A stretch of 64,000 nt of DNA from Treponema sp. (GCA_045643225.1 JAZUKJ010000119.1:31927-95926); one strand, 5' to 3'; positions 1 through 64,000 are shown, counted from the first letter of the stretch. Numbers and translations: made by a program. The notes: generated from the letters alone by a model not told the origin.

Positions 1-78
1 AAGGCTCGCGTAAGCGCTTCTAACGCACGTGTAAACGCTGCTGCAAAGGCAGAAAAGCCAGCTGAAGAAACTAAATAA
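1..78 (+). CDS. 3' end of a highly expressed gene, possibly ribosomal protein L19 (partial)
   Basis: Frame 1 reads KARVSASNARVNAAAKAEKPAEETK*, with ribosomal-protein-like codon usage and a terminator after it. The rplS guess rests only on remembered treponemal gene order. Confidence 0.4.
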   Translation, partial: KARVSASNARVNAAAKAEKPAEETK

Positions 79-100
79 TAAGTCCTGATTGGATTTATAT

Positions 101-130
101 AAGGCAATCCTTTTTGGGTTGCCTTTTTTT
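101..130 (+). terminator. Rho-independent terminator
   Basis: AAGGCAATCC-ttttt-GGGTTGCCTT followed by a T-run. Confidence 0.8.
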
Positions 131-153
131 GTATAAAAATCTGGTGGTGTGTC

Positions 154-1185
154 ATGCAGAGTTCTAATGCGGTTCAAATTGTTCCTGTACAAAACGTTCT
201 TCCGGTGGGGCAGGGCCCCCTGACACCGGGCTCATCGCTTTTTGTCCGGGTGATAAACGTCAACGGCGATGGTTCCTATCTTGTGAGTGCCGGCGGAAAC
301 AGGATGAATGTCCATAGTCAAAATCCTTTGAGCGTTGGCCAGACCTTTGTTGTGCTTGTAGGCACAAACGACGCCGGGGATGTTGTTTTTGAACCTGCAG
401 TGGAAAAGTCGGTACCGCAGAGCCGTTCCCCTGATTCCCTCCAGTCCTTCCTGTACAGCAACGGTATTGAAGCCGGGGACAGTGCCTTCAGGGTGCTCCA
501 GTTCATGGTGCAGACGGGACTAAAGATTGACAGGTCGTTGATGGAAAAATCCCTGGTGCTTGGAAGGAAGTTCAAGGGAAAGGAAAAGCTTGCGTCCGAG
601 GCTACGGCGATTCTTCTGCAAAAAGGGATATCTCCGACGGATGAAAATATTCTGGCCCTGATGTCCTATTCCGTTGGGGAATACGGGGGGGACAGACAGC
701 GGAAGGGGCGGGATGAAAACGGCGGGCAATCCCAAAATTTTATTGACAGCCTTTATCCGGCCGGAACTGGAAAGGGGACAGGCCTTTTGACATACATGAA
801 CCATGTGGCAAATGGAAACAGGCATTGGGTCTTTCTTCCTTACGAGTGGACGGTGGGAAACGAAAACGCCCGTGGCTGCATCAGGATTTTGATAAACCTG
901 GATACAAAGGAATCCGAAAAAATCCTTCTTAATTGTGAATTAAACTCGACAAAATATTATTTTGTGTTATACTGTACGAAAAGCAAAGGGAAGGAAGTTC
1001 GGTTCTTTACATTACCGCCGCTTTTGCCTTCAAAGATTAGGACTGAAGAACTGCGGCTTGGAGGATTCCTGTGCTCCGGCATGAGCCTTGGAGAACCTGT
1101 GACTGTAACCTATTCCGACTCTGCTTGCTCCGATGGACTGTGTACTGTCGATGAATCTCCATCAATGATAGAGACCCAGGCCTGA
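154..1185 (+). CDS. Hypothetical protein, FliK (hook-length control)-like
   Basis: 343-aa ORF directly upstream of a FlhB C-terminal-domain gene, a common pairing. Sequence similarity is weak. Confidence 0.45.
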   Translation: MQSSNAVQIVPVQNVLPVGQGPLTPGSSLFVRVINVNGDGSYLVSAGGNRMNVHSQNPLSVGQTFVVLVGTNDAGDVVFEPAVEKSVPQSRSPDSLQSFLYSNGIEAGDSAFRVLQFMVQTGLKIDRSLMEKSLVLGRKFKGKEKLASEATAILLQKGISPTDENILALMSYSVGEYGGDRQRKGRDENGGQSQNFIDSLYPAGTGKGTGLLTYMNHVANGNRHWVFLPYEWTVGNENARGCIRILINLDTKESEKILLNCELNSTKYYFVLYCTKSKGKEVRFFTLPPLLPSKIRTEELRLGGFLCSGMSLGEPVTVTYSDSACSDGLCTVDESPSMIETQA

Positions 1186-1251
1186 AAGTTTTCTGCCTTG
1201 TTCTGGCGGATATTTTTTGGTTCGGAGCGATTTGATTTATTCAGAAAGTGT

Positions 1252-1515
1252 ATGACCGAATTACGAAAATTGTCAGCGGTGGCCTTGAAATATCCGGAAA
1301 GTGCCGAAGCTCCAATGATTGCCGCAAAAGAAAAAGGATTTCTTGCCAGCCGGATGATTGAAATAGCAAAAGATAATGACATTCCAATCGTGGAGGACGA
1401 TGTCCTTGAAAATGTACTGTCCATTCAGGATGTGGGGCAATGTATCCCTGAGTCCACCTGGGAAGTTGTGGCTGGCATTTTTGCTTACTTGAAGAGTTTT
1501 TCTAAAAAAATCTAG
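1252..1515 (+). CDS. Stand-alone FlhB C-terminal (EscU/YscU/HrcU) domain protein
   Basis: AVALKY...AP.IAAKEKGFLASRMIEIAKDNDIPIVED...IPESTWEVVAGIFAYL pattern; ATG at 1252 preferred over the ORF-track start. Confidence 0.8.
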   Translation: MTELRKLSAVALKYPESAEAPMIAAKEKGFLASRMIEIAKDNDIPIVEDDVLENVLSIQDVGQCIPESTWEVVAGIFAYLKSFSKKI

Positions 1516-1616
1516 GGCCTGTGTCCTGTGTAATTGAGCCACGGGCTTGGTTGCTATGGTTATATCCTGGATAAGGTCATTGTCATATTACAAAATTGTT
1601 ATGGGGGAGTCCATTT

Positions 1617-1907
1617 ATGCCATTGAATAGGATTAGTTGCAGTGAAATAACCGAAGGAGTCAGTTTTTCCGCCCCGGTTTTTTTCGAGGATGCCGTGAAC
1701 ATGTTCCTTGCTGCCAACCGGCCCGTCAAGCACTATCACTTGAGCGCCATTGAGCGTTGGAAAATACAGTTCCTCCTGACCGCTGGACACAAAAATCAGT
1801 CTGTTCCGGCCGAAAGTGAAAGTTCAGAGTTCGGGGAAATCGAGGAACTGGACGAAATCGAAGAGCTTGACGAAATTGAGGAGCTGGGGGACGTCGAGGA
1901 AATATAG
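1617..1907 (+). CDS. Small conserved hypothetical protein with acidic repeat tail
   Basis: MPLNRISCSEI...FSAPVFFED..MFL; C-terminal EELDEI repeats. Confidence 0.6.
   Translation: MPLNRISCSEITEGVSFSAPVFFEDAVNMFLAANRPVKHYHLSAIERWKIQFLLTAGHKNQSVPAESESSEFGEIEELDEIEELDEIEELGDVEEI
1830..1904 (+). repeat. Degenerate 18-bp coding tandem repeat (E-I-E-E-L-D)x~4
   Basis: gaaatcgaggaactggac gaaatcgaagagcttgac gaaattgaggagctgggg gacgtcgaggaaata. Confidence 0.85.
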
Positions 1908-1924
1908 GCGCTGCGGATACGACA

Positions 1925-2299
1925 TTGGAAAAAACAAAAAGGCAGACAGTTTCTATCGGGAAAAATGGCGAGGACCGTGCCACTGAATATCTGCTCAATA
2001 ATGGATATGAGATACTGGACCGGAATTACAGGATGGGCAGGTACGGTGAAATAGATATTGTGGCCAGCCAAAAGGATACCCTTGTGTTTGTGGAAGTCAA
2101 GACTCTCCCTCATGGTGATATAGAGATGCTTGCCCATGAACTAAATCTTCGTAAACAACAAAAGATAATCAAAACAGCTAAATTTTACATCGAAAATCAT
2201 CGACAATATAAATGCAAGGCAATCAGGTTTGATGTTCTTGCAATTGATGTTCCGGGACTGGAGCCGGTGCACCACATTGTAAACGCTTTTTCGGAGTAA
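1925..2299 (+). CDS. yraN: YraN family endonuclease-like protein
   Basis: GKNGEDRA..YL...GY.ILDRNYR...GEIDIVA......VFVEVKT...RFDV motifs; TTG start. Confidence 0.9.
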   Translation: MEKTKRQTVSIGKNGEDRATEYLLNNGYEILDRNYRMGRYGEIDIVASQKDTLVFVEVKTLPHGDIEMLAHELNLRKQQKIIKTAKFYIENHRQYKCKAIRFDVLAIDVPGLEPVHHIVNAFSE

Positions 2300-2306
2300 A
2301 TACAGT

Positions 2307-2489
2307 ATGCCGGTTTCAAAGAACCATTCAGCAAAACAAAAGAACAACGCATTACGCATCAAAGAGCTGCAGCAGAAAATCCAGGATGAAAACTACATTA
2401 ACTTTGCGGTCGAAAGGATTGCGCTGGTCGTCAGCAGACAGATTGTTGAGAAACGCAATTCCCTTCATGCACCGGAAAAAACTTATTGA
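2307..2489 (+). CDS. Small hypothetical protein resembling the FlgM C-terminal domain
   Basis: 60 aa; RIKELQQKIQDENY...VERIA pattern. Confidence 0.45.
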   Translation: MPVSKNHSAKQKNNALRIKELQQKIQDENYINFAVERIALVVSRQIVEKRNSLHAPEKTY

Positions 2490-2554
2490 ATCTCTTTTAC
2501 CGTCAGTCAGCGCGTGTACTAGAAATATTCTCTTCATTGGGTTATTATTGAGGA

Positions 2555-3040
2555 ATGAGTAGAGATAGAGATAGACGGCAAAAAAGGCATTCCAATTTTG
2601 GAAACAACGGCCACCGTCACGAAGAGAACAATCCAAGAGAAATAAAGGACAGGAAAACAAAGTTCAGGTCATCGCTTTCAGTTAGTTCGGATCAGATTCA
2701 TCTGGAAGATGAGGCCATCAGGAATTTTAAAAACAAAAATCAGCCGGTATGTCCTAGGTGTTCCCGGCCAATAAACGATTTGTCTTCCGCAGTAATGGAA
2801 AGGGGTGGGACGACTCCTATTCATTTTGAGTGTGCAATGGAGCAGCTGGCCGCGGAGGAAGAGCTTGGGGAAGGCGACAAGATTGCCTACATCGGTCAGG
2901 GACGTTTTGGGGTCCTCAACTATCCAAACATCAGGGACGTACGTCATTTCACTATAAAGAAGATCATCGACTGGGAGGACCGCAATGTCCGTGGAGAATG
3001 GCGTGACGAAATGGCGGAACTCTTTTCCAAGATTAAATAA
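2555..3040 (+). CDS. Conserved hypothetical protein with putative Zn site
   Basis: CPRC...HFEC; Arg-rich N-terminus; GAGG before the ATG. Confidence 0.65.
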   Translation: MSRDRDRRQKRHSNFGNNGHRHEENNPREIKDRKTKFRSSLSVSSDQIHLEDEAIRNFKNKNQPVCPRCSRPINDLSSAVMERGGTTPIHFECAMEQLAAEEELGEGDKIAYIGQGRFGVLNYPNIRDVRHFTIKKIIDWEDRNVRGEWRDEMAELFSKIK

Positions 3041-3125
3041 AAAATTGTCGCTTGCACCTGCGTGAGGGCACGGAGGCTCTGCGTCTGGGGCCGTTATTTA
3101 GTTCCGTTGAACAATAAAAATGGTC

Positions 3126-3154
3126 TTGAAAAATAAATATACTTGTTGTATAAT
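3126..3154 (+). promoter_or_regulatory. sigma70 promoter of tRNA-Leu
   Basis: TTGAAA (3126-3131), 17 nt, TATAAT (3149-3154). Confidence 0.8.
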
Positions 3155-3166
3155 GATTCTACTTTT

Positions 3167-3252
3167 GCCGGGATGGTGGAATTGGTAGACACAAGGGACT
3201 TAAAATCCCTCGGATGGTAACATCCGTGCCAGTTCAAGTCTGGTTCCCGGCA
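3167..3252 (+). tRNA. trnL: tRNA-Leu (anticodon TAA)
   Basis: GCCGGGA acceptor stem pairing with TCCCGGC; D-loop GGTAG; anticodon arm AGGGA-CT-TAA-AA-TCCCT; long variable arm; T-loop GTTCAAG; CCA not encoded. Confidence 0.97.
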
Positions 3253-3254
3253 TG

Positions 3255-3284
3255 GCCGCTTCAGTAATGGGGCGGTTTTTTTTT
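3255..3284 (+). terminator. Rho-independent terminator after the tRNA
   Basis: GCCGCTTC-agtaat-GGGGCGGT plus T-run. Confidence 0.85.
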
Positions 3285-3370
3285 ATCCAGGCCGGCGGCG
3301 GTGGGCATTCGTTGTCAATTTAAATCCCATGCCTTGAATTGAATGGATATTTTAAGTATTTTCTATAGGT

Positions 3371-4276
3371 ATGCGTTTGAAAAGAATTTTTAGGGTTTTG
3401 ACGGTTCCTGTTTTGATTTCCCTTCTGCTTATGACTGTTTCGACTGCCTGCTCCAGACAAAAGGATGGTGACCAGGATAATGATTCGGTGGAGATATTGG
3501 CCACCTTCTATCCAATCTATGTCATGCTGATGAACATAACGGAAAACATTCCCGGTGTTTCGGTTTCAATGCTGGCCCCGGCCGATACGGGATGTCTGCA
3601 TGACTATCAGTTGACGACAAAAGACATGAGGGCCATCGAAAGCTGTGACATCCTGGTGGTGAACGGCGCGGGAATGGAAGATTTCTTTGACAAGGCCCTT
3701 TCCCTTAAATCCGGAAGCACGGTAATTGCTGGAGAAGGATTCAAGATTGTTGATGGCAATCCCCACATATGGGTCAGCCTGGACGGAGCCATGTACCAGG
3801 TGGCCGAGATTGCCGCGGGTCTTTCGAAGCTTGATCCCCGGCACTCGGATGGATATATGGAGAACGCCGCAAACTATGTCGGACGGCTTGTCGAACTTTC
3901 CGTGGAAATGCATTCCAGGCTTGACCGTTACCGGGGAAACCGGATTGTCACGTTCCATGAGGCCTTCCCATATTTTGCAAGCGAATTTGGTTTGGAACTG
4001 GCGGCGGTTATAGAACGGGAACCAGGGACCGATCCTTCCGCAAAAGAATTGCGGCATCTGGTGGATATGGTAAAGGGAATGGATGCTGACGGGAAGACGG
4101 TGTCGCTATTTGCTGAGCCGCAGTATTCATCCTCCGCCGCTGAAATTATAGCCATGGAGACGGGACGGCAGGTTTGGGAACTTGACCCATGCGTGACGGG
4201 AAACCTGGAGAAGGGAGCCTACATACAGGCCATGAAAAAAAATATGGAAATTCTGCTTGAGGCTTTCAAGGAATAG
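3371..4276 (+). CDS. znuA: Zn/Mn ABC transporter substrate-binding lipoprotein (ZnuA/TroA family)
   Basis: Lipobox TAC; GCLHDYQLT, NPHIWVS, TFHEAFPYFA and LDP metal-binding motifs. Confidence 0.9.
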   Translation: MRLKRIFRVLTVPVLISLLLMTVSTACSRQKDGDQDNDSVEILATFYPIYVMLMNITENIPGVSVSMLAPADTGCLHDYQLTTKDMRAIESCDILVVNGAGMEDFFDKALSLKSGSTVIAGEGFKIVDGNPHIWVSLDGAMYQVAEIAAGLSKLDPRHSDGYMENAANYVGRLVELSVEMHSRLDRYRGNRIVTFHEAFPYFASEFGLELAAVIEREPGTDPSAKELRHLVDMVKGMDADGKTVSLFAEPQYSSSAAEIIAMETGRQVWELDPCVTGNLEKGAYIQAMKKNMEILLEAFKE

Positions 4277-4399
4277 TGGACGTGCCTAAGATTTTCATTT
4301 TCGGGGGGTCCAAAAGATGAATGTTTCCGTTTTTTCTGCATCAATCTTGCATCCTGGTGCAGGACGGAAACGTATGACCGCGCTTTTTTAGAGGGATAT

Positions 4400-5227
4400 A
4401 TGATTTGTAATTTAGGGTCGGAGCATGTTTGCTGTACCAAAATCGAGCACCTGGGGGTAAAGGTCGGGAGCGAAGTGATTCTGTCCGACGTGAACCTTCA
4501 TCTTCACTGTGGGGAATTGACGGCCGTTGTCGGACGGAACGGTGCAGGAAAGTCTACTTTCATGAAGGCGCTCCTTAATTCGATACCGCATTCGGGTAAC
4601 GTAATCTTCGAGGGGGAACGCTGTACCTCCGGCTGCTCCAAGACGCACAATCCTGAGCATGCCAAATACTGTTCTCAACACAAGGTTGAACGTTATGTCA
4701 CCACCAAGCCACGTTTTGGCTATGTGCCTCAATCCCTTGCCGTGGAGCCGGGAAGCCCCATAAGCGTGGAGGATCTGGTCTTGGCCTGTTCCGGAAGGCG
4801 GCCTGTCTGGCTTCCTCATAGGGCAAAGGATAAGGCCATGGTCCAGGAGATTCTTGAAACCACCGGCGCCGGTAATCTGATTTCAAGACGCGTCGGTGAT
4901 TTGTCCGGCGGGGAACTGCAGCGGGTGATGCTTGCCCTTGCCATCAATCCCATTCCGGATATCCTGCTTCTGGATGAACCGGTCAGCGGTGTGGACAGGG
5001 TTGGACTGAAATCGTTTTACGATCTGGTTTCTTCTTTGCGGCACAGTTACGATGTGACCATCCTTCTTGTCAGTCATGACCTTGACCTGGTGGCCCAGCA
5101 TGCCGACCGCGTGCTCTTTATTGACAGGGGATGCACCTATTCGGGAACCGTCGATGAAATCTACGGGCGCAAGGAATTTGTGGATGTGTTCGGGCATATC
5201 CTTGTGGAAAAGGGGAATCTAAAATGA
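4400..5227 (+). CDS. znuC: Zn/Mn ABC transporter ATP-binding protein
   Basis: Walker A GRNGAGKS; LSGGELQR; ILLLDEP; SHD. Confidence 0.9.
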   Translation: MICNLGSEHVCCTKIEHLGVKVGSEVILSDVNLHLHCGELTAVVGRNGAGKSTFMKALLNSIPHSGNVIFEGERCTSGCSKTHNPEHAKYCSQHKVERYVTTKPRFGYVPQSLAVEPGSPISVEDLVLACSGRRPVWLPHRAKDKAMVQEILETTGAGNLISRRVGDLSGGELQRVMLALAINPIPDILLLDEPVSGVDRVGLKSFYDLVSSLRHSYDVTILLVSHDLDLVAQHADRVLFIDRGCTYSGTVDEIYGRKEFVDVFGHILVEKGNLK

Positions 5228-6066
5228 ATTCGTTGTACTCTTTTATAAATACGGTCCTGCCTTTTGAATGGCTGGAACCGAACTTCATGAAAAATGCATT
5301 CCTGGCAGTGCTTGTGGCCTGTCCCCTGTTCGGGATGCTGGGAACCGTGGTCGTATCCAACAGGATGGCCTTCTTTTCGGATGCCATAGGACATTCCGCC
5401 CTGACCGGTATAGCCATCGGGGTCCTGCTTGGAATAAGGGAGCCGACCGTTTCAATGATTCTTTTCGCCCTTGTGCTTGGGTTCGCCATAATAACCGTCA
5501 AGATTAAGGGGAAGTCCTCCGCTGATACCATAATCGGTGTGTTTTCCTCAACGGCGGTGGCATTGGGCATTGTGCTTCTGAGCGCCACCGGCAATTTTTC
5601 CAGGTACCAGAAATATCTTGTGGGCGATATCCTGAGCATACGTCCCTCTGAAATCCTGATGATGCTCTGTTCCGGGGTCCTGCTGATAGTGATCTGGATA
5701 TTTTTCTATAACCGCATGCTTCTGACAAACCTTCACACTGTGTTCGCCAGGAGCCGGGGCGTGAAAACTTTTGCTGTTGAACAGATCTTCGCATTGTTGA
5801 CCGCGGCGATTGTTGCTGTCTGCATCAGATGGACCGGCCTGCTGGTTATAAATTCAATGCTGGTTCTGCCGGCCGCCGCAAGCAGGATGGTCAGCCGTTC
5901 GAGCCGTCAGTATCTTGGCATGTCGGTCCTGATTTCATTTTTAAGCGGAATAATCGGTCTGGTTCTTTCGTACTATATCGGTTCCGCCTCCGGGGCGACG
6001 ATTGTTCTGGTAAACGCCCTGTTTTTTGTAATAGGCTTTGCAGTCTCGCTTGTGCGGAAAAACTAG
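5224..6066 (+). CDS. znuB: Zn/Mn ABC transporter permease
   Basis: MAFFSDAIGHSALTG and YLVGDILSI motifs; multiple TM segments; ATGA overlap with the ATPase gene. Confidence 0.9.
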   Translation: MNSLYSFINTVLPFEWLEPNFMKNAFLAVLVACPLFGMLGTVVVSNRMAFFSDAIGHSALTGIAIGVLLGIREPTVSMILFALVLGFAIITVKIKGKSSADTIIGVFSSTAVALGIVLLSATGNFSRYQKYLVGDILSIRPSEILMMLCSGVLLIVIWIFFYNRMLLTNLHTVFARSRGVKTFAVEQIFALLTAAIVAVCIRWTGLLVINSMLVLPAAASRMVSRSSRQYLGMSVLISFLSGIIGLVLSYYIGSASGATIVLVNALFFVIGFAVSLVRKN

Positions 6067-6074
6067 AGGTAAAG

Positions 6075-6740
6075 ATGGTGGATAGGAAAATAGATGCTGT
6101 AATTTTTGATCTAGATGGAACCCTTCTGGATACTATAGATGACCTGGCTGACAGCTGCAACATGGCGCTGCGGGAAAATGGATTGAAGGAGCACTCCAGG
6201 GATGAGATACAGTCCTTTGTGGGAAACGGAATAGGTGTCCTTATGGAAAAGGCTGTCCCAGGCGGAAAAGAGAATCCTTTGTTCGCCAATGTGCTTCTGT
6301 CCATGAAAAGGGCCTACTCAATGCATTGGCGCAACAAGACAAGACCATACGATGGCGTCATGGATTTGCTGGATTCCTTGAAGAAAGGTAACGTGAAGGT
6401 TGGGATTGTTTCAAACAAACCTGACAGGCAGGTCAAGGAACTTGCGGAACTATTTTTTTCCGGATACATGGATATTGGATGCGCCTTGGGGGAGATGGAA
6501 TCCCTGGGAATAAAACGGAAACCGGCCCCCGATTCAGTGCTTCGGGTGCTGGAGATTTTGAAAACAAAAAAAGAGAATGCCATTTATGTCGGGGATTCGG
6601 ATGTTGACATATTGACCGCGAGGAATGCGGGGATGGACTGCCTCTCCGTGTGCTGGGGATTCAAGACAAAGGATTTCCTGATGGAGCATGGCGCCCGAGT
6701 CCTTGTGGATCATCCAATGGATATTCTGAAGCTGATTTAA
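6075..6740 (+). CDS. HAD family hydrolase (phosphoglycolate phosphatase-like)
   Basis: DLDGTLLDT, SNKPD, KPAPD and YVGDSDVD motifs; GAGG upstream of ATG 6075. Confidence 0.9.
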   Translation: MVDRKIDAVIFDLDGTLLDTIDDLADSCNMALRENGLKEHSRDEIQSFVGNGIGVLMEKAVPGGKENPLFANVLLSMKRAYSMHWRNKTRPYDGVMDLLDSLKKGNVKVGIVSNKPDRQVKELAELFFSGYMDIGCALGEMESLGIKRKPAPDSVLRVLEILKTKKENAIYVGDSDVDILTARNAGMDCLSVCWGFKTKDFLMEHGARVLVDHPMDILKLI

Positions 6741-6743
6741 GGT

Positions 6744-9389
6744 TTGATGATGGAAATGCAAAACGAAATGGATACCGGGGTTGTAGAAAACTCCACAGAT
6801 GATATTGCTGATCTTTACCTGCGCGGTGACGTGGCCCGTGATTTGGATTTCTACCGCATGCGGGAAAATGTTGCATCCCTGTGCGTAAGCGAGGAAGGCA
6901 GGGAGATACTTGGCCGCAGGGAATGTTCCAGCGATGTGAAATTGATTGAGCACTGGAAGACCCTTGGAAGGGAATGGAATCGCTATCAGCATTCCAACCA
7001 CGGGCAGTGCCTTTTTGGATGGCCGGCAGTAGGTCAGTTTTTTTCTTTGCTTGGAATTGATGGGGCGAATCTTACCCAGGACGAAATCTACGCCCTCGGG
7101 ATATTCTGCAACAATGCGTCCAAGGTAAAAAATGGAATAAGTTCCGCCGCGGATGATATAAATCTTCATGCCCTTCCGGAATTGGCGGACAGGATTCCGG
7201 ACATGAAGGCTCCGGGGGACAGGATATTTTCTGTAATAGATTCCTCCGGTGAACTCAGGGACCTGCCACAGCTAAGGGCTGCCCGGGCCAGAATCGTTTC
7301 TCTTCAAAAGGAAATCGAGGCCGCTATCCGCCGTTATACCTCCGATCCAAATCTTTCTGCCGCACTCCAGTCCAATGTTCCTGCCTACAGACAGGACCGT
7401 GAGCTGCTTGCCGTTCGCGCCGACCACAGGGGGGACATAAAGGGAATAGTCCACGAGGTAAGTTCGTCGGGCCAGACCATCTATATTGAGCCTGATGAAA
7501 TCGTTTACGCAAACAACTCCCTTGTCCAGGCGGAATTTGAGCTGCAGTCGGAGATAAGGAAAATTTTCCAGGAACTGACTCTTGATTTGGGCCAGTGGAA
7601 AGAGGATTTTCAGGCCGCCCATGAAATTATGATTGAGCTGGACACCTCCTATGCGGCCGCGTCGTGGCAGAACAAAATAAATGGAATCTTTTGCGAGTAC
7701 TGCGACATGGAAAAGGAACCTCCTGCCGTTGTGGGTGCCCGTCATCCGCTTCTGGGGGATAAGGCTGTTCCCATTGATGTGCGTTTCATGGACGGGAAAA
7801 AGGTTCTCATAATTACAGGACCAAATACGGGTGGAAAGACCGTTACCCTGAAAACCGTAGCCCTTTTTGCTCTTCTTAACCAGGCAGGGTTCCCCGTTCC
7901 GGCCAGTGAAGGGACCAGGCTTCCGGTTTTTTCTTCGATTTTTGCCGATATCGGGGACGAGCAGTCCATAGACGAATCCCTCAGCACCTTCTCAAGCCAC
8001 ATGAAAAAGATTGCCTCCATGCTGGAACATGCTGATTCCTCATCCCTTGTGCTTTTGGATGAGCTTGGCAGCGGTACGGACCCTCAGGAGGGAAGCGCAA
8101 TCGCTATGGCTGCCATGGATACCTTGATCGAAAGAAAATCTTTCATCCTGGTGACCACGCACCATGGGATACTGAAGAACTATGGATATACAAATCCATC
8201 CTGCGTCAACGCGTCGGTTGAATTCAGCAGCGAGACCATGAGCCCGACCTACCGCCTTATGATGGGGGTTCCCGGTGAATCTCATGCGATTGACATAGCC
8301 CTGCGTTCAGGGCTTCCTTCGTATGTCGTCAGCAAGGCCCGGTCCTATATTGCAACTGAACAGGCGGATGTCTCCGTGCTGATAAAGGGGCTAAATCAAA
8401 AGCACGTGGAGCTGGATAACCTTCAAAGGCAGGCCAAGGAGGATTTGTTCCGTGCCGAGGAAAAAGAACTTAAGCTGCATCAGCGGGAAGTGGCAATAAA
8501 GGAAAAGGAAATCAAGCTAAAGGAGATGGAACACAGCCAGAGTTCCAGATTCCTTTCCGAAACCCGGAAGCAGTTGGAAAATCTTGTGCGGTCCTTGCGG
8601 GAAGGGGAAATCACGAGAGAAAAGACTCTTGGCGTTAAAGCTTTTATCTCGGACCTGGAGGAACAGGTTGACCAGCAGGAGACCAGGATACAGGAACAGT
8701 CGGAGCTTTTGGAAAAAGAGAAGGCCCGGCTACGTAAAGAGGAAACCCTTGTTGCGGAAAACGGAATGAAGATTACTTCCGCAAGGGAACGGAGGAACGT
8801 TTCGAATAAAAAAACAAAGCGGAAACTTTCCAACACCGAGGCCCTGCGGTATGCAAGTGTCCCTGAACTTCTTCCGGTGGAGGAACAGTCCTCAAAGAAA
8901 TCCGTCATAAAGGTGGAGCATCCGGCGGAACTGCTCTTTGCACCCGGCGCCGAAGTTTATGCCGGGGCGGAACGCAGACTGGGGACCCTGGTGCAGAAAA
9001 ATAAAAATGGAACCTGGTCGGTGCTTTTTGGCTCCCTCAAGATGAACGTAAAGGAAACCCAGCTGATTCCGGCCAGCAGACCAAATATCCCTATGACCGC
9101 TTCTGTTGTAATCGAGACGGCCGGGGGAACGGACAAAGAGGATAGGCCTCATTTTGAATTGCGGCTACTGGGCATGAGACAGGAAGAGGCTATCAAGGCT
9201 CTTGAACGTCAGCTGGATTTGTGCGTCATCTATAACTTCAGGAATTTCAGCATAGTCCACGGAAAGGGGCAGGGAATCCTTCAGCAGTCGGTGCAGGATT
9301 ATCTTTCCCATTACCCTGGGGTCAAGGAATTCCATTTCGCGGCTCCGGAGGATGGTGGCTCCGGAAAGACGTATGTCAGTTTGTTTTAG
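6744..9389 (+). CDS. mutS2: Endonuclease MutS2
   Basis: ITGPNTGGKT, DIGDEQSI.ESLSTFSSHM, LLDELGSGTDP.EG; C-terminal Smr domain (IVHGKGQGIL). Confidence 0.95.
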   Translation: MMMEMQNEMDTGVVENSTDDIADLYLRGDVARDLDFYRMRENVASLCVSEEGREILGRRECSSDVKLIEHWKTLGREWNRYQHSNHGQCLFGWPAVGQFFSLLGIDGANLTQDEIYALGIFCNNASKVKNGISSAADDINLHALPELADRIPDMKAPGDRIFSVIDSSGELRDLPQLRAARARIVSLQKEIEAAIRRYTSDPNLSAALQSNVPAYRQDRELLAVRADHRGDIKGIVHEVSSSGQTIYIEPDEIVYANNSLVQAEFELQSEIRKIFQELTLDLGQWKEDFQAAHEIMIELDTSYAAASWQNKINGIFCEYCDMEKEPPAVVGARHPLLGDKAVPIDVRFMDGKKVLIITGPNTGGKTVTLKTVALFALLNQAGFPVPASEGTRLPVFSSIFADIGDEQSIDESLSTFSSHMKKIASMLEHADSSSLVLLDELGSGTDPQEGSAIAMAAMDTLIERKSFILVTTHHGILKNYGYTNPSCVNASVEFSSETMSPTYRLMMGVPGESHAIDIALRSGLPSYVVSKARSYIATEQADVSVLIKGLNQKHVELDNLQRQAKEDLFRAEEKELKLHQREVAIKEKEIKLKEMEHSQSSRFLSETRKQLENLVRSLREGEITREKTLGVKAFISDLEEQVDQQETRIQEQSELLEKEKARLRKEETLVAENGMKITSARERRNVSNKKTKRKLSNTEALRYASVPELLPVEEQSSKKSVIKVEHPAELLFAPGAEVYAGAERRLGTLVQKNKNGTWSVLFGSLKMNVKETQLIPASRPNIPMTASVVIETAGGTDKEDRPHFELRLLGMRQEEAIKALERQLDLCVIYNFRNFSIVHGKGQGILQQSVQDYLSHYPGVKEFHFAAPEDGGSGKTYVSLF

Positions 9390-9397
9390 AGGAAATT

Positions 9398-10276
9398 ATG
9401 TTTAGCGACACCCATTTTCATTTTAGAATGACCGCCCAGGAAAATCCTGAGTGCGGGGCCGGATTGCTGGAGTCCTATGCCAGTTCAAAACCTTTGTTTG
9501 CCTTGGACATCGGTACCAGGTGCGATGACCTTTTGCCTCGCATCGGTTTTGCAAAAAAATCTTTAAGCCTGATGTCCCCAGACAAAAGGGCCACGGCGGA
9601 AAGGTTTCTTTACTTTAGCGCAGGAATCTGGCCTGATGTTGAGGAAATAAAGAAACGGGAAGAATGTGTCCGTACACTGGAAAACCAGATAGATGTCGTT
9701 ATGCGTGACGAAAACTTGAAGGACACTCTTGTGGCCATCGGGGAATGCGGATTGGACCATCACTGGAACCCTTCGAATCCTGATGCCAGAAACGAAAGCG
9801 ATTTTTCTTCCACCGTTTATGAAGGTGAAAGGGAGCTTTTTTTGATGCAGCTGGACATAGCGAAAAAAAAGGACCTTCCTGTTGTGGTCCATTCAAGGGA
9901 TGCCTTTGACGGAACCGTTTCCTGTCTGGATGAATCAGGATGGAACAGGGGTGTCATACACTGCTATTCCTATGGCATTGACGAGGCGAAACAGTTTTTG
10001 GACCGGGGATGGTATATTGCCTTTGGCGGGGCGACCACCTATACAAAAAAAAGTCGCATGGAGGACATGAAAAAACTTTTGAACTATGTGCCGCTGGACA
10101 GGATGCTTCTTGAGACAGATTCGCCCTATCTTGCACCAGTTCCTGTGCGTGGAAAGCCGAACACCCCGCTAAATATCCATTATTCGTACGAGTTTATTGC
10201 ATCGAACCTGGGGGTGGAGGTGGATAAGTTGTGCGCCTCGGTTGACGAAAACATAGGCAGGCTCTTCCGTCTGTAA
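9398..10276 (+). CDS. tatD: TatD family hydrolase/DNase
   Basis: DTHFH, AIGECGLD, VHSRDA, IHCY and LETDSPYLAP motifs. Confidence 0.93.
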   Translation: MFSDTHFHFRMTAQENPECGAGLLESYASSKPLFALDIGTRCDDLLPRIGFAKKSLSLMSPDKRATAERFLYFSAGIWPDVEEIKKREECVRTLENQIDVVMRDENLKDTLVAIGECGLDHHWNPSNPDARNESDFSSTVYEGERELFLMQLDIAKKKDLPVVVHSRDAFDGTVSCLDESGWNRGVIHCYSYGIDEAKQFLDRGWYIAFGGATTYTKKSRMEDMKKLLNYVPLDRMLLETDSPYLAPVPVRGKPNTPLNIHYSYEFIASNLGVEVDKLCASVDENIGRLFRL

Positions 10277-10339
10277 CTTTTATTCGTGGGTCGGGGTCCG
10301 TTCATTTTTTGAACGGAGGCAGATTATTTTGCACGCATG

Positions 10340-10368
10340 TTGAAAAACTGTTTTATAAATGATATGTT
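10340..10368 (+). promoter_or_regulatory. sigma70 promoter, probably yielding a leaderless mRNA
   Basis: TTGAAA (10340-45), 17 nt, TGa-TATGTT (10363-68); ATG 7 nt downstream with no SD. Confidence 0.55.
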
Positions 10369-10375
10369 TTAGTCT

Positions 10376-11026
10376 ATGTATACGTTTTTATTCGCTTGTA
10401 TTCCATTGATTGTTTTGTTGGTTTGCTGTTCAAGTGGAAAGCATAACTGGAAGTCCTTCATTCCTCCTGTGGCAATTGGGGGACTTGTTGCCCTTGTATT
10501 TTATTTAAGCAGAAAGTTTGTTTTTTTCAACCGATATACATGGACAACAGATTTGGCATCAGCGGTCGTTCATATTACCGTCTATGATGTTATTATTCCT
10601 TTCGTTATCTGTATGGCTGTGTTCTGTATTTTTGACAGATCCAAGCTGGTCTACAAGGCCGAATCGATTGCACCTTTGATGTTGACATTTTTTGCGGTGA
10701 TGGTTCCTTACAACATCATCTCCGGGGATGACGGTATTGCCAGTTTCATGATTTTTGGAAAACCTTTGCTGTACGCCGGCATGCCGGTCCTTGTTTCCGT
10801 TTTCGCGACATTGGGTGCGGAATTTGTTGAAAAGAAGCAGCTGGTACCAGGAATCCTGTTCTTTGTATTGGGACTTCCTTGGCTTGTGGTCCCTGCAATC
10901 GTTGAGACCCTCTGGTATTATTCCGGAAATTCGGTCTACATTTTTGTCTCCGCCGGATTCGCTGTGGCAAGCGTGTTGATTTATCTGGTGGTGAATATCT
11001 TCAGGGGAATGAAAAAAAATAAATAA
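10376..11026 (+). CDS. Hypothetical integral membrane protein
   Basis: 216 aa with about 6-7 hydrophobic segments. Confidence 0.75.
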   Translation: MYTFLFACIPLIVLLVCCSSGKHNWKSFIPPVAIGGLVALVFYLSRKFVFFNRYTWTTDLASAVVHITVYDVIIPFVICMAVFCIFDRSKLVYKAESIAPLMLTFFAVMVPYNIISGDDGIASFMIFGKPLLYAGMPVLVSVFATLGAEFVEKKQLVPGILFFVLGLPWLVVPAIVETLWYYSGNSVYIFVSAGFAVASVLIYLVVNIFRGMKKNK

Positions 11027-11030
11027 AATA

Positions 11031-11066
11031 GGGCAGCTCTAAAAATTGAAATTTTTAGAGACTTCC
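11031..11066. repeat. Palindromic intergenic repeat, copy A
   Basis: GGGCAGCTCTAAAAAT-TGAA-ATTTTTAGAGACTTCC. Confidence 0.75.
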
Positions 11067-11200
11067 AATATAATCAGTCCAGAAAGGCTGCATATTACTA
11101 GACAAATTATTTGTTTTTTTGATATTATTTCTTTCGTATCAAATAGTCCGTTTGGACTTTTGTTTATAAATAGAGTGTTAAGCAACACCAAGGAGGAGCG

Positions 11201-11728
11201 TTGGCAGACAATAAGGGAATGCGCGTAAATGAACAGATTCGCGTGCGTGAGGTCAGACTCATTGATGATGAAGGTAATCAGAAGGGAATTATCCCTACAA
11301 TCGAAGCCCTCAAGATGGCAAGGGAGCGTGATCTCGATCTTGTTGAAGTATCGCCGAATGCAAATCCACCGGTTTGTAAAATACTCGACTTCGGAAAATA
11401 CCGTTTCGAACAGGAGAAAAAACTCCGTGACTCCAAGAAGAAACAGAAGGTATTGAAGCTTAAGGAAATTCGTATGCAGCCAAAGATTGGCCCAGGCGAC
11501 CTTGACACGAAGGCAAAACACGTTCAGGAATTCCTAAACGAAGGCGATAAGGTCAAAGTTACTATCCGTTTCCGCGGAAGAGAACTTGCTCACACCGAGC
11601 TCGGCTTTGATGTCCTGAAGGAAGTAGAAAAAAGACTTGAAGAAGGTTCCTATGTTATCGAAAAGCCTGCCGCAATGGAAGGTAGGTTCATGTCAATGAC
11701 ATTGGGCTCAAAAGTCGTAAAGAAGTGA
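11201..11728 (+). CDS. infC: Translation initiation factor IF-3 (TTG start)
   Basis: [47 protein letters not shown]; AGGAGG at 11191. Confidence 0.97.
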
Positions 11729-11738
11729 GGTTTTTATT

Positions 11739-11939
11739 ATGCCAAAGATGAAGACAAAGAAGTCTGCAGCAAAACGCTACAGCCTTACTGGAACTGGCAA
11801 AGTTAAGTACAAGAAAATGAATCTTCGCCATATTTTGACAAAGAGATCACCAAAGCGCAAGATGAATCTTCGCCACGCTGGTATTCTTTCTGAAGACCAG
11901 GCAAAGAAAATTCGCAAGCAGATGCTTCCATACGGTTGA
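11739..11939 (+). CDS. rpmI: 50S ribosomal protein L35
   Basis: [21 protein letters not shown]; RHILTK. Confidence 0.97.
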
Positions 11940-12000
11940 TTTTATCAACTGGAAAGCAAAAGTTTGTTAGATTTAATTTGTTAGATAGGAGAAAAGAAAA

Positions 12001-12360
12001 ATGCCTAGAGCGATAGATGGAACAAAAAGAAAGAATCGTCGTGCCAAGATTTTGAAGCTTGCAAAGGGCTTCTATGGTGACAGAAAGTCAAATTATAAGC
12101 CTGCAAAAGATGCCGTTGTTAAGGCTCTTGATCATGCATATTCTGGACGCAAGTTGAAGAAGCGTGATTACCGCTCATTGTGGATTGCTCGTATCAACGC
12201 TGCAGTTCGTGAGCAGGGAATGTCTTACAGCCGTTTCATTGACGGACTTACAAAGGCTGGCGTTACTCTTAACCGCAAGGCTTTGAGCAACATGGCAATC
12301 GAAGATCCAACAGCATTCAAGGCTGTTGTTGAAGTTGCCAAGAACGCACTTAACAAATAA
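12001..12360 (+). CDS. rplT: 50S ribosomal protein L20
   Basis: [11 protein letters not shown]; [19 protein letters not shown]; [11 protein letters not shown]. Confidence 0.98.
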
Positions 12361-12369
12361 GGCGAATTT

Positions 12370-12948
12370 ATGATTTCACTCGATCAGGTTGTTCTTTTAC
12401 AGAGAAAGGTTGAAGCCGCTGTTGCAAAAATCAAGTCACTTAGTGGCGAGATTGAACAGCTTTCTTCAGAAAACGATGCTTTGCGTAGAAAATGCGCAGA
12501 GCTCACAAATGCGTTGGCTGATAAATCGGGGTTGGTTTCATCTTTGGAAGCTGAACAAAACCAGATCGAGCAGAGCATATTAACGGCCCTGGATCAATTG
12601 GATGCGGTGGAGGACTCTGTTCTTTCCACAGTGGCTGCAGAGGAATCGTTGGATACTGTTCCTGAGGGACAGGTTAACGAAGGTTCCTCTGTCGTAGCGG
12701 AAGCTGAAAATCATGTCCAGGGTTCTGTTGTTTTAAACGAAAGTTCTGTGGAAAAATCTCCTGAACCACCTGTTGAATCACAGGCCACAGGTTCCGTTGA
12801 ATTTCCAGCAACAAAACCAAGGGTGCTGGATCCTCTTGCCAATTCATCTTCATATGTATCCGAAAATGGTTTCAATAACGGTGGCGCACAGGGAAATGTT
12901 GGCTCTGGAGAGGAAAAACCGGAAGCAAATCAGTTTGATATTTTCTAA
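12370..12948 (+). CDS. ZapB-like coiled-coil cell division protein with acidic tail
   Basis: N-terminal coiled coil (LDQVVLLQRKVEAAVAKI); lies directly upstream of zapA. Confidence 0.65.
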   Translation: MISLDQVVLLQRKVEAAVAKIKSLSGEIEQLSSENDALRRKCAELTNALADKSGLVSSLEAEQNQIEQSILTALDQLDAVEDSVLSTVAAEESLDTVPEGQVNEGSSVVAEAENHVQGSVVLNESSVEKSPEPPVESQATGSVEFPATKPRVLDPLANSSSYVSENGFNNGGAQGNVGSGEEKPEANQFDIF

Positions 12949-13009
12949 TCCGTTTTCCGGCGGATTTTACTGTTGAATAAAAAGTTTTTCTGTAGTCAGA
13001 GAGAATAGT

Positions 13010-13312
13010 ATGGGTAAGATTCAAGTTGACATGCTGGGTACGAATTTTACTATTCGTGCGAAAGAAGATGACGCTTATTTAAGTAAGCTTTATTCATATT
13101 ACAAGGAAATCACAAATACAATCCAGATAAATAAAAATCTTGACAATCCTCTGCAAGTAAGCATATTGGCTGGAATCACTTTGGTTGATGAATTGCTAAA
13201 GGAAAAGGCCCAGAATATTGTCAACAAGGAAGCCGAAAAAAATTCTGATAAGGTTCAGCTGGCCGAAAAGATGACCGCTGATATGATTGACAAAATAAAT
13301 CAGGTCCTCTAG
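13010..13312 (+). CDS. zapA: Cell division protein ZapA
   Basis: IQVDMLGTNFTI...EDDAYL...SILAGITLVDEL pattern. Confidence 0.8.
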   Translation: MGKIQVDMLGTNFTIRAKEDDAYLSKLYSYYKEITNTIQINKNLDNPLQVSILAGITLVDELLKEKAQNIVNKEAEKNSDKVQLAEKMTADMIDKINQVL

Positions 13313-13331
13313 TTTTTTTTGGGTGTACAGT

Positions 13332-13808
13332 ATGGAAAATAGTGCCGCTGCTTTTACTGTATGGCTGGACGCAGATTCCTGTCCTGCCGTGGTCAGAAAG
13401 ATATTGCTAAAAAATTCCATTACGAATAATGTCCCCGTCATTTTTGTCGCAAACAGAAACATCCCCGCCGATATCGAAAGCGAACTTTTTTCAATGGTGG
13501 TCTGCTCTGCTGAACATGGATCAGCGGACGACTATATTGTATCTCATATTGCAACCGACGATGTGGCTGTAACAAGGGACCTGCCTTTGGCGAAACGGCT
13601 GCTGGAAAAAGGCTGCACTGTCATGAACGACAGGGGAACCCTCTTTGATGAAAGGAAGCTGAAGGAAATGCTGGAGGAAAGGGAACTCAGCATGCAGATG
13701 GCAGCGCTGGGAATCCGGACCGGTGGAACCTCTGGAGGCTTTGGGAAAGAGGAAATTAAAAAATTCGCGGACTGTTTCTGTAACCTTCTCAGGAGCCGAA
13801 TCCAATAA
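13332..13808 (+). CDS. YaiI/YqxD (DUF188) family protein
   Basis: WLDADSCP, SADDYI, VTRDLPLAKRLLEKG, MNDRG motifs. Confidence 0.88.
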   Translation: MENSAAAFTVWLDADSCPAVVRKILLKNSITNNVPVIFVANRNIPADIESELFSMVVCSAEHGSADDYIVSHIATDDVAVTRDLPLAKRLLEKGCTVMNDRGTLFDERKLKEMLEERELSMQMAALGIRTGGTSGGFGKEEIKKFADCFCNLLRSRIQ

Positions 13809-13819
13809 TCTTTTGGAAA

Positions 13820-15085
13820 TCAGCTTATGGATTTGTTGATGGCCTCAAGCCTGTCCAAAATCTTCAGGAAAATATCTACAATCTCTGGGTCAAACTGTTT
13901 TCCGCTTTGACCTTTTATTTCGTTCACAGTATCTTCCAGGGTCCATTCCTTTTTGTACGAACGCATGTGACGTAGGGCATCATAGACGTCCGCCAATGAT
14001 ACGATACGTGCCGCAAGAGGAATGTCTTCTCCTATTAATGGCTCGATTATGTCAGGGGTAGGGTCGCCTGGAGCAAAGTCCATGTAGTCGGCCACTTTTC
14101 CAGGGTACCCCCGCTGGTCGCCGTTATAGTACTGATGGTGGTTAAGGCACACATCGATGGCCATTTTATCCACATCGCTTTCAGGAGGAGAAAAAATCTG
14201 TGCCCCAAGAATTGTGTGGGCCTTCATGATGTTGCGTTCCTCGTCTGTCAGAGGGCCGTCCTTTTTTAGAATCTTGTCCGGGATGGCGACTTTTCCAACG
14301 TCATGGCATTTTGCGGCCTGCTTAAGGTTGTTTCTGTATCTGTATCTTTCCCGGTCAGGAATATTGTGTCTGCTGGCATAGATATCATATATTTCGACAG
14401 CAAAGCTTGATACCCTTTCGACATGGGCGCCGGTCTCTTTTGGATCCCTGAAGCCCGCCGTCCTTACAAGACGGGATATGATGTGCTTCGTGAGGTATGC
14501 GTATTCATAAATCTGGCCAATGTTTGTGGCGAAATGGGATATGTAGAATTCCGCGTCGTCATCGAACGGGATGTTCTTTCCCTTCGCATCCCTGGCGTTG
14601 ATAATCTGCAGCACACCAAGGATTTTTCCGTTTGTCATCATCAACGGTATGGTGAGCATGGATGTTGTATGGTAGCCGGAAATCATGTCCGTGGTGGAAG
14701 AAAAATTGTATGGACGCTTGACGGTCTTTGCATCGTCCTCGTATTCCTCCATATTGTACACATCCGGTATGTTGATTGTCTTCTTGGAAAGGGCGCAGTA
14801 TCCACAGATGGTTTCGCTGTTCACCGGGAACGAGAAGGCAAGGTAAGGCAGTTTTTCTCCTTTCTGTAGTTTTGCCTGCTGGGTATAGTTTATGCTGTAC
14901 TTGATTTTTAACGTGTTGTTGGATTCGTGGTAAGAATAAATGGAACCTGCATCCGCGTTTACAATTTGGCAGGCGGAAATGAGAATGTTTTCAAGGAGCA
15001 AATCCTCGTCCTTGATTTCACTGAGCATACGCTCAATCTGTGTCATTTGCCTGAGTTTGGTCTGATGCTTGTCCAGTTTTTTCAT
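13820..15085 (-). CDS. GAF + HD-GYP domain c-di-GMP phosphodiesterase
   Basis: N-terminal GAF (DAGSIY; SMLTIPLM; GVLQIINA); RDPKETGAHVERV, HDVGK, NHHQ, GYP, RIVSLADVYDAL. ATG 15085 is supported by the promoter position. Confidence 0.9.
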   Translation of the reverse strand: MKKLDKHQTKLRQMTQIERMLSEIKDEDLLLENILISACQIVNADAGSIYSYHESNNTLKIKYSINYTQQAKLQKGEKLPYLAFSFPVNSETICGYCALSKKTINIPDVYNMEEYEDDAKTVKRPYNFSSTTDMISGYHTTSMLTIPLMMTNGKILGVLQIINARDAKGKNIPFDDDAEFYISHFATNIGQIYEYAYLTKHIISRLVRTAGFRDPKETGAHVERVSSFAVEIYDIYASRHNIPDRERYRYRNNLKQAAKCHDVGKVAIPDKILKKDGPLTDEERNIMKAHTILGAQIFSPPESDVDKMAIDVCLNHHQYYNGDQRGYPGKVADYMDFAPGDPTPDIIEPLIGEDIPLAARIVSLADVYDALRHMRSYKKEWTLEDTVNEIKGQSGKQFDPEIVDIFLKILDRLEAINKSIS

Positions 15086-15111
15086 AAGCCCTTTTTTCCC
15101 TTTGGACGGTA

Positions 15112-15140
15112 ATGATAGCAAAAAACAACGAATTTTTCAA
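15112..15140 (-). promoter_or_regulatory. sigma70 promoter for the HD-GYP gene
   Basis: Minus strand: TTGAAA, 17 nt ending TGc, TATCAT. Confidence 0.7.
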
Positions 15141-15399
15141 TAAGTCTAGAGAATTTTGACTTTTCATTCAAGGGTTTGGTTTATGATTTTTTTTATCCGC
15201 GTCCTTTCCGTGTGCTAAAAGTCGGTCCCGCTTATGCATTTCTTTGTCCAGATGATGCATTTTTCCCAAAAATTCATTTTATTCATAGGGAAACCTCTAA
15301 ATATTTCTAAATTTTTGCAACCTTTTTGGCTTCCGGTGGTCAAATAGATTAAAATATGTCAATTTTTATAAAAGTTTTGACAGATTAGGGGTTTACTTT

Positions 15400-16419
15400 A
15401 TGGAAAACATTATACCGATTTTTTTCGCGACAAATGACAATTATGCACCTTACTTGGGTGTCGCGTTAAAATCCATGCTGGAGAATGCAAGCAAGTCTTA
15501 TTTTTATAAAACATATGTTCTCATGACAGATTTGTCAGAGGATCATAGAAATCGTTTAAGTCAGGTGGTCGCCGATTACAAGAATGCTTCAATCGATTTT
15601 GTTGACGTGGCAGCCGAATGTAACAAGATGGGCGGCATGCTTCACATGAGGGACTACTACTCAAAGGAAACCTATTACCGTTTCTTCATTTCACCGCTTT
15701 TCCCTCAGTATGACAAGGTTATATACCTGGACAGCGATATTATCGTCAAGGGCGATATCGCCGACATGTACAACGAAGATATTGGAGATAATCTGCTTGG
15801 TTCTGCCGTTGAGGAAGTTGTCTACCTTAGCGAGGAACTTGGGGCCTATTCGGAAATGTGTCTTGGGGTACCGTGGAAAGATTATCTTGGTGCCGGAATC
15901 CTTGTTATCAATTCCAAGTTGTTCAGGGAGGAGCATGTTGAGGAACAGTTCGTCAATCTGCTCAAGGACTATAAGTTTACGGTCGCCCAGGACCAGGATT
16001 ATTTGAACGTAATCTGCTTGGGAAGAATCCATTACCTGAACCTTGGATGGAACAAGACAGCCTTCGTTAATCCTGATTTTGATGACAAGGATCTGCAGAT
16101 TATCCACTACAAGATGAGCTGGAAACCATGGCTCAATGACAATGTTACCTACGAGGACTATTTCTGGAAATACGCCGACGGTTCTCCTTTCTATGATGAA
16201 ATCATGAAGATAAAGAAGTCCTATACAGACGAAGAAAGGGCCAGGGACGATGTGGCAGGAAAGAAACTGATTGAGACCTGTCTCAAGGATGCATACGATC
16301 CTGAAAACTATTTCTGCACCCAGAAAAAACTTGGCAATCCACAGTTGAAGGAGATTGTCAAGAAGCTCAATACCTGCAAAAATGCATTCATGAAACCGGA
16401 AGTTTTTAATCTGGACTAG
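15400..16419 (+). CDS. Glycosyltransferase family 8
   Basis: IFFATNDNYAPY, YYRFFI, VIYLDSD (DxD), QDQDYLN, IHY...KPW. Confidence 0.92.
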   Translation: MENIIPIFFATNDNYAPYLGVALKSMLENASKSYFYKTYVLMTDLSEDHRNRLSQVVADYKNASIDFVDVAAECNKMGGMLHMRDYYSKETYYRFFISPLFPQYDKVIYLDSDIIVKGDIADMYNEDIGDNLLGSAVEEVVYLSEELGAYSEMCLGVPWKDYLGAGILVINSKLFREEHVEEQFVNLLKDYKFTVAQDQDYLNVICLGRIHYLNLGWNKTAFVNPDFDDKDLQIIHYKMSWKPWLNDNVTYEDYFWKYADGSPFYDEIMKIKKSYTDEERARDDVAGKKLIETCLKDAYDPENYFCTQKKLGNPQLKEIVKKLNTCKNAFMKPEVFNLD

Positions 16420-16428
16420 GAATTGTTT

Positions 16429-17295
16429 ATGGCACCTGAGAAAAATAAAGAACGTCTGGCCGTTATTGAACGGATAAAGGAATATGAAAAAAAAGGCTGG
16501 TGGAACAAGGATGTTGAGGACGACCCTCCAACTGTTCCTCTAAAGCCGGGGCAGTGCGACTATCTTAATAAAAGCTTTTTCAGCTGGATTCAGATGAAAT
16601 TTGTCAACACCCAGGCCCGCCGCTTTATAAGGAACCTTGTAAAAAAAGGCCAGCTTGTTTTGGATCCTGTGGACGGACTTGAAAAATTCATTGCGATGAA
16701 GGATAAGGGCGCCATAATCACTTGCAACCACTTTAATGCTTTTGACAATTTTGCAATATACTATTGCCTTGAAAAATACATCAGACGCAAGCAGCTCTAT
16801 AAAGTAATCAGGGAGGGAAACTATACCTCCTTTCCTGGTATCTACGGGTATTTTTTCAGGCACTGCAACACCTTGCCTTTAAGCTCCAACTTTTCCGTCA
16901 TGAAGGAATTTATGAACGCGGTGGACACTCTGCTTCAGAGAAACGAAAAGGTTTTGGTCTATGCAGAGCAGGGGATGTGGTGGAACTACAGAAAGCCTCG
17001 TCCAATGACCAATGGAGCCTTCCGCTTTGCGGTCAACAACAATGTTCCTGTCATTCCGCTTTTCATAACGATGAAGGATACCGACAGTATTGACGGTGAC
17101 GGATTCCCAATCCAGAGATATACCCTTCATGTCCTGGACCCTATTTATCCTGACGCAAACAAGTCAAGGAAAGAAAATGAGTCTGCCATGATGGAAAACA
17201 ACTTCCAGCAGTGGAAGGACTGTTACGAAAAGGCCTACTCGATGCCCCTCACTTATGGGGATGATACAAACTTTATTGGTGGTGACAAGATTTAA
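16429..17295 (+). CDS. PlsC-like (lysophospholipid) acyltransferase
   Basis: TCNHFNAFD (HX4D); YAEQG in place of FPEG; GAFRFAV...PVIP. Confidence 0.85.
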   Translation: MAPEKNKERLAVIERIKEYEKKGWWNKDVEDDPPTVPLKPGQCDYLNKSFFSWIQMKFVNTQARRFIRNLVKKGQLVLDPVDGLEKFIAMKDKGAIITCNHFNAFDNFAIYYCLEKYIRRKQLYKVIREGNYTSFPGIYGYFFRHCNTLPLSSNFSVMKEFMNAVDTLLQRNEKVLVYAEQGMWWNYRKPRPMTNGAFRFAVNNNVPVIPLFITMKDTDSIDGDGFPIQRYTLHVLDPIYPDANKSRKENESAMMENNFQQWKDCYEKAYSMPLTYGDDTNFIGGDKI

Positions 17296-17298
17296 GCT

Positions 17299-18099
17299 AT
17301 GGACAAGCGAAAGGTTATCTATTACTCAGATGAACTCAACGAGGAATTTTCGTCAGCCCAGATTGATGCCATTGAAATTGATGAAAACTATAGATATGGT
17401 GATGCCGGCCTGTTGTGGAAATTGAAGCATTTTTTTATGTACAGGGTTGTGGCTTATCCGATTGCCTTCTTCTATATAAAGTTTGCGTGGCACCATAGGA
17501 TAGTGAACAGGGAGATATTGAAACCTTACCGCAAGCAGGGGTATTTTATTTTCGCAAACCATACCAACTCTGGAGCGGATGCAGTTATCCCTTCCTTTGT
17601 GAATCACCCGAAGACGGTCTACGTTATTGTCCATCCAAACAATGTAAGCATCCCCGGTCTTGGAAAATCAACCGCCTATATGGGTGCCCTGCCTTTGCCT
17701 GGAAACATGGGTGCCGCCAAAAATTTCATGGACGTAATAAAACTCAGGATGCAGCAGAAATCTGTAATCACGATATATCCTGAGGCTCACATATGGCCGT
17801 ACTATACAAAGATACGTCCCTTTACTGATGTGTCGTTCCGTTATCCTGTTCAATACGGGACCCCTGTATTCTGTTTTACAAATACATACCAGAAGAGAAA
17901 GTTTGGCAGGAAACCTAGGATTGTGACTTACGTTGACGGACCTTTTTTTGCGGAGGAAGGTCTAAGCCAAAAGGAAAAACGGGCTTCCCTTAGGGACCAG
18001 GTTTACGAAGCCATGTGCAGGGCCGCCGAAAATAACGAGGTTGAGCTTATCAAATACATCAAAAAAGAAGAAAAAACTGGAAGTGATAAAAATGATTAA
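17299..18099 (+). CDS. PlsC-like acyltransferase, second paralogue
   Basis: FANHTNSGAD; IYPEAHIWPYY; PVFC. Confidence 0.8.
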   Translation: MDKRKVIYYSDELNEEFSSAQIDAIEIDENYRYGDAGLLWKLKHFFMYRVVAYPIAFFYIKFAWHHRIVNREILKPYRKQGYFIFANHTNSGADAVIPSFVNHPKTVYVIVHPNNVSIPGLGKSTAYMGALPLPGNMGAAKNFMDVIKLRMQQKSVITIYPEAHIWPYYTKIRPFTDVSFRYPVQYGTPVFCFTNTYQKRKFGRKPRIVTYVDGPFFAEEGLSQKEKRASLRDQVYEAMCRAAENNEVELIKYIKKEEKTGSDKND

Positions 18100-18931
18100 C
18101 ATACTGTTCTGTGGAAACGACAAAGTGTTTGACGGTGCGTTGACTACAATGCTTTCTATCTTTAAGCGCACCACGACCGATGAACCATTCAAATTTTATA
18201 TCTACACGATGGATGTCTCCCATATAAAACCGGATTACAAGGCCTTTGATGACAATCAGATTGCCTTTCTGGACAAAGTGGCCAAGGACTACAACAAAGA
18301 GAATTCCGTCGTCAAAATTGATGTGGGCGAAATATACCGTAAGGAATTTTCCGGTTGCCCTAATGAGCAGTGCTACTGTTCCCCTTATACTTTGCTCCGT
18401 CTTTTTGCCGACCTGGTGCCTGGAATGCCTGACAAGCTTTTGTATCTTGATATTGACCTCATGTTCAATTCCGATATCAGAAAGCTGTGGGATATTGATG
18501 TAAGCGACTATGAATATGCCGCCGCGCCTGATCACTACGGAAAGCTGATACTTTTCTTTATCCGCAAATTTATCAACGCCGGGGTGATCCTGTTTAATCT
18601 CAAGAAATCCAAGGAGACGGGGCTGCTTAAAAAGAGCAGGGAACTCATAAAGACAAAGAAGTTGACCTTCGCTGATGAAAGCGCCATCATCAAAAGCACC
18701 ACAAGGCAGCTGAAGATAAGCCAGCGTTTCAACGACCAGAAGTTCCTGTACAAAAATACGGTCATCCGTCATTTTTCCAAGAGACTTTTCTGGACTCCAT
18801 ATCCGCATACCGCGAACATCAAGCAGTGGAAGGTGACCAAGGTTCATAAGGTGTTCGGCTACGAAAATTTTGATGACATCCTGTACGAATATATCTATTT
18901 AAAAAGAAAATTTGAGCTGGAAAACAGATAG
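18092..18931 (+). CDS. Glycosyltransferase family 8, second paralogue
   Basis: LLRLFADL, LLYLDID (DxD), INAGVILFNL, IRHF; ATG overlaps the upstream stop. Confidence 0.85.
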   Translation: MINILFCGNDKVFDGALTTMLSIFKRTTTDEPFKFYIYTMDVSHIKPDYKAFDDNQIAFLDKVAKDYNKENSVVKIDVGEIYRKEFSGCPNEQCYCSPYTLLRLFADLVPGMPDKLLYLDIDLMFNSDIRKLWDIDVSDYEYAAAPDHYGKLILFFIRKFINAGVILFNLKKSKETGLLKKSRELIKTKKLTFADESAIIKSTTRQLKISQRFNDQKFLYKNTVIRHFSKRLFWTPYPHTANIKQWKVTKVHKVFGYENFDDILYEYIYLKRKFELENR

Positions 18932-18995
18932 AGCGCCGTGGGGTAGGGGATTTTCCCTGAAGGCGGACAAGGACTAAAACTTTTTTCACTTAAAC

Positions 18996-19031
18996 GCACC
19001 TGCAGATTGGTTTCTGCGGGTGTTTTTTTTT
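18996..19031 (+). terminator. Rho-independent terminator of the GT8/acyltransferase operon
   Basis: GCACCTGCAGA-ttggtt-TCTGCGGGTGT plus T-run. Confidence 0.85.
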
Positions 19032-19066
19032 GTCTTTATTCGTGCCTATGGGGTTCGTTCATTTAT

Positions 19067-19102
19067 GGGAACCGCCAAAAATTACAATTTTTGGAGATGC
19101 CC
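19067..19102. repeat. Palindromic intergenic repeat, copy C
   Basis: GGGAACCGCCAAAAATT-AC-AATTTTTGGAGATGCCC. Confidence 0.75.
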
Positions 19103-19403
19103 TTTATAAATTTTATATTAAATTCCAATAAGTTTGCTATTGGTGGTGTTGAAATTTGACTTTCCTGCCGATATGGACACCGAGAAATTGTAACTAAAAA
19201 AGTTTTAAATAATTTATGGAATTTGATAAAGAATTCAAAAATTTTGTTTCAAATTTTTTAAATTACGGGTTATATTATATGGGAAGTAATCTCCAAAATC
19301 TCTTTTTTTGTTGGAGATTTTCGCATTTAATGAATGTTTTCGGCAGGTTCCGAAGCTTAAAGTTCGGGACGGTTTTGTTTATAGATATCTGAGAGGTATT
19401 TTT

Positions 19404-22400
19404 ATGGAAATGTTAAATGTAAAACTTTATCTCAAAAAATTCATATGGGCGGTTCCAGTTTCCCTTGTGCTTATTTTTTCAGGGTGCGAAATTGGTCTTG
19501 GTGCGGCCGTAGATATAGAAGCGCCTACGGTTGAGGTCATAAGCCCAAGGACAAATTCCTCCGTGGGTTCTACTTTTTACATTTCTGGAGCCTGCTTGGA
19601 TGACGCTGACGTTAAGACCGTCATAATCAAGCGGATTTACAAGAAAAACTTTGACAGCAATGGTGACTATCTGGATACCAGGGAATGGCCAACAATAGAA
19701 GAGCAGGCCACTGGAAAGACCCTGGGAAGCGTTACCCCTTATTTTGACAATCCAAGCAGATCCTGGCGTTGGGATTTCCCTCTTAACTATCTGGGAAATG
19801 GAAAATATTCCTGCAATGGATATGAACTTGATGGCATAAGTGATGGAAACTATATTGTGGAAGCAATCTCCATTGATGGTGGCGGACGTCCATCCACACC
19901 GGCTTCCCGTTCGTTCGATATTGACAATACCTCTCCAGTTTTCTTTGTTTCATCTCCAACTGAATTTGAGTCCTCCGTTGGATGCACCGACTACGGTCGT
20001 TCCGTTTCAATCCGCGGTGTCATTGCTGATACCCATGCCGTTGATGTCCTCCGTGTAAAAGCTTACGACAGCAACGACAGGTCTGAAATTTATCTTCCTA
20101 AGAATACTTTCACTGATTTTGATAAAGCCAACACATATGTTGTTCTCGCTGCCTATTCCACTGATTATGCGGAAGGAAGGACCGTATCCGACGAGGTACG
20201 TCAGCTGCATAACAACTACATGGCCTTGTTCGGGCAGGCCGGAAAGGTGACTTTTGATGTTGCCCTTGACCAGGTTAGCCGGCGCAAAATCGATTTGTAC
20301 ATCGAAGTGGAGGACAAGGCTGGAAATAAATCCACTGCCATTTATGGTGAGACTCCGCTTTCAAAGATTGTACGCGAGCAGATAAATGTCCAGGACCTTA
20401 GCTTTGAGGCCACCGACTGTATGAAAATAATGAACGGCACCTATTCCGGCGCCTTGAATACAGCGAAGATGGAAATCGTGAAGGATATCCTCACAGGCAA
20501 AAGGGATGGTGTTAACAAAAATGACTACATGGTTTACAAGGACGACCAGGGACATAACTATTTCTCGATTGCCGTATGTCCAAACAGTGCACCTAGCTAC
20601 AGACTTGAAGGATATGAGGTAGAGAACCTGGGTACGGAGGATGTAAAATATAATTCCGTATCAAAAGATGGTACCCTTTCCATTATGGTCAAGGCTGGAC
20701 GCGACGGTACAGCTATAGATCCTAAGGAACCAAACAAGTTGTCTCTAAAGATTTTTGACGTTGTTAATGGAGTGGTCGAGGCTGTCCCTTCATTTGTGAT
20801 TGACAGCGACCATAACAGGGACTGCTTGACATACGCGGTGGATGCAACCGTGAAGTCTATTTTTGATCTGGATGACGGATTTACAGAAAAGAACCTTTCC
20901 CTTAACATGAACAAGGTGTTCACCGCATTGGGCACCGAACATGCATATAAGGGCAACTCTAAGCACATACTGGTTGTGGAAGGCGAAGACAAGAATGGAA
21001 CAAAGCTGGTAAGCGATAAGATTTATGGATTCGCAATCCTTAGCAATGCCCGTTCCGCTATTGTTGATTCATTGGACAACTATTCCGTAAAACGCTGGAA
21101 TGAAGTCGGTAACGGATATTCCTTCCCTGTAACTATTGTCGATGCGGAAAAGAAAATCTCCGAGGAAAATACTGCCCTCACTTACAAGGTGGAATATTTT
21201 GAAGGCCATTATGTGACAGATTCCGCGATCGATGAATCCAAAATCATGTCCAGCTACACAAAGAGCGGATTCTTTGCCGGTAGCCAGCTGATCAGGGATG
21301 CCGGTTCGGAAACTTTGTTCTCCCAGGCAATCCCTCTTACAGCTTCCATTGCTTCTGTGCCTTTGCAGGGAAAGAACGTTACAATCCGTATTGCCGTTAC
21401 GGCCCACAATGGACAGGCTGACGGTGAAAAGACTGTGTTCCTTATCTATACGGACGGTGTTAAGCCAAACCTGACTGTGGCTGACAATCTTGAGATTGCA
21501 ACCACAAAGAAAGTAACTCTTGACAGCATCAACTATACAAAGAAGGATGGCGTAAATAATTATGAAATTGGAGGAACCGTTTCCGATGTGGATGGAAGCG
21601 GAATCGATTCCATAAAGTATAGTTTTGACAACGGTGCTACATGGGTAGACATGACCGCCATTCCAAAAATTTCTGCTGAATCTAACTGGACCCAAAAGCT
21701 TGCCGTAACTGAAGGCAGTGGCAAGAGCATTTGGTTGAAGGCATTGGACAAGGCTGGAAACGAATCTGATGTCCTGAAATATGAAAATATTACATTCGAC
21801 CTTTCCAAACCAACAGTCCTTTGCACATCTCCTGCATCCATAGCGGAATACTATCAGGATGTTCCGGCCATTGTCTTTACGGCGAAAGATGGAAACAAGG
21901 TTTCAGATATTAAAGTCAAAGCTACCCTTAATGGAAATCCTGCTAGTGTTACCGTAACTCCGTATGGATATAGAACCCCTGAGGCAACCGCAACTGTTAC
22001 CGTTCCTGCCACGGACGGTAAATGGGAATTGACAGTTTCCGCCGAAGATGAACTTGGTCAGAAATCCGAAAACATAAAGGTAGGCTTCACAAGGGATAAG
22101 ACCGCTCCTGTATTCAAGGGGGATTTTAAGATCACTCCGGATAAGGTGGGGGATTACTATACAACTTCCATGCTCAAGATTGACGGAGAATGTATTGATA
22201 CAACCGAACTGAAGGAAGTGGAATACTGGATTACCTCCGGCGGTGTTGATTCTGAACACAAAAAGGATCCTGCCACGGATCACAAATTCTCAATAACTCC
22301 AACAGACTTTGTCTCTGCGAACGGCGGTGTCAATGTTCTCCATGTTGTGCTCACTGATTTGGCCGGAAACTCCAGTGCCGAAAAGACAACCACAATTAAG

Positions 22401-25400
22401 ATTGATACCGGAAAACCGAACCTTTCTAAAGCATATTTTGATGACCAGAGGGACAAGGTTGACCTTGGTGCTGTACCTGCAAAGGTATTCTTTGGTGACA
22501 AAAAGGCTGTCAACATGAGCCTCTACGGTCTTGTATCTGATGACGGTGGAATTGCATCAATGACTTTCGCCATCGCAGGAACAGAGGTTTCTCCATCCCT
22601 GACATATACAACAAAGTTGCTGAACGAGGATAGCTCTGAAACGGATTACACGACTGCCTCATGGGTTTCCTATGGAAGCATCGGTGATAAATCCCAGATA
22701 AAGGCATGGAAGGCTGATTTTACCCAGGCAGTCGTAAATGCTGCATCCCCTGCAGGCGGAACCCTTGCCATTAGCGCAACCGATAAGGCCGGACTTGTAA
22801 CGACATTGACAAATGTTCTTTCATTTACAAAGGATTCGACAGCACCTGTCATTGAAGTAAAGGACCTGGTTGACGGAAAACTTATCAAAGAGGACAACCT
22901 GGTTGCGGACAACCTTGTGGTTCATGGAACCTGGAGCGACATTGGTGGATCAGGAACCGCTGTCCTTGAATGTAAAGTAAATGGAAGCCTCCTTGACAGG
23001 ACCTTGATTGACGCTCCATCTTCAACAACCGCAGTTGCCTGGACAGTTGAGATTCCAAAATCAAGGATACCTGCCGGCGACGGAAAGAGCATCGTATTTA
23101 CAGCAAGGGACTCTGTAGGAAATGAAACCGTAAGGACCATCAGCGACCTGGTCTTTGACTACAAGTTGCCGGAGGTTGTTCCAGTCGTTCTGGATGAATA
23201 CTATCCATATTCACCAACAAACCTTGAAATCATTTTCCAGGGTACAGATGACAGGGGAGTGCCAACCGTTGAATTTGATTCCGCAACATTGGACGGAACA
23301 CCGGTTATACCTGAGAATATAAAGGTCAATGACGGAAAGAATTTAAAGATAACATTGCCTCGCGATGGTCTTACACAGAACGGAAAATGGGTTATCACTG
23401 TCCATGCGAGGGACCTTGCTGGACGCGATGGTAACGCATATACAATTTCAACTACCGTGGACGGCAAAAAACCAGGAGCCCCAACAGATTTCTATGTTGC
23501 TGGAACCGCCTATGATGCTGCAAGGCCTGCATGGAACAGGTCAAACCTTGTTCAGATTAAGGCCACCACGACTGATGTAGGCGCCGGAATACGTAAGGTA
23601 TATTATAAGATTCTGGACTCAACTGCGGTCGCGCCAACTGATCTGGTCAGCACAAGCGATGGCAGTGTGGCTGCATCATCCGGTAAGGAATTTAACCTTA
23701 CAGTAAGCGGCCTTTCAGAAAATGTTGGAACAAGGGCCTCCAAGGTCTACCTGCAGTCCGAAGATATGGCCGGAAACAGAAGCGATGTTACTTCCATTAC
23801 TCTGAACATTGACCAGACTAATCCTGAGGCTTCCGCTTCATATTATACATTTGATACAGGCGCGTCTCCTGTTTTGAAACCGGTATCCGGATTGATCAGG
23901 ATAAATGGTACAAACAGCATAACCGTCTATGGAAAACTGGTGGAGGCTGGTTCCGGCGTAAAGGAACTCAAGTTCATGTTCAATGGAACAGAGAAAAGGC
24001 CTGACGCCCTTGGCTATTCTGTCTCAGATATAACGAACCCTGCTTCCCTGCCAGTGTTTACGGACTCAAAGGAAAATGCAAAGTCCTTTATGGCTACCTT
24101 CGACAACTCAAAGGTGCTTGAGGGAGTGTTCTCAGTTAAGGTAACCGACAATGCCGGAAACTATGTACAGCAGAACCTGTTCTCGATTGCAAAGGATGAG
24201 GTTGCACCTTCACTGTCCCTTAGAAGTCCAGCGACGTTAATCCGTACAGGAACAGATGCTCTGGCTCCTGCGACAGTGACAAGCGTTAACGGACGTATAA
24301 ATATTACTGGAACTGCAACGGATGATGATCTTGATTATGTAAAGCTCTCCTATAGCATCGACGGTACTGGTTATAATGAAATAGATACAAAGACAGGTTC
24401 CGATGCGTACAACTGGAGCTTCGATGTTGACTCAACAAAGAAGAGCGGTTCCGCAATTAAGTTTATGGACGACACAACCTATGCTGGAGTTGCAAAGACT
24501 TTGTACATCAAGCTGGAGTCAAAGGACACAGCAGGCAACGAGACTGTAAATGTCTACGAATATCTTGCTGACCCGAATACTGACCGCCCTGTAATCAACT
24601 TCACCAACGTGGACCTTAAGTCTGGATCCGACGCCATGTCAGATTCTACCTCCGTTTGGGTAAAGAGCGACACTATCTTTGGAACCATCAGCGATGACGA
24701 CGGTATTTCTTCGTTCCAGTACAAGATTGGATCCGGCACATACCAGAACGTTCCTGTGAACAACGGTTCCTGGACAATCAGGCTGGGCGATGATGGTGAA
24801 ACCAAGATCAGCTTCAAGGTGGTTGACAGCCAGGGAACAGAGTTTACTTCAGAAAACAGTCAGTGGTTGACTCCAAAGTTCCAGAACAGCACGGATACTA
24901 TCGACAACTACGCTTATTTGAACCTCAAGAAAGATACAAAGGCTCCTGAAGTTGGGTCAGTTGAGTACAGCGTAAAGCATTTGACAGACTGGTCCGAATA
25001 CGGACAGGATTATATTAAGGGCCACTTCGGTGGTACCTATTCGGATATCAAATTCCGCTTCAGCCTTTACGATAGCAACGGAATTGATTCCGTGAAGATT
25101 GAATTTGACGGTATCTCGCCGGCAGTGGATGAAACTATGGACCCTGCGAACGGTGTCTACACAAGCGATGCTATTCCTCTTACATCTATTGTGACCGGTA
25201 ACGTGACCGCAAATATCACTGTAACCGATAAGGCCGGCGGTACAACCAAAAAGTCCGTAAGCTTCTATGTTGACAACACGGCTCCTACAATCGACCTGAC
25301 GGTTCCTACATCTCTTGTAAAATCCGCCGCAACCCTTTACGGAAGCGTAAACGAACTTGGCGGAAAGGTCTACTTTGCAATCACAAAGTACGGAGCCGAT

Positions 25401-28400
25401 GCACCTGAGACCACTGTTATTGCCAGGGGTAGTGAAAATGCTGCAAAAAGGTGGAAGCTGATTGATGACGCATCCCTTTCATGGACTGTATTCTTCGACG
25501 ATGTTGAAGGAGCCAGCACCGGATGCCACACTGACATGTTCAAGTGGTACCTGACCGAGGATATGGGAGTTGGAGTTGATCCACAGCTCAACGGAACAAG
25601 ATGTACTGTCAACAACATCAACAACCGTACCTACACAGACGATACCGATGTCTCGTTCCATGTCATGGCTGTAGACCAGTGTGGAAACTTCTCTGTCGAG
25701 ACAAGAAAGATTTCCGTAAACCCACAGGGAGACAAACCTTCCGTGGTTATCTCAAAGCCTGACACAGGCGCTAAACTTGGAGGTTCCATTGTAATTATGG
25801 GAACAGCCGAGGACAATATTGAGGCAAAATATGTTGGTCTCATGATTGATGTAAACGGTGACGGAAGATGGAACTACCAGGATATCGCAAAACTCAAGGA
25901 AGACAACTCCGAATATAGATTTGGAAAGATTGTTGTCGGCGAATCCTTTGACAATGCGACACCTGTTTCAGGCAGGGCTGACGACTATTATAAAGACTAC
26001 GCACTTAAGCTGGATGTAAAGGGCGGCGGCTGGGACGTTACCGTTAACTCCGATGGAAAATTGAATCCGGAGGATGGTTCCGATGGTGAGGTCACGGTTT
26101 GGGCCTTCGCTGTTGATAACGACATGAACACCAGCAGTGTCATCAGTTTTGCATCTGATTCTCCTATGGAAAAGAGGGTATTCAATATTGATAAATACTC
26201 TCCAAAGATTGGAAACATTTATTTGACAAATGGATCCGGAGCCAGTGTGGCATATACCGACGGAATGGCTGTAAAGGGTGAATGGATCTATGAAGCCGAC
26301 ATATTTGATGACACAGGTATCTCCGATATCAGTGTCGGTTCAACAGATTATGTAAAGGACGGTACAATCCTTGAAGCCTCAAAGGTCGAGGTCCTTCCAC
26401 CTAGCTTCGGGGATAAGGGATACCACATCAAGGTCCCTGTAGGAAATGGAACCGACGGATACATTGGTACGGACCTGAAGGTCATTAGTTTTAAAGAAAT
26501 CAAGAATGTAGCTCCATTGGAAGGAACTGCTACAATTAACCTTAAGATTGATAACAAGAAACCTGTAATCGCCCACCGTGGTGATGGTGCAAGTCCTGCT
26601 GCCGGATACAACATTAAGCATTACGGACTTGACGGAAGGGTAGTAAACGTCAACGGATACTACACATTCGGTTCCTATGCAAATGAAGACTCCAATGAAA
26701 CTGCCGGTGTGGTTACAAACCAGACAGGTGTAAAGCGTGTTGCCTTCTACTTCACAAGGGACATTCCATCTGAATCAATTAGCAAGCTTTACGACGTCAT
26801 GATCAAGAATGGCGAAACAGGTAATGCAATCGATTCCTACGCCTCAAACCTTACACATGAAGATGGACTCTACTGGAAGACAAAGACAGTTTCCAGTGTT
26901 TCCGGAGTTCAGCTGACTATTGATTCCGCTGACCAGAACATCCATGCAGGTGGACTGGTAAAGGTCAACGGAATGATTTATAGAATAAAGGGTGTATCCG
27001 GTACATCAGTAACTTTGGATGCCTCTTCAATTTCTGTAGAAAATGGTGACACAGCTCTCTTCGCTCTTGCAAATGTTGTTGACAACACAACACAGGAAGG
27101 GGATGGCAGCGGCGCCAAGTGTGAAGAAAAATATCCTTACGGATACTGGAAGAACGGTAGATATGATGACGGCGACTTCATGATTGAAAGCTTTGTAAAG
27201 CAGGGCTCAAGATGGTCATGGGAAGCCAGCGTCAATACAAAGAACATTGGTGATGGAAGCGCAAAGCTCAACTACGTAGTGTTCGATGATGCCGGAAACT
27301 ATGATACAGAGTCCGTGGATATCTTTGTCGGAAACAATCAGCCTCGTGTTGCGGGACTGGTATTTGAAACAGACGACGACGACAACGGAGTATATTCAGA
27401 GATTGAAACTTTCCGTGCCTATGAAAACTACTATAGAAACGGAATTGATGGTATAAATGAAGTCACCAAGGCGGTGTTCCCGGTTGGAAGTACCGCTGGT
27501 TCTCCAAAGGCTCTTGCCAAGGTCCACAACAAGATACGTCTCCAGCCGGAGATTGTTGGTGGAAACAATAGTCTTAGCTATAGCGCGGCCGTTGGAGCTT
27601 CAGCCCTTGGTTCAGGTGCATTCAAGGATATTTCTGGAAATGCTCTTGCCGGAAGCGATTCTGGAGTAACCGGAGCCGTTGAATTTACGGTAGCAAAGAT
27701 GGTTAGCGCTTCAGTCGCGGATGGAATCAAGGCGCTTTCTCTGAAGATTACGGACCAGACCCCTGGTGAACCGATGTCCGCTGACATTGATGTATGGCTT
27801 GATTTTGCCCTCAATGACACTGGCGCACCTGTCGCCAAAATCCGCCCGCTTTACTGGAACGGAAAGGACGACAACAGTCTCTACCTTAATTCCAGGGAAA
27901 ATGGACACATAGAAGTTTCCTCTGATTTGTACTTCACTGGTACCACATTCACCGCTGCCAGCGGCCTTATGGACAAGGATCCTAAGGTTTCTGGAAAGAT
28001 TCGCCTTGAAGGTGTAATCAAGGATGACGGACAGATTAAGAGCGTCGCGCTTGCTTTGAACGGAACTGACAGAACCGTTGCCAATTACAGTAATGGACAA
28101 TGGAATATAGTTTCAACTTACGCAATGACAGGAACAGACATCCCTGCCAGCGGAGTTGGATTCGAAATTACAAAGGCCACCTACAACGACATGATTGCCT
28201 GTGGACACATCATAGAAGATGATGTTCCTGTCGCTCTGGAACTTGATGATGATGTTGAATACTTTACACAGGAATATGGCCATGTAATCAAGTGGACAGC
28301 CAACATTGACACAGAAAAACTTGTGGCTAACCTGGCTCAGACTGACTATGTAATAAAAGTAAAGGCCACTGACCGTGGAAACCCGAACTCAACCGGAGCC

Positions 28401-30374
28401 TATTCCGGTGGAAAGACCAATACTCCTTCAACCGCACAGTCCGGTGGAAACAAGAAGGCACCTGTAAAGGCTGACTTTACTGATAACTATAAGATGGATG
28501 TCGTTCCATACATCCTGAGCGTGGATACTGAAATTTCTGCCAAGAATGTAAGCAATCCATCAGAGGTCTCTCGTACTGCGCTTGGTCATTATGTCCTTAG
28601 GGCGGAGGCAAAGGATGGAACCGCTACCGGTGGAGAGACTGCAACCCTGGTTGGCTTTAACCTTGGCTCCAATACGGCTATTGTTGCAAAGGACAGAAAT
28701 TCAGGAGCCTATGTTGCGACCGTAAATTCCGTTACATCCCTCAACAATGTCAACAACAACAACGCCTGCGGAAGTTATGACGGTACAATGAATGATTCCG
28801 CCGACTACGAGGACAAGGAGGCATGGGCCTACAACAGGCAGCCAAACAACGCCAACAACGATAACCTCACCGATGATGTGTACTTTGATGTATGGCATAT
28901 AAATTCTTCCGCCGCTACACCAAATGACGGTTCCCTTGAGCAGGTGGTCATGAAGGTAAATCCAAAGAACGGTATGCCGGGAGTGGCTTTCTCCAACGGT
29001 TCCCTCAGGTTCTCAATGCCTGGCGACAACTCTAGTGATAATTCCTACAAGCAATGGTCACGGAGCTGGGACTTGTTCTCCTCTGTCACCCTTGCCTTTG
29101 ATGACAACGGAAATTCCTTTGGACTTGCCGCCGGAGGCGATATAAATGATAGCCAGTCATCAGACTGTGTTGCCCTTATGTCCAGCCGCTGGGGTACTGT
29201 TGGAAATGCCAACAGCTCTAACTTGAGTGGAGGCAACCATATAAATATTGAATCAATAGGCCAGTGGGGAAGTACTGGCCAGACTACCGGTTTTTCAGGT
29301 ACTGGGACAAGTACTTACAAACCTTGGTTTGTTGACAAGCAGAGGGTCATGTCACCTTCCATCGCCACAACAGTGAGCGGAACAGATACAAATGTATATC
29401 TGGCTTACTATGACAGCCTTAACGATGAAATCCGTTTCAGGAGAGGTACTGTGACAGGTGGTGCAATCACAAATCTGGATGCCAATCACATGTTTGCTAA
29501 CGCGTACAGTTCAAGCTTTGATAAATATACTACCAATGTTCAGCGTGTAAATGTGGCCGTCGCACCAAACACTCATGCCGGAGAATATGTAAGCATTGGA
29601 GTCGTTCCTGCTGGAAAGGCCGCTTCATCAAAAGATACCGTTGTCATGGCCTGGTACGACAAGCATGACCAGAAACTGCTGTTCATGTTCCACAATGATG
29701 CTCCAAGCATAAGAAAGAATACCACTGGTGGCTGGACATGCAGTCCTGTTGCAGTGTTTGGTGACAGGACAGGAATTGGAGAATATTGTAAGCTGACCGT
29801 GGATACTGACGGAAATATCCATATAGCCTGCTACGATAAGATAAACAGTTCCGTAAATTATGTATATCTCACAAAGGACAAGCTCACAGCTTCCTTGAGT
29901 GCTACTGATTTCCGCACCGCCGTGGTTGATGGCAACGGAACAGGAAAGTATCTGACGATCGACACCGCAAAGGATGCCGCCGGAAAAATGATTCCTTACA
30001 TTGGATACTATTCAGCGTCCTACGTTCTTCCAATGTCAGCCAGATTGACCGATTCAGCCCTTTTGACGAGCGGTGACCTGGATGGCTGTAAGATTGACGA
30101 CCAGGGAGTAGGAAAGTATACAGGTGCTTGGGAATGTTCAACCGTTCCAACAAACAAACTGTTGAACATGTCTCCTCAGGGCTTGTTCAATCATGTCAAC
30201 CTTGTGGTGCATAGAGATTCTAGCACTGGAAAAATCGCTAAAATAAAGACTGGAGCTTCCGCTGATGGAAATACAGGAAAGATTTACGGAAACGGTAGCT
30301 CAAATCCGTTGATGGGTTATGTGGTTAACAACGGTGGCTCCAAGACCACCTTTGAAACCGCACAGCTGAAATAA
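19404..30374 (+). CDS. Giant lipoprotein 1 (3656 aa): Ig-like repeat stalk with propeller-like C-terminus
   Basis: GAGAGG SD then ATG 19404; signal peptide ending LIFSG-C28, then EIGLGAAVD; ~19 D-x-x-x-P Ig boundary motifs; uninterrupted ORF. Confidence 0.88.
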   Translation: MEMLNVKLYLKKFIWAVPVSLVLIFSGCEIGLGAAVDIEAPTVEVISPRTNSSVGSTFYISGACLDDADVKTVIIKRIYKKNFDSNGDYLDTREWPTIEEQATGKTLGSVTPYFDNPSRSWRWDFPLNYLGNGKYSCNGYELDGISDGNYIVEAISIDGGGRPSTPASRSFDIDNTSPVFFVSSPTEFESSVGCTDYGRSVSIRGVIADTHAVDVLRVKAYDSNDRSEIYLPKNTFTDFDKANTYVVLAAYSTDYAEGRTVSDEVRQLHNNYMALFGQAGKVTFDVALDQVSRRKIDLYIEVEDKAGNKSTAIYGETPLSKIVREQINVQDLSFEATDCMKIMNGTYSGALNTAKMEIVKDILTGKRDGVNKNDYMVYKDDQGHNYFSIAVCPNSAPSYRLEGYEVENLGTEDVKYNSVSKDGTLSIMVKAGRDGTAIDPKEPNKLSLKIFDVVNGVVEAVPSFVIDSDHNRDCLTYAVDATVKSIFDLDDGFTEKNLSLNMNKVFTALGTEHAYKGNSKHILVVEGEDKNGTKLVSDKIYGFAILSNARSAIVDSLDNYSVKRWNEVGNGYSFPVTIVDAEKKISEENTALTYKVEYFEGHYVTDSAIDESKIMSSYTKSGFFAGSQLIRDAGSETLFSQAIPLTASIASVPLQGKNVTIRIAVTAHNGQADGEKTVFLIYTDGVKPNLTVADNLEIATTKKVTLDSINYTKKDGVNNYEIGGTVSDVDGSGIDSIKYSFDNGATWVDMTAIPKISAESNWTQKLAVTEGSGKSIWLKALDKAGNESDVLKYENITFDLSKPTVLCTSPASIAEYYQDVPAIVFTAKDGNKVSDIKVKATLNGNPASVTVTPYGYRTPEATATVTVPATDGKWELTVSAEDELGQKSENIKVGFTRDKTAPVFKGDFKITPDKVGDYYTTSMLKIDGECIDTTELKEVEYWITSGGVDSEHKKDPATDHKFSITPTDFVSANGGVNVLHVVLTDLAGNSSAEKTTTIKIDTGKPNLSKAYFDDQRDKVDLGAVPAKVFFGDKKAVNMSLYGLVSDDGGIASMTFAIAGTEVSPSLTYTTKLLNEDSSETDYTTASWVSYGSIGDKSQIKAWKADFTQAVVNAASPAGGTLAISATDKAGLVTTLTNVLSFTKDSTAPVIEVKDLVDGKLIKEDNLVADNLVVHGTWSDIGGSGTAVLECKVNGSLLDRTLIDAPSSTTAVAWTVEIPKSRIPAGDGKSIVFTARDSVGNETVRTISDLVFDYKLPEVVPVVLDEYYPYSPTNLEIIFQGTDDRGVPTVEFDSATLDGTPVIPENIKVNDGKNLKITLPRDGLTQNGKWVITVHARDLAGRDGNAYTISTTVDGKKPGAPTDFYVAGTAYDAARPAWNRSNLVQIKATTTDVGAGIRKVYYKILDSTAVAPTDLVSTSDGSVAASSGKEFNLTVSGLSENVGTRASKVYLQSEDMAGNRSDVTSITLNIDQTNPEASASYYTFDTGASPVLKPVSGLIRINGTNSITVYGKLVEAGSGVKELKFMFNGTEKRPDALGYSVSDITNPASLPVFTDSKENAKSFMATFDNSKVLEGVFSVKVTDNAGNYVQQNLFSIAKDEVAPSLSLRSPATLIRTGTDALAPATVTSVNGRINITGTATDDDLDYVKLSYSIDGTGYNEIDTKTGSDAYNWSFDVDSTKKSGSAIKFMDDTTYAGVAKTLYIKLESKDTAGNETVNVYEYLADPNTDRPVINFTNVDLKSGSDAMSDSTSVWVKSDTIFGTISDDDGISSFQYKIGSGTYQNVPVNNGSWTIRLGDDGETKISFKVVDSQGTEFTSENSQWLTPKFQNSTDTIDNYAYLNLKKDTKAPEVGSVEYSVKHLTDWSEYGQDYIKGHFGGTYSDIKFRFSLYDSNGIDSVKIEFDGISPAVDETMDPANGVYTSDAIPLTSIVTGNVTANITVTDKAGGTTKKSVSFYVDNTAPTIDLTVPTSLVKSAATLYGSVNELGGKVYFAITKYGADAPETTVIARGSENAAKRWKLIDDASLSWTVFFDDVEGASTGCHTDMFKWYLTEDMGVGVDPQLNGTRCTVNNINNRTYTDDTDVSFHVMAVDQCGNFSVETRKISVNPQGDKPSVVISKPDTGAKLGGSIVIMGTAEDNIEAKYVGLMIDVNGDGRWNYQDIAKLKEDNSEYRFGKIVVGESFDNATPVSGRADDYYKDYALKLDVKGGGWDVTVNSDGKLNPEDGSDGEVTVWAFAVDNDMNTSSVISFASDSPMEKRVFNIDKYSPKIGNIYLTNGSGASVAYTDGMAVKGEWIYEADIFDDTGISDISVGSTDYVKDGTILEASKVEVLPPSFGDKGYHIKVPVGNGTDGYIGTDLKVISFKEIKNVAPLEGTATINLKIDNKKPVIAHRGDGASPAAGYNIKHYGLDGRVVNVNGYYTFGSYANEDSNETAGVVTNQTGVKRVAFYFTRDIPSESISKLYDVMIKNGETGNAIDSYASNLTHEDGLYWKTKTVSSVSGVQLTIDSADQNIHAGGLVKVNGMIYRIKGVSGTSVTLDASSISVENGDTALFALANVVDNTTQEGDGSGAKCEEKYPYGYWKNGRYDDGDFMIESFVKQGSRWSWEASVNTKNIGDGSAKLNYVVFDDAGNYDTESVDIFVGNNQPRVAGLVFETDDDDNGVYSEIETFRAYENYYRNGIDGINEVTKAVFPVGSTAGSPKALAKVHNKIRLQPEIVGGNNSLSYSAAVGASALGSGAFKDISGNALAGSDSGVTGAVEFTVAKMVSASVADGIKALSLKITDQTPGEPMSADIDVWLDFALNDTGAPVAKIRPLYWNGKDDNSLYLNSRENGHIEVSSDLYFTGTTFTAASGLMDKDPKVSGKIRLEGVIKDDGQIKSVALALNGTDRTVANYSNGQWNIVSTYAMTGTDIPASGVGFEITKATYNDMIACGHIIEDDVPVALELDDDVEYFTQEYGHVIKWTANIDTEKLVANLAQTDYVIKVKATDRGNPNSTGAYSGGKTNTPSTAQSGGNKKAPVKADFTDNYKMDVVPYILSVDTEISAKNVSNPSEVSRTALGHYVLRAEAKDGTATGGETATLVGFNLGSNTAIVAKDRNSGAYVATVNSVTSLNNVNNNNACGSYDGTMNDSADYEDKEAWAYNRQPNNANNDNLTDDVYFDVWHINSSAATPNDGSLEQVVMKVNPKNGMPGVAFSNGSLRFSMPGDNSSDNSYKQWSRSWDLFSSVTLAFDDNGNSFGLAAGGDINDSQSSDCVALMSSRWGTVGNANSSNLSGGNHINIESIGQWGSTGQTTGFSGTGTSTYKPWFVDKQRVMSPSIATTVSGTDTNVYLAYYDSLNDEIRFRRGTVTGGAITNLDANHMFANAYSSSFDKYTTNVQRVNVAVAPNTHAGEYVSIGVVPAGKAASSKDTVVMAWYDKHDQKLLFMFHNDAPSIRKNTTGGWTCSPVAVFGDRTGIGEYCKLTVDTDGNIHIACYDKINSSVNYVYLTKDKLTASLSATDFRTAVVDGNGTGKYLTIDTAKDAAGKMIPYIGYYSASYVLPMSARLTDSALLTSGDLDGCKIDDQGVGKYTGAWECSTVPTNKLLNMSPQGLFNHVNLVVHRDSSTGKIAKIKTGASADGNTGKIYGNGSSNPLMGYVVNNGGSKTTFETAQLK

Positions 30375-30380
30375 AAAGAA

Positions 30381-30418
30381 AACCGGGTTGCCTATGGTGA
30401 CCCGGGGTTTTTTGTTTT
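30381..30418 (+). terminator. Rho-independent terminator after giant gene 1
   Basis: CCGGGTTGCC-tat-GGTGACCCGG plus T-rich run. Confidence 0.85.
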
Positions 30419-30442
30419 GATTCGTGCCAATCAGGAACATAA

Positions 30443-30479
30443 GGGAATCTCTAGAAATTGCAATTTTTTGGAGATGCCC
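30443..30479. repeat. Palindromic intergenic repeat, copy D
   Basis: GGGAATCTCTAGAAATTGCAATTTTTTGGAGATGCCC. Confidence 0.8.
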
Positions 30480-30693
30480 TTTGCATATGAAACAGAACGT
30501 ATTTGGGGATATTTTATGCTGAAAATCGGAATTCTGCCGATATTTTGGTGAAAAACTGTAATTTCTCCAATATTTTACTGTTTTTTCTTTAAAAATTGAG
30601 ATTTTAGACTTATTATATATATGGACTGTTTCCCATCGTTAGTATTGGTGGATGCCATAGATCTTATTTACTTGTTGGACATGTGAGGTGCTT

Positions 30694-33600
30694 ATGAGAA
30701 TGACATTTGATAATTTGAAGCTCGGAAAGTATTTTGGAATTCTCCCCATGTTTATGGTCCTCCTTTTTGCGGGATGCGAGATTGGATTGGGTGGGGCCAT
30801 TGATACTGAATCCCCGAAAATAAATATCATTACTCCGGACGTAAACACCACCTGGAATGACTCCATAGAAGTGACCGGAAAGTGTTCGGATGATTCCGGT
30901 GTTGAGCTGGTGGAGATTATCCGTATCTATAACAGCGAAAACAGTGCCCTTTCCTGGGAACACCTGGGATCCATCAAGCCGGTGGAAGTTGGCAAGAACG
31001 CTCAGGATGAAATGGAATATTCCTGGAAATTTGACCTGGAAAAAAATCCTGATGGAACATATACCTGCAAGACCGATTCCGCAAATACCATCCTGAATAT
31101 GGTGGACGGAACATATATTGTAGATGTTCGCTCCTTTGACTCCTCCGGAAGGCAGTCAACTATCGATTCCCGTGTATTCGACATTGATACGACCGCTCCT
31201 TTCCTGCTTTTGTCTTCTCCAAAGAGTTTTGAGAACTATGACCCTGCCACCGGTGAAGAGAACCCGAACACCACATTGTTCGGCCGCTCCGTGACACTCA
31301 GGGGCGTAACTTCCGATAACCACGAAGTGCCAGCCATGACAGTCACCGCCTACCGGGATGCAGCTGGAACGAATCAGATTTTTAAAAAGACTTTCACAGG
31401 TTTTGACAAGGCTACCACCGCCGTTACCATTGCAGCCTATTCAGTCGATTGCGCCGCCGGAAGAAGTGTGTCCGCTGAAATCAGGGAGCTTCACAACAAC
31501 TACATGGCGCTGTTCAATAGATCCTCCTTTACCGATGTGAACAACGTTGCCCCTATAAATGTTTATCTTTCCATAGAGCTTAAGGATTCCTGTGGCAACG
31601 TCGCAGGCTATACCTACAGCAACGAAAAGCTCCTTAGAGCCATAAGAGGGGAAATCGGTGTCCCTGATGCACGTTTCGAAGCGTCCGATGGTTCCATGAT
31701 TTTGTCCGGAACCTACAACAGGACTGACTTTAATGGAACCCAGCAGGCTCAGATAAAGAATCTGCTTACAGGAAACAGCGCACAAAAGAGCAGCTATCTT
31801 TGCTACGACAATTCCGATGATGGAAAGAATCTGATTGTATTCAATGTCACTCCATCAAATGCCGCAAAATACAGGGTATCCAACATGGGTATATCCGATT
31901 CAGGTACCTATAGCGGTGAGGCTACAACCTCATCTGTCCTTGGAATCGAATTCATGGCCGGAAGGGATAGGGCTCCTATTGATCCTCCAAGCATTTCCGT
32001 TAAGATTAGCGATGCCTCAAATCCTAGCAAATATGTCGTAATTGACAAGGACCACAACCCTGGATGTTTCACTTCTGTATCTGCAGCTAACAGCAACGAC
32101 CAGGACCCGGTCATATACCCTGTAACTGAACTGAAGGGTATTACTGGAGGAACCTTTAACCTGAACCTTATTGATACAGGCTTCGGTTTTGTAAACGGAA
32201 GCAAGTATAAGGTTGAAGTTTTTGGAAAGGATGTCAACGGTGTTGATATCTTAAGCGAAAACGCCAGGGGCTATGGATTTAAGGTGGTTTCTTCTGGAAC
32301 CGCCGCCACGGTCTACTCCGGTGAGACATTGAACTCAAAGAAAGAAGTGATGAAGCCTTCCTCAAAAATTGCGGAAGGCTATAAGGTGCTCATTACGGAT
32401 GCCGAAATGTGTATCTACAAACAGGCAAAGGCCCTTACCTATGAAATCTGCTATTATGATGGCTATTACGCTTCCGAGGCTTCCGCAAGAAACCAGATTG
32501 GAGGCAAGGTAACTAATTACGTGGCGGGAAGTGCCCTTACTCCGCAGGTGGCCACAAGGGATTATCTGGCTACCATACCGCTTAGTCTGCCGGCCACAAA
32601 CAAAAATATCACAATCATAATAAAGGCGGTCCCTCTCAACGGAATAGCTGAAGGAAACCAGAAGACCTTTATTCTTCATAGCGATGGAAAAGCTCCTTCA
32701 CTTATTGTGGACAACGATGATGAGCTGAAAGCAAAGAAAATCAATGCGCTGGAATCACCGTATTTCAAGAAGGTTGGTGATAAGTATCAGTATACCCTTA
32801 GCGGTAAGGTAAGCGATATTGATGGAATGGGAACAAAGAACATTCTCTATAAGCTCAAGGGCGATACCGAATGGAAAAAGGTTTTTGATTCTGACCTTCC
32901 TGAATATTCCACAACCGAAAACGGATGGTCAATTGTCATTCCGTTTGAAACTGAATGCGACGACTATTCAATTACGCTTAAAGCGGTAGACTCCGTTGGT
33001 AATGAATCCGCCGAAGTGAAATATCCTTCACTGGTGTTCGGATTCGGCAAGCCTAGCGTTGAGCTAAAATCTGTAAAGAATGTAGCCGGTGCCAAGCTGG
33101 AACCATACTACAAGGAAGCCGTGGCGATTGTGCTTGAATCAAAAGACAACTTCAGTGTCTCAAAGGTAAATGCGGCTGTAACAAAGGATGGCGTCAACCA
33201 GACCGGAAAAGCCAGCACCAGCGGTGAGAACACATCCAATGCAACGACAACTATCTCTGTTCCTGCAACCGATGGAAAGTGGAGGGTTGAGTTGACCGCG
33301 GAAAATCCATCCGGCGGAATATCCGACGCATACACACTGGAGACCATCATAGATACGACGGCCCCTGTGATAGATTCTATCTCCGTCTCGGGTACACCAA
33401 AGCAGGCCTATACCTCCACGACCCTGAAGATTGACGGTGCATACACTGAGGCGAACGATATTTCAAAGATTGAATACTGGATTACGCTCCCGGATTCAAC
33501 GAACACCGACGTATTGACATCTGCGACTGTCGATAGACAGAACAAGACATTCTCCATAACTCCAACGGACTTCTCTTCCGATAACGGAGGTCTCAATGTG

Positions 33601-36600
33601 CTTCATGTTCGTGCCTACGATGCCGCAAACAATGTAAGTGCAGAAAAGACTTTGGATGTTAAGATAGATGTTACCGCTCCAAAGGCTTCCGTTCTTTATT
33701 GCGATGAAGGTTCCGGACTTGGCGAAGTTCCTTCAAGAATATTCTACGGACCAAACAAGGCCATAGACATTACTCTTTACGGACTTGTTTCCGATGAAGG
33801 CGGACTTGCTTCCCTTGATTTCACTGTCGCCGGAACTGCCGTCTCTCCGGATATTTCATATACGACTGCAAACCTTACATCCTCCAGCGCGGCCAGTGCC
33901 TTTACAGGGGCAACCTGGACCACAGCCCTTACCGATTCCAACAGGGCAAACGTAAAGGGATGGAAAGCAAGGTTCACAGGCGAAGTATCAGGTGTACTGG
34001 CACTTTCCGCAAAGGATTTGGCAGGCCTTGCATCATCTTTGCCAACTATCCTTACCTTTACGGAAGATTCTTCCTTGCCTTGGATTGAAGTAACTACTCC
34101 TGCAGCCAACAAACTGGTAACCGAGGACGACCTGGTTGACAATAAACTTGTCGTCAGCGGAAAATGGTCAGACAGTGGCTCCGGAACCAATATCCTTGAG
34201 TGGTCTTTGGATGGAAGTTCCTGGGTTTCAACCGGTGTGACCGATGCACCAAAGGGGACTGCAACTGTTTCCTGGTCCATAAGCATTCCTAAGGGTTCTC
34301 TTAATGCGGGCACTGGAAAGACTCTTCATGTTAGAGCCACCGATGGTGTATTGAATGTAAGGGAAGCTTCCGTGACAGGACTTAGCTTTGACTATAGCAG
34401 ACCTGAAATTTCAGTAAGCCCTTCAAGTCTGGATGAATATTACGGTAAGTCAGCTTCTGATTTGGTTATAACCTTTACCGGTACCGACCTGGATCCTGGC
34501 GCATGCACTATAGTTCTTGATTCACCTAGCTCCGGATTGTCATTGACACCGGTTTCCTCTGGAAAGGCTACCCTGACCTTGAAACGGGATGGATCTAACG
34601 ATGGAAAGTGGGATATCAAGGCCCATGCCGTGGATGCTTCCGGACGGGAAAGCGCTCCTGTTTCTCTTTCAACAACCGTTGATGGAACCGTTCCAACCTT
34701 TAAGGCCAATTCAACGAAGGTTGAAGAAAATGCTTACGATGCGGACGCATGGTTCAAGAACAACGTCATAAGAGTAGGGGCCGTCGCAATTGATGACGAA
34801 TCCGGAATCAGCAATGTCTATTACAAGCTGGCATCAACTCAGCCTGCCGACGTTGTTGGTACAAAGGATGGCCTGGTTGCCGCAATTTCAAACAGCCCAT
34901 ATACCTTCACCGTCAACAATTTGAGCGACGGCGCAAACAAGGTATGGATGCAGATAGTGGATAAAGCTGGAAACAAGAGTTCCGTGGAGATGGTGCAGAT
35001 TAACGTGGACCAGACAAATCCAAGCCTTGACTCCAAGTATTATTCATACGATGAAACGAATTTCTCTTCCACAAGTGGAACCGCCAGAAGCAACAAGTCC
35101 AAGGATTTGTACATCTATGGAAATGTCGAGGACTTGAGCTCTGGAGTGGCAAGTCTTGTACTCAAGATTGGTGAAACCGAAGTTCCTGCTACCGTTACAT
35201 ATTCAACAAACGTTATAAGCTCAGAGCCTACACCGGCTGATATTGCATCATACACGATTACCGAGGCCGACAATACGGTTAAGAGCTATAGGGCAAAAAT
35301 CAGTAAGACTGCAATCGAACAGGGAACTGTCAGGGCCATTGTTACGGACAAGGCAGGAAACTCTGTCCAGCAGACCTTCTTCCAGATTGTGGCCGACACA
35401 ACAGCACCGACCATCGAGCTTAAGTCCCCTGTAACAAAAGTTTCAGGAGAAAGCGGTTCTGTCCTTTCCGTCAACGGTACCGTTACTGTAACCGGTAGCT
35501 CAAATGATGAGGAGCTTGCCTCCGTTACAATGGAATATTCCGTAAACAACGGAAGCTCATGGAATCTGGTTGGTTCTAAACCTGGATCTTCAGCCTACAA
35601 CTGGAGTTTCAATCTTCCGATGACATCCAACAGCAGTGGAAACATAACCTTCATTGACGGTTCCAGCTATGCGGGAACATCAAAACAGGTTCTGGTAAAG
35701 GTCACCGCTCTTGATGTGGCAGGAAACTCCGCAAGCAAGGTTTATGAATACAATGCAGACCCTGACGGGGACAGACCTGTCATCAGCTTTAACAATGTAT
35801 CTCTTGAGGACATGACCGATTCAAATCCTGTCTGGTTCAAGAGCAATACAATCATTGGCAACATCCGTGATGATGATGGAATCATGAAACTGGAGTGCAA
35901 GGTTGGAGCGGATTCATATGCCCAGATTCCTGTAAATAGCGGAACCTGGAGCCTTCCATTGACTAGAGAAGGCTCAAATGTCGTTTACTTCAGGGTAACC
36001 GACACCGCTGGAACCGTATTTGAATCAAAGCTTTCCTCCGCCGCAAACCAGTATTCTTCTCCAAAGCTTACCGACGGTGAAAATGATTTGACATCTACAT
36101 CCGTTCTCAGCCTGAAGGTGGACACCAACCCTCCTGAAATCGGTGACATCTATTACCAGGTCCATAACAGCCAGAGCGATACATATGGCGCAAGGTCAAA
36201 GGATTTCACTACAGGACTCTTTGGTGGAATCTATGACAAGATGAAGCTGAACTTCCAGGCTTCAGATACAAACGGAATATCCTCCGTCTCCGTTAAGATT
36301 GACGGAAAGGCGGGATCCTATACTGCTACCAGGGGAGCCGGCGACGAATGGACCACCCAGGAAATTGCCCTGGACAATGAGAGCCTGGTATCCGGTTCAT
36401 ACAGGATTATCATTGAAGTAACGGATGCCGCGGGGGCTGTTGCTCAAAAGACTGTCAGCTTTGAAGTTGACAATACGGTACCTGCCATCACTATCAATGT
36501 GCCTTCCGGATCTGTAAAATCTGCCACCGCAGTTTATGGAACGGCGGAAGCCTTGAACGGTCAGGTATACTATGCAGTGGCCCTTGACGACGATGCGACA

Positions 36601-39600
36601 AAGATTACTGATACCATTGACGTGGGAAGGGCTGCCGGCAAATGGATGGTCATAGGTGACGCATCCCTTGCATGGACTGTCAACTTTGATAACGCCGGCG
36701 GAGCAAGTGGAACCCATACGGACTTCATCAAGGAATACCTTGGGGAGCTCATGGGCAACAGGACTGAAATCGAAAACGGTACCTACACTACAGAAACCGA
36801 TGTCTATTTCCATATCAAGGCCGTGGATGACCACGGAAACGTAAACTATGCCTTCGCGCCATTTACAGTTGACCCTCAGGGTGACAGGCCGGATGTAAAT
36901 ATAACATATCCAAAACAGAATGCAGTTCTTGGTGGCGAAATAACAATCATGGGAACCGCAACTGATAACGAGCTGGCGGAAAAGGTCGGTCTCTATGTGG
37001 ATGCAAACAATGACGGTCACTGGAACTGGGATGACATTGCTCTTTTGAACTCCGACACGGATTCCGGTGCCAAATTTGGAAAGCTTGATGATTCTGCAAA
37101 GACCTTTGTTGAGGCAACTCCTGTCGCTGGAAAAACAGAGGAATACTATAAGGATTACGCTCTTCTCCTGGAGGTAAAGGCAGGCAGCTGGAGCTACAAG
37201 ATTAACGGAAAGGGAACCTTTGACCCATCCGGTGACGGAAACAATGTTATCATTGTGTACGCCTTCGCTGTTGACAACAAAGGCAATCACAGTACGAATG
37301 ACTTTGCGAAGATGCAAAAGGTTTCATTCTCTGTAGACAAGGACTCTCCAAAGATTGAAAATGAAATGCTTGTCAGTGATTATACATCCGGCGAGCTTGA
37401 CTCAGCTGAAATTCCGTACGTAGAGGATATGTCCGTCAGGGGCAAATGGAAATATACCGCCCTTGTCTACGATGATACCGAGATTGCGACTATCAAGGTT
37501 GACGGTGTTTCCGTGCTTCCAAATGGAGTGCCGGGAGTTACCGTAAACAAGTATGACAATGATACAGAAAAGAAGCACGGATATAGAATCTCTATTGACA
37601 TTGGAATTGATGACACATCCACTGTAAGGACGGATAGCCATACAATTACCTTTACAGAAAGAAAGGACTCTGGAGCGCTTTCAGGAAGCAGGCAGATTAG
37701 CATCAACATTGACAATAAGGCTCCTGAATCCATTGCCCACGGTGATGAAGGATACAACTTCAAGGTTTATGGCAACGGCATTGATGAAGGCCGTGTCGTA
37801 AATATGAATGGATTCTATACCTTCGGTTCCAAGGCAATGGAAAATCCTGTAAGAAATCCGGTCACCGGTGTCGTTACAAACCAGACCGGAATCAGCCGTA
37901 TTGCCTTCTACGTCACAAGGGATGTTGATGATATCAGCAACCTCTATGATGTTATGATCAAGCACAAGGCCTCCGGAAACATTATTGAAAACTATAAGAC
38001 TCCTGCCGTAAGCCAGGTGAAGAGGGATGCTGACGAGCTTTACTGGAGGACAATGAAAGTCAGTTCAGGTGGCGTCGGTTCCATTACATTGACCAGCGCC
38101 CCTGGAGAAAATGTACACCTTGGCGGTCTGGTAAAGTTTAAGGGCGTATATTACACAATCAGGACCATATCTGGATCAACCATAGGTCTTGATACCACCT
38201 ATGATTTTGGAAATGTTGACGCTGGAAGTGATATTAAATTTGCGGTCGCCTCTGTTGTAGACAATCCTACACAGGAACTGGACGGAACCGTCAAGAATGC
38301 GGCGGGATATTGGACTGACTCCGCCCGTGATGATGGTGACGGAATGATCGAAAGCCTTATCAAGCAGGGAACCTCATGGATTTGGGAAGCCAACATCAAC
38401 TCCAAGAATATCGGGGACGGTGTCGCTACAATCCATTACGTAGTGTTCGACCAGGCAGGAAACAGCAAGCACGATGAAGTAAGTGTCTACGTCGGAAACA
38501 ATCTTCCACGTATTGCCGGACTTGTCTTTGCTGCTGACGACAATGGCGATGAGGTGTTCGACAGTAACGAAACCTACAACCAGTATACCGGTATCTATGA
38601 AGGCGGTATGAGGGACGGAAGAAATGTTGTCAACGCAACATTCCCTATGGACAGTACCGACAGTAATCCTATATCCATTGCAAAGGTCCGCAACAGCATG
38701 AAGGTTGTACCGGAAATTGTCGGTGGAAACGGAGAAATATCTGTCACGACATCCCTCAGCAAGAGGAATGTTGCAAATAACGGTTGGGCGGATGCCTATG
38801 TTACCCTTGGCGAACGGAGCCTGGGTGACGGAACTGAGGATGATACCGCAAAGCTCTTTGAGATTCTTTACGATGTAAAGACAATGATAAATTCTTCAAA
38901 GAGATTTGAGGATGGCGATAAACAGAAAATGTCAATGCTCTTCAAGGATTCCACCCCTGGTGGATCAATGGAAGCCTCCGTTGATGTAATCCTTGACATC
39001 GCCCTGCGTGACACGGTTCTTCCAAAGATTTATATCAGGCCTTTCTACTGGAAGGGCAGCAAAGATAACAGCCTCTTTAAGAATTCCTTGAAGGAAGGTC
39101 ACATTGAAATATCTTCCGACCTTGACTTCACTGGTTCGAAGTTTACGGATGCGAACGGACTTATGGATAGGGATCCTAAGGTCTCTGGAAAAATCCGTAT
39201 TGAAGGAATAGCTGTCGACAACAAGCAGCTGAAGGAATTGTCCCTCAAGTTCAACGGAACTTCAAAGGTTATTGCAACCATGTCAAATGGTGTATGGACT
39301 TCCGTAAATACTTTGTCAGGCGGAAACATCCCAAGCGGAGGTTTTGCCTCTGGTGAAATTGAGAAGGCTACATACGGTGACCTGGTTGACTATGGCATCA
39401 TAGACGAAGCTTCCTTGACCAAGAGAAAGACTGCGGAGGTTCCATTCTTTACTCAGGAATACGGACATGTTGTTAAGTGGTCTGTCTATGTTGATACAAG
39501 CGTACTGGCTTCTTCAATTTTGGGCAGCGGAAAATTTGCCACAACAGACATGCTGGTTAATGCCGTGGCGGTTGACCGTGGAGATCCAATATTAAGGTCT

Positions 39601-41526
39601 GGTACGGTGGATTATGCTCCTAATACATCTGGCGCTGAATCGGTTCAGACCGGATTGAATGATGGAACAGCTGAAAGGACTTCCCATTATAGAATGGATG
39701 TGGTCCCTTACATAACTGGAGTCAGGTCTGAGCTTTCCAGACAGACCATCGGAATGACAAGGTCCGCCTTGGGGCACTACCCATTGCGTACACAGATAAA
39801 GCCAGGCACTTCCACAACATTGGAGTCCGGAGAAACCGTTACCGTGACTGGATTCAATATGAATGCAGCGGGTGAGTCGTTTAACTCCAAGGATTACGCA
39901 ACTTCAAAGGCATACGAAGTCACCGTCAACGGTGTAAAGAGCTTGAATAACTTGAACAACAACGATGCCAGCGGTGAATCGGGGGTAAGCATAAGCGACA
40001 GCTCCAGCTACACTCAAAAGACCGGCTATGCCTACAACAGGACACCTGACAACAAGGGAAATGATTTGCTGACTGACGATGTCTATTTTGATGTCTGGAC
40101 AATCAACTCCAAGGTCGCTATGCCTTTGAATGGCGGTAAGCTGGATCAGATGGGTATGAAGGTTGGGCCTAATGGAATGCTGGCCTTTGGTTTTGCAAAC
40201 GGTCCACTGAATTTCTCCTTGTCCAATGGCATGTACAATTCCTATACAGGAAATAAGTCAAAAGGTGGCGACTTCTTTACCTCCGTCTCCTTTACCATGG
40301 ATGACTGGGGATATTCCTATGGAACTGCAATGCCGGGAAATGAAGGAGACAAATTCAGACTTATTAGCGGTGCCGCAGGCTTTGATAACAACCTTGAAAC
40401 CAATGGACAGGATGGAGAGTCCGGTAAGCATAGGATAAGGTCTCCAAGCATGGCAACAACTACAGCAAAGGTTGGCACCGATTATATGACCAACTTGTAT
40501 ATGACATACTATGACGGCATGAATAGCCAGATCCGTTTCAGACGCTTCAGCATAAAGAATGGAACTGCAATTCAGTCCGGTAGCATGAATTCAATGGCTG
40601 CTGTATCTGGAACATATAACACCTATGCAAATAATAAAAAGGATGTGCATATAGTTATTGGAAAGGACAGTGCCTATGAGGACCAGGCCGGCGTTTATTA
40701 TAACATTGGTGCCATAAAGGGTGCCGGTGATAATGACGATTTGCTTGTCTTCATCTGGTATGATGAGTCCAGCCATAGCCTGAAATATATGTACCATGAC
40801 AAGCCTTCTGCCATTACCGCCAATACAACTACCTTGAGTACAATAAATAGTAAGGGCAATGGCGGCTGGTCGGTTCCTGTTAGTGTGTTCGAGGGAAAGA
40901 GATACAGCAAGAGCGGTGAGTACTGTAAGATTGCCGTGGATGCAAACGGTGGCGTCCATATCGCTTCCTTTGAACCGTTCACCTCTGACTTGAACTATGC
41001 CTATCTTGATTCCAGCAAGAGTGGTAGGGCTACCACTTCCGCTGATTTCAAGACCTGTGTGGTTGATTCCCGTGGTGTAGTGGGCTGTAACCTTACACTG
41101 GATGTTGGTCTGGAGAATTCAAAACCGGTACCTCATATCGGATACTTTACAGGTGACTCGCTTTTGCCAAAGTATGCTTACCTGCATAAGACGGAGCTTT
41201 TGGACAGTTCTTCATCAGACTCCCTTGACGGAGCCGTTTCCGACAAGGTGACTGGAAACTGGGAGATTACGACGGTGCCAACAAAGAGCACAGTCCAGAT
41301 GAAGTCCCTCCAGTACAACAGTATCAATGTTGGCCTGTTTAAGCAGAGTGGAGCAATTATGCCGTTCCCGACCAGCTGGACTGGTAGCGATAACAAGGTA
41401 TATAGCCCTTCTGTCAGCACTGCCAATGGAACTGCGTATGGAAATGGAAGCAAGAATGCAATCCTGGGTTACTCCATTGAATACAATTCCACAAACGACT
41501 ATATCGAAACTGCCCAGCTTAAATAG
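30694..41526 (+). CDS. Giant lipoprotein 2 (3610 aa), collinear paralogue of giant lipoprotein 1
   Basis: GAGG then ATG 30694; LLFAG-C28, then EIGLGGAID; same ordered Ig boundary motifs; same ETAQLK terminus. Confidence 0.88.
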   Translation: MRMTFDNLKLGKYFGILPMFMVLLFAGCEIGLGGAIDTESPKINIITPDVNTTWNDSIEVTGKCSDDSGVELVEIIRIYNSENSALSWEHLGSIKPVEVGKNAQDEMEYSWKFDLEKNPDGTYTCKTDSANTILNMVDGTYIVDVRSFDSSGRQSTIDSRVFDIDTTAPFLLLSSPKSFENYDPATGEENPNTTLFGRSVTLRGVTSDNHEVPAMTVTAYRDAAGTNQIFKKTFTGFDKATTAVTIAAYSVDCAAGRSVSAEIRELHNNYMALFNRSSFTDVNNVAPINVYLSIELKDSCGNVAGYTYSNEKLLRAIRGEIGVPDARFEASDGSMILSGTYNRTDFNGTQQAQIKNLLTGNSAQKSSYLCYDNSDDGKNLIVFNVTPSNAAKYRVSNMGISDSGTYSGEATTSSVLGIEFMAGRDRAPIDPPSISVKISDASNPSKYVVIDKDHNPGCFTSVSAANSNDQDPVIYPVTELKGITGGTFNLNLIDTGFGFVNGSKYKVEVFGKDVNGVDILSENARGYGFKVVSSGTAATVYSGETLNSKKEVMKPSSKIAEGYKVLITDAEMCIYKQAKALTYEICYYDGYYASEASARNQIGGKVTNYVAGSALTPQVATRDYLATIPLSLPATNKNITIIIKAVPLNGIAEGNQKTFILHSDGKAPSLIVDNDDELKAKKINALESPYFKKVGDKYQYTLSGKVSDIDGMGTKNILYKLKGDTEWKKVFDSDLPEYSTTENGWSIVIPFETECDDYSITLKAVDSVGNESAEVKYPSLVFGFGKPSVELKSVKNVAGAKLEPYYKEAVAIVLESKDNFSVSKVNAAVTKDGVNQTGKASTSGENTSNATTTISVPATDGKWRVELTAENPSGGISDAYTLETIIDTTAPVIDSISVSGTPKQAYTSTTLKIDGAYTEANDISKIEYWITLPDSTNTDVLTSATVDRQNKTFSITPTDFSSDNGGLNVLHVRAYDAANNVSAEKTLDVKIDVTAPKASVLYCDEGSGLGEVPSRIFYGPNKAIDITLYGLVSDEGGLASLDFTVAGTAVSPDISYTTANLTSSSAASAFTGATWTTALTDSNRANVKGWKARFTGEVSGVLALSAKDLAGLASSLPTILTFTEDSSLPWIEVTTPAANKLVTEDDLVDNKLVVSGKWSDSGSGTNILEWSLDGSSWVSTGVTDAPKGTATVSWSISIPKGSLNAGTGKTLHVRATDGVLNVREASVTGLSFDYSRPEISVSPSSLDEYYGKSASDLVITFTGTDLDPGACTIVLDSPSSGLSLTPVSSGKATLTLKRDGSNDGKWDIKAHAVDASGRESAPVSLSTTVDGTVPTFKANSTKVEENAYDADAWFKNNVIRVGAVAIDDESGISNVYYKLASTQPADVVGTKDGLVAAISNSPYTFTVNNLSDGANKVWMQIVDKAGNKSSVEMVQINVDQTNPSLDSKYYSYDETNFSSTSGTARSNKSKDLYIYGNVEDLSSGVASLVLKIGETEVPATVTYSTNVISSEPTPADIASYTITEADNTVKSYRAKISKTAIEQGTVRAIVTDKAGNSVQQTFFQIVADTTAPTIELKSPVTKVSGESGSVLSVNGTVTVTGSSNDEELASVTMEYSVNNGSSWNLVGSKPGSSAYNWSFNLPMTSNSSGNITFIDGSSYAGTSKQVLVKVTALDVAGNSASKVYEYNADPDGDRPVISFNNVSLEDMTDSNPVWFKSNTIIGNIRDDDGIMKLECKVGADSYAQIPVNSGTWSLPLTREGSNVVYFRVTDTAGTVFESKLSSAANQYSSPKLTDGENDLTSTSVLSLKVDTNPPEIGDIYYQVHNSQSDTYGARSKDFTTGLFGGIYDKMKLNFQASDTNGISSVSVKIDGKAGSYTATRGAGDEWTTQEIALDNESLVSGSYRIIIEVTDAAGAVAQKTVSFEVDNTVPAITINVPSGSVKSATAVYGTAEALNGQVYYAVALDDDATKITDTIDVGRAAGKWMVIGDASLAWTVNFDNAGGASGTHTDFIKEYLGELMGNRTEIENGTYTTETDVYFHIKAVDDHGNVNYAFAPFTVDPQGDRPDVNITYPKQNAVLGGEITIMGTATDNELAEKVGLYVDANNDGHWNWDDIALLNSDTDSGAKFGKLDDSAKTFVEATPVAGKTEEYYKDYALLLEVKAGSWSYKINGKGTFDPSGDGNNVIIVYAFAVDNKGNHSTNDFAKMQKVSFSVDKDSPKIENEMLVSDYTSGELDSAEIPYVEDMSVRGKWKYTALVYDDTEIATIKVDGVSVLPNGVPGVTVNKYDNDTEKKHGYRISIDIGIDDTSTVRTDSHTITFTERKDSGALSGSRQISINIDNKAPESIAHGDEGYNFKVYGNGIDEGRVVNMNGFYTFGSKAMENPVRNPVTGVVTNQTGISRIAFYVTRDVDDISNLYDVMIKHKASGNIIENYKTPAVSQVKRDADELYWRTMKVSSGGVGSITLTSAPGENVHLGGLVKFKGVYYTIRTISGSTIGLDTTYDFGNVDAGSDIKFAVASVVDNPTQELDGTVKNAAGYWTDSARDDGDGMIESLIKQGTSWIWEANINSKNIGDGVATIHYVVFDQAGNSKHDEVSVYVGNNLPRIAGLVFAADDNGDEVFDSNETYNQYTGIYEGGMRDGRNVVNATFPMDSTDSNPISIAKVRNSMKVVPEIVGGNGEISVTTSLSKRNVANNGWADAYVTLGERSLGDGTEDDTAKLFEILYDVKTMINSSKRFEDGDKQKMSMLFKDSTPGGSMEASVDVILDIALRDTVLPKIYIRPFYWKGSKDNSLFKNSLKEGHIEISSDLDFTGSKFTDANGLMDRDPKVSGKIRIEGIAVDNKQLKELSLKFNGTSKVIATMSNGVWTSVNTLSGGNIPSGGFASGEIEKATYGDLVDYGIIDEASLTKRKTAEVPFFTQEYGHVVKWSVYVDTSVLASSILGSGKFATTDMLVNAVAVDRGDPILRSGTVDYAPNTSGAESVQTGLNDGTAERTSHYRMDVVPYITGVRSELSRQTIGMTRSALGHYPLRTQIKPGTSTTLESGETVTVTGFNMNAAGESFNSKDYATSKAYEVTVNGVKSLNNLNNNDASGESGVSISDSSSYTQKTGYAYNRTPDNKGNDLLTDDVYFDVWTINSKVAMPLNGGKLDQMGMKVGPNGMLAFGFANGPLNFSLSNGMYNSYTGNKSKGGDFFTSVSFTMDDWGYSYGTAMPGNEGDKFRLISGAAGFDNNLETNGQDGESGKHRIRSPSMATTTAKVGTDYMTNLYMTYYDGMNSQIRFRRFSIKNGTAIQSGSMNSMAAVSGTYNTYANNKKDVHIVIGKDSAYEDQAGVYYNIGAIKGAGDNDDLLVFIWYDESSHSLKYMYHDKPSAITANTTTLSTINSKGNGGWSVPVSVFEGKRYSKSGEYCKIAVDANGGVHIASFEPFTSDLNYAYLDSSKSGRATTSADFKTCVVDSRGVVGCNLTLDVGLENSKPVPHIGYFTGDSLLPKYAYLHKTELLDSSSSDSLDGAVSDKVTGNWEITTVPTKSTVQMKSLQYNSINVGLFKQSGAIMPFPTSWTGSDNKVYSPSVSTANGTAYGNGSKNAILGYSIEYNSTNDYIETAQLK

Positions 41527-41552
41527 TTAAGTAAGGCGATGTTCATCGTTTC

Positions 41553-41590
41553 CCCGTGTCCATATCAATCTGGATGCGGGGATTTTTTTT
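41553..41590 (+). terminator. Rho-independent terminator after giant gene 2
   Basis: CCCGTGTCCA-tatcaatc-TGGATGCGGG plus T-run. Confidence 0.85.
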
Positions 41591-41607
41591 CGTCTGGATT
41601 TTTTGCA

Positions 41608-41636
41608 TAGACGAAATTTTTTTCATGTATTATAAT
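41608..41636 (+). promoter_or_regulatory. sigma70 promoter of parE-parC
   Basis: TAGACG (41608-13), 17 nt, TATAAT (41631-36). Confidence 0.6.
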
Positions 41637-41643
41637 GAAAAGC

Positions 41644-43740
41644 ATGGGTGGAACAAAAGAAAAAAAGACCGCCGCGGTTTCGGAAAAAAAGACCGCTGTA
41701 AAATCGGCCGCCACAAAAAAAACTGTGGTGGAAGAAAAAAAGTCACTTTTATCAAGGGCTTCTAAAAAGACTGCCGAAAAGCCGGCAGAGAAAAAGACCG
41801 AATCAAAGTTGGGTGTAAAATCGGTTTCTACGAAAACAGTAAAGGTTAATCAGGATGTGGCACCAAAAAGGCCCGCGGAAATAAAAAAGGCATCGGAAAA
41901 AATAGAGAAGCCGGTTGCAAAAAGAACTCCAGTAAAGGATTACGACGAGTCCCAGATTCGCCACCTGGATTCACTGGAGCATATCCGTCTTAGAAGCGGT
42001 ATGTATATTGGCCGCCTTGGTGACGGTTCAAATCAGAACGACGGTATATATGTTTTGCTGAAGGAAGTCATTGACAACGCCGTGGACGAGTTCATCATGG
42101 GCTACGGAAAGGTTATTGACGTGGAAGTGGTTGACGGAACCGTCAAGGTCAGGGACTACGGACGCGGTATCCCTTTGGGAAAGGTCGTGGACTGCGTCAG
42201 CCAGATTAATACCGGCGCCAAATACAATGACGATGTTTTCCAGTTCTCCGTCGGTATGAACGGTGTCGGTACCAAGGCCGTTAACGCTCTTTCTTCATAT
42301 TTCAGGGTCGTCTCCGTTCGCAAGGGTGAGTACTGTCAGGCAATTTTTGAAAAGGGTAAGCTAAAGGAAGAAAAGACAGGAAAGCTTGAAAAAAAGCAGC
42401 CGGATGGAACCTATTTTGAGTTTACCCCGGACGAAGAGGTTTTTGGAAAATACAGTTTCAATATGGAGTTCGTGGAAAAAAGGATGTGGAACTATGCATA
42501 CCTTAATTCCGGATTGACACTCAGGCTTAACGGTCAGGAGTTCCACAGCGAGAACGGACTTTTTGATTTGCTGAACCGGGAAATTGAAAACGACTGCCTT
42601 TATCCAATCGGAAGCTATCAGGGGGAGCATCTGAAATTTGCTTTCACCCACACCAATTCCTATGGAGAAAACTATTTTTCTTTTGTAAACGGACAGTACA
42701 CCGCCGATGGAGGAACGCACCAGAATGCATTCAAGGAAGCCTTCGTCAGAACCATAAACGATTTTTACAGTGCCAACTACAGGGCGGAGGATGTCCGTGA
42801 CGGAATGACCGCCGCCATTTTGGTTAAGGTAAAGGACCCTGTTTTTGAAAGCCAGACAAAGAACAAGCTGGGCAACACCGATGTCCGTCCCTGGATTATG
42901 ACGGAGGTGCAGTCAGGACTTACCGACTGGCTCCATAGAAATCCTGAGGCCGCAAGAAAACTCAAGGACAAGATTGATGCCAACGAAAAGCTTCGTACCG
43001 AACTTAATGCTGTAAAAAAAGAGGCAAGGGAAGCCGCAAAGAAAATCAGCATCCGCATAAAAAAATTGAAGGACTGCAAGTATCATGTGCAGGATGGCGT
43101 CAAGGGTGCCAACTCCATGATATTTATTACCGAGGGAGATTCTGCTTCCGGAACCATGACCCATTCCAGGGATGCAAACTATCAGGCAATCTTCTCTCTC
43201 CGTGGTAAACCTCAGAACATGTGCGGAAAAAAGCAGAGCGAGATTTACAAAAACGATGAGCTTTATCAGTTGATGATGGCCTTGGGAATCGAGACGGATG
43301 TGGAGAACCTCCGCTATTCGAAGATCGTAATCGCCACCGATGCCGATAACGACGGATATCATATCAGAAACCTGGTCATGACTTTCTTCCTGGGATTCTT
43401 TGAGGAACTGGTCACCAGCGGCCGTGTCTATATTCTTGAGACACCGCTTTTCCGTGTGCGAAACAAAAAGGAAAATGTGTACTGCTACAGTGAAGACGAA
43501 AGGGACAAGGCCCAGGTCCAGCTGGGAAAAGGCGCGGAGACCACCCGTTTCAAAGGATTGGGAGAAATCAATCCATCGGAATTCCGTCAGTTTATTGACC
43601 CTGAGACAATGCATCTGACTCCCGTTGAAATCAGCCAGCTGAAGGCCGTTCCAAAGCTTTTGAATTTCTATATGGGAAACAACACTCCGGAAAGGCGTGA
43701 GTTTATTGAAAAGCATCTCCTTCAGGATATTGACGCATAA
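41644..43740 (+). CDS. parE: DNA topoisomerase IV subunit B with Lys-rich N-terminal extension
   Basis: EHIRLRSGMYIG, EVIDNAVDE, DYGRGIP, GMNGVGTKAVNALS, EGDSA, IATDADNDG.HI, RFKGLGE; start could be 41635 or 41644. Confidence 0.9.
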   Translation: MGGTKEKKTAAVSEKKTAVKSAATKKTVVEEKKSLLSRASKKTAEKPAEKKTESKLGVKSVSTKTVKVNQDVAPKRPAEIKKASEKIEKPVAKRTPVKDYDESQIRHLDSLEHIRLRSGMYIGRLGDGSNQNDGIYVLLKEVIDNAVDEFIMGYGKVIDVEVVDGTVKVRDYGRGIPLGKVVDCVSQINTGAKYNDDVFQFSVGMNGVGTKAVNALSSYFRVVSVRKGEYCQAIFEKGKLKEEKTGKLEKKQPDGTYFEFTPDEEVFGKYSFNMEFVEKRMWNYAYLNSGLTLRLNGQEFHSENGLFDLLNREIENDCLYPIGSYQGEHLKFAFTHTNSYGENYFSFVNGQYTADGGTHQNAFKEAFVRTINDFYSANYRAEDVRDGMTAAILVKVKDPVFESQTKNKLGNTDVRPWIMTEVQSGLTDWLHRNPEAARKLKDKIDANEKLRTELNAVKKEAREAAKKISIRIKKLKDCKYHVQDGVKGANSMIFITEGDSASGTMTHSRDANYQAIFSLRGKPQNMCGKKQSEIYKNDELYQLMMALGIETDVENLRYSKIVIATDADNDGYHIRNLVMTFFLGFFEELVTSGRVYILETPLFRVRNKKENVYCYSEDERDKAQVQLGKGAETTRFKGLGEINPSEFRQFIDPETMHLTPVEISQLKAVPKLLNFYMGNNTPERREFIEKHLLQDIDA

Positions 43741-43752
43741 GGTGGTAAGAAA

Positions 43753-45687
43753 ATGGCTTTTGTAAAAAATCTTTTTGATAAAAACTTTATTGAGTACGCC
43801 AGTTATGTTATCCGTGACCGCGCCATCCCTGATCTGGAGGACGGTCTTAAGCCGGTACAGCGCAGAATCATGCACACCCTGTTCAAGATTGATGACGGCC
43901 GTTTCCATAAGGTTGCCGGAGTTGTGGGTGAGTGTATGAAATATCATCCCCACGGAGATGCTTCCATTGGTGGAGCCCTGGTGGTTCTTGCCAACAAAGG
44001 AATCTTCATTGACCGTCAGGGAAACTTTGGTAACATGTATACCGGTGACGATGCATCCGCTCCCCGTTACATTGAATGCCGTGTGAATCCTTTGGCAAAG
44101 GATTTTTTGTACAATCCGAACATAACGGAATATGTTCCCAGCTATGACGGCAGAAACGAGGAGCCTGTGGTGTTCCGCGCAAAGATTCCTGTGGCATTGA
44201 TTATCGGTGCGGAAGGAATTGCCGTCGGTATGAGCACAAAGATTCTTCCGTACAATATCAGGGAAGTCCTGGAGGCCGAAAAGAAGGCGCTCAAGGGTGA
44301 GTCCTTTGAAATCTATCCGGATGTTCCTACCGGTGGACTTATTGATGTCACAAACTACAATGACGGCAACGGAAAATTGATAACCCGTGCAAAGTTTGAC
44401 ATGAGCGATGAAAAGAAGATTGTCATCACCGAGCTGCCTGTGGATTCCACATCCGAAAGTTTGATGAACTCCATTGAAAGTGCCTACAAGAGTGGGAAAC
44501 TTAAAATCAGTTCCATAGATGACTTTACCACCGACCACTGTCAGATTGAAATAAAGCTGCCCCGCGGTGTCTATGCCCAGGATGTGGAGAAGGCGCTTTA
44601 TGCGTTTACGGAATGTGAAAAGTCAATCAGCTGCCAGATGCTGGTCATAAAGGACAACATGCCTGTAGCCATGTCCGCCACTGAAATCATCAAGTACTAC
44701 GCAAAGAAGCTGACACAGATTATCAAGGACGAGCTGGAATTTGAACGTGGAAAACTTACCGAGGAACTTCACGCCAGGACATTGGAACGTATCTTTATAG
44801 AAGAAAGAATCTACAAAAAGATTGAGACCATGAAGACGGCGGAGGATGTGGTAAACGCGGTCAAGACCGGGTTCAAACCTTTCAAGCGGGAACTGATTCG
44901 CGATGTAACAGATGAGGATGTGGATTCCCTTTTGAAGATTCCTATCCGCAGGATTTCCCTTTTTGATATAAACAAAAACCGGGACCAGGTTACGGCAATC
45001 AATGCCCGCCTGAAGGAAATTGCCAAGAGGCTTAAGCATCTGACCGACTGCGCCATTGAATATCTTGACGGAATGCTGGCAAAGTTCAAGCCGGAAGATT
45101 TGAAGCGCCGTACCCAGATTGAACGTTTCTCATCCGTTGACGCAAAGGCGATCGTAAAACGTGATGTCCCTTTAAGATACGATGGAGCAAAGGGATACCT
45201 GGGAACTTCCGTTTTTGGAGGCCAGGAACTTTTGAAGGTCACCAGGTTCGACAGAATCTTTATCATGCGGAAATCCGGAATCTATACCGTCTGCGATGTT
45301 CCTGACAGACTTTTCGTTGATGCAGGAATGTGGTACTGCAACTATGCGGAAAAGGAAATCATCAGCAAGGTTCTGTTCACCGTGGTCTACCGTGACGAAA
45401 AGACAAAGCAGTGCTATATCAAGAAGTGCCGTATCCCAAGCTGGATCATGAACAGGGATTACATGCTTGCTCCGGAAGGTTGCGAGGTGCTTCATGTGGA
45501 TACTAGAGAGAAGTTTGAATTTACCCTGAACTATGTAAAGAAACCTAGAATCAAAATCAAGGAAGAGACTTTCAATTCCGCTGACTATGAGGAAAAAGGT
45601 CACAAGGCTCAGGGGGTCCGCCTTTCTCTTCAGGAAACGGAATCTATTTCCGTCCAGAAAAGTGGCGAAATGGATATTGAGAAGTGA
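43753..45687 (+). CDS. parC: DNA topoisomerase IV subunit A
   Basis: RAIPDLEDGLKPVQRRI, KYHPHGDASI, SAPRYIE; short C-terminal domain, consistent with ParC rather than GyrA. Confidence 0.88.
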   Translation: MAFVKNLFDKNFIEYASYVIRDRAIPDLEDGLKPVQRRIMHTLFKIDDGRFHKVAGVVGECMKYHPHGDASIGGALVVLANKGIFIDRQGNFGNMYTGDDASAPRYIECRVNPLAKDFLYNPNITEYVPSYDGRNEEPVVFRAKIPVALIIGAEGIAVGMSTKILPYNIREVLEAEKKALKGESFEIYPDVPTGGLIDVTNYNDGNGKLITRAKFDMSDEKKIVITELPVDSTSESLMNSIESAYKSGKLKISSIDDFTTDHCQIEIKLPRGVYAQDVEKALYAFTECEKSISCQMLVIKDNMPVAMSATEIIKYYAKKLTQIIKDELEFERGKLTEELHARTLERIFIEERIYKKIETMKTAEDVVNAVKTGFKPFKRELIRDVTDEDVDSLLKIPIRRISLFDINKNRDQVTAINARLKEIAKRLKHLTDCAIEYLDGMLAKFKPEDLKRRTQIERFSSVDAKAIVKRDVPLRYDGAKGYLGTSVFGGQELLKVTRFDRIFIMRKSGIYTVCDVPDRLFVDAGMWYCNYAEKEIISKVLFTVVYRDEKTKQCYIKKCRIPSWIMNRDYMLAPEGCEVLHVDTREKFEFTLNYVKKPRIKIKEETFNSADYEEKGHKAQGVRLSLQETESISVQKSGEMDIEK

Positions 45688-45709
45688 TTAAAAACTGGAA
45701 GGGATTTTC

Positions 45710-46726
45710 ATGGAAAAAATAAATACTCTAAAGCCAAGCTATAAAATTATGCATGTGATTTTAAATCAATGCCTAAGGGTTAACGGCGGGAAAGGAATGT
45801 TCGTGATTCTTCTTTTCTGGCTTATCTCTTCAGTGATTTCATCTTTGCCTGTGGTGCCTTTCATGCTTGGTTCAATGCAGGGAGGACTGTCGCTTGGCAC
45901 GATTGTTTTTTCCATGATTTTTTCTGTCGCCGTCATTGTAATCTTTTTCATTATGTCCTATGGACAGCAGGTTGTTTTTTTTAGGATCGTGGAAAAGAGC
46001 AACACAAAAACGGGCGACCTGTTTTGTGGCTTCACGGATAAAACAAGGAAAGTCTTTTATCTTTCGCTGGTACTTACCGCCATTGTTTTGGGGGTAACGG
46101 TACTTTCCTTTGCGGTAACAAAAAACATACTAAGTTCTTTAGGACTTTTCACGGGCTATGAAAATCTTTTGGCAATCGATACGGAAAAGAACACCCTTTT
46201 GATGAATAAGTCGGTTCCGGTTTTTGTGACCGTTATGGCTATTGCGGTGGGGCTGGCCGTATTGCCGTTCACCTACCTGTGGATTGTCATTTACAGAAGA
46301 AAGGACCTTGGAATCTTCCGTGCAATGAGGATTTCCGTTTCGCTTTTATTCAAGCAGTTTTTCCGTTTCGTTGGATTTGTTTTCTATTCCGCCGCACCGA
46401 ATCTGATTGCCTTTGTAATACTCTGGCTTATTATCAGGTTCATACCGGCCAACGGGGAATCCATCTCTTTTCTCTCCATGCTTTCGACTTTCCTTTCATT
46501 TTTCCTGCTGATACAGGAATTCAATGTTCTTGTGAGAGTCAATTTTGCCGTTCCAATTTACTTTTATTCCATGACCGGCGTGCTGCAGGTTCATCTGTCC
46601 GAATATAAGCCGGATGAAAATTCTGCTGACGGAAATGATGCGGAAGAGAGCGGTCCACTGGAAATTGATTTGGGGGACGGCCCGGATGTTTCCTCGGAAA
46701 ATGATTCTTCAAAGGATGAGGATTGA
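45710..46726 (+). CDS. Hypothetical membrane protein
   Basis: About 6 TM segments and an acidic C-terminal tail. Confidence 0.7.
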   Translation: MEKINTLKPSYKIMHVILNQCLRVNGGKGMFVILLFWLISSVISSLPVVPFMLGSMQGGLSLGTIVFSMIFSVAVIVIFFIMSYGQQVVFFRIVEKSNTKTGDLFCGFTDKTRKVFYLSLVLTAIVLGVTVLSFAVTKNILSSLGLFTGYENLLAIDTEKNTLLMNKSVPVFVTVMAIAVGLAVLPFTYLWIVIYRRKDLGIFRAMRISVSLLFKQFFRFVGFVFYSAAPNLIAFVILWLIIRFIPANGESISFLSMLSTFLSFFLLIQEFNVLVRVNFAVPIYFYSMTGVLQVHLSEYKPDENSADGNDAEESGPLEIDLGDGPDVSSENDSSKDED

Positions 46727-47319
46727 TGAAGGTCCTTGTCCAGAACGCCTTTTGTGAAACCGTCATAAAAAACTCAAGGTTTATTGCGGAAGCCTTTTCC
46801 GTTTCAACCCAGGCCGAGGCAAGGGATAAGCTGCGGGAACAGAAAATCAGGTACTCCGATGCGACCCATGTTTGTCATGCCTTCATAACAGGTCCAAAGG
46901 CCGAAGCCAGTGGAATGAGTGACGATGGCGAACCATCCGGAACTGCCGGCCGTCCAATGCTGGATGTCTTGAAGGGTAGCGGAATAACGAACATTCTTGT
47001 AACCGTTACCAGATATTTTGGAGGCACCCTGCTAGGGACCGGTGGACTTGTCCATGCATACGGTGGGGCCGTAAAATCTGTTCTTGATGTTTGCCAAACG
47101 GAGGAGCTGGTTGAAAAAAGCCAGTTCATGTTTTCCGCGGACTACAGTTCCTATGAAGCAATCAGGAGGTTGTTCCCGGCTTTCCATATAAGTGAGCTTA
47201 ACGAGGATTATTCGACCGATGTGGTTGCATCGGGTAGAATCTGGAAATCCGAGGAAAAGGATTTGGCGGAGCAGATAAAGAATCTCACGAAAGGCAAATC
47301 CATTGTTGAATATATTTAA
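46726..47319 (+). CDS. yigZ: YigZ/IMPACT family protein
   Basis: IKNSRFIA, ATHVCHA, SDDGEPSGTAGRPML, VTRYFGGTLLGTGGLVHAY. Confidence 0.92.
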   Translation: MKVLVQNAFCETVIKNSRFIAEAFSVSTQAEARDKLREQKIRYSDATHVCHAFITGPKAEASGMSDDGEPSGTAGRPMLDVLKGSGITNILVTVTRYFGGTLLGTGGLVHAYGGAVKSVLDVCQTEELVEKSQFMFSADYSSYEAIRRLFPAFHISELNEDYSTDVVASGRIWKSEEKDLAEQIKNLTKGKSIVEYI

Positions 47320-47331
47320 ATTGGAGTCATT

Positions 47332-48108
47332 ATGCATTTAATTTTTATACGACACGGGGATCCTGATTACGCCAACAACACCTTGACCGAAAAGGGCTGG
47401 AGGGAAGCAGATCTTCTTGCACCAAGGGTTGCCAAATGGAAAATTGATGGACTTTATGTTTCTCCATACGGCCGCGCCCAGGATACCGCGAAACCTTTCC
47501 TGAACAAAATCAATGTGCTTCCGGAAACCTTGCCCTGGCTGCAGGAATTTGATTATAAAATCAAGGACCCGCGTACAGGAAAAAAGCGTGGCTGCTGGGA
47601 CTGGATGCCGCAGGACTATTACAATGAAAAACGCTTTTTCGATAGAAACGATTGGCTAAAGACGAAGGCCATGAAGTCCAGCGACATCAGGGATAAATTC
47701 CAGCAGGTCAGGGACGGCCTTGATTCTGTTTTGGAACAGTTCGATTACACCCGACAGTCCGCCGATGTTCCAATCTATAATTGTCTTCCACATTTGACGC
47801 AGGAGGAAGCGGGAGTCGATACTCATCTGGATGCCTTTCAGAAAAATCTGGACGACAGGAATCTGGTTTTCGTTTGCCACCTGGGAGTAATGTTCGCCGC
47901 CATAAGTCATTTGGTGGGATGTTCCCCTCTGCAGCTGTGGCAGGGATTTTTCGTGGCCCCCACATCGGTTACGGTGCTTGGGGCGGAGGAAAGGGTTCCC
48001 GGGGAAGTGGTTTTTAGGGTCCAGCAGATGGGGGATGTTCGTCACCTGATTGAAGGCGGCGAAGGAGTTTCCGCGTCAGGATTTTTTGGTAATTTTACGG
48101 AGTTTTGA
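47332..48108 (+). CDS. Histidine phosphatase family protein
   Basis: FIRHGDPDY (RHG), SPYGRAQDTA, FVCHLG. Confidence 0.88.
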   Translation: MHLIFIRHGDPDYANNTLTEKGWREADLLAPRVAKWKIDGLYVSPYGRAQDTAKPFLNKINVLPETLPWLQEFDYKIKDPRTGKKRGCWDWMPQDYYNEKRFFDRNDWLKTKAMKSSDIRDKFQQVRDGLDSVLEQFDYTRQSADVPIYNCLPHLTQEEAGVDTHLDAFQKNLDDRNLVFVCHLGVMFAAISHLVGCSPLQLWQGFFVAPTSVTVLGAEERVPGEVVFRVQQMGDVRHLIEGGEGVSASGFFGNFTEF

Positions 48109-48152
48109 TCCGCGCCGGCGGGGTATCATTCATTTTAGGCGGAGGATAGGTT

Positions 48153-50591
48153 ATGGGTGACAGGATTTCTATAAACAACGGCTGGTGGTTTTCGCCTTCC
48201 TTTGATGAAAAAAATATTGGCGTCCCTTCCGTTGGGGGCATGGAGCAGATTCGCATTCCGCATTCCGTTGCGGAGACTCCCTTCAATTCCTTTTCACCTA
48301 AGCTTTATGAAAAACTGAGCCTGTATAAAAAAAAGTTTTTGACCGAAAAAATCTGGTCAGATAAAAAAGTCTTTCTGACAGTGGGTGCCGCCGCCCATTA
48401 TGCAAAGGTCTATTTGAACGGCGCTTTCATTGGTGAACACCGGTGCGGTTATACTTCCTTTACATTTGAACTGACGGAAAAACTTTTGCCTCCCGGAAAT
48501 GAAAATGTTCTGGACATTGTTTTGGACAGCAGAGAGGATTCCGCGGATTTAAAAAATATTCCTCCCTTTGGAAATAGGATAGACTACATGACCTACGGTG
48601 GAATCTACAGGGAAGTGTGCCTTGAAATCAGGAACCCTGTTTACATTGAGGATGTGTTTGTCTCCACCAAAAAGAATAGGTTCAATTCAAGGTTGACGGT
48701 AGCCGGGCTGGAAAACAGGAAAGGGTATTACATTAAGCAGTCCGCTTTTCCATCTGCAAATGCACCTGTTCCTGTTGGCGCCAATAAAGATGAGCCCTGC
48801 TTTGAAATAACGACTGGAGTTGGCGGAAAAACCGTTCTGACCTCCGCGGTGGCAAGTGGCATTGGGCTTTGGACTTTGGAGGTACCGGCCCTTTATTTGC
48901 TGAAGACAGTCCTGTATGACGGAAACGATTTGGAAGTGGACAGTGTTGAAACCCGTTTTGGTTTTAGGGATATCCGTTTTGACAGGACCGGCTTCTATTT
49001 GAACGAAAAGAAAATAAAACTCAGGGGCCTGAACCGTCATCAAAGTTTTCCATACGTCGGATACGCAATGCCAAGGAACATGCAGATAGAGGATGCGGAT
49101 ATTCTGAAGTACGAGCTGGGACTCAATGAGGTCCGCACTTCCCATTATCCTCAGAGCCAGCATTTTGTGGACCGGTGCGATGAAATAGGGCTTCTGGTTT
49201 TTACGGAAATACCGGGATGGCAGCATATTGGTAATGGGGAATGGAAAAATCAGGCAATCCAGAATGTCAGGGACATGGTGGTGCAGTACAGAAACCATCC
49301 GTCGGTTTTTATGTGGGGAGTCAGAATCAATGAGTCAGCGGACGATGATGAATTTTACGAAAGAACAAACCAGGCCGCAAAGGAGCTGGACAGCACCCGG
49401 CCTACTGCCGGTGTCCGTTGCATAAAGTGGAGCCACTTTTTTGAGGATGTCTATACCTATAACGACTTTAGCCATACCGGAAAAAATCCGGGGGTGGAAA
49501 GTAAAAGTATGGTCACAAAATCTGCCGGGGGATATATGGTCACTGAATACAACGGCCACATGTTTCCCACAAAAAGTTTTGATGACGAAAGCCACAGGAC
49601 GGAACACGCAATCCGTCATGCCAATGTCCTGGACGCGGTGGCCGGCAATGATGATATAGCTGGTTCCAGTGGCTGGTGCGCCTTCGATTACAATACCCAC
49701 GGCGATTTTGGTAGTGGCGACTATGTCTGCTATCATGGGGTCATGGACCAGTTCAGGAATCCCAAACTGGCGGCGGATGTTTACAGGTGCCAGGAGGAAC
49801 CTTCTGTTGTTGGTGATGTCCTGACCGTCACTTCCTCTATGGATATTGGAGAATATCCGGGGGGATGCAAGGGACCTGTCTATATTTTTACCAACGCCGA
49901 TTCCGTAAAGATGTATGTGGACGGGGTTTTCATAAAGGAATACAGGACCTCCGGGTCAGAATTCAAATATCTTAGGCACGGTCCGATTCTGGTGGACGAC
50001 TGCATTGGAAACCGTCTTGTGGATGAGGAAGGATTCGGTACCGGCGTAAGTAAAAAAATAAAAAAAATAATATCCGCCGCCCAGAGGTATGGTCTGGACA
50101 GGATGCCTCTTAAATACAGGCTCGCCGCTATGGAACTGTTTTTGTTCCATGGAATGAAGTTTGATGATCTGGTTCAGATTTATGGAAAATATATTGGAAA
50201 CTGGGGCGGGACTGCCGGTTCCTGGAAATTCGAGGCCATAAAAAATGGTAGGGCCGTAAAAACTGTTGCCCGCTGCCCAGGGGAAAATGCGGAACTATGT
50301 TTAACGGTGGGAAGGACAAGGCTTGTTGAATCGGAAACCTATGATGTCTGCGGCATAAGATTTTCCGCTGTTGATAAAAACGGAAATGTTCAGCCATATT
50401 TTCAGGAAGCCGTCTCATTGAAATGTGAAGGCTGCGTCTCCTTGATTGGACCAGGGGCCGTCAGTCTCAAAGGCGGAATGGCTGGTTGCTATGTAAAGAG
50501 CAACGGTTCCCTGGGGGCCGGAAGATTGTTGATAACTGACTGGAACGGAAAGGAAACCGCCGTCGAATTTGAGGTGGTCCAGGAATCCTGA
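48153..50591 (+). CDS. GH2 beta-galactosidase-like glycoside hydrolase
   Basis: [57 protein letters not shown]. Confidence 0.92.
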
Positions 50592-50660
50592 TTTTTTGTC
50601 CGTCGCCGATTGTCTTTCCGTGGTTCCATAATTTGTAAATTTGCATTATTATAACCTATC

Positions 50661-53636
50661 ATGAAAGCAGCAGAATCAAAGGGACCTATTTTTCCTGTAA
50701 CGGTGGAAGATAAAATAACTATCCAGGGTGCACGTGAGCACAATCTTAAAAACATAAGCGTGGAGCTGCCCCGCAACAAATTGGTTGTTGTAAGTGGTCT
50801 TAGCGGCAGCGGAAAATCATCCTTGGCTTTTGATACTCTTTTTGCGGAAGGCCAGAGACGTTATATGGAAAGCCTGTCCAGCTATGCCCGCCAGTTTCTT
50901 GGTAGGATGGACAAGCCTGATGTTGACCTGATTACCGGCCTTTCTCCTGCAATTTCCATTGAGCAAAAAACGACACACAAAAATCCTCGCTCAACTGTCG
51001 GAACCGTCACCGAGATATACGATTATTACCGCCTGCTTTTTGCCCGTATCGGAAAGGCTCATTGTCCAAACTGTGGTCAGGAAATCAATGAGCAGTCCGT
51101 GGACCAAATCATTTCCACCGTCATGGGCTGGAACGAGGGCACAAAACTTACGATTCTTTCTCCAATCATCCGTGGAAAAAAAGGTGAACACCAGAAGATT
51201 CTGGACGACGCAAAGAAATCTGGATTTGTCCGCGCCAGAATTGATGGACTCATGGTGGAGCTGGAGGATTCAATAAAACTTGACAAGCAAAAAAAGCACA
51301 CAATAGAAATCGTTGTCGATAGAATCGTTCTTCGCGGCGATATCCGTAAGCGCCTTGCCGATTCAGTGGAGACCGCGCTTAAAAGTTCCAACGGAATCAT
51401 GGTTGCGCTGCGCCGGGTGAACAAGGATGACGAAGCCTATGCCTCTGTTGTGGAGCAGCTGGACCAAAAAGGAACGCCCTATGACAGGAACGCGGACTAT
51501 ATTGAACAGGAAGTCTTTTTTAGTCAGAAGAATGCTTGTCCTGAATGTGGAATCTCAATCCCTGAACTTCAGCCGAGGCTGTTCAGTTTCAACAATCCGT
51601 TCGGAGCCTGTCCTGAGTGTACCGGACTTGGCGAAAAGCTTGAGTGGGATGAAAAACTGATTGTCCCTGATATGGACCTGTCATTCAATGAGGGGGCCAT
51701 AACTTTCTATAATCCGGAAAGCGAATGGAACCATGCCATGTTCTCTGCCATAGCCCAGGAAGGTGGATTTTCTCTGGACACGCCCCTCAGTTCCCTTACC
51801 AAAAAACAGTATGACTATTTATGGAACGGCGACGAATCCAGGGTGCTTAACTGGACCTACAGGAAGCAGAGCGGCGAAGGTTACAGCGATTACAAACGGC
51901 CCTGGCTTGGTGTCTTGACGGACATGAAGCGCCGTTATTCCGAGGCCTGGGGAGATGCCCAAAGGGAGCGCATGGAAGAAAAATACATGTCCCACTGTAC
52001 CTGTCAAAGCTGCAGGGGAAAACGTCTTAGGGCCGAAGCGTTGTGCGTTACCGTTGGAGGAAAAAATATTTGGGATTTGACAGAGCTTTCCGTACTTGAG
52101 ACAATAGATTTCTTCAAGAAAATAAAATTCACGGAAACAGAAAAGAAGATTGCATCCCAGATATTAAAGGAGATAAATGCCCGTCTCAGTTTCCTTAAAA
52201 ATGTTGGCCTGGAATATTTGACTCTCCAGCGTTCCGCCGCAACCTTGTCCGGAGGCGAAGCCCAGCGCATTCGTCTTTCGACCCAAATCGGTTCCGGGCT
52301 TACCGGTGTCATGTATATTCTCGACGAACCTTCTATTGGCTTGCATCAAAGGGACAACCAGCGTTTGATTGACAGCCTTACTTATCTGAGGGACCTGGGA
52401 AATACTGTCATTGTTGTTGAGCATGACGAACAGACGCTCCGTACCGCCGACTGGCTTATAGATATTGGTCCTGGGGCAGGGGTTCATGGTGGCAGCATAA
52501 TGGCTTCCGGAACTCCGGAACAGGTCATGACTGTGAAAGATTCAATTACCGGTAGATATCTTGCGGGAAAAATCCGTATGCCGGTTCCTGAAAAGCGGCG
52601 TGCCGGCAATGGAAATTTTATTTCAATCGACGGTGTCTCGGAACATAACCTGAAGAATATTTCCGCAAGGATTCCTCTTGGAACTTTCACCTGTATCACG
52701 GGGGTGTCCGGTAGTGGAAAATCGACTTTGCTTAACGACGTTCTTTATCCTGCCATATCCAATAAAATCATGCGCACAGAGTATCCTGTTGGCGAATATA
52801 AAAAGATTGGTGGCCTTGAGGAAATAGACAAGGTTATAAATATTGACCAGAGTCCAATCGGCCGTACCCCCCGGTCAAATCCTGTCACCTATATCGGGGT
52901 CTTTGACAAGATAAGGGAACTTTTTGCTTCCCTGCCAGAGTCAAAGGCCAGTGGATATAAGGGTGGACGTTTTTCATTTAACGTGAAGGGCGGGCGCTGT
53001 GAAAATTGTCAGGGAGCTGGAACCATTACGATTGAAATGAATTTCCTTCCCGACGTGTTCATCCAGTGCGATGTCTGTCATGGAAAAAGATTTAACCAGG
53101 AGACCCTGTCCGTTTTGTACAAGGGAAAATCAATAAGCGATGTCCTGAACATGACTGTGGAGGAATCCTGCGACTTCTTTGAGGGAATCCCGCATATATA
53201 CAAAAAACTTAGAACCCTTAAGGACGTAGGGCTTGGATATATTCAGCTTGGCCAGAATGCCTTGACCTTGAGTGGTGGCGAGGCCCAGCGTGTAAAGCTT
53301 GCCACTGAACTTGCCCGTCCGTCCACAGGAAAGACCCTTTATATTTTGGATGAACCAACCACTGGACTTCATTTTGTTGATATAAAACAGCTTATGGAGG
53401 TTATCCAGAAACTGGTGGACAAAGGAAATTCCGTTGTGATGATTGAACACAATATGGATGTAATCTGTCAGGCGGACTATATCATTGACCTTGGTCCTGA
53501 AGGTGGATGCAATGGCGGTACGGTTATTGCCACCGGAACTCCGGAAGAGGTTGCAAAAAATCCGAAAAGCTACACTGGAAAATTTGTTGATGAAATGCTG
53601 ACTCGCGAAAGGGAACGGGATTGCTGTGATAGGTAG
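50661..53636 (+). CDS. uvrA: Excinuclease ABC subunit A
   Basis: [22 protein letters not shown], two ABC cassettes, CxxC Zn fingers, LSGGEAQR twice. Confidence 0.98.
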
Positions 53637-56600
53637 AGAAAAGATTTCCGGCGGCCTGCATTTTCTCAAAACGTTTTACCGTTTGCACAAAAAGAACAGC
53701 CTTGTTTTTCTTGCCGTGATTATGATGGTCTTGAATGGAGGGCTGCTTTTTGCGGAGGACGGGATATCTGTAATAAAAATAGAGAACGCCCAGAAGACGG
53801 AATATAAAAAAAATGAGGAGACCGGCGATGACGAGATAGTGCTGACCGGAGCCGTCGCAATTTCCGTTACGAAAGGAAATACGGCTACTTCCATTACCGC
53901 GTCCCAGATTGTTTTCAACCGCACCACGAACATGGTCTACGCCAACGGAGCCGTAACCTTGAAACAGACCGGCGGTTCCGAGGGGACTCAGGATATTTCC
54001 GCGGAGACTTTGCTTTTTAATACGGAAACCCTGGAAGGAATCTTTGACAATGGAAAAGCCATACAAGCTTCAAGCGATGCCATAAATCTTCCTTCCGGTT
54101 CAAAAATATTTGTCTCATCGGAAATCTTCGGAAGGGATGCCTCTGAAACGATTGTATTTAAAAATGCTACAATGACATTCTGTGATGAAGAGAATCCCCA
54201 TTGGAAAATATGGGCATCAAAAATATGGCTTTTGCCGGGCGGTGAGTTTGCGTTTTTGAATGCGGTCCTATATGTTGGACATGTTCCGGTCATGTATCTT
54301 CCTGCCTTTTATTATCCAAAGGATGAACTCATATTCAATCCTTCATTCGGATACGATGTCCGCAAGGGATATTATTTTAATTCAACAACATACCTGATTG
54401 GCCGTAAGCCGCTCGATACATCATCGTCGGGTGACGGCAATGAGGATATGGGCGAAGCGATTTTCAATTTCATGAAACCCACTTCGCTGAAGGAACAGCA
54501 GCGCGAAGGATTGGTTCTTCATAACCTTGGAACGGACTACACGGGTGATACATCGACCTATCTGAAAATCATGGCGGATTATTATACCAACCTTGGAGGT
54601 ATGGTCGGTATTGATGGTTCCGCTAAGCCTTCCGAGTATATTACATCCGTTGGCGGATACTTAAGCCTGGGATTTTCTAGGACACTTTTTTATGATAATA
54701 CGACTTCCTCATATCTTCCATACTCTTCCAGCGGAAAGATGTATAATGATTCCTCCGATTTTATGGGACTAAAACTTCCGTTCAGGTACGGAGGCGCTCT
54801 AAATTTTGTCCTCTCAAAGCCGTTTTCATTTAGACTTTCCATGCCGTTTTATTCGGACCCATTTTTCAATGATGATTTTGGTCACAGGTCTGAATATATG
54901 GACTGGATTGGTTTCATGACCAGCTCCAGCAAAAAGGATGATGTTTCCTCTAGCACAATATCATCGTTCACATGGGACGGTTCCGCTTCATATAATCTTA
55001 CGGTACCGAAAGTGTTGAAGCCATATATAGATGCGGTATCTATTTCCGCTGACTCATCCCTGGTTTTCAGTTCAATGTCGGCCACATCCCTTTCTTCTTC
55101 GGACAACTGGAGGTCCTATACCCCGCAAAGGTTGTTCTATTATCCGTCCCAGATTACTCCATTCAAATTCAATGGAAGAATCAGCGGAACCATCTTTTCC
55201 TATCCTCCAGTTGCACAGGAATCCGAGTCAACGGTCAAACCCGATTTTGAAATACCGATGGAAGTGCCAGCGGAATTCAGGACCGATGAAGACGACTCAA
55301 GAAACTCGGGATCCCAGGCCGAGAGAAATTCGGGAAAGGAATCGTCTGCAGGTGCAACGGTCTTAAATGAGGCGGATTTACCAAAGCTTGAATACAGCCT
55401 GCCGTCGTCCATCGAAAACCTTAGGGGACTTGAAGTGAATGTCGGATATTCGGTCAATCCTCAGTTCACGACACAGTTGAACTACAATCCTGTGGGCTTG
55501 ACCTGTGCCGAAGATTTTAAATGGGATAGGATACAGTCCTCCTATTATCAGATAAAAGTTCCGGCCACCATTACCGGAAGACTTTCGTATCGCGGAGATT
55601 TCCTGTCCCTCAACACAAGTCTGAATTTTGACCCGCAGTATCAGAACCATCCTAACCTGGACGGCTATGCTGCTGCATCCGCGGAATCAATCAGGAAAAC
55701 GGATTACGACGCTTTTAATATGGACCTTTCGGAAAATACTTCCGTCTCGTTTAAGCCTTTCATCTATAATTCGGTATTCAAAAATACGTCTATCTCATGG
55801 AGCAACACGGCTAAACTTTTGCGGACAAGATTTTTAGGTGACGTCAACAATCCTGAATGGGAATACCTTGGGCTGGATGTAACGAATGATGAAAGTGTTT
55901 CCGCCCATTCCCTTTCAGCAACTGTTTCGGCTATTGAGGAATCCAATTTTTCTCAGACCCTTACCTTGACTTCAAACCTTCCTCCTCAAAACGAATACTA
56001 TTCCGCTACCGTCAATCTGGTGTTCCCTTATGTGACGGCTTCATTGTCCAGCGGAATATCAGGAGCGAAGGACGAGCGGGGTGAAAAGACATGGACAAAG
56101 GAACTCTTGAGGCAAAGCCTTACGGCGAATCTGTTTGCAGGAACCAGCAATGCTTTGACTTTTACTGAGTCCTTCAATTTTAACTGGGACACATGTACGG
56201 CTGACTCCCTGAAACTTTCCCTGAGCTGGCGAAACTTGATGCTGTCATTTGTGATGTCGACAACATACGACTATACCTTTGATCAATTGACCGGATGGAA
56301 TGTGGGCTCTGAAAAGAAGTTCCTTGTGGACAATGCCTCCTTAAGCTATTCATATTCCGGAAAATCTTTTGAATGGATGGACAGTAAAATAAAACTGACA
56401 CCATCCTTTAGTACGGCCCTTGTGTTTGACTGCATAAGACCCACGAACAGTTATTTCCGTTTTGCACCGGCACTTACCTTTAAGGTAAACAATGTCCTTG
56501 ATTTGTCGTTTTCATCTGAATCAAAGAATTCTGTCATATATAGATATGTCCAGGGAATCGCCAACAATGGTATCGAGATACCTGGCGAAACCAATCTGTT

Positions 56601-56898
56601 TGTTGATTTATTCAATTCCTTCGCCTTCTGGAGCGATGATAAATTTTTTGACCCGGATCAGGCCAAACGAAAGTCATCGGGATTTAAGTTGAAGAATCTA
56701 AAGGTCACGGCGACCCATGATTTGCATGACTGGGATCTTTCGGCAAGCTTCAGCATAAGTCCAAGACTTGTTACCGTCAGTGGGCGCAATCAATACAATT
56801 TTGATCCATACATCACATTGTCCGTTGCATGGCGTCCTATGTCCAGCTTGAAGGCTGAGGTTGTGGACAAATATGGTGAATGGGAATTGAACCCTTAA
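53626..56898 (+). CDS. lptD: LptD/OstA-like outer membrane protein
   Basis: Signal peptide; OstA-like jellyroll N-terminus (TFC..ENPHWKIWASKIW; PVMYLP.FYYP); long beta-rich C-terminus. Confidence 0.72.
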   Translation: MIGREKISGGLHFLKTFYRLHKKNSLVFLAVIMMVLNGGLLFAEDGISVIKIENAQKTEYKKNEETGDDEIVLTGAVAISVTKGNTATSITASQIVFNRTTNMVYANGAVTLKQTGGSEGTQDISAETLLFNTETLEGIFDNGKAIQASSDAINLPSGSKIFVSSEIFGRDASETIVFKNATMTFCDEENPHWKIWASKIWLLPGGEFAFLNAVLYVGHVPVMYLPAFYYPKDELIFNPSFGYDVRKGYYFNSTTYLIGRKPLDTSSSGDGNEDMGEAIFNFMKPTSLKEQQREGLVLHNLGTDYTGDTSTYLKIMADYYTNLGGMVGIDGSAKPSEYITSVGGYLSLGFSRTLFYDNTTSSYLPYSSSGKMYNDSSDFMGLKLPFRYGGALNFVLSKPFSFRLSMPFYSDPFFNDDFGHRSEYMDWIGFMTSSSKKDDVSSSTISSFTWDGSASYNLTVPKVLKPYIDAVSISADSSLVFSSMSATSLSSSDNWRSYTPQRLFYYPSQITPFKFNGRISGTIFSYPPVAQESESTVKPDFEIPMEVPAEFRTDEDDSRNSGSQAERNSGKESSAGATVLNEADLPKLEYSLPSSIENLRGLEVNVGYSVNPQFTTQLNYNPVGLTCAEDFKWDRIQSSYYQIKVPATITGRLSYRGDFLSLNTSLNFDPQYQNHPNLDGYAAASAESIRKTDYDAFNMDLSENTSVSFKPFIYNSVFKNTSISWSNTAKLLRTRFLGDVNNPEWEYLGLDVTNDESVSAHSLSATVSAIEESNFSQTLTLTSNLPPQNEYYSATVNLVFPYVTASLSSGISGAKDERGEKTWTKELLRQSLTANLFAGTSNALTFTESFNFNWDTCTADSLKLSLSWRNLMLSFVMSTTYDYTFDQLTGWNVGSEKKFLVDNASLSYSYSGKSFEWMDSKIKLTPSFSTALVFDCIRPTNSYFRFAPALTFKVNNVLDLSFSSESKNSVIYRYVQGIANNGIEIPGETNLFVDLFNSFAFWSDDKFFDPDQAKRKSSGFKLKNLKVTATHDLHDWDLSASFSISPRLVTVSGRNQYNFDPYITLSVAWRPMSSLKAEVVDKYGEWELNP

Positions 56899-56926
56899 AA
56901 AAACGGCCAAAATGGAATAAAAAAAT

Positions 56927-56955
56927 TTGCACTATAGGAAAAAAGATATTATATT
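56927..56955 (+). promoter_or_regulatory. sigma70 promoter ~140 nt upstream of the 57104 gene
   Basis: TTGCAC (56927-32), 17 nt, TATATT (56950-55). Confidence 0.6.
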
Positions 56956-57103
56956 TTAAATAGGATTTTTTCATTGCTGCGCTGACAGGAATCTATTGCC
57001 GGCAGAAAAGGTTCTGGTCTTTTATTTTAAAAGCACGTCCTATTTTATTGTGGATGTGCCCAAGAGAAATGACTTGGAAAGTGATTTATAGGAGGATGCT
57101 CTA

Positions 57104-57526
57104 ATGGCAGACAATAAGAATTTTGGTGACAGTGTTTTGCACTTCATTGACAAGGTTGCTGAATCAGGAAAAAAAGGATTCAAGGCTGCTGGTGAAGCCA
57201 TATCTGATTTTGGAGACAAGTCTGTTGTACGTATTGAACTGGGGCAGCTCAAGTCAAAGTTGACAAAGGCGCATTGCGATTTGGGAAAGCTGGTTTATGA
57301 AAAGCTTGAGATTCAAAAGCAGCAGCAGGTTTCCGCTGTCGATGATCTTCCTGTTGCCGAACTTATTGATGCCATAAGAAAAATAGAGGCCGACATAAAG
57401 AAACATGAAGAGGCCCTGGAGAACGCCAAAAAGAATAAAAAAACAGAAGAGAAAGAGAACGGAGCCACCGAAGCAAAGGAAGAAGATTCCATTGAGGCGG
57501 TGGTGTATCCAACTGAAGAGGACTAA
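57104..57526 (+). CDS. Conserved hypothetical coiled-coil protein
   Basis: AGGAGG SD; amphipathic helical sequence. Confidence 0.8.
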   Translation: MADNKNFGDSVLHFIDKVAESGKKGFKAAGEAISDFGDKSVVRIELGQLKSKLTKAHCDLGKLVYEKLEIQKQQQVSAVDDLPVAELIDAIRKIEADIKKHEEALENAKKNKKTEEKENGATEAKEEDSIEAVVYPTEED

Positions 57527-57538
57527 AACAAATCTGTT

Positions 57539-57572
57539 GGCATCTCTAGAAATTGCAAGTTTTAGAGATGCC
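57539..57572. repeat. Palindromic intergenic repeat, copy E
   Basis: GGCATCTCTA-GAAATTGCAAGTT-TAGAGATGCC(C). Confidence 0.85.
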
Positions 57573-57616
57573 CTTATATGTTTGTGTTGACTTTTCAGTG
57601 GAATGGGTGGAATGGA

Positions 57617-58093
57617 ATGAAAAAAATAATATTTAATGTTTTTTTATTGATGGCCCTGGTTTTTGTTTGTTCCTGCTCATCAATAAAATTTTCTGCGACG
57701 GCGCAATCGTATCCAGAATTTGTTTTTGGACAATACAATTTTTGTTCCGAAAGTGAAGTCGAAAAGTCAAATAAAAATCAGATTGCGCTTTATACTCACA
57801 ATGTTGGGACATGGCCGTTTGGCATTGAATATAACTCATTGGATTTTTTAATTGACAAAAATATCCACTGGTCTCGTCTTGATATAAAAAAGTTTTCAAT
57901 TGTTTTCGAGGGCAAGGAAATTGTCCTGATAAAAAATAAAATAATAAAAAATCGGGACAGACTTTATACCCACATAAAAGAATTTTCAACATCGGAAATA
58001 AGAAATGAAAAAAAATGCCAGGCAGAGCTGGTCTATAGATTTGATGACTCTGAATATAAAACAGAATTTTTTGATGTGGTTGCGTGGAATTAA
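57617..58093 (+). CDS. Orphan putative lipoprotein (visibly AT-rich)
   Basis: MKKIIFNVFLLMALVFVCSC signal/lipobox; no recognisable domain. Confidence 0.65.
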   Translation: MKKIIFNVFLLMALVFVCSCSSIKFSATAQSYPEFVFGQYNFCSESEVEKSNKNQIALYTHNVGTWPFGIEYNSLDFLIDKNIHWSRLDIKKFSIVFEGKEIVLIKNKIIKNRDRLYTHIKEFSTSEIRNEKKCQAELVYRFDDSEYKTEFFDVVAWN

Positions 58094-58150
58094 AATTGAA
58101 TTGAACGGTACGTTATTATTGGAGGTTCCCGTAATAACAAAAAATGAATT

Positions 58151-58195
58151 TTCAAGCGCAACTTGAATGACACGTTTTATTTTTTTTGATATATT
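58151..58195 (+). promoter_or_regulatory. sigma70 promoter with overlapping palindromic operator candidate
   Basis: TTCAAG-N5-CTTGAA (58151-67) abuts ATGACA (58167-72), 17 nt, TGa-TATATT (58190-95). Confidence 0.55.
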
Positions 58196-58289
58196 GTTAC
58201 CCATCGATACAAGAAATGCGTTTCCTTTTTGGGATTCACAGAAGTGGTGTCTGTCAGGCACTTTGTAATTTTTTTTAGGAGGAGCTGAA

Positions 58290-58508
58290 ATGAATACAGT
58301 TTCCGGCACAATTGAAACTTTTACATTCCTATCAACACTGCAGCTTCCTCTTGAAAGAGGGCTGTCCCTTGGATTCTATTTTGAATACGGACAGGAAACC
58401 TGTTCTGAATACGGAATGGAAAAATTACAGAGTTTGTCTGGTGGGCAGGAAGAAATGGATCCGGTCACTTTGGTAGAAATCAGAAAAAGGCGACGCGTTA
58501 TAGCCTGA
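58290..58508 (+). CDS. Small protein (72 aa) upstream of the XRE regulator
   Basis: Strong AGGAGG SD; C-terminus DPVTLVEIRKRRRVIA. Confidence 0.6.
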   Translation: MNTVSGTIETFTFLSTLQLPLERGLSLGFYFEYGQETCSEYGMEKLQSLSGGQEEMDPVTLVEIRKRRRVIA

Positions 58509-58553
58509 GAATCTAAAATTACACACGCGTTGTCTTAAAAAAAGGAGAAACGT

Positions 58554-58829
58554 ATGTGTAAAATTAATAAACCAGTCATTGATATGGTGGCCACTGCCGC
58601 CAAGTTAAAATCCTGCAGAATAAAAAGCGGCCTGTCAGTAAAGCAGGTCCAGTCAGTTTTCAATTTTTCATCTCCAAACGCAATCTACAATTGGGAATCC
58701 GGAAAAGATATCCCTTCGATTGACAATCTTGTTGTCGTATCAGCGATCTATGGTGTGGAGCTTGACGAACTTATTGTCACACGAACGGTGGAAATTGAAT
58801 GCGAACTGATGGAAACTAAATCAGCCTAA
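58554..58829 (+). CDS. XRE family HTH transcriptional regulator
   Basis: LKSCRIKSGLSVKQV...AIYNWESGKDIPSIDNLVVVSAIYGVELDEL; AGGAG SD. Confidence 0.92.
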   Translation: MCKINKPVIDMVATAAKLKSCRIKSGLSVKQVQSVFNFSSPNAIYNWESGKDIPSIDNLVVVSAIYGVELDELIVTRTVEIECELMETKSA

Positions 58830-58993
58830 AAAAAATCATTCAATTTGGCGTCGATTAAAAATACTCCGGACGCCAATCCCAAAATAATATTGCACCTGGA
58901 TTGTAAAATAATTGTTTGGAATGAAAAGACATAAATTATGAGAACGGCGATGCCTTGGACGTTCTGTATCAGGGGTCGCCATTGGAGAAAAAA

Positions 58994-60217
58994 ATGATAG
59001 AGGTAAAAGGAAAATATAATTCGGCGTTGGTCTTTACCGACAACCTTGAGGAGAGCGGACGGATTCAAATTGAGACACTGTGCAACCAAAGCTACACCAG
59101 CGGTTCAAAAATCCGGATGATGCCTGATGTACATGCCGGTGCGGGTTGCACAATTGGAACGACAATGACAATCTCGGATAAAATCTGTCCGAACCTTGTT
59201 GGTGTTGACATCGGGTGTGGAATGGAGACTCTCGTGATTAAGGCGGATTCACCTGTAAGCGAGCAGTTTGATCCTGAAAAACTGGACAAGTGTATCCGCA
59301 GAAATATTCCGTGTGGCCGTCAGGTAAGGAGAAAGGAGCACAAGTATGTTGATGAAATAGATTTTGATTCCATAAGGTGCGCAAAAAAAAATATTTACAA
59401 TGCACGTAAATCCATGGGAACCTTGGGAGGGGGAAATCATTTTATTGAGGCGGACAGGGATGAGCACGGGAATCTTTATATCGTCGTCCACTCCGGTAGC
59501 CGACATCTTGGACTTGAGGTTGCAGATTATTATCAGGACATGGCCTGGAAACAAATCAACCATTCAATGGAGTCTGAAATCAGAAAGGCTATCGACAGTT
59601 TAAAGGCGGAAGGCCGGGATGGGGATATTGAGGCGATGTTGCCGGAAATAAGAAACCGGTTTGGCGTTGATATTCCGGAAAGCCTTGCCTATGTTGAGGG
59701 TCAACTTTTTGAGGATTACATTAATGACATGAACATCCTTCAAAAATTTGCGCGCTATAACCGTATGGCAATGATTGACACTATCTGCGTTGGTCTCCGT
59801 CTTGATAAAAAAGATATTGTGGACCAGTTCACGACTATCCACAACTACATCGACACTGAGGCCATGATTTTAAGAAAGGGAAGCGTCAGGGCGCTGAAGG
59901 GTGAAAAACTTTTGATTCCAATAAACATGAGGGATGGAAGCCTTGTATGTATTGGAAAAGGAAACGAGGATTGGAATTATTCAGCTCCCCATGGTGCAGG
60001 AAGAATCATGGGACGGAAGGAAGCCCGCAGACAATTGAATCTCGATGACTTCAGGAAATCCATGGAGGGTATCTGGTCGTCAACGGTCTGCCAGGACACG
60101 CTTGATGAGGCTCCCATGGCATACAAGGGTATGGACGAGATTGTCTCAAATATCCAGCCAACCGCCGACGTTGTGGATATCATAAAACCTATCTACAATT
60201 TCAAGGCGGCGGAGTAG
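58994..60217 (+). CDS. rtcB: RtcB family RNA ligase
   Basis: MPDVHAGAGCTIG, VGVDIGCG, GTLGGGNHFIE, HSGSR, HNY, RKG, IPINMRDG, SAPHGAGR, DEAP.AYK; GGAGA SD before ATG 58994. Confidence 0.95.
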   Translation: MIEVKGKYNSALVFTDNLEESGRIQIETLCNQSYTSGSKIRMMPDVHAGAGCTIGTTMTISDKICPNLVGVDIGCGMETLVIKADSPVSEQFDPEKLDKCIRRNIPCGRQVRRKEHKYVDEIDFDSIRCAKKNIYNARKSMGTLGGGNHFIEADRDEHGNLYIVVHSGSRHLGLEVADYYQDMAWKQINHSMESEIRKAIDSLKAEGRDGDIEAMLPEIRNRFGVDIPESLAYVEGQLFEDYINDMNILQKFARYNRMAMIDTICVGLRLDKKDIVDQFTTIHNYIDTEAMILRKGSVRALKGEKLLIPINMRDGSLVCIGKGNEDWNYSAPHGAGRIMGRKEARRQLNLDDFRKSMEGIWSSTVCQDTLDEAPMAYKGMDEIVSNIQPTADVVDIIKPIYNFKAAE

Positions 60218-60228
60218 TTGGATTAAAA

Positions 60229-60265
60229 ACGCAAAGCATTTAACACTTTTGCTAATGCTTTGCGT
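60229..60265. terminator. Bidirectional terminator-like hairpin between convergent genes
   Basis: Perfect 12-bp inverted repeat ACGCAAAGCATT / AATGCTTTGCGT. Confidence 0.7.
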
Positions 60266-60273
60266 AATCTATG

Positions 60274-60306
60274 GGGCATCTATAAAAATTACTTTTTAGG
60301 GATGCC
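60274..60306. repeat. Palindromic intergenic repeat, copy F
   Basis: GGGCATCTATAAAAATTACTTTTTAGGGATGCC. Confidence 0.8.
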
Positions 60307-60309
60307 ATA

Positions 60310-61890
60310 CTATATTTCTCCCTGGAATATTGCAGGGGGATGTCCATTTTTGCTCTCAAACGGAAAAAGCTCAACCGATTTTTTTCCGTTGCTCCAGTTG
60401 ATACATAGGATTGTCCCCGCGGTTTCCTTTCCTGTCTCGGAGTAGAGTATGCCTAGATCGATTTTTCTTATGACGCCGTTTTCTTCCAGAAACGTATACG
60501 ATTTACAAGTTTCGCTGTTGCATCTTAGGACGGCAATGTCATATTTGTTTAGCAGGATATCTGCTGGAAAATCCGATGTGTCCTGACCATCGTAACAGGA
60601 AACCAGGATATTTATTGTTGGGGACTCTTCCTTTTTTATAAGTCCAGCGTATCCTGTTTCCTCACCGTAGTTGCATCCCTGGATAACAAGGTTTGTCCCG
60701 TGCTTTTTTTGAGAAAACTTTTCCCCCGGCTTTACATCAAAAATGCAGGCATCGAATCCGTTAAAAAATCTTGCCTCATTTCCGGCCATGTCTCCAAGAA
60801 TCAGGTCCTTCCTTTCTGAGCTGGTTTTGTACCTGTCCCATCTCCAGTAGGTCTGGATTCCCGTTCCCAGGTTTCCGCTTCCACCTATCAGGATTGTCTG
60901 ATTCTTTTTGTCTTTGTAGTTGACCGTATTTATCCGCTGCCTGCTTTTTCCGGCTTTGATATAAAAATCATCAACAATTTTTTTGTCCTCCTCAGCATAG
61001 AATGTCCAGTACTGATGGGAGGTGGAAACAATGTTTTCGTCCGGAATAAAATCAAAGGTGCTGGTCCTGTCAATCAAAACCGGGACGGTCTTGCCTCTGC
61101 ATCGTGCGAATGTTGTCGCCACCGTCAGGGATTCCGGTGAATCAACTTCGATCGGCTGAAGGTTTTCTCCGTTCTGGATTGTGTTCATTGAAACAATGTC
61201 ATGGAGTTCCGTCATCCTTGGAATCTGATAGTGGGAAAAATCGACTGATGCAATCACCAGTGCGTCCTCGTCAAGCAGTTCGTTCAGCACCTGTCCAAGT
61301 TTCTCATATATCTCGAAATCCTTTGCCTCTGAAAAAGATTTAAGAAGCACCGGAAGCAGCTTCGCCTCTGGAAAGTAATGCCTTATGAATGGTGTATGGA
61401 TATAGATTCCATGTTCCATTGGCCACGGTTCTGAGGTTTCGTCAATAAAATCCCTTACGCAGGATACGGTCAAGCCTTTTCTGGTTTCCTCATCAATTGT
61501 GAAAATCCCGTCAGGAGAGTCGAAACTGGTATTGCATGGAAGCGAAATCAGGTTTGAGCCTTTTTCATAATGGTCCGGCGCTATGATGACTACAGTTGAT
61601 GGGTTTCCCAATTTTGAAAGGGCCCGGTAGAAACTGTTCTGGTTTGGACTTGTGATGTCATGGTGTGGGATGATTATGGTGGATGGCATCCTCTGTGGAA
61701 GCACGTATGGTTCCGAAAGTTTGAATATATGTTTCCACATCGCCATATCGCCGGGATACAGGTAGCTTACGGAAGAAATCTTTTCTGCGTTGTTGGTGCC
61801 CAGGGTTTTGCATCCCTGTACGGCTGTAAAGAGAAAAAAAACTGCAGCAAAGAAAAGCTTTGCCACAGTTTTCGATTTATTCAAAATCAT
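60310..61890 (-). CDS. MEMO1/AmmeMemoRadiSam-B family lipoprotein with an extra C-terminal domain
   Basis: Lipobox VQG-C; IIIPHH, IIAPDHY, EHGI, ASVDFSHY motifs; ~200-aa C-terminal extension. Confidence 0.78.
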   Translation of the reverse strand: MILNKSKTVAKLFFAAVFFLFTAVQGCKTLGTNNAEKISSVSYLYPGDMAMWKHIFKLSEPYVLPQRMPSTIIIPHHDITSPNQNSFYRALSKLGNPSTVVIIAPDHYEKGSNLISLPCNTSFDSPDGIFTIDEETRKGLTVSCVRDFIDETSEPWPMEHGIYIHTPFIRHYFPEAKLLPVLLKSFSEAKDFEIYEKLGQVLNELLDEDALVIASVDFSHYQIPRMTELHDIVSMNTIQNGENLQPIEVDSPESLTVATTFARCRGKTVPVLIDRTSTFDFIPDENIVSTSHQYWTFYAEEDKKIVDDFYIKAGKSRQRINTVNYKDKKNQTILIGGSGNLGTGIQTYWRWDRYKTSSERKDLILGDMAGNEARFFNGFDACIFDVKPGEKFSQKKHGTNLVIQGCNYGEETGYAGLIKKEESPTINILVSCYDGQDTSDFPADILLNKYDIAVLRCNSETCKSYTFLEENGVIRKIDLGILYSETGKETAGTILCINWSNGKKSVELFPFESKNGHPPAIFQGEI

Positions 61891-62894
61891 TTGTAAAGTC
61901 TACCGCCCCATTCAACAACGGCAAAACCTTTCCTTTCCCCGGCGACAAGTTCCTGAGGCTCCACTTCAATGGCTTCGTCAAGAACCTTGTGGTCAAAGTA
62001 TACTCTGATTACGGAATCAGGTTTTGGAGAAACTGTTAAAGGAGCCTGTTCATCGATTTTCTTCTTATCGTAGAAAGTGACAAAAACAAATGGCTTTCCT
62101 TCCTTCTCGATTGATGGAATCCAGAATTCCTTAAAATCTGCAATCTCTTTTTCATTCAGTCCCAGCGCTGCAAGTTTTTCATTGAAGAAGGAATCCAGTT
62201 CCTCCACCGGTGTCACAAATCCCTTTGACATATCGATTGCAGGATTGTTGTCCTTGCTTTCCCAGAAAAGGTAAGGATATTCCTTCTTTGTCTTTGGATC
62301 TGTAATGACTCCCTCCGGAGTGGCCTTTACGTTCCAGCCTTTTCCCATTTCAGGAATGGAAACGGTCAATCCGCCTTCAGGTTTTACGGCCACCTTGATG
62401 TTCTGTGTCTTTTTTGGATACAAATAAATTACAGGCTTTCCCATTTCGGCGGCGCCACCCTGGTGCACAAAGAGACAGGTGGTGTAGGTCTTGTAAGTTC
62501 CGTCAGCAAATTTTGCAATGACCCTATAGTAATTTGAACCCCAGTAAAGATTCTCCAGTGTTCCGTTTACGTTGAAATAGAAACTTGTGTCCCCCCTTTT
62601 ATATTTTGAAAGGGTCCAGTCTTCAATCCTTTCACCTGAAAACGAACCGTTGTTGAGGAGGTACTGGTTTATAAGTTCCTGGCTTCCGTTTGCCCAGATA
62701 ACCCTTATGGAAACACAGTCGCTTGAAACGGAACCTCTGAACTGTATATGTTCGCTCATGTTTGGCTTGTCGTTGTTGTAGATGTAGTATGTGTCTCCGT
62801 CATCCCAGTTGGTTATTCTTACATAGGAATTCTTTCCTGCAAAAGCACAGGTGATTGCGAATAAACTTGCAATCAAAGTTAAAATTTTTTTCAT
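61887..62894 (-). CDS. Exported protein with a 'KPVIYLYP...VEWGG' domain of unknown function
   Basis: Signal peptide ending AFA; GKPVIYLYP, YPYLFWE, GLNEKEIADFKEFW, PDSVIRV, GFAVVEWGG. Confidence 0.75.
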   Translation of the reverse strand: MKKILTLIASLFAITCAFAGKNSYVRITNWDDGDTYYIYNNDKPNMSEHIQFRGSVSSDCVSIRVIWANGSQELINQYLLNNGSFSGERIEDWTLSKYKRGDTSFYFNVNGTLENLYWGSNYYRVIAKFADGTYKTYTTCLFVHQGGAAEMGKPVIYLYPKKTQNIKVAVKPEGGLTVSIPEMGKGWNVKATPEGVITDPKTKKEYPYLFWESKDNNPAIDMSKGFVTPVEELDSFFNEKLAALGLNEKEIADFKEFWIPSIEKEGKPFVFVTFYDKKKIDEQAPLTVSPKPDSVIRVYFDHKVLDEAIEVEPQELVAGERKGFAVVEWGGRLYK

Positions 62895-62925
62895 GTTGGT
62901 CTCTCCTTTAAGATTAAAAAATATA

Positions 62926-62959
62926 GGGCATCTCTAAAAATACTTCTTTAGAGGTTCCC
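62926..62959. repeat. Palindromic intergenic repeat, copy G (TA on both flanks)
   Basis: ta-GGGCATCTCTAAAAATACTTCTTTAGAGGTTCCC-ta. Confidence 0.85.
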
Positions 62960-63064
62960 TATGGATAAAAAATATCGGTTCTAGAAACCGCTTCTTTGAA
63001 TTTATTCAATATGTGTATTCATGTCAATCGTAATGGACGGAGGGGGGGCTGCCTTCAGAAAAAC

Positions 63065-63093
63065 TTGAGTTTTTATTCCAACGGTTATATAAT
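63065..63093 (+). promoter_or_regulatory. sigma70 promoter of the rubrerythrin gene
   Basis: TTGAGT, 17 nt, TATAAT. Confidence 0.7.
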
Positions 63094-63196
63094 AAAGGCC
63101 GTATCCAAGAAATACATTGAAAATGCGATGTTTTAAGCCGTGAAATCGCAAGGCCTAAAGCTCGGTAGAATATTTTAATAGAAGAGGAATGAAAAT

Positions 63197-63736
63197 ATGA
63201 GTAAGTATTCAGGAACTCAGACAGAAAAAAATCTTCAGGCTGCATTTGCAGGTGAAAGTCAGGCTAGGAACAAGTACACATACTTCGCTTCTGTTGCAAA
63301 GAAGGAAGGCTATGAACAGATTGCGGAAATTTTTCTTCACACCGCGGATAATGAAAAGGAACACGCCAAGCTATGGTTCAAGGAACTTGAAGGGATAGGC
63401 GATACAAAAAGCAACCTGGCAGCCGCAGCCGATGGTGAAAATTTTGAATGGACCGACATGTACGAAGGGTTTGCAAAGACAGCCGAAGAGGAAGGGTTCA
63501 AGGCATTGGCCGCAAAATTCCGTGCCGTGGCTGCAATCGAAAAGCGCCATGAAGAACGCTACCGCAAGCTGCTTGAGAATATTGAAACCGCCCAGGTTTT
63601 TGAAAAGTCTTCCGTAAAAGTTTGGGAATGCCGCAACTGTGGACATATTGTGGTTGGAACGAAAGCTCCTGAGGCCTGTCCTGTTTGCGCCCATCCAAAA
63701 TCCTTCTTCCAGGTCACGGATGTAAGTTTCGAGTAA
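63197..63736 (+). CDS. rbr: Rubrerythrin
   Basis: [32 protein letters not shown]; C-terminal WECRNCG...CPVCAHP. Confidence 0.96.
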
Positions 63737-63745
63737 AAATAAAAA

Positions 63746-63774
63746 GCCCGCATAATTCTTTTTTTTATGTGGGC
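63746..63774. terminator. Hairpin after rbr
   Basis: GCCCGCATAA-ttctttttt-TTATGTGGGC. Confidence 0.55.
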
Positions 63775-63902
63775 GTTCCCTACGCAAGCTTCGCTTGCTA
63801 CGGTCGGGCTTTCCGTACTTCCGTTCGCAGGCTCACTCCATTCTGTGCAGGTTTCGCATGGCTCAATCTGCGCAGAACTAAAGGTACTCCAATCCCTAAC
63901 GC
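63771..63902. other. GC-rich nested-hairpin non-coding element
   Basis: GGGCGTT...AACGC ends; GCAAGC/CTTGC hairpin; TTCTGTGCAG / CTGCGCAGAA stem. Confidence 0.55.
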
Positions 63903-63961
63903 AAGGCATCCCTAATTTAAAATCCCCCTCCTGATTGATTTTTTTTTCCGTCACTTATAAA

Positions 63962-63995
63962 GGGCATCCCTAAAAAATACTTTTCAGAGGTTCCC
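63962..63995. repeat. Palindromic intergenic repeat, copy H
   Basis: GGGCATCCCTAAAAAATACTTTTCAGAGGTTCCC. Confidence 0.8.
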
Positions 63996-64000
63996 TAAAA

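Follow-up and report, generated by a model that had tools for sequence, protein, structure and literature searches.

Paired family-8 glycosyltransferases and PlsC-fold acyltransferases in a rumen Treponema-like spirochaete: a candidate pathway for a sugar-acylated membrane lipid

What would be made by an operon in which two family-8 glycosyltransferase genes enclose two acyltransferase genes? This question was raised by a locus of a rumen Treponema-like spirochaete, in which four co-directional genes, GT8a-AT1-AT2-GT8b, lay within the 64,000-nt stretch of DNA analysed here (the window; Table 1). The first-pass annotation had read them as a symmetric quartet assembling two sugars and two acyl chains into a dedicated glycolipid, not bulk phosphatidic acid. 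Rechecking of the ORF coordinates bore out the tight packing that it described, with gaps of 9 nt and 3 nt followed by an 8-nt overlap; the 9-nt gap separated GT8a from AT1, the start of which was ATG 16429 or TTG 16423. The terminator credited to the operon, a stem followed by a T-run, was likewise found 3′ of GT8b. The intergenic region 5′ of GT8a was 278 nt long and contained a candidate promoter, of a type that was no commoner in the consensus scan than in shuffled sequence. An Rfam search of positions 13000–20000 returned no leader RNA or other Rfam element. AT1, AT2 and GT8b were basic, and neither a transmembrane helix nor an obvious N-terminal hydrophobic export signal was read from the translations of the four proteins.

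Table 1. Features of the GT8a-AT1-AT2-GT8b operon (positions in the window)
Feature	Position	Strand	Description
Candidate sigma-70-like promoter	15326-15355	+	TTGGCT-18-TAAAAT; consensus scan, 9/12 matches; weak
GT8a	15400-16419	+	family-8 retaining glycosyltransferase, 339 aa, acidic, without transmembrane helix
AT1	16429-17295	+	LPLAT/PlsC-fold acyltransferase, 288 aa, module hallmark gene
AT2	17299-18099	+	paralogous LPLAT acyltransferase, 266 aa, HX5D block, hydrophobic N-terminal helix
GT8b	ATG 18092 to 18931	+	the more divergent of the two family-8 glycosyltransferases, 279 aa, basic
Intrinsic terminator	18996-19035	+	stem 18996-19023, 11 bp (6 G-C pairs), then T-run; TTTTTTTTGT

Both glycosyltransferases matched PF01501 (GT8a, 6.8e-40, 137.7 bits; GT8b, 5.3e-14, 52.9 bits; gathering cut-off, 24.3), a family membership that predicts retaining NDP-sugar transferases, and no further GT8 genes were found in the genome. 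Among 73 GT8a sequences (72 orthologues plus that of the window), the DxD motif (YLD[CS]D), the QD[E/Q]D block and H236..KPW were conserved, the first and last being invariant; among 31 GT8b sequences (30 orthologues plus that of the window), YLDxD, NAG..LFN and RHFSKRLFW, which includes H227, were invariant. Both enzymes retained the invariant DxD and the downstream His. QDQD in GT8a and ADES in GT8b, which the first-pass annotation had set against each other, were both present, but the contrast is not distinguishing because in each orthologue group the Q/E residue of the D-Q-D block is itself variable (GT8a, 50 E and 23 Q; GT8b, 17 E and 14 Q), an ordinary within-family variation. The closest solved relatives of GT8a were the GT8 domain of Klebsiella WbbM (6u4b, 6.8e-26) and the Neisseria alpha-1,4-galactosyltransferase LgtC (1g9r, 1.1e-21), with which it has the DxD, the D-Q/E-D block and the His in common. 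Unlike these two, GT8a was extended at its C terminus by about 90 aa, a stretch that becomes the linker to AT1 in fusion proteins. LgtC and WbbM extend LOS or O-antigen, whereas the genome of the window lacks the lipid A pathway; that they extend oligosaccharides and do not glycosylate diacylglycerol is a counterpoint to the explanation preferred below. The best NCBIfam match of the GT8s was an LPS 3-alpha-galactosyltransferase, and their scores against the WaaI/WaaJ-type equivalog NF011718 were 78.6 and 21.4 bits, under its cut-off of 461. An LPS-core role was rejected because LpxC was absent from the 99.5%-complete genome.

For the acyltransferases, a Pfam scan gave PF01553 only (AT1, 3.8e-12, 46.6 bits; AT2, 1.8e-7, 31.5 bits; gathering cut-off, 23). 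The lack of a match to PF03279, the PatA/LpxL-type family, bears on membership only and is still compatible with a sugar as substrate. NHFNAFD and YAEQGMWWNY were invariant or nearly so in 80 AT1 sequences, as were NHTNxxxD and YPEAHIWP, without exception, in 28 AT2 sequences (27 orthologues plus that of the window). The translations therefore contained the atypical motifs YAEQG (AT1) and YPEAH (AT2) that had been reported; the HX4D block attributed to both enzymes was found in AT1 (NHFNAFD), but in AT2 NHTNSGAD is an HX5D block, invariant in the 28 sequences and longer by one inserted residue than its AT1 counterpart. The predicted dyads would be H101/D106 in AT1 and, if the HX5D block is functional, H88/D94 in AT2. 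Comparison of AT2 with the AT1 family by hhalign gave a probability of 99.6% (E = 5.6e-25), and the replacement motifs [TA]LPL and YPE..W..Y.K.RP were common to the two. AT1 and AT2 are paralogues within one distinct LPLAT subfamily.

AT1 has the NH(X4)D catalytic block of PlsC, which is HX5D in AT2, and a profile alignment with Thermotoga maritima PlsC placed PLSS of AT1 opposite FLDR and EQxM opposite EGTR, the Arg of the latter facing the invariant Met183. AT1 was thus without both PlsC phosphate-binding arginines, those of motifs II (F-x-x-R) and III (EGTR), to which this role has been assigned by published work on PlsC and GPATs. The corresponding stretches of AT2 read ALPLP and PEAHI; FPEGTR of PlsC is replaced by YAEQGM in AT1 and YPEAHI in AT2. 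Against TIGR00530, which with NF011593 represents PlsC proper, AT1 scored 28 bits (cut-off, 102.95) and AT2 gave no match. A PDB sequence search with AT1 alone was empty, one with the AT2 profile gave no meaningful match, and protein atlas labels read only 'acyltransferase'.

The AlphaFold2 model of AT1 (pLDDT, 94.3) was matched by VIA-align with T. maritima PlsC (5KYM) at Z = 15.6 and with GPATs at about 15, the range for PlsC and the plant and human GPATs being 14.2–15.6 over about 205–228 residues; scores were lower for the sugar-acylating enzymes PatA (11.9) and LpxM (10.6). The AT2 model (pLDDT, 81.7) had PlsC, LpxM and PatA as its best Foldseek matches, with 5KYM first (2.3e-6) and PatA at 2e-5. 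Since AT1 is nearer to PlsC and the GPATs than to PatA and LpxM, the fold as such is no argument for a sugar acceptor, and the comparison of the two models did not separate sugar from glycerol acceptors. The N-terminal helix of AT2 resembles the PlsC membrane anchor; AT1 has an N-terminal helical region at the same place, but its first helix is highly charged.

The tie between acyltransferases and glycosyltransferases, as claimed at first, was borne out by conserved pairing and recurrent gene fusion. GT8a adjoined AT1 in about 75 of the 80 related loci, and GT8::AT fusion proteins of about 600 aa were present in many clusters at 50% identity, one natural example being encoded at 6029-7846 of L056. 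AT2 and GT8b were always paired and were fused in the same order in two loci, L096 (593 aa) and L097 (535 aa); a distant AT1 relative (P0219) was fused to a GT2 enzyme. The quartet is therefore composed of two two-gene modules, GT8a+AT1 and AT2+GT8b, and no evident meaning could be attached to its symmetry. As a conserved unit it held in composition but not in layout: adjacency in the exact order was observed in only about 26 of the 80 loci, whereas the four-component set was present in 35 of the 42 AT1-positive Treponemataceae genomes. Among 201 Treponemataceae genomes, 35 had both AT1 and AT2, 7 AT1 only and 5 AT2 only, counts that are inflated by kinship, and in 29 of the 35 the two genes shared a contig and were no more than about 3 kb apart. 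The AT1 module was patchy in this family, being present in 42 of the 201 genomes, mostly of gut or rumen lineages; it is for this reason not the general treponemal glycolipid pathway.

The commonest third gene was a CrtO-like one (PF18927, 1.2e-24), directly following GT8a-AT1 in at least 33 of the 80 loci. Many genomes carried GT8a-AT1 only, with or without this gene, and hence a single LPLAT. Treponema bryantii, which is in culture, had GT8a-AT1 with the CrtO-like gene and AT2-GT8b in addition (L024). In the genome of the window, a CrtO-like copy was located outside the operon (C32:4572-4877). Other neighbouring genes differed widely between loci. Two giant Ig-like proteins of about 3600–3700 aa are encoded downstream of the operon, but not beside the cassette even in its closest relatives (L010, L011); neither they nor the upstream GAF-HD gene accompanied the cassette outside its nearest relatives, and a link to either was rejected on that account. 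No publication, characterised homologue or product of the cassette was found in the literature.

Elsewhere in the genome, four paralogues scored 66–73 bits on TIGR00530, among which L004 (NHQSLAD, FPEGTRS) and L001 (NHRSVYD, YPEGTRN) are better PlsC candidates, having NHxxxxD and FPEGTR-type motifs. With such candidates at hand, the arginines missing from AT1 and the same replacement motifs in AT2, the view that AT1 and AT2 are not the housekeeping PlsC was upheld. Neither phytoene/squalene synthase (SQS_PSY) nor the UgtP/MGD-type diacylglycerol glycosyltransferase domain PF06925 was found in this genome. In the absence of the former the aglycone is not a carotenoid, and a route to carotenoid glycoside esters was therefore rejected.

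On balance, it is somewhat more likely than not that these four genes are devoted to making an alpha-glycosyl membrane lipid acylated on its sugar and do not serve bulk phosphatidic acid synthesis. The two modules would cooperate on the cytoplasmic side of the inner membrane: each retaining GT8 would transfer a hexose in alpha linkage, with UDP-Gal or UDP-Glc as the probable donor, to a neutral lipid, likely diacylglycerol or a glycosyl-diacylglycerol, and its partner acyltransferase would then esterify a hydroxyl of the new glycoside, with acyl-ACP or acyl-CoA as the donor, to give a fatty-acylated alpha-glycosyl lipid. The acceptor, the identity of the sugar, the order of steps and the choice of the sugar over glycerol as the site of the ester are what we infer. 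Two sugars and two acyl chains may be united on one lipid, and a CrtO-like membrane acyltransferase encoded elsewhere in the genome may add a further acyl group. What survives of the original glycolipid proposal is its core, non-PlsC acyltransferases tied to GT8s; the symmetry and the GT8 motif contrast have dropped out of it.

A close parallel is provided by PimA and PatA of mycobacterial phosphatidylinositol-mannoside synthesis, a glycosyltransferase of the cytoplasmic face and a monotopic acyltransferase encoded side by side, as here. PatA attaches its acyl chain to a sugar freshly transferred to a membrane lipid by the glycosyltransferase, the role proposed for AT1 and AT2, with both of which it has the acyltransferase fold in common. 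However, PimA is a GT4 and not a GT8 enzyme, PatA is of the LpxL type and has a His/Glu dyad, in place of which the PF01553 proteins AT1 and AT2 have an H..D block, and the pathway yields an inositol lipid whereas the operon of the window is without inositol-lipid genes. To our knowledge, natural GT::AT fusions are not a feature of the PimA/PatA pathway. A second parallel is staphyloxanthin, the glucose of which is acylated by CrtO. Here too a glycosyltransferase, CrtQ, is followed by a sugar-acylating enzyme, whose family (PF18927) is the one that often joins GT8a-AT1. In the CruC/CruD pair for carotenoid glycoside esters, a glycosyltransferase likewise acts first, and an acyltransferase then attaches a fatty acid to the sugar (PMC5822342). 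The glycosyltransferases of these two systems are GT2 whereas those of the window are GT8, and, unlike the carotenoid pathways, the genome has no phytoene/squalene synthase and its CrtO-like gene lies outside the operon.

A reverse order of steps is possible but unlikely: the GT8s would glycosylate a small polyol (glycerol or glycerol phosphate) or a lyso-lipid, and AT1 and AT2 would then acylate the glycerol moiety, giving a glycosyl-diacylglycerol independent of phosphatidic acid. Such a route would agree with the fold of AT1, which is nearest to PlsC and the GPATs (Z = 15–15.6), above PatA and LpxM, with the provision of two acyltransferases for two acyl positions on glycerol, and with the use of small soluble acceptors by some eukaryotic GT8 enzymes, e.g. 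galactinol synthase. The absence of PF06925 points the same way, although the genome may have diacylglycerol glycosyltransferases of the GT4 type. The pairing and fusion of one glycosyltransferase with one acyltransferase better fits acylation of each added sugar, many genomes with GT8a-AT1 alone have a single LPLAT, and the lost phosphate-binding arginines speak against a glycerol-phosphate acceptor.

Distinctly improbable is a non-lipid glycan, with the GT8s extending a surface polysaccharide or glycosylating a protein, such as the giant Ig-like ones, and the acyltransferases O-acylating the glycan. GT8 includes the protein glycosyltransferases of serine-rich-repeat adhesins as well as polysaccharide enzymes such as WbbM, and the two giant proteins do follow the operon. 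However, the giant proteins do not recur beside the cassette in other loci, the neighbours vary widely, and polymerase, flippase and accessory-Sec genes do not accompany it; in addition, the operon has its own terminator, and all matched solved enzymes of the LPLAT fold are lipid acyltransferases. It is highly improbable, and has largely been refuted, that no special pathway exists, bulk phospholipid synthesis being served redundantly by two PlsC paralogues, AT1 and AT2, that lie by chance beside LOS/LPS-core-type GT8s, as might be read from the database name '1-acyl-sn-glycerol-3-phosphate acyltransferase' of homologues and from the best NCBIfam match of the GT8s, because NCBIfam scores are far under the cut-offs (78.6 and 21.4 versus 461; 28 versus 103), GT::AT fusions recur, the PlsC motif arginines are missing while canonical PlsC candidates occur elsewhere, the genome is without LpxC, and the patchy distribution (42/201 genomes) is unlike that of a housekeeping role.

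A wider proposal can be put forward tentatively. AT1 and AT2 may represent a new LPLAT subfamily in which sugar hydroxyls have taken the place of glycerol-phosphate as acceptor, each member tied to one glycosyltransferase (GT8a, GT8b or GT2), the modules together building a poly-acylated oligo-hexosyl lipid; this could be a major envelope glycolipid, possibly of the outer leaflet, in LPS-less rumen treponemes and a membrane or anchor glycolipid in gut Clostridia, the cassette having passed between phyla. The envelope glycolipids of gut and rumen treponemes, which are without LPS, are poorly defined, and the membrane glycolipids of uncultured gut Clostridia, of a kind often immunologically active, are equally obscure. 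Identification of the product would assign a function to thousands of genes mis-named 'PlsC' and add a further acceptor specificity to those of the LPLAT fold. The cassette is widespread and compact and should express easily, and the natural fusions are single-protein test objects.

As to its spread, AT1 matches (E <1e-30) fell into about 105 clusters at 50% identity, and the cassette occurred in two phyla. A direction of transfer between these phyla is suggested, and only suggested because the AT1 tree search was quick and unfinished. Gut Clostridia carried all four components in permuted orders, the Firmicutes arrangements including AT2-GT8b-GT8a-AT1 (L107) and GT8b-GT8a-AT1-AT2 (L108). A restriction of AT2-GT8b to Treponema was rejected, the pair being found by profile search in 19 of the 151 genomes of one Firmicutes order.

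GT8a-AT1-AT2-GT8b, in which two family 8 glycosyltransferase genes enclose two acyltransferase genes of the LPLAT/PlsC fold, is a real, well-delimited operon. The genes were co-directional and tightly spaced, and the 9-nt gap, 3-nt gap and 8-nt overlap reported in the first-pass annotation matched the junction sequences exactly. Upstream of GT8a lay a 278-nt intergenic region and a divergent GAF-HD gene, possibly encoding an HD-GYP-type signalling protein, which was kept in this position in the two closest relatives only (L010 and L011). Directly 3' of the operon were two tandem giant ORFs; such giant Ig-like proteins were not kept beside the cassette in related loci.

Positions of the operon, its flanks and features of related loci (numbered within each named source)
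Feature	Source	Position	Strand	Size	Remark
GAF-HD gene	window	13820-15121	-	433 aa	GAF and HD/HD_5 domains
GT8a	window	15400-16419	+	339 aa	PF01501 above gathering score
AT1	window	16429-17295	+	288 aa from ATG	PF01553 above gathering score; in-frame TTG at 16423
AT2	window	17299-18099	+	266 aa	PF01553 above gathering score
GT8b	window	18092-18931	+	279 aa from ATG	PF01501 above gathering score
Terminator-like hairpin, strong	window	18996-19023			T-run next
First giant ORF	window	19308-30374	+	3688 aa	Big_13 Ig-like match within first 1000 aa
Second giant ORF	window	30688-41526	+	3612 aa
Stand-alone CrtO-family gene	L090, same genome	1489-2043	-		C32:4572-4877; PF18927, 9.3e-15
Paralogous cassette	L096 (G070)	831-5657
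AT2::GT8b fusion	L096	1801-3579		593 aa	PF01553 then PF01501
Paralogous cassette	L097 (G059)	667-5499
AT2::GT8b fusion	L097	1819-3423		535 aa	PF01553 then PF01501
Second GT8b	L010	7223-9019			~58% identity to window GT8b
Second GT8b	L055	8615-10415			~58% identity to window GT8b

AT1 possessed invariant NHFNAFD and YAEQGMWWNY motifs, and AT2 possessed an invariant NHTNxxxD (HX5D through a one-residue insertion) and YPEAHIWP. Profile-profile comparison aligned the two over 218 columns (probability 99.6%, E 5.6e-25), with [TA]LPL, YPE..W..Y.K.RP and C-terminal motifs in common; judged from sequence, they are paralogues in one arginine-less LPLAT subfamily. Both fell within the broad LPLAT superfamily and outside PlsC proper. 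In PlsC and GPAT, the arginines of motifs II and III bind glycerol-phosphate. In a profile alignment with Thermotoga maritima PlsC, AT1 had PLSS opposite the motif-II FLDR and an invariant Met opposite the Arg of the motif-III EGTR, a loss that argues against a phosphorylated acceptor.

The closest loci, at 88-89% amino-acid identity, were from rumen MAGs labelled uncultured Spirochaetaceae, followed at ~60-66% by many loci of Treponema from the rumen or gut, T. bryantii among them. When the four proteins and clustered neighbours were mapped onto 80 genome loci around AT1 homologues, GT8a was directly upstream of AT1 in nearly all loci with enough flank. The window order was found in ~26 loci, every one Spirochaetota; 30 others, 10 of them Clostridia/Oscillospiraceae MAGs, carried after GT8a-AT1 a gene for a ~200-aa membrane protein of the CrtO family (PF18927, 1.2e-24). 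In T. bryantii (L024), GT8a-AT1-CrtO-like and AT2-GT8b were separated by one unrelated gene, and in L071 AT2-GT8b sat 5' of GT8a-AT1-CrtO-like; the remaining neighbours differed from locus to locus. The quartet is thus two modules, GT8a+AT1 and AT2+GT8b, with the window order one permutation among several, and the symmetry noted in the first-pass annotation has no evident meaning. A stand-alone CrtO-family gene outside the window likely encodes this system's third acyltransferase here. Two loci, of which L010 is among the closest relatives of the window, had a second GT8b in tandem after the quartet; strains may differ in glycan length. In six loci (L054, L059, L066, L068, L071 and L079), a VCA0040-like/DUF368 'undecaprenyl phosphate translocase-like' gene (PF04018) lay downstream and convergent to the quartet, which may be coincidental synteny.

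Fusions followed the same pairing. A single GT8a::AT1 protein was encoded in 5 of the 80 loci (Pfam-confirmed for L056). An exhaustive search of 1.84 billion representative proteins returned 105 clusters with E values of 1e-30 or lower, and many top matches were ~600-aa proteins having AT1 as the C-terminal half; all four full-length ones tested contained PF01501 and PF01553, and two shorter proteins gave partial GT8 matches. AT2::GT8b fusions in the window gene order, sharing 42-45% identity with AT2 and GT8b, were found in L096 and L097, and a distant AT1 relative (P0219, 691 aa) was a GT2::acyltransferase fusion. This repeated joining of the acyltransferase subfamily to glycosyltransferases is strong evidence, at the level of sequence, that each acyltransferase works with its partner. 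The L096 and L097 fusions belonged to a paralogous cassette of other Treponemataceae genomes, preceded by a 304-311 aa ORF of no assigned family and followed by a 416-aa GT2 (Glyco_tranf_2_3) and an AT1-like acyltransferase; modules of the GT+LPLAT type may therefore form a broader family. Another distant AT1 relative, P0250, was an acyltransferase::SAM-methyltransferase of 591 aa.

Given the identities, motifs, folds, pairings, fusions and genome background observed, we infer the acceptor, donor sugars, step order and ester position as follows. Each GT8 would transfer an alpha-hexose onto a neutral membrane lipid, diacylglycerol or glycosyl-diacylglycerol; the partner LPLAT would then place an ester on the newly made glycoside, and the CrtO-like enzyme possibly one more acyl group. 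A sugar-acylated glycosyl membrane lipid is, by a modest preference, the expected product. The dedicated glycolipid pathway proposed earlier stands as the best available reading, refined to two GT-AT modules with the acyl groups probably on the sugars, and is readily testable. Confident AlphaFold models (pLDDT 94.3 for AT1, 81.7 for AT2) showed the acyltransferase fold in both, AT1 matching PlsC (Z 15.6), GPATs (~15), PatA (11.9) and LpxM (10.6), and AT2 having PlsC, LpxM and PatA as top Foldseek matches. This comparison did not discriminate between acceptors; a reverse-order route, with the acyltransferases acting on glycosylated glycerol, seems unlikely. None of the four proteins had a transmembrane helix, three were basic and the N-terminal helix of AT2 was hydrophobic, which fits peripheral action on the cytoplasmic side of the membrane. 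That the quartet decorates a non-lipid glycan is quite improbable.

The source genome (3.03 Mb, 99.5% complete) contained no GT8 genes other than these two and lacked LpxC, phytoene/squalene synthase and any UgtP/MGD-type domain; therefore the GT8s are not LPS-core enzymes. Both belonged to GT8 and neither to the LPS-core GT8 equivalog, the best solved relatives of GT8a being the WbbM GT8 domain and LgtC. The motifs retained were DxD, QD[E/Q]D and H..KPW in GT8a orthologues, and DxD, D[E/Q][S/D] and RHFSKRLFW, the last invariant, in GT8b orthologues. The contrast once drawn between ADES and QDQD lies inside the normal variation of both groups. Of seven PF01553 genes, four gave a far stronger match to the PlsC domain model than AT1 or AT2 did, two of the four with canonical motifs (L004, NHQSLAD and FPEGTRS; L001, NHRSVYD and YPEGTRN); separate PlsC candidates, a point raised by the first-pass annotation, thus exist. 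That redundant PlsC paralogues merely lie beside LPS-core-type GT8 genes, with no pathway, is hardly credible.

The preferred pathway, sugar acylation by paired enzymes, resembles in logic PimA/PatA of mycobacteria, CrtQ/CrtO of staphyloxanthin synthesis and CruC/CruD, the pair for carotenoid glucoside esters, whose glycosyltransferase adds glucose and whose acyltransferase adds the fatty acid (PMC5822342). A carotenoid glycoside ester is ruled out here by the missing phytoene/squalene synthase. The quartet differs in using GT8 where those pairs have GT4 or GT2 enzymes, and in having acyltransferases of a PF01553 subfamily rather than of the PatA type; it is a variant of this pathway type built from different enzyme families. 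A literature search on the GT8/acyltransferase cassette found no publication. What the window adds is the occurrence in a spirochaete, a four-gene form without fusion, the evidence of AT2::GT8b fusion and the placing of AT1 and AT2 in one arginine-less LPLAT subfamily.

Across an even set of 201 Treponemataceae genomes, AT1 occurred in 42 and AT2 in 40 (both in 35, AT1 alone in 7, AT2 alone in 5; kinship inflates these counts), and in 29 of these 35 genomes the coordinates put the two on the same contig, no more than ~3 kb apart. Most positives fell in two genera (26/38 and 9/12) and most genera had none; the cassette is therefore an accessory trait of gut/rumen lineages and not a universal treponemal pathway. 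Restriction of AT2-GT8b to Treponema was dropped, as strong AT2 profile matches occurred in 19 of 151 genomes of one Firmicutes order, that of one of the Clostridia loci, with the contexts AT2-GT8b-GT8a-AT1 (L107) and GT8b-GT8a-AT1-AT2 (L108). The four-component set is kept across two phyla with order permuted and pairs intact; among the 80 loci, the exact window order was confined to ~26 from Spirochaetota. In a quick maximum-likelihood AT1 tree, sampled with a bias toward the query, the 13 Bacillota sequences formed one well-supported clade among Spirochaetota, a pattern consistent with one transfer between the phyla. A 'Clostridia bacterium' MAG (G204) also carried an AT2-GT8b pair (L091) with 57-63% identity to that of the window, on a different contig from its GT8a-AT1-CrtO-like locus; this could be a real transfer or a mis-binned Treponema contig.
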